DNA of 64,000 nt, taken from Alphaproteobacteria bacterium (lineage in GTDB: Bacteria; Pseudomonadota; Alphaproteobacteria; GM7ARS4; G965262615). Location: contig OZ253545.1 of NCBI GenBank assembly GCA_965262615.1, positions 1,152,001 through 1,216,000 of the forward strand. Reading direction: 5' to 3'. The translations under genes and the position numbers were made by a program. The notes beneath the pieces were generated by a model that saw only the letters and a program-made list of their open reading frames with translations, searched no databases and was not told the origin of the DNA. Each line of letters begins with the position of its first letter. Positions within the stretch are counted from its first letter, which is position 1. Positions 1 to 64,000 of the stretch are shown here, in pieces.

Positions 1-2
1 TG

Positions 3-764
3 GGCTGGATGTATGACAATGGCATTGGTGTTGTGCAAGATTATGAGCAAGCCGCGCAATGGTTCACAAAAGCCGCGGTGCAAGGATTTGCCCGAGCTCA
101 AAGTAATCTTGCTATGATGTATCTTCATGGCAGAGGTGTTCCGCAGGATTATGAGCAAGCCGCGCAATGGTGGAGAAAAGCCGCAAGGCAAGGCTATGCC
201 AAGGCTCAATTCAATCTTGGGCTGATGTATCACAATGGAGATGGGGTTGCACAGGACGATGAGCAAGCTTTGTATTGGTGGGAGAAAGCCGCAAGACAAG
301 GAAATAAAGATGCAATAGAAGCTCTCAAAATATTAGGCATGGCTGATGAAACGGACGAATTGCACCAATTGAGAGAACGCGCCGAGCAAGGCGATGCCGA
401 TGCCCAAAACTATCTTGGTGTGATGTATAACACTGGCATGGGTGTGACGCAGGATAAAAAAGAAGCCGTGGAATGGTTCAAAAAATCCGCCGAACAAGGA
501 AATGCCCTCGCCCAAGCCAATCTTGGAGTGATGTATAGGGATGGGATGGGTGTCACGCAGGATGATGAGGAAGCTGTGGAATGGTGGAAAAAAGCCGCAG
601 AGCAAGAAAATGCCGTAGCCCAATACAATCTTGCTGTGATGTATGGCAAGGGAATCGGCGTGGCACAGAGTGATGAAAAAGCCGTCTATTGGTTCACAAA
701 AGCCGCCAAACAAGGCGATGTTGATGCAATAGAAGTTCTCAAGAAATTAGGCATCACCGACTGA
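3..764 (+). CDS. Sel1-like repeat (SLR) protein, 5'-truncated by window edge
   Basis: 36-aa units A(Q)xNLGxMYxxGxGVxQDxxxAxxWxxKAAxQG; frame is open to the window edge; ends ...AIEVLKKLGITD*. Confidence 0.93.
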   Translation, partial: GWMYDNGIGVVQDYEQAAQWFTKAAVQGFARAQSNLAMMYLHGRGVPQDYEQAAQWWRKAARQGYAKAQFNLGLMYHNGDGVAQDDEQALYWWEKAARQGNKDAIEALKILGMADETDELHQLRERAEQGDADAQNYLGVMYNTGMGVTQDKKEAVEWFKKSAEQGNALAQANLGVMYRDGMGVTQDDEEAVEWWKKAAEQENAVAQYNLAVMYGKGIGVAQSDEKAVYWFTKAAKQGDVDAIEVLKKLGITD

Positions 765-794
765 TTCCCCCTCGCCTTGAGGCAAGGACAGGCA

Positions 795-1226
795 TCAAAA
801 AAGTGCCGTGGCAACCATTCCCAACAGAGCCACCATCACGCTCACAAGAACAACAATCACCCGCGTCGCAAAGAGATTGAAAGCCTGCAACAACACATTG
901 ATATCTTCCTTAATTTCAGTTCGCGCCTGAGCGATTTGAGTTTCCAGTTTGGCGATTTGAGTTTCCAGTTTGGCGTTATTTTCATTATTTTCAGCTCGCG
1001 CCTGAGCGATTTGAGCTTCCAGTTTGGCGATTTGAGCTTCCAGTTTGGCGATTTTGGTCTCCAGTTTGGCGATATCTTCCTTCGTGGCAAAATTCTTGCC
1101 TTGCTCTTTGATGGTGGCAACATCCACCTTCAGAGCAACCACATCCGCTTTGAGGGCGACCACATCATCATACAAGCCATTCGCCTTGCGATGTTCGGTT
1201 GGTTTTTGTTCCGTCTGGATAGTCAT
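795..1226 (-). CDS. Tail-anchored coiled-coil protein, DUF1640/CCDC90-like (copy 1)
   Basis: FATKEDI neck motif, heptads IAKLE(T/A)Q, C-terminal hydrophobic helix; start set at ATG 1226, 7 nt after the -10 box, as in the paralogs. Confidence 0.85.
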   Translation of the reverse strand: MTIQTEQKPTEHRKANGLYDDVVALKADVVALKVDVATIKEQGKNFATKEDIAKLETKIAKLEAQIAKLEAQIAQARAENNENNAKLETQIAKLETQIAQARTEIKEDINVLLQAFNLFATRVIVVLVSVMVALLGMVATALF

Positions 1227-1233
1227 GGTGGTT

Positions 1234-1262
1234 AGAATATGTGCATTTGCAGGGTTTGTCAA
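1234..1262 (-). promoter_or_regulatory. Sigma70 promoter TTGACA-17-TATTCT, leaderless (copy 1)
   Basis: Minus strand reads TTGACA aaccctgcaaatgcaca TATTCT aaccacc ATG. Confidence 0.8.
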
Positions 1263-1406
1263 TGCCAAGATGCCTTACGGTCATTGCAGATGACCATGAG
1301 CAAGAGAAAACATCACTCAAAACATTGGGCATACCCAACTAATTCGCCCTCGCTCTTGCTTTTTGCCATTGGTTTTTGTATGGGTGGCGTGCCCAATGGC
1401 AATCAA

Positions 1407-2588
1407 ATGAGGATAGCTCCATTGAATGATCGACATCTCCCGTCTCGCCGCAGTGCCATTCCCTCATTTATTGTGATGGACATGATGGCGAAGGCATCGG
1501 CACTGGAACGGCGCGGGGTGAAGGTCATGCGTTTGGAGGCGGGCGCGCCGGACACCGCTCCGCCGCCCGCCATCCTCAAACAACTGGCACACACCCTCAC
1601 CAAGCGCAATTTTGGCTACACCGATTCCACCGGAACGCCCCAGCTCAAAGAACGCATTGCATGGCTCTATGGGCATCGCTATGGGCTTGAGATTGACCCA
1701 TCCCGCATCGTCATCTCCAGTGGCTCATCGGCGTGTCTGACTCTGGCACTGCTGGCGGCGTTTGAGCATGGGGATGTGATTGCTCTGCCGCGTCCGTGTT
1801 ATCCCGCCTATCGCCCCATGGCGGAGGCGTTGGGTCTGCGGGTGGTGGATATGCCGCTCACGGATGAGGACGGCTGGTGTCTGACGGCGCGTCATATTGA
1901 GCAGTGTGAGACCAAACCGAGCGGCATCATTCTCACCAATCCCGCCAACCCCACCGGCGCACTGATGGACGAACACCAACTGGCAACCATTGCTGATTAT
2001 TGCCGACATAATGGTATCCGCATCATCAGCGATGAGATTTATCACGATGTCACCGATGATGACCACACAGCTCACAGCATCCTCTCGTTTGACCCCGATG
2101 CCATCGTGACCAGTGGCTTTTCCAAGTTTTTTGCGCTGCCGGGCTGGCGTGTGGGCTGGATGATCGCGCCTGTCGCTTTTGCCTCCTCCCTGCTGGCATT
2201 ACAGCAAAATCTCTATGTCGCGCCGCCCAGCGCAGGACAAGAACTCGCGATTTCCATGCTACAAGAAGAGGTTATGGACACCATGAAACACCATGTACGG
2301 CGATGGAATGACAACCGCAATGTTTTGTTGCGGTTTATTGAGCAAAGCCCACTCAGTCTGACGGCTCAGCCGCGCGGCGGATTTTACATTTATTGCGATG
2401 CCGCCGCCGTCACCCATGACAGCGTGGCGTGGTGTGATGAGATATTGCATCGTCATCATGTGGCACTGGCGGCGGGCGTGGATTTTGACCCCGTGGACGG
2501 TCATAAATTCGTGCGTTTTTCCTTCTGCCGACCAAACAATGAGATTACTACTGCCTGCAAGATTCTCGACAAAGTGTTTAATTCTTAA
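1407..2588 (+). CDS. PLP-dependent class I/II aminotransferase (AspC-like)
   Basis: NPANPTG, ISDEIYH and SGFSKFFALPGWRVGW motifs; exact start uncertain. Confidence 0.9.
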   Translation: MRIAPLNDRHLPSRRSAIPSFIVMDMMAKASALERRGVKVMRLEAGAPDTAPPPAILKQLAHTLTKRNFGYTDSTGTPQLKERIAWLYGHRYGLEIDPSRIVISSGSSACLTLALLAAFEHGDVIALPRPCYPAYRPMAEALGLRVVDMPLTDEDGWCLTARHIEQCETKPSGIILTNPANPTGALMDEHQLATIADYCRHNGIRIISDEIYHDVTDDDHTAHSILSFDPDAIVTSGFSKFFALPGWRVGWMIAPVAFASSLLALQQNLYVAPPSAGQELAISMLQEEVMDTMKHHVRRWNDNRNVLLRFIEQSPLSLTAQPRGGFYIYCDAAAVTHDSVAWCDEILHRHHVALAAGVDFDPVDGHKFVRFSFCRPNNEITTACKILDKVFNS

Positions 2589-2665
2589 CCGTGAAAAAGC
2601 TGTTTTATCAGCCTCATCAGTGTGATACAATCGCGGCGGTCAATTGATGGCGCGAGGAGTTTGGT

Positions 2666-4189
2666 GTGGAAAAATTCTTTGAATACATTTTCCCAAAAAA
2701 AATCAGTACGAGGTCGCGAGTCTGTCTCTTATTCCTTGTACCCGCATTGTCCATTTTAATCCTTCTTCCATCAATTCTTGAAGCTTGGAATCAACCTCCA
2801 TTGCCAAGCCAATTTTTCTATTCTTTAATTACGGTAACAGGATTTCTGCTTTTTGCTTTGATTTTATCATTAATAAAAGATTTTGAAAAATCATCCGAGC
2901 CAACGCGTGACATAGCTAAAGACTTACATGATATGCTTCCTGAATTGGCGTTGTATATCACCGAACAATTGGTATCGGATAACATAAAAAATATGCAAAA
3001 GAAAGAAGCAACAAGACAATTTAATCTTGGTGTCAAACATTTATTTGGCAAGGGTGTTAAAAAAAATGCACAAAAAGCATTCCTCCACTTTGAAGCAGCC
3101 GCCCAACAAGGGGATGCCTACGCCCAATTCAATCTTGCTTTGATGTATAGGAATGGCAAAGGAGTGGCACAAAATGATAAGAAAGCCCTGTATTGGTATC
3201 AAAAAGCCGCCCAACAAGGGGATGCTAGAGCCCAATTCAATCTTGCTTGGATGTATCATGAGGGCAAAGGAGTGGCACAGAATGATGAGAAAGCCCTGTA
3301 TTGGTATCAAGAATCCGCCCAACAAGGGGATGCTAGAGCCCAATTCAATCTTGCTTTAATGTATCATGAGGGCAAAGGAGTGGCACAAAATGATGAGAAA
3401 GCCCTGTATTGGTATCAAAAAGCCGCCCAACAAGGGAATGCCAAAGCCCAATTCAATCTTGCTTGGATGTATGATGAGGGCAAAGGAGTGGCACAGAATG
3501 ATGAGAAAGCTGTGTATTGGTATCAAGAATCCGCCCAGCAAGGGGATGCCAAAGCCCAATTCAATCTTGCTTGGATGTATGATGAGGGCAAAGGAGTGGC
3601 ACAAAATGATAAGAAAGCACTATATTGGTATCAAGAATCCGCACAACAAGGAAGTGCCAGAGCCCAAATCAGTCTTGGGATGGCTTATGTTGGCGGAAAA
3701 GGTATTTCACAGGATTATCATGAGGCGATGCAATGGTTCAAAAAAGCCGCAGAACAAGGGAGTACCGATGCCCAAAACAATATTGGCTTTATGTATGCCA
3801 CTGGCATGGGTATTAAACCAAATGAGAAAAAAGCAGTGCATTGGCTCACAAAAGCTTCAGAGCAAGGATTTGCCATAGCCCAATTCAATCTCGCTGTGGT
3901 GTATGAAAGTGTGACACAGAATGATCAAAAAGCGAAGCACTGGTATCAAAAAGCCGTCCAGCAAGTTAGTGACGAAACCAAATTCACTCAGCAAGAAGAG
4001 CAGGAGAGGATCAAAGAAGCGGAACAAGAAGGGGATGCCAATTCCTTGTATCTTCTTGGCGTGAGATACGCCATTGGCGAAGAAGTCACGCGAGATTATG
4101 AAAAAGCGGCGCACTGGTTCACCCAAGCATCTCAGCTGAACTTTATTCAAGCCACGCGAGCTCTTGAATTGCTGAAAAAAGTCAAATAA
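2666..4189 (+). CDS. Membrane-anchored Sel1-like repeat protein
   Basis: GAGGAG RBS before GTG; two N-terminal hydrophobic helices followed by ~10 Sel1 units. Confidence 0.92.
   Translation: MEKFFEYIFPKKISTRSRVCLLFLVPALSILILLPSILEAWNQPPLPSQFFYSLITVTGFLLFALILSLIKDFEKSSEPTRDIAKDLHDMLPELALYITEQLVSDNIKNMQKKEATRQFNLGVKHLFGKGVKKNAQKAFLHFEAAAQQGDAYAQFNLALMYRNGKGVAQNDKKALYWYQKAAQQGDARAQFNLAWMYHEGKGVAQNDEKALYWYQESAQQGDARAQFNLALMYHEGKGVAQNDEKALYWYQKAAQQGNAKAQFNLAWMYDEGKGVAQNDEKAVYWYQESAQQGDAKAQFNLAWMYDEGKGVAQNDKKALYWYQESAQQGSARAQISLGMAYVGGKGISQDYHEAMQWFKKAAEQGSTDAQNNIGFMYATGMGIKPNEKKAVHWLTKASEQGFAIAQFNLAVVYESVTQNDQKAKHWYQKAVQQVSDETKFTQQEEQERIKEAEQEGDANSLYLLGVRYAIGEEVTRDYEKAAHWFTQASQLNFIQATRALELLKKVK
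3099..3650 (+). repeat. ~5 near-identical 108-bp tandem Sel1-coding units
   Basis: gcccaacaaggggatgc...caattcaatcttgctt...gtattggtatcaa recurs every 108 nt (3101, 3209, 3317, 3425, 3533). Confidence 0.92.
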
Positions 4190-4213
4190 AGCTCAAACTA
4201 CACGGGGTAAACA

Positions 4214-4424
4214 ATGGACATGGCTCATACTGATTTGCAACAATTGATGGAGCGCGCTCAACAAGGCGATGCCCTCAGCCCAAAACAGTCTGGGGTGCAT
4301 GTATGAACAAGGCAGAGGTGTCACGCAGGATTATGAAGAAGCCGTGCGATGGTTCAAAAAAGCCGCGAGGCAAGGAAATAAAGCTGCCATAAAATCCCTC
4401 AAAATTTTAGGCATGACCGACTAA
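4214..4424 (+). pseudogene. Frameshifted single-unit Sel1 mini-gene
   Basis: MDMAHTDLQQLMERAQQGDA, then one extra base near 4273, then SAQNSLGCMYEQGRGVTQDYEEAVRWFKKAARQGNKAAIKSLKILGMTD*; length 211 nt = 3n+1. Confidence 0.8.
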
Positions 4425-4438
4425 TTCAAGGGTTTTCG

Positions 4439-4768
4439 TCACTTCAAAATAAGTGTCACCAGAATGCCCACAAGGGACACAATCACTCCCGCCAGAGCCA
4501 CAATCACTCGCGCAGCGGCGCGATTGACGGCATCCAACAACTCATTTTTCGCCTTATCAATCTTGCCATCCACGACCGATATTTTGTCCAGCAGTTCAGC
4601 TCGCAAATCGGCAACATCTTCCTTCGTGGCAAAATGATTGCACTGCTCCTTGATGGTGGCAACATCCACTTTGAGAGTCACCACATCCGCTTTGAGAGCG
4701 ACCACATCATCATGCAAGCCATTCGCACCGCGATGCTTTGGTGGTTCTTGATTCGTTTCTATCGTCAT
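4439..4768 (-). CDS. Tail-anchored coiled-coil protein, DUF1640/CCDC90-like (copy 2)
   Basis: DDVVALKADV..FATKEDVADLRAEL..C-terminal TM ending ILVTLILK; paralog of 795-1226. Confidence 0.85.
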   Translation of the reverse strand: MTIETNQEPPKHRGANGLHDDVVALKADVVTLKVDVATIKEQCNHFATKEDVADLRAELLDKISVVDGKIDKAKNELLDAVNRAAARVIVALAGVIVSLVGILVTLILK

Positions 4769-4775
4769 GGTGATG

Positions 4776-4804
4776 AGAGTATGGGCATTTCAAGAATTTG
4801 TCAA
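4776..4804 (-). promoter_or_regulatory. Sigma70 promoter TTGACA-17-TACTCT, leaderless (copy 2)
   Basis: Minus strand reads TTGACA aattcttgaaatgccca TACTCT catcacc ATG. Confidence 0.8.
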
Positions 4805-4921
4805 TGGCAAGACGCATTACGATCATTGCAGATGACCATGAGGCAAGAGTCACCATCATTCAAAAAAGAGCAGTTGCAATTGCGTCTTAACTTTGCCATC
4901 CAAAAGCGGTATAAAAGCCCC

Positions 4922-5419
4922 ATGATGATTGCACGGTTGCTCGCCATCATAATGTTGCTCATGAGTGTCACCGCAACTTCCAGTCACGGCGAGATGATGC
5001 GCGTCAAAGGCATGGGGGGAATCTTCAATTTTGCCAAGGACAATAATTTTGCCTACGGCGCGGAGGTCACCCTGCCTTCACTCTTTTTGCCTTTGGGCTT
5101 GAATTTTGATGTGGGATTTCTCGCCACCGACCGCCGCGCCGTCTACGGCTACGCCGCCATTGAACGCGCTTTTTATGTTGATGACGACTGGCGCATCATC
5201 CCCTCATTGGCGATGGGATACTACGAACAAAAGGACGATAAAGATCTCGGATTTGAACTCAACTTCAAATCGGGCGGCGAGATTGCCTACCGCTTTGCTC
5301 ACAACGCATGGGCGGGAATTTCGGCTTTTCATATCTCCAACGCCTCGCTCAGCAGTCATAATCCGGGCACGGAGCTCTTTGTCTTCACCCTCACCTACGA
5401 TGTCAGTATAATTCCATGA
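4922..5419 (+). CDS. Acyloxyacyl hydrolase / PagL-family lipid A deacylase-like outer-membrane beta-barrel
   Basis: Signal peptide MMIARLLAIIMLL..., HISNA...NPG motif; real start is 4922, not the ORF-track 4634. Confidence 0.8.
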   Translation: MMIARLLAIIMLLMSVTATSSHGEMMRVKGMGGIFNFAKDNNFAYGAEVTLPSLFLPLGLNFDVGFLATDRRAVYGYAAIERAFYVDDDWRIIPSLAMGYYEQKDDKDLGFELNFKSGGEIAYRFAHNAWAGISAFHISNASLSSHNPGTELFVFTLTYDVSIIP

Positions 5420-6366
5420 GCGAGCGCATTCACGACTCCATCACCGACCTCATTGGCAAAACGCCTCTGTTGCGCCTCAATCGCTTTGCGCGCTTTCACC
5501 AGTGCGAGGCGGAGCTCATCGCCAAACTGGAGCTTCTCAATCCTCTTTCATCGGTGAAGGATCGCATCGGGCTTGCCATGATTGATGATGCCGTGGCAGC
5601 GGGACGCATCACCGCAAACACCACCATCATAGAACCCACATCCGGCAACACGGGCATTGCTCTGGCATTCGTGGCAGCCGCCCGAGGGCTGAAACTCATT
5701 TTAACCATGCCCGCCAGCATGTCTGTGGAACGCCGCAAAATGCTCCAATTGCTGGGCGCACAAACCCATCTCACCGACCCCGCCCGAGGCATGAAGGGCG
5801 CGATTGAAAAAGCACACGAACTGCACAAAGAAATCAAGGATTCCATCATTTTGCAACAGTTTGAAAATCCCGCCAATCCAACCATTCATCGCCACACCAC
5901 GGCGCAAGAAATATGGCACGATGTGGGCAGGCGGCTGGATATTTTCGTCTCGGGCGTGGGAACGGGCGGCACGGTGACCGGCGTGAGTGAGGTCATCAAA
6001 GAGCAGCACCCCGCCCTTCATGTGGTGGCGGTAGAACCCGAAGACTCCCCCGTTCTGTCGGGAGGCACGGCGGGACCCCACAAAATTCAAGGCATTGGCG
6101 CAGGCATGATTCCCAAAAATCTCAACCAACAAATGATTGATGAGGTCATCACCATCAGCAACGAGACGGCGTTTGAGACGGCGCGCACGGTGGCGCGTCT
6201 TGAGGGCTTGGCGGTAGGCATTTCATCGGGGGCGGCTCTGGCGGCGGCTTTAGAGGTGGGACAGCGAGCCCAAAACAAAGGCAAACGAATCCTTGTCATT
6301 CTGCCGTCCGCCGCCGAACGCTACCTCTCCACCGAGCTTTTTTCCGATGGCATGGATACCAAATAA
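5416..6366 (+). CDS. cysK: Cysteine synthase A
   Basis: NPLSSVKDRIG, EPTSGNTGIALA, GVGTGGT and HKIQGIGAG motifs. Confidence 0.96.
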   Translation: MSERIHDSITDLIGKTPLLRLNRFARFHQCEAELIAKLELLNPLSSVKDRIGLAMIDDAVAAGRITANTTIIEPTSGNTGIALAFVAAARGLKLILTMPASMSVERRKMLQLLGAQTHLTDPARGMKGAIEKAHELHKEIKDSIILQQFENPANPTIHRHTTAQEIWHDVGRRLDIFVSGVGTGGTVTGVSEVIKEQHPALHVVAVEPEDSPVLSGGTAGPHKIQGIGAGMIPKNLNQQMIDEVITISNETAFETARTVARLEGLAVGISSGAALAAALEVGQRAQNKGKRILVILPSAAERYLSTELFSDGMDTK

Positions 6367-6384
6367 CCGTGAAGAATTTTGGTA

Positions 6385-6413
6385 TTGACAAATTCTGCAA
6401 ATTCACATATTCT
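6385..6413 (+). promoter_or_regulatory. Sigma70 promoter TTGACA-17-TATTCT, leaderless (copy 3)
   Basis: TTGACA aattctgcaaattcaca TATTCT caccatc ATG(6421). Confidence 0.8.
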
Positions 6414-6420
6414 CACCATC

Positions 6421-6702
6421 ATGACGACAGAGACGAAGCAAAAAAAAGAATATCTCACGGTGACGGCAAAAACCTATCGCTTGAAGAGCGGTCGCGCTCT
6501 TCTCATGGTGGATTTTACCACTCATGAAAGTGTCGCCGCCCTGCAAAGTGACGATGCTGTCAGTTTGTTGCGGGGAGATATCGCTCAACTGCGTGAAGAA
6601 ATTGAGAGGGCGAAAAATGAAGTGATCTATGCCATCAATCGCGCCGCTGTGGGAGTCATTGTTTCTTGTGTGATCGTTATGGTGGCAATCATTCTTAAGT
6701 GA
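6421..6702 (+). CDS. Tail-anchored coiled-coil protein, divergent copy 3
   Basis: Same promoter cassette; IAQLREEIERAKNEV..AINRAA..hydrophobic tail ending IILK; N-terminal half differs from paralogs. Confidence 0.75.
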   Translation: MTTETKQKKEYLTVTAKTYRLKSGRALLMVDFTTHESVAALQSDDAVSLLRGDIAQLREEIERAKNEVIYAINRAAVGVIVSCVIVMVAIILK

Positions 6703-7460
6703 CCCTCTCTCGCCATGAGATGGAATTCTATGCCAGCCACATCATGCTCCCGCAGATTGGCGGCAGGGGACAAGAAAAAATCGGGCGTGCCAAAGTGCTG
6801 GTGGTGGGTGCGGGAGGCATCGGCACACCCCTCATCATCTATCTGACTACTGCGGGCGTGGGAACAATCGGCATCGCCGATGATGACACCGTTGAAACCA
6901 GCAATTTGCAACGCCAAATTCTCTACCGCCAAAACCACATCGGCGCGCTCAAAACCACCACCGCCATTGATGAAGCACGCGCCATCAATTCCGCCGTCAC
7001 CCTCATTCCTCACCCCCAACGCATGGATGATGACACTCTTGCCCACATCCTGCCGAGCTATGACATCATTGCCGATGGCTCGGACAACATCACCACCGCT
7101 CACTGTCTCAATAAAGCGGCGGTCAAACAGGGCAAAATCCTCATCAAGGCATCGGTGAGCGGCTGGAGCGGACAAATCACCACCATCATGGGCGGCAATA
7201 CAAACGCTCCCTGCTACGCCTGCCTCTTTCCACCATCGGACACCGATGCCAACGCTCCTTCATGCGTTGAGCAAGGGGTTCTCAATATGGCGGTGTGTGT
7301 CATGGCGGGATGGCTCGGTGCGGAGGTCATCAAGTGCATTATCGGGACGGGACAATCCCTCAAAGGACGACTCCTCCTCTATGACGCGCTGCAAGCGTCC
7401 ATGCACACCATCCAATACGATAAAAATCCCAGCTGCCCCGTCTGTGCCGCTAGGGTTTGA
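6699..7460 (+). CDS. ThiF/MoeB-family adenylyltransferase
   Basis: GAGGIG, DDDTVETSNLQRQ, CYAC and CPVC zinc motifs. Confidence 0.92.
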   Translation: MTLSRHEMEFYASHIMLPQIGGRGQEKIGRAKVLVVGAGGIGTPLIIYLTTAGVGTIGIADDDTVETSNLQRQILYRQNHIGALKTTTAIDEARAINSAVTLIPHPQRMDDDTLAHILPSYDIIADGSDNITTAHCLNKAAVKQGKILIKASVSGWSGQITTIMGGNTNAPCYACLFPPSDTDANAPSCVEQGVLNMAVCVMAGWLGAEVIKCIIGTGQSLKGRLLLYDALQASMHTIQYDKNPSCPVCAARV

Positions 7461-7983
7461 CCTGAATGCTACAGCCCCTCGTCATGTAATAGCGCGGGCT
7501 ATCATCATCGTCTCTTGCCAACAAGCCAAAGCGTTGCGGGTCATAGGCGTAGGAAATGGTCTGTTCGCGCGGGCGATAGCGATAGGGAAACTGACGAATA
7601 TACATTGATTGAATGTCATGAGCCTCTTGTTCTCGCATTGCATAGCGCACGCGCTCGCTGTAGTCACCAAAGCGTTCCTGATGCTTATTGCGGTGCTGCA
7701 TATGATGCACCAGTTCATGCACCAAAATAGAGACTGCGCACACATTCATCGCCCGTCCCATATCGTCACGCAAATAAACCGTCCGCTCCTCAATGTGATA
7801 AAATGCCACCACCGCACACCGTCGTCCCCCACACGCCATCTCTTGCAACGAATCCGATGACGCAAAAACCACCGAAGGGGTCTCCGAAGGCATGTCATAG
7901 CCAGAGACGCTCGCCACCCACAGCAATAACGAGGCAACCATATCTGTCAAAGAACTGACTCCAGAGTGAATCATGATACTCAC
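7450..7983 (-). CDS. Hypothetical HExxH putative zinc metallopeptidase (DUF6647-like)
   Basis: VAFYH..TVYL...SILVHELVHHMQ with downstream REQEA; start uncertain. Confidence 0.65.
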   Translation of the reverse strand: MSIMIHSGVSSLTDMVASLLLWVASVSGYDMPSETPSVVFASSDSLQEMACGGRRCAVVAFYHIEERTVYLRDDMGRAMNVCAVSILVHELVHHMQHRNKHQERFGDYSERVRYAMREQEAHDIQSMYIRQFPYRYRPREQTISYAYDPQRFGLLARDDDDSPRYYMTRGCSIQVKP

Positions 7984-7991
7984 CTATAGTC

Positions 7992-8034
7992 TCAATGACA
8001 AGATGAATGAGGCATGAATTGGGAAAGAATTTCA
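7992..8034 (-). repeat. Displaced in-frame copy of the bioA 3' end (direct repeat of 9393-9444)
   Basis: 7992-8005 matches 9393-9406 at 13/14 and 8011-8034 matches 9421-9444 at 23/24; reads EILSQFMPHSSCH* versus bioA EILAQFMPNDREASCD*. Confidence 0.85.
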
Positions 8035-8041
8035 AGCTGTG

Positions 8042-8070
8042 AGATTCTTGGCAAAGTGTTTAATTCTTAA
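8042..8070 (+). repeat. Copy of the aminotransferase 3' end (2560-2588)
   Basis: agattcttggcaaagtgtttaattcttaa versus agattctcgacaaagtgtttaattcttaa, 27/29. Confidence 0.85.
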
Positions 8071-8093
8071 TGGGAATATGGTAAGCTGCCACC

Positions 8094-8432
8094 ATGAGAA
8101 CCACCCGCCTTATCACATGGATTGCCATTGTCGTCATTGCTCATACGGGCTGGATGCCGAGCGTGGCTCATGCCGAAGAAGATGCCATAGCCCAATACAA
8201 TCTTGGGGTGGATTATTACAACGACAAGGACTACCTACAAGCAGCGTATTGGTGGAAAAAAGCCGCCGAACAAGGGAATGCCAATGCTCAAACCACTCTG
8301 GCGTTGATGTATTACGATGGCACAGGTGTCACACAGGACGGTCTGCAGGCGGCGTATTGGTTCAAAAAAGCCGCAGAACAAGGACATAAAGGGGCGATAA
8401 AAGCCCTCAAGAAGGAAATAAAGATGCGATAA
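8094..8432 (+). CDS. Secreted short Sel1-like repeat protein (2 units)
   Basis: Signal peptide ending VAHA-EE; AQYNLGVDY..WWKKAAEQG, then AQTTLALMYYDGTGVTQD..WFKKAAEQG. Confidence 0.88.
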   Translation: MRTTRLITWIAIVVIAHTGWMPSVAHAEEDAIAQYNLGVDYYNDKDYLQAAYWWKKAAEQGNANAQTTLALMYYDGTGVTQDGLQAAYWFKKAAEQGHKGAIKALKKEIKMR

Positions 8433-8478
8433 AAGCCCTCAAAACATTAGGCATGACCAACTAATTCAAGGGGTTTTA

Positions 8479-8760
8479 TCATTTAAGAATTAGTGTTACC
8501 AGAATGCCGCCCAGAGCCACAATCACTCCCACGAGAGCCACAATCACCCGCACGGCAAAGCGATTGATGGCTTCCAACAACTCATTTTTCGCCTCAATGA
8601 CATCTTTTTTGGTGGCAAAATGATTGCACCGCTCCTTGATGGTGGCAACATCCACCTTGAGATCCACCATATCATCACGCGAGCCATTGGCACCGCGATG
8701 CTTGGGTGTTTTCTGCACCTCGCGATGCTTTGGTGGTTCTTGCTGCGTTTCCATTGTCAT
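8479..8760 (-). CDS. Tail-anchored coiled-coil protein, DUF1640/CCDC90-like (copy 4, shortest stalk)
   Basis: LKVDVATIKERCNHFATKKDV..AKNELLEAINR..TM ILVTLILK. Confidence 0.85.
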   Translation of the reverse strand: MTMETQQEPPKHREVQKTPKHRGANGSRDDMVDLKVDVATIKERCNHFATKKDVIEAKNELLEAINRFAVRVIVALVGVIVALGGILVTLILK

Positions 8761-8767
8761 GGTGATG

Positions 8768-8796
8768 AGAATATGTGCGTTTGCAGGGTTTGTCAA
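8768..8796 (-). promoter_or_regulatory. Sigma70 promoter TTGACA-17-TATTCT, leaderless (copy 4)
   Basis: Minus strand reads TTGACA aaccctgcaaacgcaca TATTCT catcacc ATG. Confidence 0.8.
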
Positions 8797-8847
8797 TAAC
8801 AAAATTCTTCACGGTCATTTGGCATGACCATGAGGCAAGGGTTTTCG

Positions 8848-9360
8848 TCACTTCAAAATAAGTGTCACCAAGATGCCCACAAGAGACACAATCACTCCCA
8901 CAAGAGTCACAATCACCCGCGTAGCAACGCGATTGAAAGCTTCTAACACCTCATTTTTTGCCTTCTCAATCTTGTGATCCGTGGCTGACATTTTCTCCAG
9001 CAGTTCAGCTCGCAGTTCAGCCATGTCAGCTCGCAGTTCGGCGATGTTTTCCCTATTGTCAGCTCGCAGTTCGGCGATGTTTTCCCTATTGTCAGCTCGC
9101 AGTTCGGCGATGTTTTCCTTATTGTCAGCTCGCGCCTCAGCAATTTGAGTTTCCAGCTTGGCGATTTGAGCTTCCAGTTTGGCGATTTTGGTCTCCAACT
9201 TGGCGATATCTTCCTTCGTGGCAAAATTCTTGCCTTGCTCTTTGATGGTGGCAACATCCACCTTCAGAGCGACCACATCCGCTTTGAGGGCGACCACATC
9301 ATCATACAAGCCATTCGCCTTGCGATGTTCGGTTGGTTTTTGTTCCGTCTGGATAGCCAT
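8848..9360 (-). CDS. Tail-anchored coiled-coil protein, DUF1640/CCDC90-like (copy 5, longest stalk)
   Basis: 5' half near-identical to copy 1 and 3' end near-identical to copy 2; three 11-aa ADN(K/R)ENIAELR repeats. Confidence 0.87.
   Translation of the reverse strand: MAIQTEQKPTEHRKANGLYDDVVALKADVVALKVDVATIKEQGKNFATKEDIAKLETKIAKLEAQIAKLETQIAEARADNKENIAELRADNRENIAELRADNRENIAELRADMAELRAELLEKMSATDHKIEKAKNEVLEAFNRVATRVIVTLVGVIVSLVGILVTLILK
9024..9133 (-). repeat. 33-bp tandem repeat x3 encoding hendecad coiled-coil units
   Basis: tgtcagctcgc recurs at 9024, 9057, 9090 and 9123. Confidence 0.9.
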
Positions 9361-9367
9361 AGTGGTT

Positions 9368-9396
9368 AGAATATGTGCATGTCAAGCGTTTGTCAA
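9368..9396 (-). promoter_or_regulatory. Sigma70 promoter TTGACA-17-TATTCT, leaderless (copy 5); -35 box contains the bioA stop codon
   Basis: Minus strand reads TTGACA aacgcttgacatgcaca TATTCT aaccact ATG; bioA TGA is at 9395-9393. Confidence 0.8.
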
Positions 9397-10727
9397 TCAC
9401 AAGATGCCTCACGGTCATTTGGCATGAATTGGGCAAGAATTTCATGCAGCTGCTGCCACGCTTCACGCAGTGCCTGTGGTGCGATGCAATACGGTGGCAT
9501 CATATAGACCACATTACCCAACGGACGCAGCAACAGCCCGCGCCGCAACGCCTCTTCGCCAATGGCTGTGCCAATGGTGGCGTGATAGCCTTCATCCTTG
9601 CCATCAATGGTGAAGGCGGCAATCGTTCCCATGATGCGCGGCTTGGTGATGTGAGGCAGAGTCATGATGTCTTGCATGGCGGTGTGATGAATGTGTTCTA
9701 TGGCGCGAATGCGCGTCCATGTGTCGTCCGCATCAAACAGCTGCAATGATGCCAGTGCCGCGGCGCATGCCAATGGATTGGCGGTGTAGGAATGACCATG
9801 AGCAAAAAAGTGTCCCCCATCATGAGCAAAAGCCTCATAGATATGGTTCTGAATGATGGTCGCCGCAAGGGGAAGCGTGCCACCAGTCAATCCTTTGGCA
9901 CAACAGAGAATGTCCGGCTGGTGTGCCAATTGGTCGCTGGCGAACAATGAGCCCAAGCGTCCAAAGGCGGTCATGACTTCGTCAAAAATAATAAGCGCAT
10001 CGCTTTTGGTGCGAATCATGGCAACCGCCTCATTGAAAAAACGCCTTGAGCTCATCCGCATGCCACTCGCTCCCTGCACCAACGGCTCTAAAATGACCGC
10101 ATTGAGAGTGTGCCCGTTGGTGTGCAAGTGTTCAGATAGTGTCTCAAGGGCGCGCTCTTCGGTCACGCCCATTGCGTTGTCATGCAGCCATGTCTCGGGA
10201 TACGAGGTGAAATGAAACGGATAGAGCAAGGATTCAAACCCCTCATAGAGCTGGCATGAGACCCCCGCCGCCATCGCCCCCATGGTGTCACCGTGATAGC
10301 CTCCCTCCAATGCCAGAAAGTGCTTGGGTTCTTTGCCCTTTTTGCGCCAGTAGAGCCATGCCATTTTGAGAGCAATTTCAACGGCGCACGAGCCATTATC
10401 GGAGAAAAACACCCGCTGCAATGATGATGGTGTCACCCGCGCCAGATGCTCTGCCACCCGCACCGCGCCCTCATGAGTCACACCGGCAAACAACACATGA
10501 GACAATCGCTCACTTTGTTTGTGAATGGCTTTCATGATGGCAGGATGACGATGACCGTGGGTCACCACCCACCACGAAGAGATGAGATCCTGATAGCCGC
10601 GATCCGTTTCATCATAGAGAACACTGCCTTCAGCTCGCGTGATGACCAACGGCGCACCGCCCTTATCAAACGGATGCCACAAATGAGTCGCGTCTAAAGA
10701 CGAAAGATTATGTGGAAACGCCATCAA
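9393..10727 (-). CDS. bioA: DAPA aminotransferase
   Basis: HLWHPF, SSWWV, FFSDNGS, YHGDTMGAM, FDEVMT and AKGLTGGTLP motifs; bio cluster. Confidence 0.96.
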   Translation of the reverse strand: MMAFPHNLSSLDATHLWHPFDKGGAPLVITRAEGSVLYDETDRGYQDLISSWWVVTHGHRHPAIMKAIHKQSERLSHVLFAGVTHEGAVRVAEHLARVTPSSLQRVFFSDNGSCAVEIALKMAWLYWRKKGKEPKHFLALEGGYHGDTMGAMAAGVSCQLYEGFESLLYPFHFTSYPETWLHDNAMGVTEERALETLSEHLHTNGHTLNAVILEPLVQGASGMRMSSRRFFNEAVAMIRTKSDALIIFDEVMTAFGRLGSLFASDQLAHQPDILCCAKGLTGGTLPLAATIIQNHIYEAFAHDGGHFFAHGHSYTANPLACAAALASLQLFDADDTWTRIRAIEHIHHTAMQDIMTLPHITKPRIMGTIAAFTIDGKDEGYHATIGTAIGEEALRRGLLLRPLGNVVYMMPPYCIAPQALREAWQQLHEILAQFMPNDREASCD

Positions 10728-11122
10728 ACAAGATGGTGAATTTTTTCATGATGCCCTTGAGGGGATTTTGAGTTTTTGCCATCACGACCATCCAAATAGG
10801 TCTTGTAGAAAAGATTGTGATAGTGAGCAATGAGCTGTGTGACATCATTGTCATCTTCCACTCTAAAAACACGCACATTTCTGACACACTGACCAAACCA
10901 CTCATGATGTGCCACCATCTCTTGCAAGGCACTGACGCACTCCAGCCAAGAAGATGCTCCCAAATAGACACTGCCCTGCACATTGACCAAAGCATACTTC
11001 TTGAAAACATCACCAATGGCTTTGTAGGCATTTTGATAGGAAGTGGGACATTCTCGCTCCAGACACTTTGTGTCCATATCAAACACCACGGCATAAGTTG
11101 AACTGCTGGTTTTCGGTGTCAT
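10724..11122 (-). CDS. vapD: Virulence-associated protein D (VapD, Cas2-like nuclease fold)
   Basis: YAVVFDMDT..YQNAY..QGSVY..WFGQCVRNVRVFRVEDDND matches the VapD pattern. Confidence 0.85.
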   Translation of the reverse strand: MTPKTSSSTYAVVFDMDTKCLERECPTSYQNAYKAIGDVFKKYALVNVQGSVYLGASSWLECVSALQEMVAHHEWFGQCVRNVRVFRVEDDNDVTQLIAHYHNLFYKTYLDGRDGKNSKSPQGHHEKIHHLV

Positions 11123-11139
11123 GGTTCTAATTTAATCAA

Positions 11140-11796
11140 TTACGATAACGATAGCAAGCTTGTGTCATAAGGCGGATGGCGGGCAAAAAATTCTTCTGAC
11201 AATGGCTGATGAAACGGCAGATGACCGACAATTGACACATCACCATAACGCTCAATTGCGGACGCGTTTTCATCATCGGCGTCTCCCACCAACACGACTC
11301 CCGCCACCTCAATGCCGTGCAGACGCAATGCCTGCAGTGTCAAACAGGTATGATTGATCGTTCCCAGAGCGGTGCGCGCCACCACAATCGCCGATGCTTG
11401 CCACAAGGCAAAGGCATCAATCATGAATTGGGAATCATTGAGAGGCACCATCACGCCGCCTGCGCCTTCAATGATGAGAGGGGCATCATCAGGAGTTGGC
11501 GGTGTCAATTGGTCAAGGGCAATGGTGACTCCTTCGGCGGCGGCGGCTTCATGAGGCGAGCGCGCCAGCTGAAAATCATAGGCGGGAGGTGCGGCAACCA
11601 CGCCGCCCAGTGATGCCACACGAGATGAATCATCCGTGCCGCTCTCGTCTCGTCCGCATTGAATCGCCTTCCAGTAAGCCCCGCCACCATGATGCAGCAA
11701 CCACGCCGCCACCACGGTTTTACCCACATTGGTATCGCTTCCTGTGACAATCATACGAGGTGTCATATTGTCTTTTTGGCTGTCTTTTTGGGTCAT
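11140..11796 (-). CDS. bioD: Dethiobiotin synthase
   Basis: VTGSDTNVGKT, EGAGG and LGTINHT motifs; ATGA overlap with the bioC stop. Confidence 0.94.
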   Translation of the reverse strand: MTQKDSQKDNMTPRMIVTGSDTNVGKTVVAAWLLHHGGGAYWKAIQCGRDESGTDDSSRVASLGGVVAAPPAYDFQLARSPHEAAAAEGVTIALDQLTPPTPDDAPLIIEGAGGVMVPLNDSQFMIDAFALWQASAIVVARTALGTINHTCLTLQALRLHGIEVAGVVLVGDADDENASAIERYGDVSIVGHLPFHQPLSEEFFARHPPYDTSLLSLS

Positions 11797-12539
11797 GATA
11801 GCCGCCGCGCCACACGATAGGCAATTTTCCAATCCACAATCAAGGGTGTCTGTTGACGCACCACCCACGCTCGCTCGCCGAAGGGCGCGCCTTTGTATGA
11901 GGCGGCGGCGGTGTGACATCCTGTCATTTTCAATTGACGCACAAAGGCGCGCGGGGAGGCGGCAAACTGCTCATGAACAATGGTCTCAGATGCGAGTGTA
12001 TCGCAATGAGCGAGACGCAGCCATTCATCCAGTTCAGACGCGCACGGCAGAGGCAGCAATCCATGACGCAACGCCCGCGAGCCAATCAATCGCCGCCATG
12101 ACGACCAGCTCTGTGCCAACGGCACAGAAAACGCCAGCAAGCCTCCATCCGCCACCAACGATGCCAGTTTTTCCAGTGCTCGCGCGCCATCATTCATCCA
12201 GTGAAGCCCCATGTTGATGGTGACAAGATCAAAGATGCCCGCCCGCACCGCCAGCCGATTCACATCCCCCACCACACGCCCCACAGATGATGACACTTCC
12301 CGCATCATGGCATGACTGCAATCCATCATCACGACACGACCCGTCGCCACCGTTCCATAACGACAACGCGCCTCATACAATGCACCCGTGCCACACGCCA
12401 CATCCAACCAGTGGCGCGGCGCATCATGAACCGACAGCATCCGCGCCAAATGGGCGGCAATGGTCTTTTGCACCGTTGCCCATTCATCATAGTGAGGCGC
12501 GGCGCGTGAGAAATTAGCATGACACTCACGAACCGACAT
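11793..12539 (-). CDS. bioC: Malonyl-ACP O-methyltransferase
   Basis: FSRAAPHYD..VQ and LDVACGTG SAM motif; bio cluster. Confidence 0.85.
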   Translation of the reverse strand: MSVRECHANFSRAAPHYDEWATVQKTIAAHLARMLSVHDAPRHWLDVACGTGALYEARCRYGTVATGRVVMMDCSHAMMREVSSSVGRVVGDVNRLAVRAGIFDLVTINMGLHWMNDGARALEKLASLVADGGLLAFSVPLAQSWSSWRRLIGSRALRHGLLPLPCASELDEWLRLAHCDTLASETIVHEQFAASPRAFVRQLKMTGCHTAAASYKGAPFGERAWVVRQQTPLIVDWKIAYRVARRLS

Positions 12540-13137
12540 GAGACATACAGTCACGAATGGCGGCGGCACAGTCATGAGGATGGGTCACAGGCAGCAGGTG
12601 ATTGCCATCATCACACCAGCGCACAGGCTTTATGGTGCATTGTGGTGACACAATGGCATCGCGCCGTCCCGCCAAAGACACAATGGGAACATGGCTCTTG
12701 TGCAGTTGCTCAAGAGGTTTCCGTCCATCCCATGTGGCAAGCCAGTGCAATCCCTCGTCCAGACGCTGCCAGTTGTAGCGGCAGTGCGGCATGGATGACA
12801 CACCACACGCTCTATGAAAATTCGCCACCGTCTCTTGCGGCGATGTTTGCAGACGCTGCCTCATGGCGCGCAACGCGGCTTTGGTGTCAGAAGTGACAAA
12901 ATGACTAAACCCATTGATGCTCACATATCCATCATACACGACTGGCTGCATGAGCAGCCATAAAAATCCGAGAGAATGTCCCACCGCCACAGTTTTGTGT
13001 GCCGTCTTCTCATGCCATTGCGGCGTGCCACTAAATCCCAAATTGATGTGGTTCACGGGTTCATCATGCCACAGCGAATCAACGAACCGCCACAGACGCT
13101 CATCCCACGCCCAGCCATGAACAAAAAGGATGGTCAT
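12526..13137 (-). CDS. bioH: BioH-like alpha/beta hydrolase (pimeloyl-ACP methyl ester esterase)
   Basis: FVHGW, GHSLG, Asp and His of the catalytic triad; lies between bioF and bioC. Confidence 0.8.
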   Translation of the reverse strand: MTILFVHGWAWDERLWRFVDSLWHDEPVNHINLGFSGTPQWHEKTAHKTVAVGHSLGFLWLLMQPVVYDGYVSINGFSHFVTSDTKAALRAMRQRLQTSPQETVANFHRACGVSSMPHCRYNWQRLDEGLHWLATWDGRKPLEQLHKSHVPIVSLAGRRDAIVSPQCTIKPVRWCDDGNHLLPVTHPHDCAAAIRDCMSHVGS

Positions 13138-14309
13138 GATGATTTCTCCTGCCATGACAACAAAAGGCTCGCCACACGGTCTATATCATCCTTGCGATGC
13201 GCGGCAGACAAGGAAAGACGCAAGCGCGCCGTGTGCGGCGGCACGGTGGGCGGACGCACAGCAGGCACAAAAAAGCCATGCTCATAAAGAAAATCCGATG
13301 CCGCCAGAGCGCGCTCATTAGAACCCATAATAATAGGCACAATAGGCGTGTCATGGGACGGGCAATTCAATTGATCGCCTAGAAATTGTCTGAGGCGTTT
13401 GCCATGTGCCATAACACTCTGTCTCAGGTAATTCCATTGATTCATATTGTCAAACACCGCCTCAATGGCTCCCAGCACGGGCGGCGGCAGAGCGGTGGAA
13501 TAAACCAGTCCCCCCGCTTTTTGCAGCAACAGCTGAGCGATGGTGTCATTGCAAAAACACACCGCGCCATAACAGCCATACGCCTTGCCAAAAGTCGCCG
13601 TGATGATGCCGCTCGGCATGGCGCGCGCCAAGCCGTGTCCATTTTTGCCCAACACACCAAAGGCATGGGCATCATCCAACAGCAGCAACGCATCGTATTC
13701 AGCTGCCAATGATTGCAACATCGCCACATCACAGCAATCACCATCCATGCTAAACAGCGTGTCTGACACAATAAAACGACACAAATTTTTATCTCGGTCA
13801 CGCTCAAGCAATGATGCCAAGTGGTCATAATCCAAATGACGATATCGCCGCATACGCGCACCCGCCGTGCGCACGCCGTGATACAAACTGGCATGATTGA
13901 GACGATCCATATAGACCATAGAATCAAAAGGTAGAAGTGATTTATCCAAAACAGACGCTAACACACTGCCGTTACAGGAAAATCCATTGCCAAAAATAAT
14001 GGCACGGGGCATTTCTTTCGCCGCCGCCATGCGCGCCTCCAATTGCGCCACCGCCGTGAGTGATGCTCCCAGCAGGCGCGAGCCATTCATCCCCGTGCCA
14101 TAGCGTTGCAACCATCGCTGCGCACCCTCACGCACCACCTCATGATGACTCAGTCCCAAATAGTCATTGCTGGCGTAATTGACCAGTGTCCGACCACCAA
14201 TGACCACCTCACCAGCATCATAAGTCTCCACATGGGTTAAATGACGCAACGCTCCCTGCCTTTGCAATGCGCGCAAATAATCATCATAATAGGACAGCAA
14301 TTGAGTCAT
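13134..14309 (-). CDS. bioF: 8-amino-7-oxononanoate synthase
   Basis: SNDYLGL, DRLNHASL, FSMDGD, DDAHAFG, TFGKAYG and VRPPTVP motifs. Confidence 0.95.
   Translation of the reverse strand: MTQLLSYYDDYLRALQRQGALRHLTHVETYDAGEVVIGGRTLVNYASNDYLGLSHHEVVREGAQRWLQRYGTGMNGSRLLGASLTAVAQLEARMAAAKEMPRAIIFGNGFSCNGSVLASVLDKSLLPFDSMVYMDRLNHASLYHGVRTAGARMRRYRHLDYDHLASLLERDRDKNLCRFIVSDTLFSMDGDCCDVAMLQSLAAEYDALLLLDDAHAFGVLGKNGHGLARAMPSGIITATFGKAYGCYGAVCFCNDTIAQLLLQKAGGLVYSTALPPPVLGAIEAVFDNMNQWNYLRQSVMAHGKRLRQFLGDQLNCPSHDTPIVPIIMGSNERALAASDFLYEHGFFVPAVRPPTVPPHTARLRLSLSAAHRKDDIDRVASLLLSWQEKSS
14262..14290 (+). promoter_or_regulatory. Candidate hemB promoter inside bioF coding sequence
   Basis: TTGCAA-17-CATAAT followed by AGGA upstream of the hemB ATG. 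Confidence 0.45.
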
Positions 14310-15306
14310 GAGCGACACACTATCACATTTTGGCAGATATCCCACCACGCGTCTGCGGCGTTTGCGTCAGCATGAGTGGCTGCGTCTTTTGGTGCGAGAG
14401 CATGAGCTGCGTCCTCATCACCTGATCATGCCTCTGTTTGTTCATGACCATCCTTCCACTCCCATTGAATCTCTGCCCACCCACCACAGATTGAGCCTTG
14501 ATGACCTTTTGCACAAAGCGGACGAATGTCTGCAGCACGGCATCACCGCCATTGCCCTGTTTGCCGTGATTGACGACACACTCAAAGATGACAAAGGCTC
14601 GCACGCCCTGCAAGAGGATAATCTGCTCTGTCGCGCCATAGCCCATGTGAAGAAGCATCACCCCCAATTGGGAGTCATTGCCGATGTGGCTCTTGACCCT
14701 TTCACCAGTCACGGACACGATGGCATCGTGCGTGACGGCACAATTCTCAATGATGAGACCGTGGCGGTGCTGTGTCGCCAAGCGGTGCTGCAAGCTCACG
14801 CGGGAGCAGACATCATCGCCCCCTCCGACATGATGGATGGACGCATTGCCGCCATTCGGCAGTCACTGGACGAATCACATCACACCCATTGTCTGATTTT
14901 ATCTTATGCCGCAAAGTATGCCTCGGCATTTTATGGTCCTTTTCGTGATGCCGTGGGCAGCCGCTCTTTGCTGGGCACGAGTGATAAAAAAACCTACCAG
15001 ATGGATTGTCACAACAGACGCGAGGCATTGCGAGAAATCGCCCTTGATATTGATGAAGGAGCGGACATGGTCATGGTGAAGCCAGCCCTGCCCTATTTGG
15101 ATGTCATTTGTCATGCGGCGCAATCGTTTGCCGTGCCTTTGTTTGCCTATCAGGTGAGCGGTGAGTATGCCATGCTGCGTCATGGCAGCTCGCACCTCTC
15201 TTATGATGATTGTCTGCTGGAGTCTTTGGTCGCCATTCGCCGTGCGGGCGCACAAGCCATTGTGTCGTATGGCGCATTGGATGCCGCACGACTGCTCACA
15301 TCATGA
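14308..15306 (+). CDS. hemB: Porphobilinogen synthase
   Basis: RLRRLR, DVALDPFTSHGHDG, APSDMMDGR, YGPFRDA, MVKP and AYQVSGEY motifs. Confidence 0.97.
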   Translation: MSDTLSHFGRYPTTRLRRLRQHEWLRLLVREHELRPHHLIMPLFVHDHPSTPIESLPTHHRLSLDDLLHKADECLQHGITAIALFAVIDDTLKDDKGSHALQEDNLLCRAIAHVKKHHPQLGVIADVALDPFTSHGHDGIVRDGTILNDETVAVLCRQAVLQAHAGADIIAPSDMMDGRIAAIRQSLDESHHTHCLILSYAAKYASAFYGPFRDAVGSRSLLGTSDKKTYQMDCHNRREALREIALDIDEGADMVMVKPALPYLDVICHAAQSFAVPLFAYQVSGEYAMLRHGSSHLSYDDCLLESLVAIRRAGAQAIVSYGALDAARLLTS

Positions 15307-16421
15307 CCACACCGCCACTGCAAGGCATCACCGTCATTGACTGCAGCCGTGTGCTGGCGGGACCCTTTGCCACCATGATTTTGAGCGATCTTGGCGCGCG
15401 CGTCATCAAAGTAGAATCCGAGACCGGTGATGACGCACGCGCCATTGGGCCCTTTGTCAATGGACAATCCCTCTATTTTGCCTCACTCAATCGCGGCAAG
15501 GAAAGCGTCACCCTCAATCTCAAAAAAGACAGCCACCGCTCGCTCTTTGAAGACATGCTCGCCACCGCCGACATTCTGGTGGAGAACTTTCGCCCCGGCG
15601 TGATGCAACGACTGGGCTACGACTGGCTCACCCTTCATGAACGCTATAAACGGCTGATTCTGGCATCCATCAGTGGCTTTGGGCAGGAAGGGACGCGGCG
15701 CGCAAAGCCCGCCTATGACATCATCATTCAAGCCATGAGCGGCATGATGAGCATCAATGGTGAGGAAAACAGCGAGGGGGTGCGGGTCGGCACATCCATC
15801 GGCGACATGACGGCTGGACTCTATGGCGTGGCGGGCATTCTCGCCGCCCTTCACAAGCGGCACAGCAGCGGCGTGGGGTCTCATGTGGACATCGCCATGC
15901 TGGATTGTCAGGTCGCCCTGCTGGAAAATGCCCTCGTGCGCTATGCCAGTGACGGCATTGTGCCGCGCCCCATTGGTAATCGTCATCCCAGCATCACCCC
16001 CTTTGCCAGTTTTCAAACCAAAGATCGTCCCATTGTCATTGCCTGTGGCAATGACGCACTGTTTGCCTCTTTGTGTCGGGCTCTCAAGCAGCCGCAGTGG
16101 CTTGATGACACACGCTTTGCCACCAATGACCAACGCACCAAACATCACCATCAGCTGCACCAACTGATTGAATCGTGCCTTGCCACCAAGACCGCCGATG
16201 AATGGATTGATATGCTGGAGAAAAACGCCATCCCCGTGGGACTCATTCGCACCGTGGCTGAGGTGTGTGACGACAAGAATCTACGCGCCCGCCGTATGCT
16301 GGTCGCGGTGCATGACACCGCCGCAGGCCCCATCACCGTGAGTGGCAACCCCATCAAAATCAGCAACTGCCCCGATGATGACACACGACCACCACCACCC
16401 CTCAAAAAGCCTCTTGCATAA
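15303..16421 (+). CDS. CaiB/BaiF family III CoA-transferase
   Basis: VLAGP, DLGARVIKVE, NRGKES, ENFRPG and YD motifs; ATGA overlap with hemB. Confidence 0.93.
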   Translation: MTTPPLQGITVIDCSRVLAGPFATMILSDLGARVIKVESETGDDARAIGPFVNGQSLYFASLNRGKESVTLNLKKDSHRSLFEDMLATADILVENFRPGVMQRLGYDWLTLHERYKRLILASISGFGQEGTRRAKPAYDIIIQAMSGMMSINGEENSEGVRVGTSIGDMTAGLYGVAGILAALHKRHSSGVGSHVDIAMLDCQVALLENALVRYASDGIVPRPIGNRHPSITPFASFQTKDRPIVIACGNDALFASLCRALKQPQWLDDTRFATNDQRTKHHHQLHQLIESCLATKTADEWIDMLEKNAIPVGLIRTVAEVCDDKNLRARRMLVAVHDTAAGPITVSGNPIKISNCPDDDTRPPPPLKKPLA

Positions 16422-16460
16422 TCAATAAAGTCATGGCAAAAGAAAACGAGGAATAATACG

Positions 16461-17972
16461 ATGATAAAATCGGGCAGTCTTGCAAAAGGCATTACGACAA
16501 TCTTTTTCTTTGGCATCATTGCGTATGGTTTGGCTCTCGCCTTTCCCATAGAGGGAGCGTGTAGCCTCACCAGTGCTTCATTGGATGCCCGTATCAATCA
16601 CGCCATTTGCCCCATCAGCAGCAGTTTGGCGTCCTTGGTGTTTTTCACCGTGCCGTTTTTTGGTGGCGAAGCCATGTTTGTGGTCTTGTTGCTCATCGGC
16701 ACGGCTCTTGTGCTCACTTTTTATCTCAATTTTGTCAATATCAGAGGCTTGAGGCAATCGTGGCGCGTGCTCAAAAAAGGACGCACAAAGGAAAAAGAAG
16801 GCGCAGGCGAACTCAGTCACTTTCAAGCCATGACCGCCGCCCTTTCGGGAACGGTGGGACTGGGAAATATTGCTGGAGTCGCCATTGCCATCTCCATCGG
16901 AGGACCGGGCGCAATCTTTTGGATGGTGGTCGCAGGATTTCTCGCCATGGCAACCAAATTCGCCGAATGCACCATCGGACACCAATACCGACACATTCGC
17001 AAAGATGGCAGTGTCTCGGGCGGGGCGATGTATTATCTCACCATTGGACTTGGGGAACGGCGAATGCCCATGCTGGGCAGTGTTCTGAGCTCGGCTTTTG
17101 CGCTGTTTTGTGTGGGCGTTTCCCTCGGAGCCGGCAACATGTTTCAAGCCAACCAAGCCTTTGAACAACTGGACAGTGTGGTCTCTCACAGTCTGCTGGG
17201 TTATGGCTGGCTCTTTGGCACGGTGGTGGCGGTGATGGTGGCTTTTGTCATTATTGGCGGCATCAAAAGCATCGGCAGAGTCACCGAAAAACTCGTGCCC
17301 ACCATGGGCGCGATTTATATCATCGGCTGTCTTTTGATTATTATGACGCATATCGGTCAGCTGCCCGAAACTTTTGCTAAAATCATACACCAAGCCTTCA
17401 CCCCCGATGCCCAATACGGCGGCATCATTGGCGTGATGATGTGGGGCTTTCGCCGCGCTCTGTTCTCCAATGAGGCGGGACTGGGCTCTGCCCCCATTGC
17501 CTATGCCGCCGTCAAGACAAAAAACTCCGCCTCCGTAGGATACATCGCCCTGCTGGGGCCCTTTATTGACACAGTCGTCATTTGCACCATGACGGGACTC
17601 GTGATTGTCATCAGTGGCTCCTATCTCGGCACGGAAGGGCTCACAGGAGTCACCATGACCTCCCAAGCCTTTGCATCGGTTGCTTCTTGGTTTCCCTATG
17701 TGCTCACGGTGGCGATTTTATTGTTCTCGTTCTCCACCCTCATCACATGGTCTTATTATGGACTGAAGGGCTGGAGCTTTTTGTTTGGTGAGAGCAAATT
17801 CACCGAAGGCGTGTTCAAGACACTCTTTTGCGTCTGTATTGTTGTGGGAGCGGCGATGGATGTGACCCAAATCGTCAATTTGTCCGATGCCATGATCTTC
17901 CTCATGCTTGTGCCTAATTTGGTGGGACTCATCATCTTCGCCCCCACCATCCGAAAACATTTGGCTTCATAA
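16461..17972 (+). CDS. Alanine/glycine:cation symporter (AGCS family)
   Basis: LSGTVGLGNIAGVA, GGPGAIFWM, FSNEAGLGSAPIA and FIDTVVICTMT motifs. Confidence 0.94.
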   Translation: MIKSGSLAKGITTIFFFGIIAYGLALAFPIEGACSLTSASLDARINHAICPISSSLASLVFFTVPFFGGEAMFVVLLLIGTALVLTFYLNFVNIRGLRQSWRVLKKGRTKEKEGAGELSHFQAMTAALSGTVGLGNIAGVAIAISIGGPGAIFWMVVAGFLAMATKFAECTIGHQYRHIRKDGSVSGGAMYYLTIGLGERRMPMLGSVLSSAFALFCVGVSLGAGNMFQANQAFEQLDSVVSHSLLGYGWLFGTVVAVMVAFVIIGGIKSIGRVTEKLVPTMGAIYIIGCLLIIMTHIGQLPETFAKIIHQAFTPDAQYGGIIGVMMWGFRRALFSNEAGLGSAPIAYAAVKTKNSASVGYIALLGPFIDTVVICTMTGLVIVISGSYLGTEGLTGVTMTSQAFASVASWFPYVLTVAILLFSFSTLITWSYYGLKGWSFLFGESKFTEGVFKTLFCVCIVVGAAMDVTQIVNLSDAMIFLMLVPNLVGLIIFAPTIRKHLAS

Positions 17973-17983
17973 TCCGAGCTCAT

Positions 17984-18024
17984 GAAAATAGAAAAGCCCA
18001 AGCCCCGAAAGGCTTGAGCTTTCC
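17984..18024 (-). terminator. Intrinsic terminator downstream of pqqA, possibly bidirectional
   Basis: Minus strand reads ggaaagctcaagcc tttcgg ggcttgggcttttc tattttc. Confidence 0.75.
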
Positions 18025-18044
18025 CTACCGAATGGCTGAAGCTC

Positions 18045-18122
18045 TTAGACTTCGGCGCAAGCGTAGCTGTTGATTTCCAAACCAACGCTCACTTCGGTGA
18101 CCTTAGGTGTGTTCCAAGACAT
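18045..18122 (-). CDS. pqqA: PQQ precursor peptide PqqA (25 aa; not in ORF track)
   Basis: MSWNTPKVTEVSVGLEINSYACAEV*, with the ExxxY core and MxWxxP leader; AAGGAG 7 nt upstream; own terminator. Confidence 0.9.
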   Translation of the reverse strand: MSWNTPKVTEVSVGLEINSYACAEV

Positions 18123-18273
18123 GGCACGACTCCTTTAGGGTTGACAAAACGATGAACTCCCGTTCACTTGTCGCCAACATAGACTTCTTGTGTGAATAGA
18201 AAATGAAAATGATAATGATTTGCAAAAAAATACAACAAAATTAACTAAGGGAATTAATTTGACACACGGCAAA

Positions 18274-18570
18274 TTATGGCAGTTTTCTTGGGTCTTTTAC
18301 CACCCTACGAATTCTACGGTCTTTGATCATCTTGCGTCTTTTCGCAATCCCCTCTTTCAAGGGGAAGTCAGGGCACAACCCATGTGCTTTGGCATTAGCC
18401 ATCATAACCAAAAAACTATGTGTGTATGGCGGCATCTCATCATCATCCTCCACCAAGATGGTGCTTGCGTTTTTACCTTCACGCAAAAGCTGTCTTTTTA
18501 ATGCGATCGTTTCGGGCGGGTCATTAGGCTTGATCGGTGCTTGTTTGGGTGTCCATTCAAATGTGCTCAT
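18274..18570 (-). CDS. Hypothetical protein with basic C-terminus
   Basis: 98-aa ORF co-oriented with neighbours; AAGGGG upstream; no family recognised. Confidence 0.55.
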   Translation of the reverse strand: MSTFEWTPKQAPIKPNDPPETIALKRQLLREGKNASTILVEDDDEMPPYTHSFLVMMANAKAHGLCPDFPLKEGIAKRRKMIKDRRIRRVVKDPRKLP

Positions 18571-18584
18571 GACGACACCCTTAA

Positions 18585-18890
18585 CTAATCATCGCTGCCG
18601 CACTTGCCCTCGCCGATACAAATGGCATAGGCTGATGCGCCCACAACAATCATGGTGGGCACAGCCGATATGACCGTGGCGGCGGCATCACAGGTATCAA
18701 ACTGTTTAATCAGCTGCTCCTTTGTGAACGGCGGACGACGCTTATTCTCAAGGGCATCCTTATAGCGCACCAGTTCCACCTCAAGGGCACTCTTACACGC
18801 CGAGCCATAAGGCACAAGCACCGTGGACTTGCCAACACTGCACCCCGTCAGCACAACAGACACCATCAATAAAGAAAAAATCCTCATCAT
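18585..18890 (-). CDS. Small Cys-rich lipoprotein (paralog B)
   Basis: Lipobox LTGC; GGAGGTGG RBS; clear paralog of 18887-19237. Confidence 0.8.
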   Translation of the reverse strand: MMRIFSLLMVSVVLTGCSVGKSTVLVPYGSACKSALEVELVRYKDALENKRRPPFTKEQLIKQFDTCDAAATVISAVPTMIVVGASAYAICIGEGKCGSDD

Positions 18891-19237
18891 CCACCTCCAC
18901 CACCTTGACTATTTGTCGGTGGCGGTGGCCCATCGTCATCATCAGAGCCGCATTTGCCTTCACCGAGACAGAAGGCATACGCCGATGCTCCCACAACAAT
19001 AATCGCCGGCACCGCCGAGACCACCGTCGCCACCGAATCACAGTCATCAAACTGATTGATCAAATCATCCTTTGAGAACGATGGGCGACGCTTGCGCTCC
19101 AACTCATCCTCATGACGCACCAACTCCACTTCAAGAGCATCCTTACACGCCGTCCCAAAAGGAACAAGAACCGTGGACTTGCCAATGCTACACCCCGAAA
19201 TCAAGGCACATAAACCCAGTAAGAACAAAAATCTCAT
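18887..19237 (-). CDS. Small Cys-rich lipoprotein (paralog A)
   Basis: GAGGAG RBS; MRFLFLLGLCALISGC lipobox; shares GKSTVLVP, ALEVELVR and C(L/I)GEGKCGSDD with paralog B. Confidence 0.8.
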   Translation of the reverse strand: MRFLFLLGLCALISGCSIGKSTVLVPFGTACKDALEVELVRHEDELERKRRPSFSKDDLINQFDDCDSVATVVSAVPAIIVVGASAYAFCLGEGKCGSDDDDGPPPPTNSQGGGGG

Positions 19238-19285
19238 AACCTTTCTCTCCTCAACTCGTAGGGTCATTGTGCCACAAATTGTCAC

Positions 19286-20758
19286 TCAATTCAAATCTTT
19301 TTTGCCATAATTATGCCCCCACGAAGGCACTCGCAAACTGCCCTCTTGCAATTCCACCGATGACGAGACTTCCACAGACTCCCTGTGTTCAGCAGGAATG
19401 GCATCATCCTCGCTTTGCTGCGGTGCTTGAAATAGTGGCAGCTCATCATTTGGCGGTTTGCGGTGTTCTGTCACCTGTGGTGAGTCATGATGAGAAACCT
19501 CATCGGTAAAATCATTTTCTTTGGCGATGGATTCATGAACCGCCGCTGGCTGATGAGACGGTATCGGCGGTATCGGCGGTGACTGCGTCACCGCCTCTTG
19601 TGTCATCTTTTCCTCGTTTTTCCTCCACCAATTCCACCAGCTTTTTTTCTTGTCTGTCTGCTGCTCCTCGTGATGCACTGGCGGCGATGACGGCTGTGCT
19701 TCGCCCTGTCTCAAATCAAAGGGATGAGCCGCCCCATCGTCATGAGGCTCATAGTGGTGATTGTGTTGCTCAAATCCGGACGCAATGATGGTCACTCGCA
19801 AGGAATCATTCATGGTGGTATCATGAATGACACCACAATTAATTTCCGCCAGTGCCATGCGCTGCCGCACCGCTTGAATAATCTTGGGCATTTCGTCAGC
19901 AGCCACATTGCCTGTCACATTGATGAGCATCCTCTTGGCTTGCCCCATTTGATGATTATCCAGCAATTGATGAGACGATAACGCCTTTTCCAAAGCCTTA
20001 TGAGCGCGATCCTGACCGCGCGCCTGTCCGCTTGCCAGCTGGGCTCGCCCGCCGCGCAGCAGCACTCGTTTGACATCGGCAAAGTCCAAATTAATCAGCC
20101 CCTGCTTCAAAACCAAATCACTCACCGCCCGCACCGATTCGGCAAGAACATCATTCATCATCGCCAAACCCTTTTGAAAACTGCCCTGTTCACCGTCTTG
20201 CTGAAATTCCAGCAGCTTTTCATTAGCTCCCACAATCAATGTATCGGTCAATGGAGCCAGTCGCTTCAGGGCATCTTGAGCAATGACCTGCTTGCCAAAT
20301 TCCCAGTCAAAGGGCGTTGTCACAAAAGACACCGTCAAAATATTCATCTCTCGTGCCAGACGCGCCACAAAAGGAGTCGCCCCCGAACCCGTGCCGCCAC
20401 CCAGTGTTGACACAATAAACAATAAGCTCAAACCCTCAAGGGCGACACGCAACGCCTGCTCCGCCTCTTGAGCCGCACGATAGCCAATATCGGGATCCAT
20501 GCCCGCTCCCGCTCCCCCCGTCAATTGAGGACCCAACTGAATGTGATAGGGAACATCAACACTGGCGAGATCTTGTGCATCCGTGTTGGCAGCCATCATG
20601 CGAATATCCGTGATATCACGCTGCGCCAAACTATTGATCGCATTGCCGCCGCCGCCGCCAATACCAATGACACCAATTTCACATGTGCCAAAAGTAAGTC
20701 CAGCATCAGACCGAGAATGCGAGCCCCCATGAGGAATAGAAAAGTCACTGGTCATCAT
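19286..20758 (-). CDS. ftsZ: Cell division GTPase FtsZ
   Basis: GIGGGGGNA, ANTDAQ, GGGTGSG and GLINLDFADV motifs. Confidence 0.95.
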   Translation of the reverse strand: MMTSDFSIPHGGSHSRSDAGLTFGTCEIGVIGIGGGGGNAINSLAQRDITDIRMMAANTDAQDLASVDVPYHIQLGPQLTGGAGAGMDPDIGYRAAQEAEQALRVALEGLSLLFIVSTLGGGTGSGATPFVARLAREMNILTVSFVTTPFDWEFGKQVIAQDALKRLAPLTDTLIVGANEKLLEFQQDGEQGSFQKGLAMMNDVLAESVRAVSDLVLKQGLINLDFADVKRVLLRGGRAQLASGQARGQDRAHKALEKALSSHQLLDNHQMGQAKRMLINVTGNVAADEMPKIIQAVRQRMALAEINCGVIHDTTMNDSLRVTIIASGFEQHNHHYEPHDDGAAHPFDLRQGEAQPSSPPVHHEEQQTDKKKSWWNWWRKNEEKMTQEAVTQSPPIPPIPSHQPAAVHESIAKENDFTDEVSHHDSPQVTEHRKPPNDELPLFQAPQQSEDDAIPAEHRESVEVSSSVELQEGSLRVPSWGHNYGKKDLN

Positions 20759-20773
20759 GATCTCCTTTGCATG

Positions 20774-21913
20774 TTACGAAAAACCCATTGCCGCGTTGCG
20801 ATCACTGTTGGCAAAAGGCGACTGAAAAACTCGTTCATCCGTTGGGACTTTCGGATTCTCATTGGCAATGGGAGCAATGGGCAGTGGCTTGCTCTTTGAG
20901 AGTGGTGGCATCACGCCGCCCATCACAGAATACGCCATTGCCAACAATTCCACCATGCGATCGGCAAAGAGAGGTTCTTGGGTCACCGTCCTCATGGCGC
21001 GATTCCATTGGCGTTGCATCAAACCAATCATGCCCTTTGCCCGCACTTTATCTTGTGCCACAATCCAATCAAACGCACCGCCAATGCCAACCTCCAACGG
21101 CTTGAGTTCATCAGCCAGCCAGACCACCATATCTTGCACAATGCCGCGCAAGCGATCCCCCAGCGCATCATTGCCACGCAAACCAAAAGACTTCAAAAAC
21201 TGCCACGATTGATAAACCGATAAAAGCAACGCCTTCCTCACACAGCGCACCAATTGATCAAAGCCCTTTTTGTCAAATCCTATGCGACACAATACATTAT
21301 TCTTGAAAGCAACATACAATACCTCCCCCTCACCCATGTGAATGTACGCCACCCCATCCTTTTTTTGCTGCTCCGATGCAAAGTACTGAGCCGCATCATA
21401 GGTCGCCGAGCGCACCCCCGCCAGACGAACGCCCATGTGCTCGGTCAATTGCTCCAATTTCTGATACAACTCTTCGGTCACCGCCAACGCACACACAGGA
21501 TAACAGCCCACGCCATTCTCCAATCGCCGCGTTCCCACACTGGCATGACATTGGCGATATCCCCGCTGTTTCAGCAGCAATGACATTTCTTCCATCACCG
21601 CTTTCCGACAGACTTGGTCATCAGGCACACCATGACACGCAATCTCGGCTTCAAAAGTCACAAACCAACTCTCACCAGAATCATGACACAGAGGAAGATC
21701 AATATACAACTGATCAATGGTCACATTGGCTTTTTGTTCGGCATCACGCAACAATTGCGTCCACAGCTCTGTGGGGTCATCATCTTTATAGAGAGAGTCC
21801 GTGACATAAGACTGAGGCATTAATTGCCGCCCATTGCCCACGCGCTCAATCATCACACAGCTGGGACGGGTTGTGCCGATGGATAAAATACCGATCAATT
21901 GTCGTCCCATCAT
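20774..21913 (-). CDS. ftsA: Highly divergent FtsA-like protein
   Basis: Position between ftsQ and ftsZ; degenerate actin-fold motifs ILSIGTT and YIHMGEG. Confidence 0.6.
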   Translation of the reverse strand: MMGRQLIGILSIGTTRPSCVMIERVGNGRQLMPQSYVTDSLYKDDDPTELWTQLLRDAEQKANVTIDQLYIDLPLCHDSGESWFVTFEAEIACHGVPDDQVCRKAVMEEMSLLLKQRGYRQCHASVGTRRLENGVGCYPVCALAVTEELYQKLEQLTEHMGVRLAGVRSATYDAAQYFASEQQKKDGVAYIHMGEGEVLYVAFKNNVLCRIGFDKKGFDQLVRCVRKALLLSVYQSWQFLKSFGLRGNDALGDRLRGIVQDMVVWLADELKPLEVGIGGAFDWIVAQDKVRAKGMIGLMQRQWNRAMRTVTQEPLFADRMVELLAMAYSVMGGVMPPLSKSKPLPIAPIANENPKVPTDERVFQSPFANSDRNAAMGFS

Positions 21914-22665
21914 CCCGCCTCTCCGTGATGAGCAATCATGGAAAAAAGAATATTGGCTGGCTGGCGGGCATCAATAATTTGAGGTTTTTTGTGCAAGTGC
22001 CGCTCCAGTGCATCGGTACGCAAAAACGCACGCCACGAGGCGGCAACATCATTCTCCGCCAGCATGATGCGAGTGTCATGATTCACAAAAATATCCCAGC
22101 GACCATCCACATAGTGATAAAGGGTCACATCATGCCCCAGCAACGGATAATTCAGCGTCAAATGCCACACAGCCATTGATTCCTGAGGTGACGGATTGCC
22201 TTTGAAAATGGGCAAATCATAGGCATTCAAGTCTTCCACATCGCTTAGATGAAACCCCTCTTCATCCAAAAGGGCAAAATTGCCATCGGCAGTGATGTGA
22301 ATCATGGCAGGAATGCGCTCGGTAATCATCAAACGCACCACACCATGACTCAAACGCTGAAGCTGAGCACTCGCCACCAACGGCAATGAGCTCACACGCC
22401 TCTGAGCCTCACCCAATGAAAATCCATACAGAGCATCCCCTGTTGCAATCTGTAGTGCATCCAATAAGGTTTGTTCGGGTATTTTTGCTTCACCATAGAT
22501 GTCAATCCGCTCTATGCGCGGCATGTCTTTGACACTCCACACCATCAAAGACATGAACAAGAGCCCCAGCACAATTGTGCGCCCGTGCCATCTGCCAAGA
22601 GTCACGCCTCGGTGCTCCTTAATCTCATCTTGACATGTGAAGGGATTATCATGCAATTGGCTCAT
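21910..22665 (-). CDS. ftsQ: Cell division protein FtsQ/DivIB
   Basis: Single TM, POTRA-like region (LPLVASAQLQR..ITER), IIDAR tail; synteny. Confidence 0.85.
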   Translation of the reverse strand: MSQLHDNPFTCQDEIKEHRGVTLGRWHGRTIVLGLLFMSLMVWSVKDMPRIERIDIYGEAKIPEQTLLDALQIATGDALYGFSLGEAQRRVSSLPLVASAQLQRLSHGVVRLMITERIPAMIHITADGNFALLDEEGFHLSDVEDLNAYDLPIFKGNPSPQESMAVWHLTLNYPLLGHDVTLYHYVDGRWDIFVNHDTRIMLAENDVAASWRAFLRTDALERHLHKKPQIIDARQPANILFSMIAHHGEAG

Positions 22666-23564
22666 TGTGCCGCCTCCAAAATAGTTGTGACCAATTGATC
22701 AAACGCAATGCCACGATGCGCCGCCATTGCCGGCAGCAAAGAATGAGAGGTCAAACCGGGCTGAGTGTTGATTTCCAAAAAATACAATCCCGCCTCACCG
22801 TGACTTTCGTCAAACAAAAAGTCCGACCGACTGACGCAAGAACATCCCATCGTGCGATGCATGGCAAGAGCCCACCGCTGAGCTTGGGTCGTGATGGCAT
22901 CAGGCACTGTGGCGGGAATATGATACTGCGTTGCGGCATCATCATACTTGGCGTTATAATCATAGAACGATTGCGCCGGGACAATTTCCATAACATCCAG
23001 TGGCTCATCATTGAGAATTCCCACGGTGAGTTCTCGCCCATCAATGTGCTGTTGCACCATCAAGACATCGCCGTGCTGCCATGACGCAATAACATCGGGC
23101 AGTTGTTTCTCATCATGGACAATGGTCACGCCGACGCTAGAGCCCTCGCTGATGGGCTTGATGACAAACGGCAACGCCATGACATCGGCAATGGTATGCC
23201 ATTTCTTTCTGGCAAGAAGCTGATGGTGCGGCACGCGCATAGAGAGCATGGAAGCAATGCTGGCAGAGGCGTGTTTATCCATCGCAATGGCAGAGGCATG
23301 CACCGAAGAGTGGGTATGGGGAATGTGCATGGATTCAAGCAAGCCCTGCACCGTGCCATCCTCACCCCATGTGCCGTGCAGGGCGTTAAAGACAATGGTG
23401 TTGTCATCAAGTGCGTCCATCCACGCACGATTGGGCGCATCGCCCACATCCACTGCCTTTACATGGTGGTGCTTTTTGAGCGCGTCCGCAACGCATCGCC
23501 CGCTCTCCAAAGAGACCTCGCGTTCCGCTGACCATCCACCCATCAAGACAACAATCTTTTTCAT
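22662..23564 (-). CDS. ddl: D-alanine--D-alanine ligase
   Basis: GGWSAEREVSL, LHGTWGEDG, EGSSVG and LEINTQPG motifs. Confidence 0.96.
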   Translation of the reverse strand: MKKIVVLMGGWSAEREVSLESGRCVADALKKHHHVKAVDVGDAPNRAWMDALDDNTIVFNALHGTWGEDGTVQGLLESMHIPHTHSSVHASAIAMDKHASASIASMLSMRVPHHQLLARKKWHTIADVMALPFVIKPISEGSSVGVTIVHDEKQLPDVIASWQHGDVLMVQQHIDGRELTVGILNDEPLDVMEIVPAQSFYDYNAKYDDAATQYHIPATVPDAITTQAQRWALAMHRTMGCSCVSRSDFLFDESHGEAGLYFLEINTQPGLTSHSLLPAMAAHRGIAFDQLVTTILEAAQ

Positions 23565-24472
23565 GACACTCTTCCCATGCGTTCAATCTCCCATTCCAGC
23601 GTAATGCCGCTGTGTTCAGCCACGGCATGGCGAATGGCGTTGCCCAGTTGCTCCAAATCTGAGGCGCGCGCGCCTCCTTTGTTGATCATAAAGTTGCAAT
23701 GATGAGGTGCGAGAGCCGCGTCTCCCACTGTCATGTGACGGCATCCCGCTTGGTCAATCAGCTGCCACGCCTTATGCTGTGGCGGATTTTTGAAAATACT
23801 GCCGCCCGTGCGCGCCTTGATGGGCTGAGTGCGCCGTCTTTGGTGACGCATATCAGCCATGCGCGCGGCGATCTCATCACGAGATGCCTTCACGGTGCGT
23901 AAAATCGCCGCCACAATAATCCAATCGCGAGGAATAGCACTGTGACGATAGCTAAAGTCATTTGATGTCATACCATGCTCATGCCACTGTCCGTTGCCAT
24001 CAAAGGCGAAGATGGTTTTGACACAATCACCCATGGCTCTGCCGTATGCTCCGGCATTCATGCGTAATGCGCCGCCGATGGTGGCGGGAATGTTGGCGAG
24101 AAATTCCAATCCCCCGCGCCCAGCCCGCAAACACGCTCGCGCCAACTGCACGGTGCGCACTCCTGCTTCCACAAACACCTCATCGGCAGACATTTCGTAT
24201 TGATTCAAACGATGCAAACGCACCGTCACGCCATCCAAACCGCCATCACGAATGATCACATTGGACATCGCCCCCACCACATGAACAGGCAAAACTGATG
24301 ACTGCCGTGCCACAAGAAATTTCCGCAATTGGTCGGTGTTGAATGGTTCAAAGAGCATGGCGGCATGCCCCCCCGCGCCAAACCATGACCACTGCCCCAC
24401 AGGGGCATTCGCCTGCCAGTGTCCTTCAATATGCTCATAGGGTGTCATGGCGGGTGTCACGGCGGCTCTCAT
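23561..24472 (-). CDS. murB: UDP-N-acetylenolpyruvoylglucosamine reductase
   Basis: GLEFLANIP..GGALRMNAGAYG, GSIFKNP, HCNF and LEWEI motifs. Confidence 0.95.
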   Translation of the reverse strand: MRAAVTPAMTPYEHIEGHWQANAPVGQWSWFGAGGHAAMLFEPFNTDQLRKFLVARQSSVLPVHVVGAMSNVIIRDGGLDGVTVRLHRLNQYEMSADEVFVEAGVRTVQLARACLRAGRGGLEFLANIPATIGGALRMNAGAYGRAMGDCVKTIFAFDGNGQWHEHGMTSNDFSYRHSAIPRDWIIVAAILRTVKASRDEIAARMADMRHQRRRTQPIKARTGGSIFKNPPQHKAWQLIDQAGCRHMTVGDAALAPHHCNFMINKGGARASDLEQLGNAIRHAVAEHSGITLEWEIERMGRVS

Positions 24473-25905
24473 GATATTTTCCTCTGACTTTCATGACCCT
24501 CGCTGAGCCGATGAAACAGTTGTTTGCTCCAACCTCCAATAGACCCCGCCCCCATGCAGACAACAATGGCATCATCGCCCGCCATGTCATGAACCATGCT
24601 TGCCAATTGGTGCGGTTGCTTCAGACGCATCACGGTGGGATGCCCTGCGGCGCGCAATTCATCCGCCAGACGGTCGGCATCATATCCCGCAATGGGACGC
24701 TCCCCCGCTTCATAGACATCGGCAATGATGATGCCGTCAGCATCATTGAACGCCGCGAGAAATTGATTAAACACATCCCTAAGGCGAGAGTAGCGATGAG
24801 GCTGATGAACGGCAATCAATGACCGCTTGCCATAATGCTCCCGCGCCGCTTGCAGTGTGGCATGAATTTCTGTGGGATGATGGGCATAATCATTGATGAC
24901 CACCACGCCTCGTGATGTCACCCCCATGATTTGAAAGCGTCTGTGGACACCGCCAAATGAGGCAATGCCCTTTTGAATGGCGGCAATATCAACGCCCATG
25001 CACAGTGCGGTGGCAATGGCTGCCAAAGCATTGGATAAATTATGACGCCCCACCATTGGTAGCGTGATGGCAAAAGAGTCACACGATTGCACGACTCCAT
25101 CCCGCAGCACCACATCACATTGCCATCCCAATCCTTTTTTCTTCGCATTGATGGCGCGCACATCGGCATGGGCTGCAAAGCCGTAGGTGATGACTCTTCT
25201 GCCGTCTCCCATGCGGGCTCGCATTTCTTGAACATTGTGGGAATCCATATTGAGAATGGCGCATCCATAAAATGGGATGGTGGCGATGAATTCATCAAAG
25301 GCGCGCCGCAAGGCGGCAAAATCACCGTAATGATTGATGTGTTCGGCATCAATGTTGGTGACAACGGCAAATTCGGGATGATAATGAACAAACGACCCAT
25401 CGGATTCATCGGTCTCCGCCAACAAAAAATCCCCCGTTCCCAAACGCACATTAGAGCCCCACTCCTCAATCACCCCGCCATTGACCACAGTGGGTGATAA
25501 TTGAGCGTGCTCCAAAACATGCGCCAACAAGGATGTGGTGGTGGTTTTGCCATGGGACCCCGCAACGGCAATGGCGCGCTTGAAATGCATCAATTCCGCC
25601 AGCATGGTGGCACGAGAAATGATGGGAATGCGCCGTTCACGCGCCCCTTGCAGTTCCACATTATCAGAGCCAATGGCGGAGGAATAAACCACCACAGATG
25701 CTTCACCCAGATGAGCGACATCATGCCCGATGGCAATATCAATGCCGCGAGCGCGCAAGCGGTGCACATTGGCATTGTCGCTGATATCACTGCCGCGCAC
25801 GGTGCATCCCATGTCATGAAGCAGTTCGGCAATGCCACTCATGCCGATGCCGCCGATACCGACACAATGAATCACATAATCTTTGAATGGCAGTAAGGCG
25901 GTCAT
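24469..25905 (-). CDS. murC: UDP-N-acetylmuramate--L-alanine ligase
   Basis: GIGGIGMSG, GSHGKTTT, ETDESDGSF and DYAHHPTEI motifs. Confidence 0.96.
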   Translation of the reverse strand: MTALLPFKDYVIHCVGIGGIGMSGIAELLHDMGCTVRGSDISDNANVHRLRARGIDIAIGHDVAHLGEASVVVYSSAIGSDNVELQGARERRIPIISRATMLAELMHFKRAIAVAGSHGKTTTTSLLAHVLEHAQLSPTVVNGGVIEEWGSNVRLGTGDFLLAETDESDGSFVHYHPEFAVVTNIDAEHINHYGDFAALRRAFDEFIATIPFYGCAILNMDSHNVQEMRARMGDGRRVITYGFAAHADVRAINAKKKGLGWQCDVVLRDGVVQSCDSFAITLPMVGRHNLSNALAAIATALCMGVDIAAIQKGIASFGGVHRRFQIMGVTSRGVVVINDYAHHPTEIHATLQAAREHYGKRSLIAVHQPHRYSRLRDVFNQFLAAFNDADGIIIADVYEAGERPIAGYDADRLADELRAAGHPTVMRLKQPHQLASMVHDMAGDDAIVVCMGAGSIGGWSKQLFHRLSEGHESQRKIS

Positions 25906-26975
25906 AATTGTCTCCTCAGCATGGTGCGCGCCAATAATGCCAGTTTTGTCGCCGCTTTGAAATGAGACATCCGTTCTGAGGCACGGCTCATGGATGTCAT
26001 TGTCTGAGGTGATGTCATCAATTGATTCAAATGCCGATGCAGCTGCCGATCTGCTTGAGGCTGTTCATTCACCACGATGGCTGCACCGTGATGGGCAACG
26101 GCGCGCGCATTGTCATCTTGATGATGGTTCGCCGCATGGGGATACGGAATGAGGATGAGCGGCAGCCGCATGGCGGTTGCCTCGGCAATGGTGGATGCAC
26201 CCGCACGGGCAATCAACACATCACAGCGGCGATAGAAATCACTCATATCGTCAAAAAACGGACGCACATCGTGCGTCACCGCCAGTGATTCATAGTGCTG
26301 CCGCACCCGATTCTCATCCTCGCGCCGCGCTTGATGCAAAACGGTAATTGTCTCTTTGTGTGCCAGCTGTCCAATGGCGGACGGCACGATGTCGGATAGA
26401 GCGTGTGCTCCCTGTGAGCCCCCCAACACGCCAATAGTGAATGATGATGTGTCTTTTTTTGTGAATTCACGCGTCATTGCACGAATTGGGACACCCACAA
26501 GAGTTATTTTCTTTTTCCATCGCTTAATAACTGAATTTGGCTTGGTGTGGGCAAATGACAGAGCGATGGCGGATGCCAGCCGTGCGCCATAGCGATTGAC
26601 TCGTCCCAGCACGGCATTTTGTTCATGAATGATGAGGGGTAATGCCATCAGCCGTGCGGCAATCATGGCGGGAATGGCGGCATAGCTGCCGAAAGTCACC
26701 ACCAGATGCACATTTTTTTGCCGAAACAGCCGCATCACCCGCCAAAGCCACATCGGCATCAGCCACATCATGCGCAGAATTCGTCCTCGCACACCGTGCG
26801 GCATGGCAAGCACAAGGCTTCCATCAGGTGTGCCGTAACGCGCCCCTCTGACATCGGTGACAAAATGACTGGCAACATGCTGCTCACCCAAAGCGTCAGC
26901 AAAGGCAAGAGCGGGAAAGACATGCCCTCCCGTGCCGCCAGTGGCAATCGCAACACACCCGCGCACCATGTTCAT
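25902..26975 (-). CDS. murG: MurG glycosyltransferase
   Basis: GGTGGHVFPA, HEQN, GGSQGA and RAGASTIAE motifs. Confidence 0.95.
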   Translation of the reverse strand: MNMVRGCVAIATGGTGGHVFPALAFADALGEQHVASHFVTDVRGARYGTPDGSLVLAMPHGVRGRILRMMWLMPMWLWRVMRLFRQKNVHLVVTFGSYAAIPAMIAARLMALPLIIHEQNAVLGRVNRYGARLASAIALSFAHTKPNSVIKRWKKKITLVGVPIRAMTREFTKKDTSSFTIGVLGGSQGAHALSDIVPSAIGQLAHKETITVLHQARREDENRVRQHYESLAVTHDVRPFFDDMSDFYRRCDVLIARAGASTIAEATAMRLPLILIPYPHAANHHQDDNARAVAHHGAAIVVNEQPQADRQLHRHLNQLMTSPQTMTSMSRASERMSHFKAATKLALLARTMLRRQL

Positions 26976-28054
26976 GACACCTCCTTTTGCCGACTCAAAT
27001 TGAGCGATAGGGCAATGGTGAGCAATGCCCCCCACAACGCCGACCCGCCATAAGAGACAAATGGAAACGCAATGCCCGTGGGAGGCATCAGTTGCACATT
27101 GGTGGCAATATGAAAAAGACTGGATAACACAAGGCTCATCATCAGCCCCCACACCGCCAGACAAATCACCAACCGCTCATGATTGACCACCGCCAGCCAT
27201 TGCCGCAGTGCCATCATGAGAATTCCGCCCGCCATCACCAGAGCCGCCATGAATCCGTATTCTTCCACTGCGGTGGCGAAGACAAAATCATTGTAGAAAT
27301 AGGACAGGTCGTGCTTGAAGACCCCCTGCCCTGCTCCTTCGCCCCACCATCCGCTGCCGCTCATGGCATCGCGCGCGATGTCTGTTTGTTGCCGCCCCGC
27401 TTCACTTTCAGATAAAAATTGATGCACCCGCTTCACCACATGAGGAAGAAATGCATAAATGGCAATAAAAGCCACCACCAAAATAACAGCCAATGCCATC
27501 GCCATAGAAAGAGTGATGCCCATGACGAAGAGTTGTCCGAGCCACATCATGGTGATGACAATGCTCTGCCCCACATCTGGCTGTCCCAGCAACAAAAATA
27601 CAATGATTGCCAAAATGGCGGGCGGCAACAGAAAATCAATGCTATTGCCGCGCTCCCGCAGCCGCACAAACAGCCACGCCGACACAAGAGCAAAGGCGGG
27701 TTTCACCAATTCCACAGGCTGAACCGACAGCGACCCCAATGGCAACCATTTGCCAACAGGCAACCAGCGACTGGCTCCGTTGATGGAGTCTCCCACAAAC
27801 AATACGGCAACCAGCATGAGAATTCCCAAAACCAGCATCGCCACAGACCCCCTCAACAGAGCATCATGAGACAACAGACACACCCCGCAAACGAGGGCAA
27901 AACCCAGCAGCAGGAACATCCCCTGACGCATCAAGAGAGACGCGCCGTGCCCATCCACCGCGAACGCAGAGGTCATCATCATCAAGCCAAACAAACACAA
28001 CACCATGGCGATGCAGGTGGTTGTGTGATCCATTTGTTGCCATTTTTGCGTCAT
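26972..28054 (-). CDS. ftsW: SEDS peptidoglycan polymerase FtsW
   Basis: NGASRW, QPVELVK, QPDVG, DFVF and PFVSYGGS motifs. Confidence 0.94.
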   Translation of the reverse strand: MTQKWQQMDHTTTCIAMVLCLFGLMMMTSAFAVDGHGASLLMRQGMFLLLGFALVCGVCLLSHDALLRGSVAMLVLGILMLVAVLFVGDSINGASRWLPVGKWLPLGSLSVQPVELVKPAFALVSAWLFVRLRERGNSIDFLLPPAILAIIVFLLLGQPDVGQSIVITMMWLGQLFVMGITLSMAMALAVILVVAFIAIYAFLPHVVKRVHQFLSESEAGRQQTDIARDAMSGSGWWGEGAGQGVFKHDLSYFYNDFVFATAVEEYGFMAALVMAGGILMMALRQWLAVVNHERLVICLAVWGLMMSLVLSSLFHIATNVQLMPPTGIAFPFVSYGGSALWGALLTIALSLNLSRQKEVS

Positions 28055-29319
28055 GAGCACCTCGTCAATTGATGCACATCATGGCGAAATGCGTCACCGC
28101 GCTGAGCAAAGTCCTGCCATTCATCCTGTGATGCCGCCGCAGGAGACAGCAAAATGGTGGCGCGCATGTTCTCGCTGTGAGCCAAAGCGGCGCGCAGAGC
28201 ATCCCTTTGATTGTCATGGGTTTGATACGCCACAGCTTTTTCATCCAGCCATTGGCACAGTGATTCTTGATGGCGTCCCACCACATAGGCGCGCCGCACA
28301 CGATGCACATGAGGTGATAGAGGCTCAAAGGAAACATTTTTATGAAGACCGCCGCAAATCCAAAAAATATTGTGACATGATGCCAACGCCGCCGCCGCCG
28401 CATGAGGATTGGTGGCTTTGCTGTCATTGATAAAAACGCGTTCATCCGATGAGGCATCCAATGAAACAACCGTCTCCATTCGATGAGGCAAGCCTTTGAA
28501 GTTGCCAATGGCATCACTGATGACATCATCAGCGATGCCAAACCAGCGCGCCACCATGCGACACAATTCACGATAAGCATCATGATGACTGGTGGCATTC
28601 TCGCCAAAGCGTCTCACGGCTCGGTGATTGTCTTGAAGACTTTGAGCAATGGCATCACTGTGGAAATCTTCGCATCCCACAACGCAGAGATGATTGTCAT
28701 TCATGTGGTCAAAAATGCGAGATTTGATGGCGGCATAACGCGCCATTGAGCCATGCCGTTGCAGATGATCCTCGCTCACATTGAGGAGCACGGCGACATC
28801 CCAAGCGGTCTCGCCTTTGCTCTCCAACTGATAGGATGACAGTTCCACCAAATAACATCCTTCTGGCGGCAAATGTGGCATGGCAAGACAGCCACAAAAG
28901 CTGTTACCGCCCACCGCATGAGGAATGGCGGCGCGCGTAAAAATATCGGCAAGCAAGGCAACGACCGATGACTTGCCATCAGTTCCCGTGACCGCCACCC
29001 GCCGTGCCGCAGATTGTGCATAATGCAACAACGCCACATCCCGTAGCACCGGACACCGACGCTTCAATGCCTCTTTCACCATAGGATGCTGAGGGTCATG
29101 GTCAATGGCAATGCCCGCACTGACAATAATGCCATTCAAGGTGTCAAAATCAGACTCTTTGAGATGATTGGCATGGTGTGCCATGCGCGCCGCGTCATCA
29201 TCCCACACCCGTACGCCACACCCATGATGACGCAAACACGCCACCACCGCCGAACCGCTCTCACCGAGACCCAGAACGCCGTACGAAGATTGAGAATTGA
29301 GATTCAGTTTCATCATCAT
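28051..29319 (-). CDS. murD: MurD ligase
   Basis: GLGESG, VTGTDGKS, ELSSYQL, DHLQRH and NDSKATN motifs. Confidence 0.94.
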   Translation of the reverse strand: MMMKLNLNSQSSYGVLGLGESGSAVVACLRHHGCGVRVWDDDAARMAHHANHLKESDFDTLNGIIVSAGIAIDHDPQHPMVKEALKRRCPVLRDVALLHYAQSAARRVAVTGTDGKSSVVALLADIFTRAAIPHAVGGNSFCGCLAMPHLPPEGCYLVELSSYQLESKGETAWDVAVLLNVSEDHLQRHGSMARYAAIKSRIFDHMNDNHLCVVGCEDFHSDAIAQSLQDNHRAVRRFGENATSHHDAYRELCRMVARWFGIADDVISDAIGNFKGLPHRMETVVSLDASSDERVFINDSKATNPHAAAAALASCHNIFWICGGLHKNVSFEPLSPHVHRVRRAYVVGRHQESLCQWLDEKAVAYQTHDNQRDALRAALAHSENMRATILLSPAAASQDEWQDFAQRGDAFRHDVHQLTRCS

Positions 29320-30407
29320 CGCAGTTTCAGTGTGGCAAGGGCGAACAGGGACAGGACAGAGGCAATAATCCAAAAGCGAATGACGATGGTGGATTCTTGC
29401 CATCCGAGTTTTTCAAAGTGATGATGCAGCGGTGCCATCAAAAAAACCCGCCTGCCCGTGATTTTGAACACCAGAACTTGCACCATGACGGACAATGTCT
29501 CCACAAGAAACAATCCTCCAGCGATGGCAAGCACCAGTTCATGATGAGTCGCCACGGCGACAAATCCCAGCAAGCCGCCGATGGCAAGCGCGCCCATGTC
29601 TCCCATGAAGATTTGCGCGGGCGGGGCATTAAACCATAAAAATCCCAGCCCCGCTCCCAACATGGCGGCACACAAAACGGCGAGTTCACCGGTCTGTGGC
29701 ACATAGGGCAGATGCAAATACGAGGCAAAAACATGATTGCCCACAATCCACGCAATGACAAAAAAGCAAGAAAAGGCAATCATGGCAGGCACAACGGCAA
29801 GGCCATCCAGTCCATCGGTGAGATTCACCGCATTGGCGCACCCCACCACCACACACAGTGCCGTCAGAGGCAATCCCAGCGCGCCCCAGTGAATGGAGAG
29901 GTCTTTGAAAAAAGGAACAGACCACGACATGCCAATAGAGGCATCCGCATGGTGAGAAAGCCAAAACAATGCGCCCCATGCCAAAAGCCATTCCCATGTC
30001 AGACGGGTGCGTCCTCGCAAACCTTTGGAGCTGCGATGACGCAATTTGAGAACATCATCCCAGCCGCCAATCAAGGCAAATCCCACCATGATCACAAAGG
30101 ATGCCTGAATGTAGGGATTGAGAATATCCGCCCACAAAAATAAACTCACCGCCATGGAGAGCAAAATCAGAAATCCACCCATCGTGGGCGTTCCCTGCTT
30201 GGCTTGCAGATGAGTGACGGGGCCATCCATGCGAATGGGTTGCCCCGATTTTTGATGCTTGTGCAACAGGCGAATGATTCTGCCGCCCAACACCAAAGCC
30301 AGCAACAAGGATGTCATCACCGCACCAAAAGAGCGAAAGGTGATGTAGTTAAACAGATTAAACAGCGCAAAATGCTCAACCCACGGAGTCAGAAGATTAT
30401 ACAGCAT
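29316..30407 (-). CDS. mraY: Phospho-MurNAc-pentapeptide transferase
   Basis: GTPTMGG, NAVNLTDGLDGL, FMGD and MAPLHHHFE motifs. Confidence 0.97.
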   Translation of the reverse strand: MLYNLLTPWVEHFALFNLFNYITFRSFGAVMTSLLLALVLGGRIIRLLHKHQKSGQPIRMDGPVTHLQAKQGTPTMGGFLILLSMAVSLFLWADILNPYIQASFVIMVGFALIGGWDDVLKLRHRSSKGLRGRTRLTWEWLLAWGALFWLSHHADASIGMSWSVPFFKDLSIHWGALGLPLTALCVVVGCANAVNLTDGLDGLAVVPAMIAFSCFFVIAWIVGNHVFASYLHLPYVPQTGELAVLCAAMLGAGLGFLWFNAPPAQIFMGDMGALAIGGLLGFVAVATHHELVLAIAGGLFLVETLSVMVQVLVFKITGRRVFLMAPLHHHFEKLGWQESTIVIRFWIIASVLSLFALATLKLR

Positions 30408-31761
30408 AAGACTCTCCGTTGTGTTCGCGCAATTTTTGCACAAACGATGCCAGCCGCACCCCCGCCGATCCCTTCACCATGAGAACATCCCCATGCTGCA
30501 ATGAGGCAATAATATCAGATTGTGCCTGAGCGATGGAATGAGCGGCAATCCCTTGTTGACGAGATGGCAGCTGGTGATGCAGCTGCATCATGTGGTCGCC
30601 AATGGCATGCACCACATCAATGGATGTCAGATGAGCCACCAATTGATTGTGATACAGCGATGCCTGTGTGCCCAGTTCCAGCATATCACCCAAAAGAGCA
30701 ATGCGCCGTGCGTTGGTGCACGGATACGATGCCAATGATGCCAACGATGCCATCATGGAAGCGGGGTTGGCATTGTAGCTTTCATCCAACAGATGAATCA
30801 CCTTACCGTCAATGATGATGGTGTGTTCGCGTCCTCGTCCTTGCAGTGGCTGTTCTTTATTGAGAATACGCGCGGCGGCATCAAGGCTCATGCCGCACCG
30901 ATGGGCTGCCAGCATCACGGCGGCGGCGTTCAATTCATGATGCCGACCGCGCCACTGAAGATTGAGGGATACGCGCTGTCCTGCAAAACACAGATGATGG
31001 TCATCGGTCAGACGCATATCAGAATCGCCATGACAGCCAAAGGAGAGAACACGCGCCCCCACATCGGTGGCTTTGGCAGCAAGCAGGTCGTAGAATTCGG
31101 AGTCTCTGGGAAGAATGGCAATGGATTCGTTCGTCAATGCGTCAATGAGTTCGCCTTTGGCGTGAGCAATGGCTTGCAAGGAGGAAAAAAACTCCCGATG
31201 AGCAGGGGCAATGGCGGTGATGATGGCGATATGAGGCTGCACCCATTGTGCCAGTGTGGCGATTTCTCCCGCTTTGTTCATGCCCAACTCAAAGACGGCA
31301 AACGCATCATGAGGCGATAGATTGGCAAGAGAAAGCGACACTCCCAAATGATTGTTATGACTGGAGAGGCTGAATGTCGTTTTTCCCATGTCTTGAAGAA
31401 GTCGCGCCAGCATGGCTTTGCATGTGGTCTTGCCGACACTTCCCGTGATGGCAACAATGCGCGCCGAGCTGCGCGCTCGCGCCAATTGTGCCATGGCAAT
31501 GAGGGACTCGCGGCAATCATCAACACGCAAAAGCGGCAAATCATGAGGATGGCGAGATGGCGCGCGCTCCACCATGGCGGCGGCGGCGGACCCATCATGA
31601 GCTTGTCTCAGCAAATCATGACCATCCACATGATTTCCTTGCAGAGCGACAAAAAGCGACTGCGGCTTCATGGTGCGGGTGTCAATGGCGACATGAGATG
31701 CCTGCCACGCCGCGCTGCTTTGTCCTATGCTGGCGCACAATTGGTCATTCCACAGCGTCAT
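30397..31761 (-). CDS. murF: MurF ligase
   Basis: ITGSVGKTT, ELGMN, DESYNANP and LGDMLELG motifs. Confidence 0.95.
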   Translation of the reverse strand: MTLWNDQLCASIGQSSAAWQASHVAIDTRTMKPQSLFVALQGNHVDGHDLLRQAHDGSAAAAMVERAPSRHPHDLPLLRVDDCRESLIAMAQLARARSSARIVAITGSVGKTTCKAMLARLLQDMGKTTFSLSSHNNHLGVSLSLANLSPHDAFAVFELGMNKAGEIATLAQWVQPHIAIITAIAPAHREFFSSLQAIAHAKGELIDALTNESIAILPRDSEFYDLLAAKATDVGARVLSFGCHGDSDMRLTDDHHLCFAGQRVSLNLQWRGRHHELNAAAVMLAAHRCGMSLDAAARILNKEQPLQGRGREHTIIIDGKVIHLLDESYNANPASMMASLASLASYPCTNARRIALLGDMLELGTQASLYHNQLVAHLTSIDVVHAIGDHMMQLHHQLPSRQQGIAAHSIAQAQSDIIASLQHGDVLMVKGSAGVRLASFVQKLREHNGESYAV

Positions 31762-33209
31762 GATTCCTCTCGCTTTATAATGTGCCGCACCCATTCGGCA
31801 TCATCAAAGGGATGGTGTTCATCACCAATGATTTGTTCGCGCTCATGCCCTTTGCCGGCAATCAAAAGCACATCATCGGTTGCCATTTGGGCGATGGCAT
31901 GGTCAATGGCTTCGCTCCGTGAGCCAATGACCGTGACTTTGCTTGTGTCTTTAATGCCCGCCATGATGTCACGGCGAATGGCTTCGGGGTTTTCAAAGCG
32001 CGGGTTGTCATCGGTAATGGTGATGACATCGCTGTACTGCTCTGCCACCTGCCCCATGAGGGCGCGCTTGCCTTGGTCACGATTGCCGCCACAGCCAAAC
32101 ACAACATGCAAACGCCTCCTGCCAAAACGCAACTGCATCAATGCCTGACGCAAGGCATCAGGCGTGTGAGCATAATCAACATAGATGGAACTGTCGTCCA
32201 CTGCCTGCAGACGGCCGCGCACCGAGCGCACATGAGACAACACCGACACCAATTGGGAAAATTCAAAGCCACACGCCAGCAAAAGTCCCATGGCGGCACA
32301 AATATTGTGCCACTGAAAAGTGCCGTAAATAGGAAGACTCTGGCGATGACGATTGCCTTCATAACACACTGTGGCGGCAATGCCTTGTGCGTCTTGCTCA
32401 ATGTCCTCAAGACGCAGATGAGCGCGAGGTGACACGCCATACACAATGACGCGCCTCTTCTCTTGAGCCCACGCCGAGCCGTGTTCATCATCACCATTGA
32501 TGACGGCAATGGCATCGTGAGGCAGAATGTCGGAGAAAAGACGCTTCTTGGCAGCCACATAGTCGGCAAACGATGGGTGATAATCCAAATGGTCGCGCGT
32601 GATGTTGGTCAATGCGGCAGCCTTGATGGCAATGCCATCCAGCCGATACTGAGCCAACCCATGACTGGAGGCTTCCAGTGCCACATAATCAATCTTTTTC
32701 TGATGCAGCTGCTGCAACCGCTGAGCCAGAGTGATGGCATCGGGCGTGGTGAGATTTGATTGAATATCACAAGGCAGAGTCCCCAGCGTGCCAATGGAAG
32801 CGGCGGCTTTTTTCAACAAAGTGAGCAACTGCCGCACATATTCCACCACGGATGTTTTACCATTGGTTCCCGTCACCGCCATGATCCTGGAGGGATGCGG
32901 CGCATAAAAATGAGATGCGACACGCGCCGCCACAAGACGCGTGTTGTCATGGTGTAACATCGGCACGGATGTCACCGATGAGGAATTCTGCGTCACCACA
33001 GCACTTGCGCCGTGAGCAATGGCATCATCAATAAACTGCGCGCCATCATGATGCGTTCCTTTGATGGCAACGAACAGGTCTCCTCGCACCATGCGTCTGT
33101 GGTCTTGAGCAATGCCATGCACCATGACACCCTGCACGGACGCACTGGCGGAATGATGAGTCATGGCGGGCAGGCATTGCATGATGTCAGAAAGCCTCAT
33201 GGTGGGCAT
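31758..33209 (-). CDS. murE: MurE ligase
   Basis: VTGTNGKT, TTPD, EASSHG, DYAHTPD, DNPR and AGKGHE motifs. Confidence 0.96.
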   Translation of the reverse strand: MPTMRLSDIMQCLPAMTHHSASASVQGVMVHGIAQDHRRMVRGDLFVAIKGTHHDGAQFIDDAIAHGASAVVTQNSSSVTSVPMLHHDNTRLVAARVASHFYAPHPSRIMAVTGTNGKTSVVEYVRQLLTLLKKAAASIGTLGTLPCDIQSNLTTPDAITLAQRLQQLHQKKIDYVALEASSHGLAQYRLDGIAIKAAALTNITRDHLDYHPSFADYVAAKKRLFSDILPHDAIAVINGDDEHGSAWAQEKRRVIVYGVSPRAHLRLEDIEQDAQGIAATVCYEGNRHRQSLPIYGTFQWHNICAAMGLLLACGFEFSQLVSVLSHVRSVRGRLQAVDDSSIYVDYAHTPDALRQALMQLRFGRRRLHVVFGCGGNRDQGKRALMGQVAEQYSDVITITDDNPRFENPEAIRRDIMAGIKDTSKVTVIGSRSEAIDHAIAQMATDDVLLIAGKGHEREQIIGDEHHPFDDAEWVRHIIKREES

Positions 33210-34644
33210 GGTGCTTCTCCCTGAGATGATGAATGCGGCGCACCATGCGGGTGGCGATGGGAACGGCGACAGTGCCGCCACTCACTTCTTGTCGTTGCGA
33301 GCTGGGTTGCGGCTCATCCAATAGCACCATCAACACATAGCGGGGTGCATCAATGGGGAATGCGGCGACAAAAGATGTGAGAATTCGATTCTCGTCATAA
33401 CCGTTTGCAGTTGATTTGTGTGCCGTTCCTGTCTTGCCGCCGATGGCGATCTCATCAATGGCGGCGGCGCGCCCCGTGCCGTGCGTGACTGCCGTCCGCA
33501 TCAGGCGGCGCATTTGAGCCGACTGCTTTTGTGTGATGAGGCGAAAATGACTGTGATGCAAAGACTCATCGTGCAACAGTGTGGGAACATGGTAAAAACC
33601 ACCATTGACCATCGCCGCCACCGCCGCCGCCATATGAAGAGGGGTCACCGCCAAGCCGTAGCCATAGGCAATGGTTGCCACGCTCAATGGACTCCACCGA
33701 GACCCTGAAGGCTTGCGAGGCTTTGCCACGCCGTTCAATTCAATGGGCACTGGTGTCAGCATGGCAAAGCGATCCAATAGGGACTGCTGATGAGCCGCGC
33801 CCAATTGCAACGCCGCACGAGATGCCCCCGCATTAAGAGAATGAGCCACAATGGCGCGTAGTGAATGTCCGTGTGCATCGCCGGCAAACGGCACGAGCGA
33901 CGAAATCACACGCCCTCCGACTCGCAAATCGCCGATGCTAAAGCGACTGTTCTCATCACCGCCAGACTCCAGCACCATGGCAGCAACAAATAATTTAAAC
34001 ACCGACCCCATCTCATAAAGCCCGCGCGTGACCCGATTGAAATACGCTGCATGGGTCATCTCACCTCTGTTATGAGGGTCAAAATTCGGCAATGACACCA
34101 ACGCCCGCACATGCCCATTGTGTGCATCCAACACCACCGCCGCCGCCCCTTGAGCGTTCCAGTTAGCCATTCCTTTGCTCAGCTCCTCATGAACAATATA
34201 CTGCATGGCGCGATCCACCGTCAGACGCAGTGGCTCGTGAGGACTGCGCAACAACCGCCGATTGCGAGCATACTCAATGCCATCCAGACCCCGCATGGCT
34301 TGGTCGGTGCTGCCCACAACATGGGCAAAAAGCGATGATTGAGGATAGACACGGCGGCGCGTTCCGCCCTCATCAATCACATCCGCCGCCAGCAAGACAC
34401 CATGCCGATCCACAATGTTGGCGCGCTTCATAAAATGGACAGGCGGCGATGGCACAGACAATGATTTATTAGGCTCAGCCAGAGCCAGCCACGCCACATG
34501 ACTCAAAACACACCCATGCGCCAGCACCATCAATGCGCCGATGCCATACATGGACCGCCGCCGCGTGACAACCCCGCCCATGCGATGATTCATTCGCCAA
34601 TCAAGCAAAAAGTCATGCAACAAATGACGCAAACGGCGCATCAT
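33187..34644 (-). CDS. ftsI: PBP3 transpeptidase with shortened pedestal domain
   Basis: GSVFK (SxxK), HSLN (SxN) and GKTGT motifs; dcw position. Confidence 0.92.
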   Translation of the reverse strand: MMRRLRHLLHDFLLDWRMNHRMGGVVTRRRSMYGIGALMVLAHGCVLSHVAWLALAEPNKSLSVPSPPVHFMKRANIVDRHGVLLAADVIDEGGTRRRVYPQSSLFAHVVGSTDQAMRGLDGIEYARNRRLLRSPHEPLRLTVDRAMQYIVHEELSKGMANWNAQGAAAVVLDAHNGHVRALVSLPNFDPHNRGEMTHAAYFNRVTRGLYEMGSVFKLFVAAMVLESGGDENSRFSIGDLRVGGRVISSLVPFAGDAHGHSLRAIVAHSLNAGASRAALQLGAAHQQSLLDRFAMLTPVPIELNGVAKPRKPSGSRWSPLSVATIAYGYGLAVTPLHMAAAVAAMVNGGFYHVPTLLHDESLHHSHFRLITQKQSAQMRRLMRTAVTHGTGRAAAIDEIAIGGKTGTAHKSTANGYDENRILTSFVAAFPIDAPRYVLMVLLDEPQPSSQRQEVSGGTVAVPIATRMVRRIHHLREKHHAHHEAF

Positions 34645-34865
34645 GGCATCACCTCATGATTGTGCCACTGCTTCAATCGGGAGGGACTATTCAGACGACT
34701 CCACTCCACTCGCAATGATTGCAATTGTTTTTGCTCATCATGAATCTGTTGCCGCAGCTGACCCACTTGCCCCTGCAACAAGAGAACCGATCGCTCGGTG
34801 ACCGCCGCAAAAAGACTGCCGCCCAGCATGATTGTGCTCACCACAATTGCAACAATCACATTCAT
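34641..34865 (-). CDS. ftsL: Cell division protein FtsL
   Basis: TM plus coiled coil, LRVEWSRLNSPSRL; lies between rsmH and ftsI. Confidence 0.8.
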   Translation of the reverse strand: MNVIVAIVVSTIMLGGSLFAAVTERSVLLLQGQVGQLRQQIHDEQKQLQSLRVEWSRLNSPSRLKQWHNHEVMP

Positions 34866-35791
34866 AGCGGTTTTCCCAATCGTTCCGCCACTCGCAGGCG
34901 CGCTGAGCGCGCCCGAACATTGTTTTCGATTTCATCCGCACTGGGTGTCACCACATGACGGCTCACCATGCGATACAGTGGCGGTTTGTTTTTGGAACGA
35001 GGCTCACCGGGAAGCAGGCGTGAGAGCGTTCCTTGTCGGCGGGAGTATTTTTTGAAAAAATTCTTTGCCACCACATCCTCAGTGCCATGAAAGCCGATAT
35101 AGGCAACGCGCCCCCCCACTTTGAGCAGGTGAGTGACATCATGCAGCAAATCTTTGAGCTGTCGCACCTCATCATTGACATAGAGCCGCAACGCCAAAAA
35201 TGTGCGGGTGGCGGGATGATGCCCCACCCGTTTAGAACCACACAATTGTGCCAGTTGCAGTGTTGTCTCAATGGGGGCGGTGGCTCGTTTTTCCACAATG
35301 GCACGAGCGATTGCCTTGGCGCGCCGTTCGTGTCCGTAGTCACGCAGAATATCAGTGAGTTCCTGTTGAGAGGCATGATTCACAACATCATAAGCGGACG
35401 ATTCATTTTTTCCCATTTGCATGGAAAGAGGTCCATCTTGTTGAAAAGAAAATCCGCGCTGTGCCTCATCCAGTTGCATGGATGACACACCGCTATCGAT
35501 CACAATGCCATTGATTTTTGTGATGGTGTGCTCTTTCAGGGTGGCGGCAATATCGCTCCACAGTGCGTGATGCACATGCAACCGTTCCCCCCACTGTTTC
35601 TGCATCTCAGTGGCGATGGCGATGGCGGATTCGTCTCGGTCAAAGGCATGAACGGTGCAATGGGCAGCGTGCAAGATGGCAGAGGTGTGACCTCCCGCGC
35701 CGAAGGTGGCATCCACATAGACACCCCCCTCTTGAGGACGCAAGCCCTCAATCACCTCGCGCGTCATAACGGCTTGATGAAGATGTGTCAT
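34862..35791 (-). CDS. rsmH: 16S rRNA m4C1402 methyltransferase
   Basis: DATFGAGGH, GVSSMQLD, RGFSF, HPATRTF and RSARLR motifs. Confidence 0.96.
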   Translation of the reverse strand: MTHLHQAVMTREVIEGLRPQEGGVYVDATFGAGGHTSAILHAAHCTVHAFDRDESAIAIATEMQKQWGERLHVHHALWSDIAATLKEHTITKINGIVIDSGVSSMQLDEAQRGFSFQQDGPLSMQMGKNESSAYDVVNHASQQELTDILRDYGHERRAKAIARAIVEKRATAPIETTLQLAQLCGSKRVGHHPATRTFLALRLYVNDEVRQLKDLLHDVTHLLKVGGRVAYIGFHGTEDVVAKNFFKKYSRRQGTLSRLLPGEPRSKNKPPLYRMVSRHVVTPSADEIENNVRARSARLRVAERLGKPL

Positions 35792-36279
35792 GAGACTTGC
35801 TCCTTCACATTGGAACGCCGCAACCGCCGTTCAAAGTCTTCAAAGTTTTCATCGGAGACTTTTTGTTTTTGCATCCATGTCTCGTGATGACTGGCATTCC
35901 ATATTTCAAAGGTTTTCCCCTTGCCAATGATCAATGCTTCGTCTTGCAGCTGCGCCGCTTTACGCAAGGATGCCGGCAGGGTGATGCGTCCGTTGCCGTC
36001 CAAAGAGAGAACGGTAAATAAACTGAGAAAATTATTAAAGGCAATTTCGTCTTCTGTTGTGCTGTGAGGGCTATGATAGGCAGTTTCGGCGAGCTCGTCC
36101 AGCACCAATTGAGGATAAACAGCAATATAAGGGCAGTCACTTTCCTTATTGCTGAGAAGCAATTGCACATCAATGTCGTTGTCACCGTCACTGTTTAGAA
36201 TTTTGCGGTAGCGAGACGGAATTGATAAGCGATTTTTGCCATCAATACTGTTGATCACCTGTCCGACAAAAACAGACAT
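35788..36279 (-). CDS. mraZ: Transcriptional regulator MraZ
   Basis: IDGKNRLSIP, LDGNGRITLP and FEIW motifs. Confidence 0.92.
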   Translation of the reverse strand: MSVFVGQVINSIDGKNRLSIPSRYRKILNSDGDNDIDVQLLLSNKESDCPYIAVYPQLVLDELAETAYHSPHSTTEDEIAFNNFLSLFTVLSLDGNGRITLPASLRKAAQLQDEALIIGKGKTFEIWNASHHETWMQKQKVSDENFEDFERRLRRSNVKEQVS

Positions 36280-36280
36280 T

Positions 36281-36328
36281 CTATGGATTTATCCCCTTTT
36301 TATGGGATTGTCAACCACTTTATGGGAA
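36281..36328 (-). promoter_or_regulatory. Candidate mraZ promoter with TGGGA-type repeats (possible MraZ operator)
   Basis: TTGACA on the minus strand at 36314-36309; tatgg(g)a repeats about every 20 nt. Confidence 0.45.
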
Positions 36329-36361
36329 TAAACACCACCCTCTTGAACGCCCTTATGCCAC

Positions 36362-36386
36362 AAAACCTCGCCCGCAGGCGAGGTTT
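36362..36386 (-). terminator. Intrinsic terminator after rsfS
   Basis: Perfect 10-bp stem aaacctcgcc-cgca-ggcgaggttt with a short U run on the minus strand. Confidence 0.75.
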
Positions 36387-36415
36387 CAGACGATATGACG
36401 ATGTAATCGTTGTCT

Positions 36416-36757
36416 TTATTCCACTTCCTGCAATGGCGCGCTCCATAATTTATCCAGTTTGTAGAAGTCTCTCACCTCAGGGCGAAACAAATGAATGATG
36501 GTATCGCCGCCATCAATCAACACCCAGTCCCCTTGCGGCAAGCCCTCAGTGGCGACAATCAATTGATGCTGCTTCTTGAAAAAATGACTCACCTTATCCG
36601 CCATAGAGGCAATGTGACGCACCGATGATCCCGAAGCAATAATCATGGTATCGGCAAGAGAAGATCGCGCGCCCAAAGGAATGGTGACGATATCCTGAGC
36701 CTTGGCATCATTCAGTAAGGCGCACAATTGCCGACACAAATTCTCGTGCTGATTCAT
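36416..36757 (-). CDS. rsfS: Ribosome silencing factor
   Basis: KAQDI, IASGSS.RH, WVLIDGGD and RDFYKLDKLW motifs. Confidence 0.93.
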   Translation of the reverse strand: MNQHENLCRQLCALLNDAKAQDIVTIPLGARSSLADTMIIASGSSVRHIASMADKVSHFFKKQHQLIVATEGLPQGDWVLIDGGDTIIHLFRPEVRDFYKLDKLWSAPLQEVE

Positions 36758-37365
36758 GAACGCTCCCGCAACAGACGCGATGCCTGCGGCATTTTTTTTG
36801 TGGAAAAAAACACCCATGCGGGCGGATTCATCACAGCCAGTTTATGACTCACACGAGGCGAACGGCGGGCGTATGCCACGCGTTTTGCCACCATGCCTCC
36901 AAGGGCGCGATAATCATCAGCTCCACGGGCAAACACCGCCAGAGACACCCGTTTCACAAACAGCGACCACCGATGCCATAAAGGCAAGGACACCAAACAA
37001 TCCGCGCCCATCACCCACACAAAACGCAGAACGCAGCCGCCGCGCCGATACCGATGTTGCAAAAAACAAATGGTTTCATAACTGGAACGAAGATTGTAAC
37101 GATATTCTAAATCACTGACCACAATTTTTTTATGATTTTTTGTCATGCGCCGAGCATGAGACACTCTCTGCTGCAATGTCATGTGAGGGTCATTTTTGAG
37201 GGGGTTTTGAGTCGCCACCAGCCACCAGAGTTCATCCAACCGCAACAGCCGTATGGCTTGCAGGCTGATAAAAAGATGTCCCTCGTGCGGAGGATCAAAC
37301 GAGCCTCCCAGCAATCCAACACGGCGATAGCGGCGCGTGTGCCCCTCACGGGCGGCATTGTCCAT
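36754..37365 (-). CDS. nadD: Nicotinate-nucleotide adenylyltransferase
   Basis: GLLGGSFDPPHEGH, NPLK and WVMGAD motifs. Confidence 0.93.
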   Translation of the reverse strand: MDNAAREGHTRRYRRVGLLGGSFDPPHEGHLFISLQAIRLLRLDELWWLVATQNPLKNDPHMTLQQRVSHARRMTKNHKKIVVSDLEYRYNLRSSYETICFLQHRYRRGGCVLRFVWVMGADCLVSLPLWHRWSLFVKRVSLAVFARGADDYRALGGMVAKRVAYARRSPRVSHKLAVMNPPAWVFFSTKKMPQASRLLRERS

Positions 37366-38617
37366 CGCCCACCACCTGATACTTGTAACTGGTCAATTCT
37401 CGCAACCCCACAGGACCTCGGGCATGCAAGCGTCCTGTGGCAATGCCAATCTCCGCTCCCATGCCAAACTCACCGCCATCGGCAAACTGCGTGGAGGCAT
37501 TGTGCATCACAATGGCGGCATCCACCTCTTGCAAAAAACGAGCGGCGGCGGATTCATTCTCAGTGATAATCGCCTCAGTGTGCAGCGAGCCGTGACGAGC
37601 AATGTGAGCCAGTGCCTCATCAATTCCCGCCACGCATTTGATGGAGACGATGTCATCCAAATACTCGGTGTTCCAATCATCATCGCTCGCCTTTTGCACT
37701 CGCCCATCCAATGCACACACCGCATCATCCCCTCGCACAACGCATTGTTTGTCCAGCAGTGCCGTCACCAGATTGTGCCCCAGCGATGAGACGATGGATT
37801 CGTCCAGCAAAATGGTCTCGGTCGCCCCACAAATGCCCGAGCGGCGCATCTTGGCATTGACACACACCGCCACCGCCTTGTCCCCATCGGCATCCTCATG
37901 AACATAACTGTGACACAGTCCCATGAGATGATACAACACGGGAATGCGACTCTCTTGCGCCACTCGCGCCACCAAACTTTGACCGCCCCGCGGCACAAGA
38001 ACATCAATATATTGACTCATGGACAGCAAAATTCCCACCGCCTCACGAGACGCTGTGGGCACCATCTGAATGGCGGCAGGCGGCAATTGGTGTGCCGCCA
38101 ATGCCTCCATGAGAATGTCGGTAATCAGACGAGAGGTGGCAAAAGATTCAGACCCCGGACGCAAGATCACCGCATTGCCCGCCTTCAAACACAATGCGCC
38201 GGCATCCGCCGTCACATTGGGACGAGACTCAAAAATCACCCCCACAACCCCCAGAGGAACACGAACACGCCGAATGTGCAAACCATTGGGACGCGTGCTC
38301 TCACCCATCACCTCGCCCACAGGGTCATCCAACCGAGCGATGGCTTCCATCCCCGATGCCATGCCCTCAATGCCCTTGGCATCAAGAGTCAAGCGATTGA
38401 TAAAGGCAGCATTGTAATCTTTGCCCTCGCTGTTCTTGAGGTCGGTGGCATTGGCGGCAAGAATATCATCCTGACGATGACGCACCAATTGTGCCATGCT
38501 CATCAGTGCTCTGTTTTTTGTCTCCGTAGAGGCACTCGCCAAGATGCGCGCAGCATCACGGGCATCTTCGCCCATGTGAAGCATTTGTTTGTGCAAATCG
38601 GTGAGAGGCTTTGTCAT
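37346..38617 (-). CDS. proA: Gamma-glutamyl phosphate reductase
   Basis: FESRPNVT, NASTQFADGGEFG and LHARGPVG motifs. Confidence 0.96.
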   Translation of the reverse strand: MTKPLTDLHKQMLHMGEDARDAARILASASTETKNRALMSMAQLVRHRQDDILAANATDLKNSEGKDYNAAFINRLTLDAKGIEGMASGMEAIARLDDPVGEVMGESTRPNGLHIRRVRVPLGVVGVIFESRPNVTADAGALCLKAGNAVILRPGSESFATSRLITDILMEALAAHQLPPAAIQMVPTASREAVGILLSMSQYIDVLVPRGGQSLVARVAQESRIPVLYHLMGLCHSYVHEDADGDKAVAVCVNAKMRRSGICGATETILLDESIVSSLGHNLVTALLDKQCVVRGDDAVCALDGRVQKASDDDWNTEYLDDIVSIKCVAGIDEALAHIARHGSLHTEAIITENESAAARFLQEVDAAIVMHNASTQFADGGEFGMGAEIGIATGRLHARGPVGLRELTSYKYQVVGDGQCRP

Positions 38618-39732
38618 GACGATACCAACCACAAATCATCGCGATCTATGATATCGGTGTCATCATAGGGAAAAACCTCGCTCGTGTCATCTTTTTTCTT
38701 CTGCCACTGGGCATCATCCCACGCGACAATTCCCTTGCCAATGACACTGTCTTCACTGATTAAAGAGACGACATCGCCTCGTGAAAATGCTCCTTGCACA
38801 TCATGAATATACTGTGCCTGTAGTGATTCTCCCTTCTGCAAAGCCGACAAACAAGATTTATCAAGAACTAATTGAGCTTTGACGGGTGTCTGTTTTTTGA
38901 GCCACAATTGCCGCGCCTCACGAGGTGAGTGTTGCGCTAAGAAAGATGTGCATCGCCCCCTCCCTTGTTGCAGACGATTCATGACATCGTCATGGCGACC
39001 ATCGGCAATAATCATGTGACATCCCGCCGCCATGGCAACGCTGGCGGCTTGCAGTTTGGTCACCATGCCGCCCGAGCCAAAAGCCGCCGCCGTTCCCGCC
39101 ATTTGTTTGATATCCTCACCGATGGCATGACGCACCACCTCAATATGACGCGCACTTGAATTATGACGAGGGTCTTGCTCATAGAGTCCATCCACATCGG
39201 ACAGCAGCAACAAGCCATCCGCCATCGCCACCTTTGCCACCAGTGCCGCCAAGCGATCATTGTCACCAAAAATAATCTCATCGGCGGCAATGGAGTCATT
39301 TTCGTTGATGATGGGAATCGCCCCCGCCTGCCACAAATGACGCATGGTGGCGCGCGCCCCCAGCGGCAGGCGTTCCATGTCGTCCCATGTGAGCAAAATC
39401 TGAGCACTGGTGATGTCATGGGCCTCCAGTGCCTCGCGCCACAGACGCATGAGGCGAATCTGTCCGACAGCGGCGGCGGCTTGTTGTTGCGCCACGCTCA
39501 TCTGTGAACGCATCACCCCATACAGCACCGACCCCAAAGCCACCGCACCGGACGACACAATGGCAATCTCATAGCCCTGTGTTCGCAAGCGCGCCACATC
39601 CGCCACCAGTGATGAAATAAAAGAAAGGCGCGGCGCACCGTCATCATCACACACCAAAGACGACCCCACCTTAATGACAAGGCGGCGCATATCAGCCAAA
39701 AGCCGTTGAGGATGAAGTTTTTTATCCATCAA
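38614..39732 (-). CDS. proB: Glutamate 5-kinase
   Basis: KVGSS, SSGAVA, INEND, FGDNDRL and GGMVTK motifs; PUA-like tail. Confidence 0.95.
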   Translation of the reverse strand: MMDKKLHPQRLLADMRRLVIKVGSSLVCDDDGAPRLSFISSLVADVARLRTQGYEIAIVSSGAVALGSVLYGVMRSQMSVAQQQAAAAVGQIRLMRLWREALEAHDITSAQILLTWDDMERLPLGARATMRHLWQAGAIPIINENDSIAADEIIFGDNDRLAALVAKVAMADGLLLLSDVDGLYEQDPRHNSSARHIEVVRHAIGEDIKQMAGTAAAFGSGGMVTKLQAASVAMAAGCHMIIADGRHDDVMNRLQQGRGRCTSFLAQHSPREARQLWLKKQTPVKAQLVLDKSCLSALQKGESLQAQYIHDVQGAFSRGDVVSLISEDSVIGKGIVAWDDAQWQKKKDDTSEVFPYDDTDIIDRDDLWLVSS

Positions 39733-40762
39733 GAGGATGCCACTCAGTCACAGTGCTGGTCTCTTCTTGGCTCTGATGCAATCGCGCCACATGATTCAAC
39801 AAGCCATCCCATTCACCAGTGACGCATGAAATGGCAAAAATGTGTCTGTGTCCGCTTTCTTTTTGCAAGGCATCACGCCAGCGAGAGATTTCAGACGAAG
39901 AACACACATCAATTTTATTCACCGCCACAACGAAAGGTTTGTCATGAAGAGGGGTGTGATAAGAAGCCAGTTCCTCGCGCAAAGTCCGAAACTGCGTGAG
40001 CGGGTCACCACTGTCGCCATCCAGCAGCCACAGCAAAACAGAACAGCGTTCAATGTGTCCCAAAAAACGCGAGCCAAGACCAATGCCCTGATGGGCATCC
40101 TCAACCAATCCCGGAATATCGGCAAACACGATGCGTCTGTCATCATTCTCATAGACCCCCAGCCCCACATGGACAGTGGTGAAGGGATAGTCACCCACAC
40201 TGGCATCGGCATTGGTGACGGCGCGCAAAAAGCTGGATTTTCCCGCATTGGGACATCCCACAATACCCACATCGGCAATGACCTTAAGGCGCAGACGAAT
40301 GGTGCGCTCCTCGCCCGCCTCACCCCTTTGCGCAAAGCGCGGCGTGCGCTTGACAGAACTTTTGAAATGGGTATTGCCATAACCGCCTCTGCCACCACGA
40401 CAAATGCGATATTGTTTGCCCTCCTGATTCAAATCGGCAAAAAGCAGCCGTCCATCCTCACTGACAATCTCGCATCCCAGTGGCACATCCACCACCAGTG
40501 GTTCGGCATGCTTGCCACTGCGATTTTTGCCGGCACCATCGCCGCCGCGCCGAGCTTTGAAGTGAGAGCGATAGCGAAAGTCAATCAAAGTGTTCAAAGC
40601 GGCATTGGCTTGCAAAATGACATCGCCGCCGCGTCCGCCATTGCCGCCATCGGGTCCCCCTTTGGGCAAGCATGACTCCCTGCGAAAACTCACCGACCCA
40701 TGCCCGCCACCGCCACTGGCAAGATGCACCACCACCTCATCCAAAAAACGCATGAGCATCAA
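39722..40762 (-). CDS. obgE: GTPase Obg
   Basis: [29 protein letters not shown] and NKID motifs. Confidence 0.96.
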
Positions 40763-41016
40763 GTGGGAGGAATAATATGCACCGATAAGCGTTTGCCCCT
40801 GCCGCAGTGAAACCGCACCACGCCATCGGTCATGGCAAACAAACTGTGATCCTTTCCCATGCCCACATGGTCACCGGCGTGATATTTCGTGCCTCGCTGA
40901 CGCACAAGAATATTGCCCGCCCGCACATGCTCGCCGCCATACTTCTTGACACCCAGCCGTCTGCCGGCAGAATCTCTGCCGTTGCGTGAGCTTCCTCCTG
41001 ATTTCTTATGAGCCAT
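40759..41016 (-). CDS. rpmA: 50S ribosomal protein L27
   Basis: [26 protein letters not shown]. Confidence 0.98.
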
Positions 41017-41034
41017 AGCCGTCTCTCCCTTTGC

Positions 41035-41349
41035 TCATGCACCGAGAATGGCATCAATGCGCACCACCGTCTGATGCTGGCGATGACCATTCTTGCGGCG
41101 ATAGCCTTTGCGTCTTTTTTTCTTAAAGACCACAATTTTATCAGAGCGTCCCTGAGCAATAACAGTGGCGCGCACTTTGGCTTTGCCCGAAGGCTTTGCA
41201 GGCGTCAATTTTTTTGCATCGTCCGCCAGCAAACACACCGATTCAAACGCCACCGTCTCGCCAACGCCCTGTTCAAGACGCTCAACGGCAATCTCATCCT
41301 TGGCACGCACCTTGTATTGCTTGCCGCCTGTTTCAATAATCGCAAACAT
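41035..41349 (-). CDS. rplU: 50S ribosomal protein L21
   Basis: MFAIIETGGKQYKV...FKKKRRK..GHRQ. Confidence 0.97.
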   Translation of the reverse strand: MFAIIETGGKQYKVRAKDEIAVERLEQGVGETVAFESVCLLADDAKKLTPAKPSGKAKVRATVIAQGRSDKIVVFKKKRRKGYRRKNGHRQHQTVVRIDAILGA

Positions 41350-41381
41350 GGACGAGAGATTGCCCTGTTCTGAGCCATTGG

Positions 41382-42152
41382 TCAAGAGCTGCTCATCATG
41401 TCATTGAGTGAGCTCATGGAGCGCGGCTCGGTGCTGGAGGGCATGATTCCCGCCAAAAACGCCTCTCTTCCGGCAATGACGGCATTCTTCATGGCGCGCG
41501 CCATGCCAATGGGGTCTTTGGCTCGTGCCACCGCCGAATTCACCAGCACGCCGTCACAGCCCAATTCCATCGCCAGACACGCATCACTGGGCGCGCCAAT
41601 GCCGGCATCCACAATCACAGGACACGCCACCGCCGCGCGAATCAGACGAATGTTATGAGGATTACGCACACCAAGCCCCGTGCCAATGGGCGCAGCCAAC
41701 GGCATCACCGCCGCACACCCCAGCGACTCCAAATGACGACACAGCATGGGGTCATCGGAACAATAGGGCAAAACCACAAAACCCTCGCTCACCAATTGGC
41801 GCGCCGCCGTCAATAATCCTTCGGGGTCTGGCAAAAGAGACTCTTTATCACCAATCACTTCCAATTTAATCCAGTCAGTTTCCAGTGCCTCGCGCGCCAA
41901 TTGGGCGGTGAGAACCGCTTCTTGCGAAGTCTCACATCCTGCGGTGTTGGGCAAAATGACATAGTCTTGCCAAATCTTGTGCTGCTCATTGGCATCACCA
42001 TGAGGCAATCGCCGCATCGCCACCGTCACCATGCCCGCCTCGCCCGCTCGCAGAGCCTGCTGCATGGTCGCCATATCGGCAAATCCGGCACTGCCCATCA
42101 AAAGACGAGACGACAGTGTCAGTCCTCCCAGCTGCAACTCGTCCGCCATCAT
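41382..42152 (-). CDS. thiG: Thiazole synthase
   Basis: LPNTAGC, WIKLEVI, MPLAAPIGTG and VDAGIG motifs. Confidence 0.96.
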   Translation of the reverse strand: MMADELQLGGLTLSSRLLMGSAGFADMATMQQALRAGEAGMVTVAMRRLPHGDANEQHKIWQDYVILPNTAGCETSQEAVLTAQLAREALETDWIKLEVIGDKESLLPDPEGLLTAARQLVSEGFVVLPYCSDDPMLCRHLESLGCAAVMPLAAPIGTGLGVRNPHNIRLIRAAVACPVIVDAGIGAPSDACLAMELGCDGVLVNSAVARAKDPIGMARAMKNAVIAGREAFLAGIMPSSTEPRSMSSLNDMMSSS

Positions 42153-42358
42153 CCGCCCACCACCGCGCGCACAATCTCAATGCGATCCCCATCCTGAACG
42201 CAATAATCCTGCCACGATGCGCGCCGCACCAACCGCTCATTGACCGCCACCGCCACCGAACCCCGCATCTCATAAGATGCCAAAACCTGAGGCAAAGAGC
42301 ATCCTTCCTCATAATCGTGAGGCTCGCCATTGATGGTCACCCGCACCATGTGTTTCAT
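42149..42358 (-). CDS. thiS: Sulfur carrier ThiS
   Basis: AVAVN, GDRIEIV and C-terminal GG. Confidence 0.94.
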   Translation of the reverse strand: MKHMVRVTINGEPHDYEEGCSLPQVLASYEMRGSVAVAVNERLVRRASWQDYCVQDGDRIEIVRAVVGG

Positions 42359-43500
42359 GCCACTTTCTCCCGTACACCCTCGCTAAGGCGCGCTAAACTC
42401 ATGACTTCATAGGGATTTTGCTCTTGGCGATACCAGCTTTGCACCGCCTGTGCCGTCAGAGGGGCAAGTAAAACACCATTGCGATAGTGTCCCGTGGCAA
42501 TAAACAATCCCGCCATGTGCCAGTGGTCTGGTGCCGCCCCCACGATTGGTAAGCCGTCATGGGAGGCGGGACGCAACGATGTTTTCATGGTGACAAATTC
42601 CATCTCGTCCAGCAACGGCATCCATTGTCTGCCATGATGCAACAAGTCAAACAATGCTCCCGTTGCGCCATAGTTGGCAAATCCCACCTCATCACTGCTC
42701 GCCCCCAGCAACAGACGACCATCACCGCGCATCACCGCATAATACTGCCGCCACGCCACCATGTGGGAAATCAGTGGCTTGCCCTGCAACACGGAATCTT
42801 CACGAGCTCGCAGTGTGACAATTTGTCCTCGCACGGGGCGAATCCATGATGACCACTGCGGCGGCAATCCCTTGATGACCGAGCTCCACGCCCCCGCCGC
42901 CAGGACGATGCGGTTCATGGCATGAATCTCGCCATCCACGCGCAATCCCGTCACACTGCCCTTGCTGGATATAATCTCCTGCACCGTCGCGCCCTCATGA
43001 ATTGTGCCGCCGCCCTTCTCCACCGCTCGCCGCAATGCCGTCATGACGGCAACGCTATCCACGCTTTTCTCGCCCTCACAAAGCCAACCGCCATGGGTGC
43101 GCGCCATAAACGGCTCTTTGGCTGCCACCTCATCCGCCGTCAGCCAACGGGCATGGTCACGGGTCACGCCATCGCCATAGCGATGCCGCCACGCCGCCAG
43201 ATCATCGCGATGCAACGCCACCATGAGCAACCCATCGGCTCGTTCATCAATATGACACCGTGTCTCTTGGTGCAACAGGCACGCGAAATGCGTCCATTGA
43301 CGCTGTGCCGCTTGCAACAGGGGCAAAAGCTTTTTATGCCACACATCGCCCTCGCCCAATGGTGTCAGCATTGCCGCCGCCGCGCCGCTTGCCTCATTCC
43401 CCAGCCGTCCGCTTTCATAAATGGTCACTTGTGCACCCATGCGCACCAATGACCACGCCGCCGCCAATGACTGTATCCCTCCACCTATAATGCCAATCAT
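42355..43500 (-). CDS. thiO: Glycine oxidase
   Basis: IIGGGI, ASGAAAAML, PVRGQ and TGHYRNGVLLAP motifs; adjacent to thiS-thiG. Confidence 0.92.
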   Translation of the reverse strand: MIGIIGGGIQSLAAAWSLVRMGAQVTIYESGRLGNEASGAAAAMLTPLGEGDVWHKKLLPLLQAAQRQWTHFACLLHQETRCHIDERADGLLMVALHRDDLAAWRHRYGDGVTRDHARWLTADEVAAKEPFMARTHGGWLCEGEKSVDSVAVMTALRRAVEKGGGTIHEGATVQEIISSKGSVTGLRVDGEIHAMNRIVLAAGAWSSVIKGLPPQWSSWIRPVRGQIVTLRAREDSVLQGKPLISHMVAWRQYYAVMRGDGRLLLGASSDEVGFANYGATGALFDLLHHGRQWMPLLDEMEFVTMKTSLRPASHDGLPIVGAAPDHWHMAGLFIATGHYRNGVLLAPLTAQAVQSWYRQEQNPYEVMSLARLSEGVREKVA

Positions 43501-43555
43501 GATTGCCTCGCTTCAAGGCATCATCTTAATGAAAATAAACGGCAAAACAAAGGCA

Positions 43556-43712
43556 TCAATTCATCGCCATGACCGTGCTCCGCCAACTTCTTGCACAAAC
43601 GACACACATACACATCAATAAAGATGTCAATTCATCGCCATGACCGTGCTCCGCCAACTTCTTGCACAAACGACACACATACACATCAATAAAGATGTCA
43701 ATTCATCGCCAT
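43556..43712. repeat. 71-bp tandem repeat (2.2 copies) derived from the CtrA-like gene 3' end
   Basis: tcaattcatcgccat at 43556, 43627 and 43698; the core matches 43757-43816 with one mismatch. Confidence 0.95.
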
Positions 43713-44444
43713 CGTTGGCGCAAAGCAGTAGCCTCGTCCCCAGACGGTGCGAATTACATCGCCATGACCGTGCTCCGCCAACTTCTTGCGCAAACGACAC
43801 ACATACACATCAATAATGCGACAGTCCGCAGGCAACGGATGCTGATACAGACGCAAAAGCAAATCATTTTTATCCAAAACCTCACCCGCATGGCGAATGA
43901 AAATATCCATCATGCGGTATTCCATCCGTGACAGCGATACCTTCCTGCCGTCCATGTCCATATTCAAGGCATCCTCATTCAAGACGAATTCCTCTTTTGC
44001 CGCCCGCGCCAATGTCACAGCTCCATCATTGATGTGCCTGCGATACACCTCATTGGCAAGACGCGCCAGCAACGACGGCAGGGGAATGGGACGCATCAAA
44101 ACATCACTCGCCCCCGCCTGCAAATAACGCACACTGCCCACCAAGTCATACGACCCTTGGGCTTCAATCACAAAACATGCCACCCGCATTGGTGATGCCG
44201 TCAAGGAAGTCACATAGGCTGTGCACGCCAGCTCATCCAAACCGTCTCCCCGCATGAAAATCACCGCATCATACACAGCTCCACCCTGACGAGACAGCAG
44301 ATGAAATAAATTAAACTTTTTTATGTGAATCATGTCCACATGATAGCCATCATCATGCAAACCATGACGCACAATCATACGGTCAGCATCATGACCCGTA
44401 TGAACAACAAGAATTCGAGCGTCCATGTTTCCCCCTTTTTCCAT
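43698..44444 (-). CDS. CtrA-like OmpR/PhoB winged-helix regulator with degenerate receiver
   Basis: IIDVYVCRLRKKL..IRTVWGRGY resembles CtrA; no Asp at the phosphoacceptor position. Confidence 0.8.
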   Translation of the reverse strand: MEKGGNMDARILVVHTGHDADRMIVRHGLHDDGYHVDMIHIKKFNLFHLLSRQGGAVYDAVIFMRGDGLDELACTAYVTSLTASPMRVACFVIEAQGSYDLVGSVRYLQAGASDVLMRPIPLPSLLARLANEVYRRHINDGAVTLARAAKEEFVLNEDALNMDMDGRKVSLSRMEYRMMDIFIRHAGEVLDKNDLLLRLYQHPLPADCRIIDVYVCRLRKKLAEHGHGDVIRTVWGRGYCFAPTMAMN

Positions 44445-44524
44445 TCATGAGTGTCCTTTCTTTGTGTGTGACAAAAATCATCATTGTGTTGCATTTATGA
44501 GAAAAATGTTTCAATGAATTTGAC

Positions 44525-45934
44525 ATGGCGTATATCATTTTAGAAGACGGCGAAACCTCCAAGCCTCATGGTGTGCTGACGCGTTTTTTGACTCTGCATC
44601 ACAAGCAGCGCGCGCGCTATCCTCACATGGTGATGAGCGGCAGTCTTGGCAGTGAGGCGCGCTATAGCATTCTGTTTGCCCATCCACAGCATCACTTGAC
44701 GCTGCATCATGATGGCACACTGCATGGCGGTGATGGCACACGGGGAGATTTTTTGCATCACTTCACCCAGCAGTGGCAAGCGGAACGCGCCGCTCACAAT
44801 GATTCTCCCCCGCCCTTTCCCTTTCGTGGCGGCTGGTTTTTCTTTTTGAGCTATGAGTTTGTCTCGCAATTAGAGCCCCGACTGGCGATGGATTCCAGCC
44901 CTCTGCTTCCCTGTGCTGAGGCGGTGCGCATTCCCGCCGCCATCATTCATGATCATGAGCGCGCCGTCACCTACGCATTTGCCGAAAAGGCACACGCGAG
45001 CCTGTTGGCACAGATGGAGCACGATTGGCACACCGCCAGCAATCAATCGCTCACACCGAATTCTCACCCTCCCCTGCTTTATGACGACATCATTGCCGAC
45101 CCCGCCGAGCAGCATCAAGAGGATGTTGCCCGCTGCATTGAATACATTCATGCGGGCGATGTGTTTCAGGTGAATCTCTCCCGACGCTGGCGCGCCTCTC
45201 TTCCCTCCGACATCACCAATAGCCAGTTGTTTGATCGTCTGATGCAATCCAACCCTGCGCCCTTTGCGGCACTGGCGAGCTGGGACGATGCGGCGATTAT
45301 CAGCTCATCTCCTGAGCGTTTGTGTGCTGTGCGCAATGGCATCATTGAAACGCGCCCCATTGCCGGCACCCGCCCGCGCGGCGCCAGTGCCATGACCGAC
45401 ATTGCCCTGCAGCAAGAACTCAAACACAACCCCAAAGAGCGCGCCGAACACCTCATGCTGGTGGATTTAGAACGCAACGACATCGCTCGCGTCTGTCGTG
45501 CTGGCTCGGTGCAGGTGCGAGATTTCATGACCATTGAATCCTACGCCCATGTGCATCACATCGTCTCGGTCATCACGGGACGCCTCACGCCTCAAGCAAC
45601 GCCTCAGGATGCCCTGCGCGCCGTTTTCCCCGGCGGCACCATCACGGGATGTCCCAAAATTCGCTGCATGGAAATTTTAAGAGACATAGAACGCGCCCCT
45701 CGCCATGCCTACACCGGCTCGCTGGGATACATCAATCACGATGGCAGCATGGATTGTAATATTCTCATTCGCACGATGGTGCGGCATGGCTCTCATATTG
45801 AGTTTCGCGCCGGCGGCGGCATTGTCGCCGACTCCAATCCCCAGCAGGAATTGCATGAAACCCACGCCAAAGCACAAGGACTCATTCGCTCCCTGTGTGG
45901 CGACACCATGGCGCGCGCCGCCATGACGCTATAA
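44525..45934 (+). CDS. pabB: Aminodeoxychorismate synthase component I (TrpE/PabB family)
   Basis: GDVFQVNL, SSSPER, RPIAGT, KERAEHLMLVDLERND and FPGGTITGCPK motifs; next to pabC. Confidence 0.88.
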   Translation: MAYIILEDGETSKPHGVLTRFLTLHHKQRARYPHMVMSGSLGSEARYSILFAHPQHHLTLHHDGTLHGGDGTRGDFLHHFTQQWQAERAAHNDSPPPFPFRGGWFFFLSYEFVSQLEPRLAMDSSPLLPCAEAVRIPAAIIHDHERAVTYAFAEKAHASLLAQMEHDWHTASNQSLTPNSHPPLLYDDIIADPAEQHQEDVARCIEYIHAGDVFQVNLSRRWRASLPSDITNSQLFDRLMQSNPAPFAALASWDDAAIISSSPERLCAVRNGIIETRPIAGTRPRGASAMTDIALQQELKHNPKERAEHLMLVDLERNDIARVCRAGSVQVRDFMTIESYAHVHHIVSVITGRLTPQATPQDALRAVFPGGTITGCPKIRCMEILRDIERAPRHAYTGSLGYINHDGSMDCNILIRTMVRHGSHIEFRAGGGIVADSNPQQELHETHAKAQGLIRSLCGDTMARAAMTL

Positions 45935-46761
45935 TGCTGATGACTCATTCATTCCTCATGCTACAAAGTGATGGCGACTGGGATGGCGACTGGCACAAGG
46001 GAATCATCACGCCAGCCGAGCGAGCATTCAATTACGGCGATGGCTTGTTTGAGACCATGCGCGTGGAAAACAAATCCATTCGCTTCTTGTCTTATCACTG
46101 GCAACGACTCACCGCCAGCTCGGCGCGTCTTGCCATGCCAATGCCCGATGATGCATGGTTGCCTTTGCTTGAAAAAACGGCGCAAGAGTATGATTCCGCC
46201 GTGTTCAAACTCATCTACAGCCGTGGACAAAGCACCCGCGGCTATGGAATTTCACCAAACACCACTCCGTCTCTCTTTTTGCACATCTCCCCCTATGACG
46301 CGCACAAAATGGCATCCTTGGCACACGGTGTCACCGTGCGTTATGGCACATGGCGACTGAACTCGCATCCTCATTTTGGCGGAATCAAACATCTCAATCG
46401 GCTGGAACAGGTGATGGCGCGCCGCGAGTGGCAAGACGACAGCATTTTTGAATCATTGCTCATGGATGTTTCTGATCGCATCATTGAAGGTGTCATGAGC
46501 AATGTCTTTCTTGTGACAGGCGGCTCACTGCGCACCCCATCCTTGCATCAACAAGGTGTGGCGGGCGTGATGCGGCGAGTGGTCATGGAAAACGCACCCT
46601 GTCAAGAGGTCACCGTCACCAAAGATGACATAGAAAACTGCGATGAGATGTTTCTCACCAACGCCCTCATTGGCATCGTGCCGGTCACACAAATGGCAAC
46701 ACGCGTTCTGCCCATCGGCGACATCACGCGCCAATTGATGCAAAAACTTGTAGGTCTTTGA
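45934..46761 (+). CDS. pabC: Aminodeoxychorismate lyase (class IV aminotransferase fold)
   Basis: YGDGLFETMR, GIKHLNRLEQV, EGVMSN, GVAGVMR and FLTNAL motifs; TAATG overlap with pabB. Confidence 0.9.
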   Translation: MLMTHSFLMLQSDGDWDGDWHKGIITPAERAFNYGDGLFETMRVENKSIRFLSYHWQRLTASSARLAMPMPDDAWLPLLEKTAQEYDSAVFKLIYSRGQSTRGYGISPNTTPSLFLHISPYDAHKMASLAHGVTVRYGTWRLNSHPHFGGIKHLNRLEQVMARREWQDDSIFESLLMDVSDRIIEGVMSNVFLVTGGSLRTPSLHQQGVAGVMRRVVMENAPCQEVTVTKDDIENCDEMFLTNALIGIVPVTQMATRVLPIGDITRQLMQKLVGL

Positions 46762-46863
46762 TTGTCCATTTGGCGTTCCCTTGTCGTTTTTGGCGCATCA
46801 CAACTTGTCGTTCCCATCTATTTTCTCTTGTCTCATCGCGACAAAACGGCTATAAAGGTTGCC

Positions 46864-47331
46864 ATGAATCATGATCAACAACCGCCTCTGTGGTTTCAGC
46901 ATCCGTATCTGACCTGCCTCTATGTGCTGGGAGGGCGAATCGCCGATGTCTTGTTGCGCGTGGTGGCGGGCGGCAATCTCATTCCTCACGGCTATGGCAA
47001 AATTGTCAGTGAACAATCTGTTGCGGGATTCAGCGGCTTTGTTGCTCAATTGGGCTTTCCCATGCCGTTGTTTTTTGCATGGGTTGCCACATTGACCGAA
47101 CTTGTGGGCGGTTTTCTCATTTTGGTGGGACTTTTGACTCGTCCTGTGGCGGCGGCTGCCATTATTCTGATGCTGGTGATTGTCTTTGGTGTTCATTGGG
47201 AGAATGGATTCTCCAACAGCCAAGGAGGGTATGAGTATCCTCTGATGTGGCTGATCGTATTGCTGGTGGTGTTCTTCAAGGGCTCTGGACACTATTCGCT
47301 GGATCGGTTGCTTTTCAATAAGCAGTTCTAA
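46864..47331 (+). CDS. DoxX-family membrane protein
   Basis: LLR..HGYGK..TELVGG..GLLTR..GGYEYP; TTGTCT-17-TATAAA-7-ATG supports the 46864 start. Confidence 0.88.
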   Translation: MNHDQQPPLWFQHPYLTCLYVLGGRIADVLLRVVAGGNLIPHGYGKIVSEQSVAGFSGFVAQLGFPMPLFFAWVATLTELVGGFLILVGLLTRPVAAAAIILMLVIVFGVHWENGFSNSQGGYEYPLMWLIVLLVVFFKGSGHYSLDRLLFNKQF

Positions 47332-48167
47332 ATTCCCACATTATCAATCAGACGCACATCACCCAAAAACGCCGCGGCGCACAAGCGACAATGATTCCGT
47401 TGAGCTTCCTGTGCGGGCTGCAAACTCATATCATCCACCAAAGACACATAATCCACCGAAGTAAATCCCGCCCGCAATAATTGACTCACACACTCCTTTT
47501 CAATGGCATCTCTTGTGCCGCCTGCTTGCCATGCCGCCAAGCTTTGCGTCAAAACACCATAAAGACGCGGCGCAATGGCTCGGCTGGATTCGTTCAAATA
47601 CAGATTGCGTGACGAACACGCCAAGCCATCCTTCTCCCGAACCGTTGGCACGGCGCGAATATGCACATCCATCGCCAAATCGCGCACCATTTGCCTGATG
47701 ACCACATACTGCTGATAATCCTTTTCACCAAAAAAAGCCTCGTGAGGCTGTGTCATCATGAGCAATTTAGCCACCACGGTGGTCACGCCATCAAAGTGAG
47801 TGGGACGATGCACGCCACACAAAACTTCCGTCAAACCCGCCACCCGCACCGATGTGACAAAATCATCGGGATAAACATCATCTGATGACGGCACATAGAG
47901 CGCGGCAACATCATGCTTTTGCAGCAGTTCTATATCTTGCGGCAGGAAACGCGGATAACGCGTCCCATCCTCATGGGCGGCAAACTGCAACGGATTGACA
48001 AAAATGCTCGCCACCACCACATCGCAGCTGTGACGAGCCGCCGCCACCAGAGCCTCATGCCCTTGATGCAATGCGCCCATGGTGGGAACAAATCCGATGG
48101 TTCTGCCCTCGCGCCGCCATGACCGGCACAATTGCTGCCAGTTTTTATGCTCATCTATCACTTTCAT
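47328..48167 (-). CDS. panC: Pantoate--beta-alanine ligase
   Basis: FVPTMGALHQGH, FVNPLQF, FGEKDYQQ, SSRN and RLIDN motifs. Confidence 0.96.
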   Translation of the reverse strand: MKVIDEHKNWQQLCRSWRREGRTIGFVPTMGALHQGHEALVAAARHSCDVVVASIFVNPLQFAAHEDGTRYPRFLPQDIELLQKHDVAALYVPSSDDVYPDDFVTSVRVAGLTEVLCGVHRPTHFDGVTTVVAKLLMMTQPHEAFFGEKDYQQYVVIRQMVRDLAMDVHIRAVPTVREKDGLACSSRNLYLNESSRAIAPRLYGVLTQSLAAWQAGGTRDAIEKECVSQLLRAGFTSVDYVSLVDDMSLQPAQEAQRNHCRLCAAAFLGDVRLIDNVGI

Positions 48168-48985
48168 TTATCTGTGTAACACTCCTTATTTTTAGGAAAA
48201 TCGCCATCTCGCACATCATCGGCATAGCGGGCAAATGCCTTCCTGATGCGTGTCCCACTGTCATCATACACACGCACAAAATGAGGCTGGCGCGGCGTCA
48301 AAGCCAGCATGTCTTCTGCCACAAGAATCTGTCCATCGCATTGAGGTGACGCACCAATGCCAATGACTGGCACATCCACCGCAGACGCAATCTCGGCGGC
48401 AAGGGTGTGCGGCACACATTCCACCACCATAGCAAACACGCCCGCCTTGGCGATCGCTCGCGCATCCTCCATGATGCGCGCCCGCTCGCCATGCTCACGC
48501 CCTGCCACACGATGATCGCTGGCGTATTGAGGCATCAGACCCACATGTCCCATCACCGCCGTTCCTTGTGACACCACATGGGCAATGTCCTGTGCCACAT
48601 CTGCCCCGCCCTCAATCTTGACCCCTTGTGCTTGTGTCTGTTGCAATAACTGTTTCATGGCATCGGCTTTTTGCTCCTTGTTCCAATCTCGCACCTCGCA
48701 CGGTGCATCCAGCACCACCATAGACTGACTCGTCGCCGCCACCACCGCACTGCCATGACGCTCCATCATGGCAAGGGTGACACTATGGGTATCGTCCTGT
48801 CCGTAGATGGTCATGTTCATGGAATCCCCCACAAGAATGATATCCGCCACCCCATCGGCAAGACGCGCCCAGTAGGCACTCGCCAGAGCCAAACACACCA
48901 ATGGCTTGCCTCTGTGGTGCTTGATGGATGATGCATCCCACAGACGATTCATCATGTGCCTTCTTGTCTCTTGTCCATTATTCAT
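48164..48985 (-). CDS. panB: 3-methyl-2-oxobutanoate hydroxymethyltransferase
   Basis: ILVGDS, VKIEGG, MGHVGLMPQ and IGIGA..CDGQILV motifs; start uncertain. Confidence 0.94.
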   Translation of the reverse strand: MNNGQETRRHMMNRLWDASSIKHHRGKPLVCLALASAYWARLADGVADIILVGDSMNMTIYGQDDTHSVTLAMMERHGSAVVAATSQSMVVLDAPCEVRDWNKEQKADAMKQLLQQTQAQGVKIEGGADVAQDIAHVVSQGTAVMGHVGLMPQYASDHRVAGREHGERARIMEDARAIAKAGVFAMVVECVPHTLAAEIASAVDVPVIGIGASPQCDGQILVAEDMLALTPRQPHFVRVYDDSGTRIRKAFARYADDVRDGDFPKNKECYTDK

Positions 48986-48999
48986 TCATAAGACATCCT

Positions 49000-50742
49000 A
49001 TGGTGATGAACAACAAGGCTTTTGTGCTTCTGCTGTCAATGGGATTGCTGGGCGTGAGTTCATCGGAGCCCGAACGAGCCGCGCACCTTTCTATGGACAT
49101 CTCCCTGCAACAGGCACAGGGGCGTGAATGGATGGTGGTCACCGCCAATGGTCATGCCAGCGATGCGGCACGGCGTATTCTGCAGCAAGGAGGCAATGCC
49201 ATGGATGCCGCCATCGCCGCCGCTCTGGTGCTCAATGTGGTAGAGCCGCAATCATCGGGAATCGGCGGCTCGGCGTTCTTGCTTTATTTTGACGGCAACA
49301 AAAAAACAACTCACAGCTATGACGGCAGAGAAGAAGCCCCCGCTTCGGCTCATCCCGCCATGTTTCTCAAGCAAGATGGACAAGCATATGGATTTCATGA
49401 AGCCAGCAGCATGGGCATCGCCGTAGGAGTCCCAGGTGCTCTGGCTTTGATGGAAGAAGCACACCGCCATCATGGTGTCTTGGCATGGCGGACGCTTTTT
49501 GCCGATGCCATTGCCCTTGCCCGTGATGGCTTTGAGGTCAGCCCCCGCCTTGCCCAATTGCTCGCCGATGCCGATGAGGTGCGCCGCAATGCCCCTCACA
49601 ATCCTCTCTTTCATGCCGATGGCACGCCGCGCACCGCAGGTGACACCTACACCAATCGGGCTCTGGCAAACACGCTGGCTTTGGTGCGTGATGAGGGCAG
49701 CCATCCGCTCTATCACGGCACAATACGCAATGCCATCATTGAGGCGGTCGCCAATGCACCGCACAAACCAACCACTCTCACCAACGATGATTTTGCCAGC
49801 TACCGCGTCCGCACACCACCGCCCTTGTGTGATTCCTACCGTTCCTATCGTCTTTGCAGTGTGTCACTGCCCACATCGGGCGGCATGACACTGATGCAAA
49901 TTCTCACCATGCTGCAATCATTTCCGCTGGACATGACGCAAGCGGGTGAGGCATCGGCGATTCACCTCATCAGTGAAGCGTCCCGCCTTGCCTATGAGGA
50001 TCGCGGCTTTTGGCTCGCCGATGATCGCTTTGCCGCCGTGCCCACCGCTCAATTGCTGGATGATGCCATGCTGCGCCAACGCAGCCAATCCATCACCATG
50101 AACCACACCATGAGCCACACCCATCCCAGCTTTAATCGTGATGCTCATTGTCGCCGTGACATCATGCCGGTCAATCGCCCCTCCACCACTCATATCAGCA
50201 TTATTGACGCATCAGGCAACAGCATCTCACTGACCGCCAGCGTTGGACCTGCATTCGGCTCTGGCTTGTGGGCGGCGGGATTTTTTCTCAATAGCGAGCT
50301 CACCGATTTTGCCCTCGCGCCTCATGACGACAAAAAATGCCGCCTTGCCAATGAAGCTCAAGGCGGAAAACGCCCCCTCAGTTCCATGACTCCCCTCATC
50401 GTCTTTAATGAAGAACAACAGCCCGTTTTGGTGGCCGGCTCGGCGGGAGGCATGTTTATCATCGCCTATCTGGCACGGGTGGTCACCGCCATCCTTGATT
50501 TCAAAGAGTCCCCCGCCGATGCCCTTGCCCTGCCGCACCATGTGCGGCTGCACAAAGGCGCATTGATGTTAGAAAAAGGACGCGACTTTCCAGCCAGCAC
50601 CCTCAAAGACCTTCACGCACGAGGTACGCCCATTCAATACAGACCCATGACCAGTGGTTTGCATGTCATTTTTGTGGACGATGACGGCATTCTTCACGGC
50701 GCAGCCGATTCACGCCGTGAAGGGGTCGCTTTGGGGCAATGA
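49000..50742 (+). CDS. ggt: Gamma-glutamyltransferase
   Basis: Signal peptide; GGNAMDAA, EPQSSGIGG, STTHISI, RPLSSM and ADSRREG motifs. Confidence 0.94.
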   Translation: MVMNNKAFVLLLSMGLLGVSSSEPERAAHLSMDISLQQAQGREWMVVTANGHASDAARRILQQGGNAMDAAIAAALVLNVVEPQSSGIGGSAFLLYFDGNKKTTHSYDGREEAPASAHPAMFLKQDGQAYGFHEASSMGIAVGVPGALALMEEAHRHHGVLAWRTLFADAIALARDGFEVSPRLAQLLADADEVRRNAPHNPLFHADGTPRTAGDTYTNRALANTLALVRDEGSHPLYHGTIRNAIIEAVANAPHKPTTLTNDDFASYRVRTPPPLCDSYRSYRLCSVSLPTSGGMTLMQILTMLQSFPLDMTQAGEASAIHLISEASRLAYEDRGFWLADDRFAAVPTAQLLDDAMLRQRSQSITMNHTMSHTHPSFNRDAHCRRDIMPVNRPSTTHISIIDASGNSISLTASVGPAFGSGLWAAGFFLNSELTDFALAPHDDKKCRLANEAQGGKRPLSSMTPLIVFNEEQQPVLVAGSAGGMFIIAYLARVVTAILDFKESPADALALPHHVRLHKGALMLEKGRDFPASTLKDLHARGTPIQYRPMTSGLHVIFVDDDGILHGAADSRREGVALGQ

Positions 50743-50755
50743 TGAAAACTCGCGT

Positions 50756-50784
50756 TTGCCTCACGCGTCTCTTGCCGTTACACT
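50756..50784 (+). promoter_or_regulatory. Candidate tRNA-Arg promoter
   Basis: TTGCCT-17-TACACT, 8 nt upstream of the tRNA. Confidence 0.55.
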
Positions 50785-50792
50785 TTGCACAC

Positions 50793-50866
50793 GCGCCCGT
50801 AGCTCAGCTGGATAGAGTGCCGCCCTCCGAAGGCGGAGGTCACAGGTTCGAATCCTGTCGGGCGCG
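50793..50866 (+). tRNA. tRNA-Arg(CCG), CCA not encoded
   Basis: GCGCCCG/CGGGCGC acceptor stem; ccgcc-ctCCGaa-ggcgg anticodon arm; GGTTCGAATCC. Confidence 0.96.
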
Positions 50867-50887
50867 CCCTCCCTTCATCTGTGCCTC

Positions 50888-52296
50888 ATGACCATTCGCT
50901 ACACCAGCACCCGTTCAGCATCGCTCTCTCTTTCCTTTCGTGATGTCCTCATCGGCGGCTTGGCGCATGACGGCGGACTCACCATGCCGAAGCGGTGGCA
51001 TCGGTTATCCGATGATGACCTGCAGCCCATGAGTTATGAACAGCGCGTCTGTGCCGTCACCCATCCTATGTGGCATCCAGCATTGATGAGACAACCTACA
51101 AAAAACTCATCGCTCGCAGCTATGGCTCGTTTCCTTCCGAGCCGCCACTCATTCATTTGCATGACAATCGCTGGATTCTCAATCTCACTTTGGGACCCTC
51201 TCTTGCCTTCAAAGACTATGCCCTGCAGCTCACGGCAAACCTCTTTGACCATATCCTCACCCAAGAACAGCGTCATCTCACCATTGTGGTGGCGACATCG
51301 GGAGACACGGGGGCGGCTGCCATTCATGCCTGTCGGCAGCAACACACCATGCAGCTCATCGTGCTGCATCCTCATGAACGCATCGCCCCCCTGCAAAGAC
51401 GGCAAATGACCACCTGTCATGAGCCTCACATTCACAACATTGCCGTCAGAGGCAGCTTTGATGATTGTCAGCGCATGGTCAAAGACATCTTCGCCGATGC
51501 TCGGCATGACACCTCACACCTGCCGCCACTGGGAGCCATGAACTCCATCAATTGGGCGCGCATCATGGCACAGATGGTCTATTACTGTCATGCCATTGCC
51601 CAATTGCGGGCGCATGGCAGAGGCAAAAGCGTCACCTTTGTCGTGCCAAGCGGCAATTTTGGCAATATGTTCGCCGCTTATGGCGCAAAACGCATGGGCA
51701 TGCCCATTGACCACTGCCTTGTTGCCACCAATCATAATGATGTCCTGGCGCGCTTTTTCAGCAGTGGAATCATGCAGCCTCACGCCATGCGTCCGTCTTT
51801 GAGTCCCAGCATGGATATTCAAACCGCCAGCAATTTTGAACGCCTGCTTTATGAATGTTCTGGACGCAATCATCATGATGTGACCGATTTCATGACCCAG
51901 CTGCAACAGCACGGCAAAGCCGCCGTTGCCAAAGACACATGGACACGCATGACACAAACCTTCTCGGCAGCCGCCGTCAGTGATGACCAAACCCTTGCCA
52001 CCATCAACCACATTCACAAAAATCATCATCTCATCATTGACCCTCACACCGCCGTGGCAGTGACCGCAGCACAGCACCATCACGCCCGTGACGACACCGA
52101 TGTGGTGATGGTCGCCACCGCCCATCCCGCCAAATTTCCCGATGCCATCACCAAAGCCTGCCAGCACACGCCCCCTCCACACGATTCTCTTGCCGCCTTG
52201 CATCACCACAAAGAACAATTTACCATCATGGATGCTGACACCGCTCAATTGCGTGCCTATATCCTGCAAAACACTTCTCGGAGGAATTCATCATGA
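50888..52296 (+). pseudogene. thrC: Threonine synthase split by a 1-nt frameshift near 51067
   Basis: RYTSTR and GLAHDGGL in one frame; GPSLAFKD, ATSGDTG, NSINWARI and VPSGNFGN in another. Confidence 0.85.
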
Positions 52297-53504
52297 CCAT
52301 CACTCACCGCCTTCCCAATGGCATTCGTATTCTTCTTGACCCCATGCGCGATGTGCAATCGGTGACCATGGGTGTCTGGGTGGGCGTGGGGGCACGCTGT
52401 GAGAGCAAAGAACAAAATGGCTTGGCACACTTTCTTGAACACATGGCGTTCAAAGGCACAACAAGCCGTGACGCACTCGCCATCGCCAGAGAAATTGAGG
52501 ATGTGGGCGGCATCATCAATGCCTGGACTTCGCGCGAATGCACCGCCTATTATGCCCGTGTGCTCAGTGACCACAGCGAGCGGGCGTTGCATCTGCTGGC
52601 TGACATTCTCTCTCACTCCACCTTTGATTCCATTGAAATGGAGCGCGAGCGCGGCGTTATTTTGCAAGAAATCGGCATGGCGGCGGACACCCCCGAAGAT
52701 GTGGTGTGGGATCATTTTCAAGCCACCGCCTTTCCAGACCAAGCCATCGGCAGACCCATTCTTGGCGACAGGGACATCATTCGCACCCTGCCGCGAGAGG
52801 ATATGCAGTCATTCATTGACCACCACTACAAAGCCGATTCTATGGTCATTGCCATTGCGGGAAAAATGGATGAAGACAAGCTTCTGAGCCACGCTCAAAG
52901 TCTCTTTGCGAATTGGAACAATGATGCGCCACCGCCGGTCACCAGCGCGCACTATGAAGGCGGCGACCATCATGCCACGAAAAAACTGGAACAATCTCAT
53001 ATCGTGCAAGGGGTGCGCGCTCCCAGCTATCACCATGACCTTCATCTTGCCTGCAAAGCCACCGCCTTGATTTATGGCGGCGGCATGGCGTCGCGTTTGT
53101 TTCAGGAAATACGCGAAAAACGCGGGCTGGCGTATCATGTGTCCGCCTTCTATCAACCCTACAATGACAGTGGCTTGTTTGGATTTTATGCCGGCACATC
53201 TCATGAGCGAGTGAGTGAAGTGCGGAATGTGGCGCGCGAGCTCTTTCATGCCATTGGTGATGATGTCAGTGATGACGAGCTGCAACGGGCACAAGAAGCT
53301 TTACGCGCCTCATTGCTCATGGGACAAGAAAGCACCGCCGCGCGCTGTGACCGTCTGGCACAACAATGGCTAATTTATGACAAGGTGGAGACACTGGAGC
53401 AATCCATCGCCCGCATTGATGCCCTCACGAAAGATTCAATTAGGAACTGCATCACTCACCTTAATCAAGCCAATGAGACATCGGCACATCTTGGTTTGCA
53501 TTAA
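52293..53504 (+). CDS. M16 family zinc peptidase (MPP-like)
   Basis: [16 protein letters not shown] and [15 protein letters not shown] motifs; follows thrC as is common in Alphaproteobacteria. Confidence 0.94.
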
Positions 53505-53508
53505 TTTG

Positions 53509-53581
<73 letters not shown>

Positions 53582-53706
53582 CTCGCATCATAGTAGGCTG
53601 TCGGGCGGATAGGTCAAGACAAAACACAGCCGACACATACTCGTAAATAACTTTACTTTGACACAAAACATCATTATATTGGCAACAATCGTCAAAGGAG
53701 AAAGTC

Positions 53707-54039
53707 ATGAGCACTAAAGGAATTCCTGAACTGAAAGAAATCCTTGAAGTAGTGATTAAAATGCAAGATGATTTAACAGCGTTAAGTCATCGTGTTGACA
53801 CGCGTTTCGATGAATTCGACAAGCGTTTTGATGAATTCGACAAGCGTTTCGGTGAAATTAGAGAACGCTTAGATAAATTAGAGGCAGAAGTCAAAAATCT
53901 TCGTAAGGCACATGAAATTCTGACGGAAAATATCAGTGAGGCTCTGTCGCGCATTGATCTTTTGGAGAAAAGAGTAAAGAAATTAGAAAGTTTGGAAGAC
54001 AGGGTCAGCCAATTGGAAAAGCCAAAGGACAAGACCTAG
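53707..54039 (+). CDS. Soluble heptad coiled-coil protein (FDEFDKR repeats)
   Basis: AAGGAG RBS, AT-rich, continuous heptads; 21-bp tandem repeats at 53802-53856. Confidence 0.8.
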   Translation: MSTKGIPELKEILEVVIKMQDDLTALSHRVDTRFDEFDKRFDEFDKRFGEIRERLDKLEAEVKNLRKAHEILTENISEALSRIDLLEKRVKKLESLEDRVSQLEKPKDKT

Positions 54040-54068
54040 CTGTTTTGGAACATGGTGATTGACTAACC

Positions 54069-54488
54069 TTAACGAATGGTGATCTGGACGCGATTATTGG
54101 CGCGATTGAACAGTTCTTGTTTTTTGCGTGTCACCAGCCGTGTGTCGCCCCAGTGACGCATCACAATGCGCTTCTGCTCAACCCCAAAAGACAGCAAAAA
54201 ATCGCCCACCACCGCACATCGCCGTGCCGCCAATGCCCACAAAAAATCATCACTGCCCCGCACAGAGGCATGACAATCCAACACAACATCATAGTTCTCA
54301 TGAGATGCCAGCCATGCGCCATATTGCTGCAACACATAAGAAGATGATTCATCCAGCACCGTGCGTGCCTCATCAAAATACACCGTATTCCCCACAAGAG
54401 TGGCGACATAGGCGGAATCATCGGAATCCACCCTCTGTTGTGCCGCCAGCAGGGCAGGCACAAAAACCAGCACCAATGCCCATCTCAT
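54069..54488 (-). CDS. pal: Pal/OmpA-family peptidoglycan-binding protein lacking lipobox Cys
   Basis: VYFD, H..RGS....ALAARR...V..FL...GV, G and NNRV motifs; downstream of tolB. Confidence 0.78.
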   Translation of the reverse strand: MRWALVLVFVPALLAAQQRVDSDDSAYVATLVGNTVYFDEARTVLDESSSYVLQQYGAWLASHENYDVVLDCHASVRGSDDFLWALAARRCAVVGDFLLSFGVEQKRIVMRHWGDTRLVTRKKQELFNRANNRVQITIR

Positions 54489-54595
54489 ACCGTGTCCCCC
54501 ACAAGAGTGGCGACATAGGCGGAATCATCGGAATCCATCCTCTGTTGTGCCCACAGCACGGCAGGCACAAAAGCCAGCATCAATGCCCATCTCAT
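54485..54595 (-). CDS. 36-aa mini-ORF duplicating the Pal N-terminus
   Basis: MRWALMLAFVPAVLWAQQRMDSDDSAYVATLVGDTV*; ATGA overlaps with both the tolB stop and the pal start. Confidence 0.55.
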   Translation of the reverse strand: MRWALMLAFVPAVLWAQQRMDSDDSAYVATLVGDTV

Positions 54596-55848
54596 GGGGG
54601 TGCGCTCCATGAGACATCACGCACCACATCATCGCCGCTCTCCACATCATACAGCGCGCCGCTGTCAATATTGAGCACGCGAATGGTGCGCCGTTCATCG
54701 CTCGCGTCATTGCGCATCGATTGGGTGAACAACAGGGCATTGCCACCCGCAGACCACGACACATGGTCAAAAAAGATGCCCGTTTTGAGCACGCGCAGAC
54801 CAGAGCCATCCGCCGCCATCACCGCCAACTGGCAACCGTCTGCAAGACAACGCACAAAGGCGATGTCATCCCCTTGGGGTGACCACACAGGCACAAAATA
54901 CTCCCCCTCAGCGAATGTCAGGCGGCGCAGGTCAGTGCCATCGCGCGCCATCCCATACAACTGAGATGTGCCGCCACGACGAGAACTGAACACCAGACGC
55001 TGTCGCGTGCCGTCCCATCCACCAGGCAAATCAATGGCACTGTGGCTGGTGAGACGCTCCTCCACGCGCGATGCCATATCCAAATGATACACATCGCTAT
55101 TGCCCCATGATGAGCGAGCAAACAACACATGGGTGCCATCATCAAAGACGCGCAGCGCAAAAGACATCGCATCACCTCCTTCACCACCCTCTGTGATGGC
55201 GGTCATTTCCTCTTTTTCCACATCATACACATGCAAGCTGAGAATTCCTTCCTCATGAATCACACACACGATGCGCCGTCCTCCATCAATGGCGCGCGCC
55301 GACACAATGTGCTCGTCCAATTCAATAAAGCGCGCTTCATGCAGTGATGACAATCTCATAAAAGTCAAACGGCTGCCCTCACCATCCGCCACCACGGACA
55401 TGATGCGATGGGCAAAGTAGCCTTCCTTGCCCGTGATGATGCCATAGAGGTCATCGGCGACCGTGTCGGCAATGAGTGAGCTCTCGTCATCGGTGGAGCG
55501 ATACGCGCGCGCCAGCACCTGTTCGCCGGATGTGACATTCCACACCCGCATGCGCCACACCCACTGGTCATCTTCGTGCCATTGGGCAATCACCGCCCAC
55601 GACACCCCTTCGCTGCGCCATTGTTCCATTGATGGATTCAAAGCCAGCACATCATCCCCTTCCACATACATTTGTCTGATGGTTGCCATGCCACTGTTTT
55701 GCAGGTGCTGGATCACTTGTTTTTGCAATGTCATGGCTTCCTCTTGGGGAGCAACCATGCCAAACGCCACCAACGATGCCGCCTGTGCGCCCACAGCACA
55801 ATGACACACAACACTCATGACCATCATGATGCTCCACACAAATCTCAT
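54592..55848 (-). CDS. tolB: TolB-like beta-propeller protein
   Basis: Signal peptide; ADDLY..ITG..GYF; PD40-like repeats (LVFSSRRGG, PVWSPQGD). Confidence 0.85.
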   Translation of the reverse strand: MRFVWSIMMVMSVVCHCAVGAQAASLVAFGMVAPQEEAMTLQKQVIQHLQNSGMATIRQMYVEGDDVLALNPSMEQWRSEGVSWAVIAQWHEDDQWVWRMRVWNVTSGEQVLARAYRSTDDESSLIADTVADDLYGIITGKEGYFAHRIMSVVADGEGSRLTFMRLSSLHEARFIELDEHIVSARAIDGGRRIVCVIHEEGILSLHVYDVEKEEMTAITEGGEGGDAMSFALRVFDDGTHVLFARSSWGNSDVYHLDMASRVEERLTSHSAIDLPGGWDGTRQRLVFSSRRGGTSQLYGMARDGTDLRRLTFAEGEYFVPVWSPQGDDIAFVRCLADGCQLAVMAADGSGLRVLKTGIFFDHVSWSAGGNALLFTQSMRNDASDERRTIRVLNIDSGALYDVESGDDVVRDVSWSAPP

Positions 55849-56456
55849 CTTGCCACCGCATTGACATCACGGGCTAAAATGATGCACAAACGCTGCACCC
55901 ACAAACAGAGCAAACGGTCGTGATGGCGCAATCGCTCTTTTAATACAGCGTAGAAAAACGCCGCGAGCAGCATCACAAACACCGTGCCATAGCCATTCCA
56001 AAACCACACATCACGAGCCACAACAGACGCAAAAAACATGGCATCAAGCCACAAGCCTCCCATCATCATCAGTGGAGCCACCGCCGCGCCGTGCAGCAAC
56101 GCCTTCAGACGATGACGACAATGCTCCTTTTCCTCACCCCACAACACATGCAAGGGGCGCGCCAAATAATCCACCCGACTGTCTTCGCTTCCCAAACGAG
56201 AATCCGCCAGCAAGCGTTGATAATCCTGCATCGCCGTGACAAACATCTTATGAATCACCGACCCACGCGCCTTTCTTTGAGCATGAGCAAGCAAGTCATC
56301 AATAGAATTCGCTCCCTCCACCGCCTTTTGAAAACGCCGTTCCTCACGCGCCAAAAAGCCAATGCGGTTCATCTCGTGAGCAGCCACCGTGAGGGTCATC
56401 ACCAACACAACCACCAGCACAAATGACATGCCGTAGTGCCAAAACAAAGGAATCAT
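55845..56456 (-). CDS. Degenerate TolQ-like membrane protein
   Basis: Occupies the tolQ position after ybgC; 3 hydrophobic segments; AAVAP remnant but no GLxGTV motif. Confidence 0.5.
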   Translation of the reverse strand: MIPLFWHYGMSFVLVVVLVMTLTVAAHEMNRIGFLAREERRFQKAVEGANSIDDLLAHAQRKARGSVIHKMFVTAMQDYQRLLADSRLGSEDSRVDYLARPLHVLWGEEKEHCRHRLKALLHGAAVAPLMMMGGLWLDAMFFASVVARDVWFWNGYGTVFVMLLAAFFYAVLKERLRHHDRLLCLWVQRLCIILARDVNAVAR

Positions 56457-56908
56457 GAGTCAGCCAGCATGGGGTCAAGACACGCCACCAACGCCGCAGG
56501 CATCGCCATGACACGCATCCGCTCTGTGTGAATAAACGCGAGGGTCACATCAAATGACGACACCAGTGTCTCCCCCTTCATCACCCGCTGATGCAATCGC
56601 ACCGAGCATTTTTTCAAATGACACAATTGCGTCTCAACAATCAAGACATCATGAAGGTGTGCGGGGCGATGGTAATCACCATAGCATCGCCGCACCACGA
56701 AGATTCCGTCTCCCATCATTTCGTCCCCGCCCGTCAGACGCAACCATTCCGAGCGCGCCCGCTCAATAAAACGCGCATAAGACCCATAATAGACAATGCC
56801 GCCACTATCGGTGTCTTCATAATACACCCGCAGGGAAAACAGATGACGCGTGCCGTCACGCCATCCCATAGAGGGCATGTGGTTATTCATCGTTTTCCTC
56901 TTGGTCAA
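56453..56908 (-). CDS. ybgC: Tol-pal-associated acyl-CoA thioesterase
   Basis: RVYYEDTDSGGIVYY and ERARSEWLR motifs. Confidence 0.92.
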   Translation of the reverse strand: MTKRKTMNNHMPSMGWRDGTRHLFSLRVYYEDTDSGGIVYYGSYARFIERARSEWLRLTGGDEMMGDGIFVVRRCYGDYHRPAHLHDVLIVETQLCHLKKCSVRLHQRVMKGETLVSSFDVTLAFIHTERMRVMAMPAALVACLDPMLADS

Positions 56909-57872
56909 AAAGGTTTCCTTGCGGCAATTGAGGGGGTGTCATGCCAAGATGCTGCCATGCCGTCACGCTGAGCACCCGCCCTCTTTTGGTGCGTAGCACC
57001 ATGCCTTGTTGCACCAGAAACGGCTCAACGACTGATTCCAGCACATCTCGCTCTTCTGCCATTGCCGCCGCCATCGTCTCAACGCCCACGGGGCCGCCCT
57101 TGTAGGAGGATGCCATCAATGTGAGATAGTGGCGATCCATGTCATCCAGTCCCAATTCATCAATGCCCATTGTGGCAAAGGCTTCATTCGCGCGCGTCAT
57201 GGTCAATTGGGATTCTTGCGATGAAAAATCTCGCAAGCGTCTGAGCAGACGCAATCCATTGCGCGGCGTACCGCGCGCCCGCATGGCAATCGCCGCCGCC
57301 ACACCTTTCTGCAGAGGCAATTCCAAGCGCGCCGCTTCTTTTTCAATCATCACACTCAATGGATGCACATCATAAAAGGACAGTCGCAAATTAAGACCAA
57401 ACCGCTCCCGCAACGGACGAGATACCAATCCCGAGCGTGTGGTCGCCCCAATCAGGGTAAAAGGCTCTAAATCAATGCGCACCGAGCGTGCCGCACCACT
57501 GCTGCCAATCACCACATCCAGACGAAAATCCTCCATCGCCGTGTACAGCATCTCCTCCACCGCAGGATGCAAGCGGTGAATCTCATCAATGAACAATACC
57601 GAACGCGCCTCCAATTGAGTGACAATGGATGCCAAGTCTCCCGCACGGACAATGGCAGGTCCAATGGAATGCTTGATGGGCACGCCCATCTCACATGCCA
57701 CAATTTGAGCCAGCGTTGTCTTTCCCAATCCCGCAGGACCAGACAGCAACATGTGCTCCACCGCCTCTTGCCGATTTTTGGCGGCTTCAATCACCACCGC
57801 CATGTTGTGCTTGATGGCATCTTGTCCAATAAAGTCATTGAGGGTCTGAGGGCGGACGATGCGCGGCTTCAT
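56883..57872 (-). CDS. ruvB: Holliday junction helicase RuvB
   Basis: GPAGLGKTT, FIDEIHRL, GATTRSG, RGTPR and GGPVG motifs. Confidence 0.97.
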   Translation of the reverse strand: MKPRIVRPQTLNDFIGQDAIKHNMAVVIEAAKNRQEAVEHMLLSGPAGLGKTTLAQIVACEMGVPIKHSIGPAIVRAGDLASIVTQLEARSVLFIDEIHRLHPAVEEMLYTAMEDFRLDVVIGSSGAARSVRIDLEPFTLIGATTRSGLVSRPLRERFGLNLRLSFYDVHPLSVMIEKEAARLELPLQKGVAAAIAMRARGTPRNGLRLLRRLRDFSSQESQLTMTRANEAFATMGIDELGLDDMDRHYLTLMASSYKGGPVGVETMAAAMAEERDVLESVVEPFLVQQGMVLRTKRGRVLSVTAWQHLGMTPPQLPQGNLFDQEENDE

Positions 57873-58447
57873 GATGACAGTCTCTTGAGTGCATCGGCAA
57901 TAATGTGAGCCGTCTCTTGATGCCCCCCCTTCATCGCCTCTTGCACGGCATTTTCTGCCTCCGTCATGGCATAGCCCCATTGCACCAGAGCCATCACCGC
58001 ATCTCTGTTGTCACCCGTTGCCGCCGCCTCATCATGACGATAGGAACCGAGTCGTCCCTTGAGTTCAAGACACAAACGCGCCGCAATTCGTTTGCCAATG
58101 AGTGGCACGGAACACAGCATCGCCTCATTGGCTTTTTCAATGTGTGACACAACGCCCGCAACGCCAAAAGCTCCCAGCAACGATAATGACGCTTTTGCTC
58201 CCACTCCCGTAATTTTAGACAATAACAAAAACAGGGCGCGCTCCTCATCACTGGCAAAGCCGTAGCAGTGAATTGTGTCGTCACTGATGCGCGTCACCAC
58301 CCACACGCGCAACCGTTGCCCCAATTGACCGCGCAGCTGTTCCAGATGGCGAGACGAGACGACCATCTCAATGCCCACCCCATGCACATCCACAAGGATG
58401 GATTCTCCATCAATGCCACGCAAAACGCCGTCAAGAAATCGCATCAT
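57869..58447 (-). CDS. ruvA: Holliday junction protein RuvA
   Basis: VDVHGVG, YGF, GVGAK and IGKRIAARLCLELK motifs. Confidence 0.94.
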   Translation of the reverse strand: MMRFLDGVLRGIDGESILVDVHGVGIEMVVSSRHLEQLRGQLGQRLRVWVVTRISDDTIHCYGFASDEERALFLLLSKITGVGAKASLSLLGAFGVAGVVSHIEKANEAMLCSVPLIGKRIAARLCLELKGRLGSYRHDEAAATGDNRDAVMALVQWGYAMTEAENAVQEAMKGGHQETAHIIADALKRLSS

Positions 58448-58938
58448 GATGGCATCTTCATTTTTGTGCCGATCATAAACCCATGACACAACGCCACCGC
58501 CAGCGCATCCCATGAATCTTGCGGCAAGTCAGACGGCACATCGCCCGTCAAACAATGACGCACCATCATCGCCACCTGTTGTTTGGATGCTCCGCCATTG
58601 CCAGTCACACTTTTTTTGATGGTGCGAGCGGCGTAGGATACAATCTCAATGCGGTTGTGTGTGGCGTGTGCCATCATCATGCCGCGCACCTCGCCCAGAC
58701 GCAAAGCCGATGCGCTGTTGCGTCCCACAAAGGCTTCCTCCATGGCAATCACGCAAGGAGCGTGCTCACGCAGCAATTGCGCCATTCCGTCCGACAGACG
58801 CGCCATGCGCGCCGCCACGCCATCGCCCTCGCCATACAATGCCGATGCTCCTCTGTAGTGCATGCCATCGCTTCGGCACTCAATCACGCCCCAGCCCGTC
58901 ACCTGCGAGGCGGGATCTATGCCCATAATCAGCGTCAT
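58444..58938 (-). CDS. ruvC: Holliday junction resolvase RuvC
   Basis: MGIDP..TGWG, KKSVTGNG.A.K.QV and DALAVALCH motifs. Confidence 0.95.
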   Translation of the reverse strand: MTLIMGIDPASQVTGWGVIECRSDGMHYRGASALYGEGDGVAARMARLSDGMAQLLREHAPCVIAMEEAFVGRNSASALRLGEVRGMMMAHATHNRIEIVSYAARTIKKSVTGNGGASKQQVAMMVRHCLTGDVPSDLPQDSWDALAVALCHGFMIGTKMKMPS

Positions 58939-59663
58939 GCGACAAGACTGTAGTTAGAAAACACCGCCACCACATCCTGATTGTCCTCCAATAGCTCTTC
59001 ACATTTTTGCAAGGTCGCCGCCGTGTCTTGTGCAACTTCAATCTCTGTCAATGGACGCCACACCAAAGAAGCACTCTGAGGCGCGCCCAGCGATTGCACA
59101 CAGTGCTGCACCACCTCATGATAGTCATCCACCGCCGTGATGATATGACAGCCCTCATCATCCTGTTCAATGTCCTGCACATTGAGTTCACAGGCAACAT
59201 CAAACACGGCATCTCCTTGTGCCTGTTCATGGCTGTAGAAGATGTGTCCCATGTGCTCAAACAAGTGCGCCACCGAGCCATCCTGTCCCAAATTGCCGCC
59301 GTGCTTGCTAAAAATAGCCCGCAATTCCGCCGCCGTGCGATTGCGATTGTCGGTTGCGGTCTCCACGATGAATGCCACGCCCGCAACCCCAAAAGCCTCA
59401 TAACGCACCTCTTGATAACTGCCCTGCTGATTCTCTCCACTGGCACGGGCAATGGCTCTGCTGACGGCATCTTTGGTCATGTTGGCAGCGCGAGCCGACA
59501 GCAACGCCAAACGCAACCGAGCATTGCGATCGGCATCACCACCGCCGCCCAAACGAACAGCCACCATAATCTCCCGAGTCACACGACCATGCAAAGACGC
59601 CCGCTTCTTGTCTTGAGCATTCTTGCGGTGCATGATATTCTTGTATTTGGAATGACCCGCCAT
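58935..59663 (-). CDS. yebC: YebC/PmpR family protein
   Basis: MAGHSK, RYE and TDNRNRT motifs. Confidence 0.95.
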   Translation of the reverse strand: MAGHSKYKNIMHRKNAQDKKRASLHGRVTREIMVAVRLGGGGDADRNARLRLALLSARAANMTKDAVSRAIARASGENQQGSYQEVRYEAFGVAGVAFIVETATDNRNRTAAELRAIFSKHGGNLGQDGSVAHLFEHMGHIFYSHEQAQGDAVFDVACELNVQDIEQDDEGCHIITAVDDYHEVVQHCVQSLGAPQSASLVWRPLTEIEVAQDTAATLQKCEELLEDNQDVVAVFSNYSLVA

Positions 59664-59743
59664 GCAACCCAGCACCATAGCAATAAATCAACCGTAGTGC
59701 CATAGACAATCCCGCCATCATGTTGTTATTACCATCCCATAGA

Positions 59744-59816
59744 GGGCCCGTAGCTCAGTTGGTAGAGCAAGCGACTTTTAATCGCTGTGTCGAAGGTTCG
59801 ATTCCTTCCGGGCTCA
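59744..59816 (+). tRNA. tRNA-Lys(TTT), CCA not encoded
   Basis: GGGCCCG/CGGGCTC acceptor stem; agcga-ctTTTaa-tcgct anticodon arm; GGTTCGATTCC. Confidence 0.96.
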
Positions 59817-59837
59817 CATTCTTGCTATGAGCTTGTC

Positions 59838-60200
59838 ATGACCAAACGCGACTCACAAAAAGCCATAGACGATATCTTGCGTAAAGCTCAGCAGCACACG
59901 CGAGATAACGATGCCGAACGCAAAAAGCCGTCAAAGGCACAGGTGCGCAAAACCATGCGTCTCATTGAGCGCGTGCTCACTCAGCGAGACACCATCAAAC
60001 AGCAAAAAGGTGATGACCCCGCCACAGAGTGGGAAAATGAATTTCTGAGTGGCATCAAGGGACGCATCAAAAGCTATGGCGCAGCCTTCTTTGACCCCAT
60101 GAAAGGCGATAAAAGCAAATCACTGTCCTATCTGCAAAACGATAAATTGCGTGAGATTAAAAAATCCATCACGAAAAAAAATACCGATCGCCGCTCATGA
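59838..60200 (+). CDS. Hypothetical basic protein
   Basis: ATGA overlap with hemA; TEWENEFL..YG.AF.DP.KG..LS.LQ..KL.EI looks like a conserved motif, family not identified. Confidence 0.7.
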   Translation: MTKRDSQKAIDDILRKAQQHTRDNDAERKKPSKAQVRKTMRLIERVLTQRDTIKQQKGDDPATEWENEFLSGIKGRIKSYGAAFFDPMKGDKSKSLSYLQNDKLREIKKSITKKNTDRRS

Positions 60201-61417
60201 ACTACGATCATTTTTTCGCGAGTAGCCTGAACGCAATCAAAAAAGAAGGACGCTACCGCATCTTCGCCGATCTCAAGCGCAAGGTGGGCGAATTCCCCTA
60301 CGCCCTCAATTATCACAAGGACGGCATTGATGAGGTGGTGGTGTGGTGCAGCAATGATTACCTCGCCATGGGACAACATCCCGCCGTGCTCCAAGCCATG
60401 CAAGACGCACTGCACCAGTGTGGCGCAGGCAGTGGCGGCACGCGCAATATATCCGGCACAACCCACTATCATGTCATGCTGGAGCGGGAACTGTGCTATC
60501 TGCACCGCAAACCCTCGGCTCTGCTTTTTACATCGGGCTACATCGCCAATGAAGCCACCCTCAGCACACTAGGACGACACCTGCCCGACTGCGTCTTTTT
60601 GTCCGATGAAGACAATCACGCCTCCATGATTCAAGGAATGCGTCATTCGGGGGCACAAAAGGCGATTTTTCGCCATCATGACATGAAGCATCTGGAGTCT
60701 TTGCTCAAGGAGCACCCTGCGGATCGTGCCAAAATCATTGCGTTTGAATCGGTCTATTCCATGAATGGTGACATCGCCCCCATCAGCGATATTGTCCAGT
60801 TGGCAAAAAAATACAATGCCCTCACCTATCTTGATGAAGTCCATGCGGTGGGCATCTACGGCAGACGCGGCGCAGGACAAGCCGAAGCACAAGGATGCCT
60901 CGCCGATATTGATATCGTTCAAGGAACGCTCGCCAAGGCTCTCGGCACCATCGGCGGCTACATTGCCGCAAGCCAAAATCTCACCGATTTCATCCGTAGC
61001 CATGCCTCCAGCTTCATTTTCACAACCTCCCTGCCGCCCGCCATTGCCGCCGGAGCTTTTGCCGCCCTCAGACAACTGAAAAAAAGCGACCAAGAACGGC
61101 AAAAACTATTTGATCATGTCACTTTTCTCAAACAAGAACTCACCAAAGCCGCCATTCCCTTCCTCAATCATGACAGTCACATCATTCCCATCATCATCGG
61201 CGACCCCCATCGCTGCAAGGAAGTGACCGATACTTTGCTCAATCAGTTTCGTATCTATGTCCAGCCCATCAACTACCCCACCGTTCCCAGAGGCAGTGAG
61301 CGCATTCGCATCACACCCACCCCCAAGCATGACAAAAAACTCTGCACCCAACTGGTCACGGCACTGCATCAATTGAAGAAAGAAGGAATTCTCACTAATC
61401 AACAAAACGAGGCGTGA
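60197..61417 (+). CDS. hemA: 5-aminolevulinate synthase (C4/Shemin pathway)
   Basis: WCSNDYL, GGTRNISG, NHASMI, DEVHAVG and INYPTVP motifs. Confidence 0.97.
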   Translation: MNYDHFFASSLNAIKKEGRYRIFADLKRKVGEFPYALNYHKDGIDEVVVWCSNDYLAMGQHPAVLQAMQDALHQCGAGSGGTRNISGTTHYHVMLERELCYLHRKPSALLFTSGYIANEATLSTLGRHLPDCVFLSDEDNHASMIQGMRHSGAQKAIFRHHDMKHLESLLKEHPADRAKIIAFESVYSMNGDIAPISDIVQLAKKYNALTYLDEVHAVGIYGRRGAGQAEAQGCLADIDIVQGTLAKALGTIGGYIAASQNLTDFIRSHASSFIFTTSLPPAIAAGAFAALRQLKKSDQERQKLFDHVTFLKQELTKAAIPFLNHDSHIIPIIIGDPHRCKEVTDTLLNQFRIYVQPINYPTVPRGSERIRITPTPKHDKKLCTQLVTALHQLKKEGILTNQQNEA

Positions 61418-63572
61418 TGAGAAAACTTCTGATGTCATTAAAGGCATTCATGAGTTCTTGCTCATTGATGGCGGTGAATGTGCGCTCATCCCAGTGCTCT
61501 TGTGCCACACAGCGTCTGATGCGCTGATTGACGGCATTGCGGCGGGTATCCACATCTCCCGTTCCTGTGGTCACCACGCCAATGGTAAAGACCATCACCC
61601 CGCGATCTTCCAAATACGGACACACATCGGCATAGGCACGCGCCGACAACTCATTTTGCACACGACTGTTGGATGAGGGATCCCTGCTGGCAAGAATGTC
61701 ATTATCTCTGTTGGCTGTTAAATTGGTCGTTGGTGACATCAGTGCCACATGGCGATAACAAGCCGCCATAGTGGAGCGTCTGTCACCTGTGCCAGTGCAT
61801 CCTGTGGCGTTGGGATTAAAACAATGTTCTTCAACAGTGTCATAATCCAAATAATGTAACGCACTGGACGAATTCGGCGGACGGTGACCCATACAGGGAC
61901 CAAAATTACTCCAGCCATAGGCATGCAGCGTGCCTTTATAACGCCCCGAAGCCAAAGTGTTGGTATAATTGTTCTCCGTCAGATTGATGACATCCCGAGC
62001 GCGCCAACCACCGACCCTTCCCAAATAGGTATCTAATCGTGCAAAGTTGCTGCCCATGGGCGAATTGGCGTAATTGATGGGCATATCAGGTGCCGCCAAG
62101 CCCGCTGAATTGTTGCTCTGCGTCCATTGTCCGCGGCTCTCAAGAGGAAAATTCGATTGACCCGTTCCCACCAAAATCAAAATTTTCATTGCGTGACTGT
62201 CCTCATCGTAAGGCGGCGCATAGCCACTGTACCAAGTGGCATTGCCTCGTGCATTTGTGACAACCTGTGTGGATTGATTGACTCTCGTCAGCCAATGCTG
62301 AACCCAACGAGGCGATAGCATCCGCAAGCCCCATGCCAAGCCCTCCACCAATGCCGCTCCCCCATAAGGCGATGCCAGCTCAATGGTGTCAACAATGAGA
62401 GATTCATTATTCTCCAAAGCCAAAGAAGGCGAATACAGGGGCGAATTGCGATCGAAGTGAGCCCAAGGACTGGATGTATCGGTGGGATCCGGATATCTCC
62501 ATACCTCCAAACAATTCCATTCATACAAATAGTATGGCACCACAGCATTAGAAAAACGAGCCTCTTCAAAAATTCGTGTATAGTTGGCTCCCTCCCGATC
62601 TTTACGATTGTAACCCATCGGCACCATATGAGCGTTCGCTGTCCACAGAGGCACATCATTGACATCCAACAAATCATCCCATCGACGAGTCGTCTGCCGA
62701 GCCGTCCCTGCGCTGTTGGTTGCCGCAAATTGCGGATTATTCCGTGGGCGAGCAAAAAAACAATTGCTCGGATAAATATGCCTATTGCGAAAACCGCCAC
62801 TGGGATAATACCGATTGTTATAAAAAAAGCGAAACTGGGGATAAGCCCGTCTATACAAATGCCATGTCTGCCTCTCATAAAAAGCCACATTCTCATTATA
62901 GAACACCACCCCCATGCGAATTTTTTCGGCGTTAATGCGCGTCTCGTCAAAGGAGTCAAAAACATCCCGCACAAATGCCACAAGACTATCTTGCACATCC
63001 TCAAACAAAGTGCGCCGACAACTGCTGTTGAGGGTAAAGTTATTCGCCAGCGTGGTGGTGCACGGACTATAGGCAGCACCGCCACCATCGGCGGGCGAGC
63101 GCACATTCAAACTGCCAGAGCGTTCCACAACCATCACAATCTCCATGTGACGAGGATCCGTCTGACGAAAGGTGGAGGTCACGGTGGTCTCCAGAGAATC
63201 CAAACCATACAGTGAGGTGAAATAGGCGGGAACATTGATATCAACTCTGCCGGTGATTTGCCTATCGGTGAATGTCACATTGATTGTGGGACGAGCCACG
63301 CCAAAATAGCGCGCAGGGAAATTGGCTCGAAAAACGCCGCCAGCGAAATAGTTCAAGGTCACCTCTCTATCTTCCACCGCCGCCGCCGAAGAGGCGGCTA
63401 ATAAGGCTTTATCCAAAGAGGTCTGTGCTTTATCACGCACCAAATAAAAGCGAGCCACATCCACCGCCGCACCGCCAACACCAATCAATGTCAACGCACT
63501 CAGGGCAAACAATGGTATGATCGCACCGCCGCGCGTCCGCCATAAACGCTGAAAATATCTCATCATCAACAA
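61395..63572 (-). CDS. TadG-like Flp pilus protein with vWA domain and large insertions
   Basis: RGG..I.FAL..L...GAAVDVAR...Q..LD.ALLAA N-terminus; MVVERSGS; GLAWGLRMLSP; VFTIG. Confidence 0.85.
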   Translation of the reverse strand: MLMMRYFQRLWRTRGGAIIPLFALSALTLIGVGGAAVDVARFYLVRDKAQTSLDKALLAASSAAAVEDREVTLNYFAGGVFRANFPARYFGVARPTINVTFTDRQITGRVDINVPAYFTSLYGLDSLETTVTSTFRQTDPRHMEIVMVVERSGSLNVRSPADGGGAAYSPCTTTLANNFTLNSSCRRTLFEDVQDSLVAFVRDVFDSFDETRINAEKIRMGVVFYNENVAFYERQTWHLYRRAYPQFRFFYNNRYYPSGGFRNRHIYPSNCFFARPRNNPQFAATNSAGTARQTTRRWDDLLDVNDVPLWTANAHMVPMGYNRKDREGANYTRIFEEARFSNAVVPYYLYEWNCLEVWRYPDPTDTSSPWAHFDRNSPLYSPSLALENNESLIVDTIELASPYGGAALVEGLAWGLRMLSPRWVQHWLTRVNQSTQVVTNARGNATWYSGYAPPYDEDSHAMKILILVGTGQSNFPLESRGQWTQSNNSAGLAAPDMPINYANSPMGSNFARLDTYLGRVGGWRARDVINLTENNYTNTLASGRYKGTLHAYGWSNFGPCMGHRPPNSSSALHYLDYDTVEEHCFNPNATGCTGTGDRRSTMAACYRHVALMSPTTNLTANRDNDILASRDPSSNSRVQNELSARAYADVCPYLEDRGVMVFTIGVVTTGTGDVDTRRNAVNQRIRRCVAQEHWDERTFTAINEQELMNAFNDIRSFLITPRFVD

Positions 63573-64000
63573 ACCCTCGCCGTATTGTCGGTCTCTACCG
63601 TGACTGTTTTAGAAAAAGCAGAGTAGCTGGACCCTCTGTGAATGGTAAACGCAGGACCCGCCGCAATCAAAGTGGGCATGGACACAACAAAATTCCAATA
63701 GGCTTCATAGCGAGCCCATGCCTCCACAACAATGGCTTTGATGCGACCGTCACGAATCACAAATTCGTCATTACCCCCAATCAAATCCATAATGCGCGCC
63801 CCATAATCGGGAAGAGCCGATTCGTTATAAATTTTTCCTGTGGGCGCATAAAAACTGGAGCGTTTGAGCTTGCCTTTGCTAAAGCTGTAAATCACCCGCA
63901 TGCCACTCACCAGAACGCCGTCTTCTTCGGCATCATAGGCATCATCGGCAAATTCCACAATGGCAATGTTGAGCTGATGGCGATTTTCATCCACAGGACT
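63566..64000 (-). CDS. Probable TadE/TadF-like pilus protein, truncated at window edge
   Basis: Directly upstream of and overlapping the TadG-like gene; VVEAWARYE C-terminal pattern; synteny only. Confidence 0.45.
   Translation of the reverse strand, partial: SPVDENRHQLNIAIVEFADDAYDAEEDGVLVSGMRVIYSFSKGKLKRSSFYAPTGKIYNESALPDYGARIMDLIGGNDEFVIRDGRIKAIVVEAWARYEAYWNFVVSMPTLIAAGPAFTIHRGSSYSAFSKTVTVETDNTARVC

Follow-up and report, generated by a model that had tools for sequence, protein, structure and literature searches.

Convergent Sel1-repeat and coiled-coil genes in an alphaproteobacterial genome: evidence for self-contained coiled-coil cassettes

Three times within the first 9.5 kb of the window (the whole 64,000-nt stretch of genome that was analysed), a Sel1-repeat gene or remnant meets a small coiled-coil (CC) gene tail to tail. 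Do the two genes form a cassette that is copied and diversified as a unit, as the first-pass annotation proposed, or does the pairing follow from the places where one partner has landed?

Convergent modules in the window

The three convergences lie at 764/795, 4424/4439 and 8464/8479, as first described, and the ORFs confirm both the tandem CC gene at 8848 and a fifth CC gene between cysK (5416–6366) and thiF (6699–7460). The features are as follows.

3–764, + strand: Sel1 gene 1, 3′ part, ending LKKLGITD*
738–775, no strand: direct repeat copy A flanking cc1 (last 9 Sel1 codons, stop and 11 nt)
795–1226 (ORF also given to 1268), − strand: cc1, 143 aa, with FATKED, 21- and 75-nt arrays and a C-terminal hydrophobic helix
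1234–1303, − strand: cc1 promoter (TTGACA-17-TATTCT, 7 nt before ATG) and 2×14-nt palindrome (1271–1303)
1316–1353, no strand: second direct repeat flanking cc1 (copy B), containing the Sel1 cap relic SLKTLGIPN*
2666–4189, + strand: Sel1 gene 2, 507 aa, 10 Sel1 repeats, ending LELLKKVK* without a cap
4215–4424 (ORF 4269–4424), + strand: frameshifted Sel1 remnant, one repeat, ending LKILGMTD*
4439–4768, − strand: cc2, 109 aa, shortest complete family member
4776–4845, − strand: cc2 promoter (TTGACA-17-TACTCT-7-ATG) and palindrome (4813–4845)
6361–6702, + strand: cc3 cassette (promoter 6385–6413; ORF 6421–6702, 93 aa), the most divergent copy
8011–8037, no strand: 27-bp direct repeat from the bioA 3′ end, left copy, at the edge of a 1,410-bp insertion
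8037–8070, + strand: copied last 34 nt of the aminotransferase gene (source 2555–2588, 88 % identical)
8094–8464, + strand: Sel1 gene 3 (112-aa ORF 8094–8432; LKTLGMTN* cap out of frame)
8479–8837, − strand: cc4 unit (ORF 8479–8760, also given to 8802, 93 aa; promoter 8768–8796; palindrome 8805–8837)
8848–9420, − strand: cc5 unit, tandem to cc4 (ORF 8848–9360, 170 aa; promoter 9368–9396)
9421–9447, no strand: 27-bp direct repeat, right copy, lying within bioA (9393–10727, − strand)

All four window Sel1 frames scored above the Pfam cut-off of 30.7 bits (238.9, 334.4, 53.1 and 59.7 bits), bearing out their identification as Sel1. The full frame of gene 1 (550 aa) begins 888 nt ahead of the window; its bases 381–750 share 94.6 % identity with a Sel1 paralogue at genome positions 933666–934035, and the similarity ends at LKKL. 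The three caps originally read as LK(I/K/T)LG(M/I)T(D/N)* are present; however, the second belongs to a remnant frameshifted near 4262, and the third is out of frame on account of a 32-nt tandem duplication (8380–8442), which makes the ORF of gene 3 stop at 8432, ahead of the cap (to 8464). Two of the three modules have a frameshift in the Sel1 frame next to the CC gene. A cap-like LKILGMAD also occurs inside gene 1 (277–341), and a fourth cap relic, of 40 nt, lies at 1306–1345.

The junction string reported as conserved at about 4407 and 8448 was found at 4407–4438 and 8447–8478. Modules 2 and 3 share this Sel1/CC junction and the 34-nt aminotransferase 3′ piece (2555–2588, matched at 8037–8070), and the copies are linked through repeat families D6, D8, D9, D12–D14 and D17. 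Module 1, modules 2/3 and CC locus L005 have differing junctions, which could reflect three independent juxtapositions.

A CC cassette with its own promoter is the recurring unit

Searches of the 1.54-Mb genome (hmmsearch and tblastn) revealed 11 CC genes at nine loci and three further copies of a sister subfamily. A Sel1 gene abuts at four of the nine loci, with 14–47 nt between the stops; at the remaining five no Sel1 gene is next to the CC gene, and about 21 of 25 Sel1 frames stand apart from any CC gene. One CC locus lies amid ankyrin genes and others follow bioA, cysK, hemD or a peptidase gene. What recurs across the genome is the CC gene together with a promoter of its own, and not a Sel1/CC pair. 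Copying of both genes together holds for modules 2 and 3; genome-wide, however, the copied unit is the CC gene alone.

On the sense strand, the cassette opens with the right half of a palindrome (AAATGACCGTGAGGCA), followed by a consensus sigma-70 promoter (TTGACA-17 nt-TATTCT), 7 nt, the ATG, an ORF of 93–194 aa and a tail of about 25 nt ending in the left half of the palindrome. This promoter geometry is kept in all copies. The strict promoter–ATG pattern occurs 20 times in the genome against 0–2 in five shuffles, and 13 of the 15 instances of TTGACA-16..18-TAnnnT-5..9-ATG followed by an ORF of at least 60 aa are these CC genes; as background, TAnnnT precedes the start by 5–9 nt in 78 of 832 genes. 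Given a promoter 7 nt ahead of the ATG, the transcripts probably lack a leader.

The cassette ends are inverted 14-nt arms (13/14 complementary) around a 5-nt spacer. Tandem copies are set apart by the 2×14-nt palindrome, full palindromes are confined to positions between or upstream of CC copies, and both ends of a tandem CC pair in the ankyrin cluster fall in the palindrome loop. The palindrome at 8805–8837 looks like a terminator for cc5, judging by its predicted folding (z −4.16; 0/200 shuffles fold equally well), and ahead of that of cc2 (4813–4845) lies what is left of the stop region of a different CC gene. A common 5′ end, AAATGA(C/G)CGTGA, abuts three targets, namely bioA, the ankyrin gene and cysK; in cc3 it reads AAATAACCGTGA and begins at 6361, overlapping the cysK stop (6364–6366), and in cc5 it reads AAATGACCGTGAGG, at 9420. 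The 5′ boundaries differ at L001, L002, L003 and L005. A 9-mer common to the palindrome and the Sel1 cap, GGTCATGCC, is so frequent in the genome (54 occurrences against about 13 expected) that it lends no support to a target-site argument.

Insertion at gene 3′ ends, strain polymorphism and mosaicism

Flanking repeats were looked for at all nine CC loci. Three insertions are bounded by direct repeats of 27–38 bp derived from the 3′ end of the target gene, each pair unique in the genome, and none were found at the other six loci. The copies are 28/28 identical around the tandem pair in the ankyrin cluster, 25/27 around the insertion at 8038–9420 and 30/38 around cc1 (738–775 versus 1316–1353; pair unique genome-wide at ≤10 mismatches). 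At bioA, the last residues (NDREASCD*) are encoded by cc5 cassette sequence. At its 3′ side the 1,410-bp insertion terminates in part of another gene, not in a palindrome half. Together, the unique repeat pairs and the promoter-pattern count rule out chance as the explanation. A 5,164-nt contig from run X5, from another study, covers 4686–8010 and then joins 9421 (13 ambiguous letters); it is an empty site, exactly at the 27-bp repeat, in a related strain.

Comparison of 5′ and 3′ blocks gave unequal identities: 94 % versus 69 % for cc1/cc5, 75 % versus 91 % for L003/L002 and 89 % versus 51 % for L005/cc1, and bases 4429–4493 share 98.5 % identity with the 3′ end of L005. By these alignments the CC copies are mosaics, presumably formed through gene conversion. 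Tandem Repeats Finder detected the repeat arrays, namely the 21- and 75-nt arrays of cc1 and a 33-nt array in cc5 (3.3 copies, 98 % identity).

On balance, and with modest confidence, we favour the spread of self-contained CC cassettes to gene 3′ ends by host recombination, the pairing with Sel1 being a by-product. The first 9.5 kb of the window would then be a plastic zone in which cassettes landed at the 3′ ends of resident genes or a short way beyond them. They would multiply in tandem, with the full palindrome between copies as a terminator-like hairpin, be copied to new sites with duplication of 27–38 bp of target, and swap segments through gene conversion, while 21-, 33- and 75-nt repeats grow and shrink within the genes. 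Cassettes that came to rest within Sel1 3′ ends, or directly behind them, would account for the convergent arrangement, together with one later local duplication of the segment (module 2 to module 3). RecA is encoded in the genome, with RuvB and RuvC inside the window, and we favour host recombination with palindrome-stimulated template switching over a dedicated transposase.

An unlikely alternative treats the CC unit as a non-autonomous mobile element: a dedicated enzyme or Xer-type recombinases would cut the palindrome loop and insert the stretch from loop to loop at a widely staggered cut in the target. The identical 5′ end at three unrelated targets, the ankyrin-cluster pair bounded by the loop, the inverted arms and the empty site in another strain all fit such an element; the 27-, 28- and 38-bp repeats resemble target duplications, and repeats of this length with a precise shared 5′ end are explained no less well by a dedicated enzyme than by template switching. 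Tyrosine recombinase core sites are inverted arms around a short spacer, as are the cassette ends, and the genome encodes two Xer-size tyrosine recombinases (PF00589). However, tyrosine recombination leaves no 27–38 bp target duplication, the duplication length varies, the 5′ boundaries differ at four loci, the 1,410-bp insertion has no palindrome half at its 3′ end, and a genome-wide search of this 98 %-complete single-contig assembly for seven transposase families gave no match. Consistent with the initial reading of the window, no integrase or transposase domain was found in the 69 window ORFs scanned (16 + 53).

CC units share with integron cassettes their small, single-gene tandem form, an imperfect intervening palindrome and boundaries within it; they differ in having their own promoter, a palindrome of about 33 nt with the boundary in its loop, and a scattered distribution at gene 3′ ends with 27–38-bp flanking repeats. 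With MITE/IS elements they have in common inverted terminal arms, target direct repeats and presence/absence between strains, but their flanking repeats are long and of varying length, and they carry a passenger gene that is predicted to be expressed.

Sel1 pairing as a probable by-product of landing sites

Could Sel1 and CC nevertheless be a functional two-gene module that is duplicated and diversifies jointly in the service of host interaction, its partners acting together, for instance through binding of the stalk by the Sel1 domain? Adjacency at four of nine CC loci lies far above naive chance (about 1e-5 with some 25 Sel1 frames in a set of about 1,318 genes, assuming independent loci, which these are not), so that some genuine bias towards Sel1 ends, or else a functional link, is possible. 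Conservation of the Sel1 tail with the CC 3′ end at 4407 and 8447 points the same way, and the product of Sel1 gene 2, with its two predicted N-terminal hydrophobic segments, could hold its repeats on the cytoplasmic side, next to the CC stalk. We nonetheless consider a functional module improbable. Most copies of either family lack the other, and the Sel1 partner is frameshifted at 4215–4424 and 8094–8464, reduced to a 40-nt relic at 1306–1345 and different in its C-terminus at L005. Several Sel1 genes have signal-peptide-like N-termini and CC genes none, and CC units are flanked by duplicated sequence of the unrelated targets bioA and the ankyrin gene. On the favoured reading, Sel1 and CC are not an obligate two-gene functional unit, and the apparent gene pair looks like a by-product of cassette landing sites.

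The CC protein

CC proteins comprise a short N-terminal part, a FATKED β-layer motif, a coiled-coil repeat stalk that differs in length between copies and, at the C-terminus, one membrane helix. The DUF1640/CCDC90-like family (PF07798; human MCUR1, CCDC90B and bacterial homologues), to which this layout had been likened and whose head-neck-stalk-anchor organization was reportedly described by Adlakha et al. in 2019, has the same A-T-K-x-D/E motif at the start of its coiled-coil stalk and a C-terminal membrane helix. CC proteins lack its N-terminal head (model positions ~1–50, FDT...QAE) and number 11 + 3 copies in one 1.54-Mb genome. The likeness in motif, stalk and helix stands, but homology is detectable at profile level only: the best window score against PF07798 was 21.0 bits (cut-off 33.5). 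Searched against 1.84 billion proteins, the CC family profile (A1) retrieved only seven representatives at E≤1e-10, and 17 of the 41 weaker hits scanned (208 in all) pass the PF07798 cut-off. hhalign of A1 against A2 gave a probability of 98.8 %, over the compositionally biased repeat stalk and membrane helix, with the two ATK motifs not aligned to each other. The family is hypervariable and lineage-restricted; it was not found in 40 relatives, and cc2 had no tblastn match in 72,556 plasmids. At this profile level, CC proteins are best regarded as a divergent, lineage-restricted offshoot of DUF1640/CCDC90-like proteins.

The trimer model of cc2 reached an ipSAE of 0.77 (best control 0.00), past a mark attained by 20/30 solved homo-pairs and 1/23 single chains, although similar structures have already been solved and the pass may reflect structures already known to the predictor. 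Runs agreed in at least 90 % of contacts (partner pLDDT at least 83), which are unbroken over residues 45–52, i.e. FATKED. According to the excerpted text of PMC4786415, [aliphatic]-A-T-K-[polar]-[DE] is a trimer β-layer motif at the stalk start of DUF1640 proteins. CC proteins have a tail anchor and no signal peptide, for which a cytoplasmic stalk is predicted; we infer a parallel trimer in the cytoplasmic membrane that may act as a scaffold or spacer.

Borrelia Bdr proteins offer a partial parallel, being a multi-copy paralogous family of a host-associated bacterium, anchored via the C-terminus. Plasmids and prophages carry the bdr genes; CC genes, by contrast, are chromosomal and stand among housekeeping genes, and we know of no palindrome-bounded cassette or flanking target repeat for bdr. 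A Borrelia 'DUF1640 domain-containing protein' is presumably a Bdr. Such a protein is listed in the excerpt of PMC6856195; according to that of PMC3303823, Bdr proteins contain internal direct repeats varying in number from strain to strain, homologous recombination shuffles their alleles and their function is unknown.

Setting of the genome

Large sets of eukaryote-like Sel1 and ankyrin repeat proteins mark sponge and other symbionts, and this genome holds such sets, with at least 150 Sel1 and 85 ankyrin matches, very rich for 1.54 Mb. Five of the nine CC loci lie in or beside such repeat-protein clusters. Taken with the hypervariable, lineage-restricted family and its mitochondrial DUF1640 relatives (PMC4786415, in part), this might suggest that CC proteins are exported, host-directed tail-anchored mimics of eukaryotic proteins, varying under host pressure. 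There seems little chance of this, as CC proteins have no signal peptide, a search for VirB4 found no VirB4-type secretion ATPase in the genome, and bacterial DUF1640 proteins are described, in the same excerpt, as the bacterium's own integral membrane proteins. Misassembled repeats or chance similarity are highly improbable: short-read run contigs do break within repeats, but the genome is one contig with no N, the flanking repeat pairs are unique, and contigs of X1, X2 and X4 match unique junctions with 0–3 differences (e.g. 7422–8048, 8498–8865 and 8169–8476), although the best-matching run may be the source sample. Runs labelled marine and sponge metagenome contain parts of the stretch, in small shares except for X5.

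Arrangement of the Sel1 and coiled-coil genes

The first-pass annotation had described a recurring arrangement in which a forward-strand Sel1-repeat gene meets, tail to tail, a reverse-strand gene of a small coiled-coil (CC) family, with a lone fifth CC copy between cysK and thiF. The ORF list and Pfam matches confirmed this layout, including all three convergent modules:

3-764 (+), Sel1 gene (Sel1 #1), module 1
795-1226 (-), CC gene cc1, module 1
2666-4189 (+), Sel1 gene, module 2
4269-4424 (+), one-repeat Sel1 remnant, module 2
4439-4768 (-), CC gene cc2, module 2
6421-6702 (+), lone CC gene cc3, between cysK and thiF
8094-8432 (+), Sel1 gene (Sel1 #3), module 3
8479-8760 (-), CC gene cc4, module 3
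8848-9360 (-), CC gene cc5, tandem copy beside cc4

The stop-to-stop gaps in the three modules are 30, 14 and 14 nt, and four window frames exceed the Pfam gathering score for Sel1 (PF08238; 238.9, 334.4, 53.1 and 59.7 bits versus a cut-off of 30.7). The junction string reported as conserved was recovered at 4407 and 8447. Three details depart from the first-pass annotation: the third Sel1 C-terminal cap is present as sequence but has been put out of frame by a tandem duplication of 32 nt at 8380-8442, the Sel1 remnant of module 2 is frameshifted near 4262, and an additional cap relic is found at 1306-1345. Housekeeping genes make up the remainder of the window (the bio operon, the mraZ-ftsZ cluster, ruvB, ruvC and others), and a domain scan of 69 ORFs returned no integrase or transposase, in agreement with the first-pass annotation.

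Some smaller features were also seen in the window. Sel1 #1 carries an internal cap (LKILGMAD, 277-341), and the stretch after it, ETDELHQL..., shares homology with the beginning of the remnant at 4215 (DMAHTDLQQL..., 4215-4270); Sel1 #1 looks like two Sel1 genes fused once intervening material was lost. A 132-aa ORF between bioA and bioD (10724-11122, -) matches CRISPR_Cas2 weakly and below threshold (E value 4.5e-4; 20.8 bits versus a cut-off of 23.8), and a 110-aa ORF (53707-54039, +) has a weak coiled-coil match to DUF7310 (26.8 bits versus a cut-off of 40) and falls outside the CC family by profile search.

Genome-wide distribution and linkage to Sel1

The window lies on a single contig of 1,542,258 bp with 51 % G+C. 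A genome search with a profile built from the window's five CC proteins returned 11 family members at nine loci, together with three copies of a sister subfamily (subfamily 2); CC genes represent ~1 % of the genome's genes, as listed by a longest-ORF heuristic. Sel1 repeats gave at least 150 scored matches in ~25 open frames; the majority of these form a cluster 15-36 kb before the window, in which no CC gene lies. Ankyrin repeats gave 85 matches. Two large eukaryote-like repeat clusters (genome positions 994700-1009300 and 1116000-1137000) hold about a dozen ankyrin and about a dozen Sel1 genes. A VirB4-type ATPase was looked for in the genome and not found.

CC genes are convergent with Sel1 at four of the nine loci, namely the three in the window and a fourth (L005) at genome positions 1498572-1499018 versus 1499066-1499932. 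Of the CC loci that have no Sel1 partner, one lies between xseA and purD, one follows an M16 peptidase gene, one follows hemD (the nearby Sel1 genes being 2.7 kb off), one is a tandem CC pair amid four ankyrin genes and one is cc3 in the cysK-thiF gap. With four of nine CC loci touching Sel1, the families are linked above naive chance, yet not obligately. The proposal that Sel1 and CC form a two-gene cassette copied as a unit was upheld only in part: what recurs is the CC gene together with its own signals, and both the five Sel1-free loci and the decay of the abutting Sel1 frame in two of the three window modules argue against an obligate pair. The recurring 'pair' looks more like a footprint of cassette landing sites than a functional operon-like module. 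It is also conceivable that CC genes have a true preference for Sel1/ankyrin surroundings, through either insertion tolerance or a functional tie.

Ends of the CC unit and a filled/empty site

Between tandem CC copies, and upstream of cc1 and cc2, we found a palindrome with two 14-nt arms, TGCCTCATGGTCAT-n5-ATGACCGTGAGGCA (window 1271-1303, 4813-4845 and 8805-8837; genome 1007914-1007946), whose predicted folding beats that of shuffled sequences (z -4.16) and which is scored as terminator-like. The two arms are the termini of the CC unit, and the first copy of an insertion begins exactly at the right arm, with AAATGA(C/G)CGTGA adjoining bioA (window 9420), an ankyrin gene and cysK (window 6361). 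The idea that each CC gene is followed by a conserved 3' hairpin terminator was rejected, as only the palindrome beats shuffles and the other nine tails gave z values of -2.5 to +0.8.

Three insertions are flanked by direct repeats, and all three pairs are unique in the genome:

Direct repeats flanking CC insertions (insertion; identity; repeated sequence)
Tandem pair in the ankyrin cluster; 28/28; last codons of the ankyrin gene
Window 8038-9420; 25/27; last codons of bioA
cc1; 30/38; end of Sel1 #1 plus 11 nt

A search for flanking repeats at the remaining six of the nine CC loci found none. The Sel1 cap (GGCATGACC) was rejected as a specific half-site for insertion, this 9-mer occurring 54 times in the genome.

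Contigs from four of the 11 listed sequencing runs were compared with the window; these are short-read contigs, which break in repeats. In a run from a different study (X5; ~3 % diverged), a contig of 5,164 nt spans 4686-8010 and resumes at 9421, indicating that this strain lacks a 1,410-bp block (Sel1 #3, cc4 and cc5), exactly at the repeat. At the junction, 13 letters fit both sides, as many as make up the longest identical run of the 27-bp repeat. The filled form is present in contigs of three runs (X1, X2 and X4), the best-matching of which may be the source sample.

Genes upstream of an insertion have their ends within the cassette. BioA ends in ...FMPNDREASCD* here, and translation of the empty site predicts ...FMPHSSCH*; the stop codon of cysK lies within the first bases of the cassette, that of hemD within its -35 box, and the ankyrin gene ends in NPK* with the cassette instead of NPS*. 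Just past the stop codon of the aminotransferase gene, the sequence (TAA)CCGTGAAAAAG (window 2589-2603) resembles the cassette right arm AACCGTGAAGAA and may be what is left of an earlier cassette end. A copied aminotransferase fragment at 8037-8070 breaks exactly at the stop codon of the same gene.

Promoter and predicted leaderless start

Every CC copy is preceded by TTGACA, 17 nt, TATTCT (or TATCAT, TATGAT or TACTCT), 7 nt and ATG (GTG in one copy), and all copies lack a Shine-Dalgarno sequence. A strict pattern (-10 hexamer 5-9 nt before the start, no Shine-Dalgarno sequence) fits 10 of the 11 main-family copies, the eleventh being the copy with the GTG start, and all three subfamily-2 copies. 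When the genome was scanned strictly for this geometry ahead of ORFs of at least 60 aa, 13 of the 15 matches were CC genes, among them the three of subfamily 2, in which the spacer sequence is unrelated. The bare promoter-ATG motif occurs 20 times in the genome versus 0-2 times in five shuffles, and as a crude background any TAnnnT lies 5-9 nt before the start in 78 of 832 genes (~9 %). Retention of a near-perfect promoter and a predicted leaderless start in every copy argues for strong selection on expression. As the -10 box ends 7 nt ahead of the ATG, transcription is expected to start at or next to the start codon, and CC mRNAs are thus predicted to be leaderless.

A comparable spacing was seen in canonical PF07798 (DUF1640) genes from six other genomes of the class, where TAnnnT lies 5-9 nt before the first ATG in 10 of 18 distinct genes; these include paralogues and so are not independent, and the ~9 % background is that of the present genome rather than theirs. 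Only three of the 18 have a Shine-Dalgarno-like motif, and several of the genes without TAnnnT carry CATAAT or CATAGT at that place. The distribution of PF07798 in the class is patchy (6 of 201 genomes, multi-copy where present). A corollary of the more speculative mobile-cassette reading discussed below is that bacterial DUF1640 genes in general may have been expressed without leaders since early in the family's history.

In the promoter region of the L005 copy (genome 1498480-1498560), a 15-nt unit is present three times in tandem, and every repeat has a TTGACA box of its own.

Mosaicism and segmental copying

The 5' and 3' blocks of the CC copies give conflicting similarities: cc1 and cc5 share 94 % identity in the 5' block and 69 % in the 3' block, and the corresponding values are 75 and 91 % for L003 and L002 (copies outside the window), 83 and 61 % for L004b (another such copy) and cc4, and 89 and 51 % for L005 and cc1. 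Over its last 65 nt, the L005 copy matches cc2 at 98.5 % identity. Stalk length varies through arrays of 21, 33 and 75 nt. Among the Sel1 genes, bases 381-750 of Sel1 #1 are 94.6 % identical to a paralogue 218 kb off, the likeness ending at ...LKKL.

Modules 2 and 3 have in common both their junction and a 34-nt piece of the aminotransferase 3' end, and so represent a single segmental copy. Module 1 is bounded by a flanking repeat of its own, and the junctions of module 1 and L005 differ from that of modules 2 and 3.

The genome encodes RecA, RuvB and RuvC. Searches for seven transposase families (PF01609, PF00665, PF01797, PF00872, PF13358, PF01385 and PF01548) returned no matches, and tyrosine recombinases (PF00589) are represented only by two Xer-size frames, at 22 kb and 409 kb, far from the CC loci.

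Identity and narrowness of the CC protein family

Bacterial DUF1640 proteins are relatives of the mitochondrial scaffold MCUR1; to our knowledge, they have no known function. The first-pass annotation had assigned the CC proteins a DUF1640/CCDC90 layout, and this stands in part. None reaches the PF07798 gathering score of 33.5 bits (cc5, 21.0; cc3, 16.4), the other window CC proteins gave no match at E≤0.01, and the whole genome gave none at E≤1e-5. The DUF1640 N-terminal head (FDT...G..E.QAE, model positions ~1-50) is absent from the CC family alignment (A1) and present in an alignment of its PF07798-type distant relatives (A2); hhalign aligns the two only from template column 58 on (98.8 %, E value 1.3e-16), a match that rests on the repeat stalk and membrane helix, both of them compositionally biased. 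The A1 profile returned 208 weaker matches, of which 41 were scanned: 17 pass PF07798, 12 fall below its cut-off and 12 have no match. Two PF07798-positive intermediates (P0022 and P0041) share an LK(V/I)DV...ATK(E/S)D stretch with the CC family, their own version being LKIDV..(V/Y)ATKSD.

What does hold, besides this distant homology, is the beta-layer motif. According to Hartmann et al. (PMC4786415), [aliphatic]-A-T-K-[polar]-[DE] forms a beta-layer in trimeric coiled coils, and in DUF1640 membrane proteins it is found where the stalk begins. In the CC family the motif reads F-A-T-K-E-D, with F46 invariant and A47, T48, K49 and D51 nearly so in A1; the first residue is thus aromatic rather than aliphatic, and the motif otherwise conforms. 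A three-copy model scored 0.77 versus 0.00 for the best control (of 30 solved homo-pairs 20 attained the mark, as did 1 of 23 single chains), with runs agreeing in at least 90 % of contacts, pLDDT of at least 83 and contacts unbroken over residues 45-52; as similar trimers have already been solved, the model shows likeness rather than proof. By sequence, the proteins have heptad/hendecad repeats and a hydrophobic C-terminus whose helix is preceded by two arginines and followed by one lysine; together with the absence of a signal peptide, this charge pattern leads us to infer a putative N-in tail anchor. We have filed the family as a divergent relative of DUF1640, not a member by Pfam's rule.

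The family is a very narrow one. Close homologues amount to 17 metagenome proteins, and at E≤1e-10 the A1 profile matched seven representatives among 1.84 billion proteins. A search of 40 relatives from the same order or class found no CC match; in that set, this genome alone represents its family. A pattern scan of 185,579 species genomes returned no true match (two chance-level loci, E values 1e-3 to 1e-4), and a search of metagenome contigs with the family alignment returned four weak, chance-level loci. NCBIfam gave no match over a cut-off; PHROGs gave only phrog_9415, of unknown function (E value 4.5e-12 to cc5); PDB sequences gave only 5apz (E value 0.004); and in the ESM Atlas the matches were unnamed clusters and a single cluster named DUF1640 (0.90), recognition staying below the mark. 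The tblastn searches against phage and plasmid collections returned no match (cc2 versus plasmids, E≤0.01).

A probable self-contained cassette

The reading with the best support makes the CC gene a self-contained cassette, which would multiply in tandem and be copied to new sites at gene ends, its copies being homogenised patchily through gene conversion. Sel1 genes would be among its landing sites, with one Sel1-CC block duplicated locally.

The CC unit is reminiscent of insertion sequences and MITEs in its terminal inverted repeats; however, its flanking repeats are 27, 28 and 38 bp rather than a short target duplication of fixed length, they are lacking at most loci, and the genome has no cognate transposase from the families searched. 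Unlike the promoterless ORF of an integron cassette, each CC unit has its own consensus promoter, and no integrase is adjacent. The closest known analogue in population behaviour is Borrelia Bdr. The bdr genes are described (PMC3303823) as multi-copy and of unknown function, with repeat-number variation and reassortment by homologous recombination. Sequence similarity to bdr genes on Borrelia plasmids was sought with cc2, which had no match in the plasmid collection.

Precise palindrome-loop ends and long target duplications are an unusual combination, and could reflect copying either through template switching stimulated by the palindrome or by an enzyme not yet recognised. We consider it rather doubtful, if worth stating, that the CC unit is a new kind of mobile cassette, bounded by palindrome halves, with its own promoter and a leaderless ORF, inserting at gene 3' ends, rewriting their last codons and duplicating a 27-38 bp target. 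If so, in a genome without recognisable transposases it would owe its movement to hairpin-directed template switching or to a recombinase, either unknown or co-opted.

The self-contained cassette would be a tangible example of how units the size of a gene spread through a reduced genome without recognisable transposases, featuring a palindrome-loop boundary, long target duplications and a site filled or empty between strains, and in which landing copies rewrite the C-termini of housekeeping genes (bioA, cysK and hemD). The expansion also provides a tractable set of natural length variants of DUF1640-like proteins.

Subfamily-2 genes in the rRNA region

The rRNA genes are spread out in the region that carries the subfamily-2 genes (L006, genome 678001-695000), which contains the 16S (locus positions 3120-4619), tRNAs (6755 and 8038), the 23S (8830-11582) and the 5S (16713-16828), with protein-coding ORFs between 16S and 23S and ~5 kb of ORFs between 23S and 5S. 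The three subfamily-2 CC genes lie ~160 nt from the 3' ends of the 16S (convergent) and the 23S (a tandem pair in the same direction). Downstream of one of them, s2a, about four tandem copies of a 15-nt unit (GTGACCATAGAATTG-like; genome 682650-682775) lie in the interval separating it from the 3' end of the 16S.
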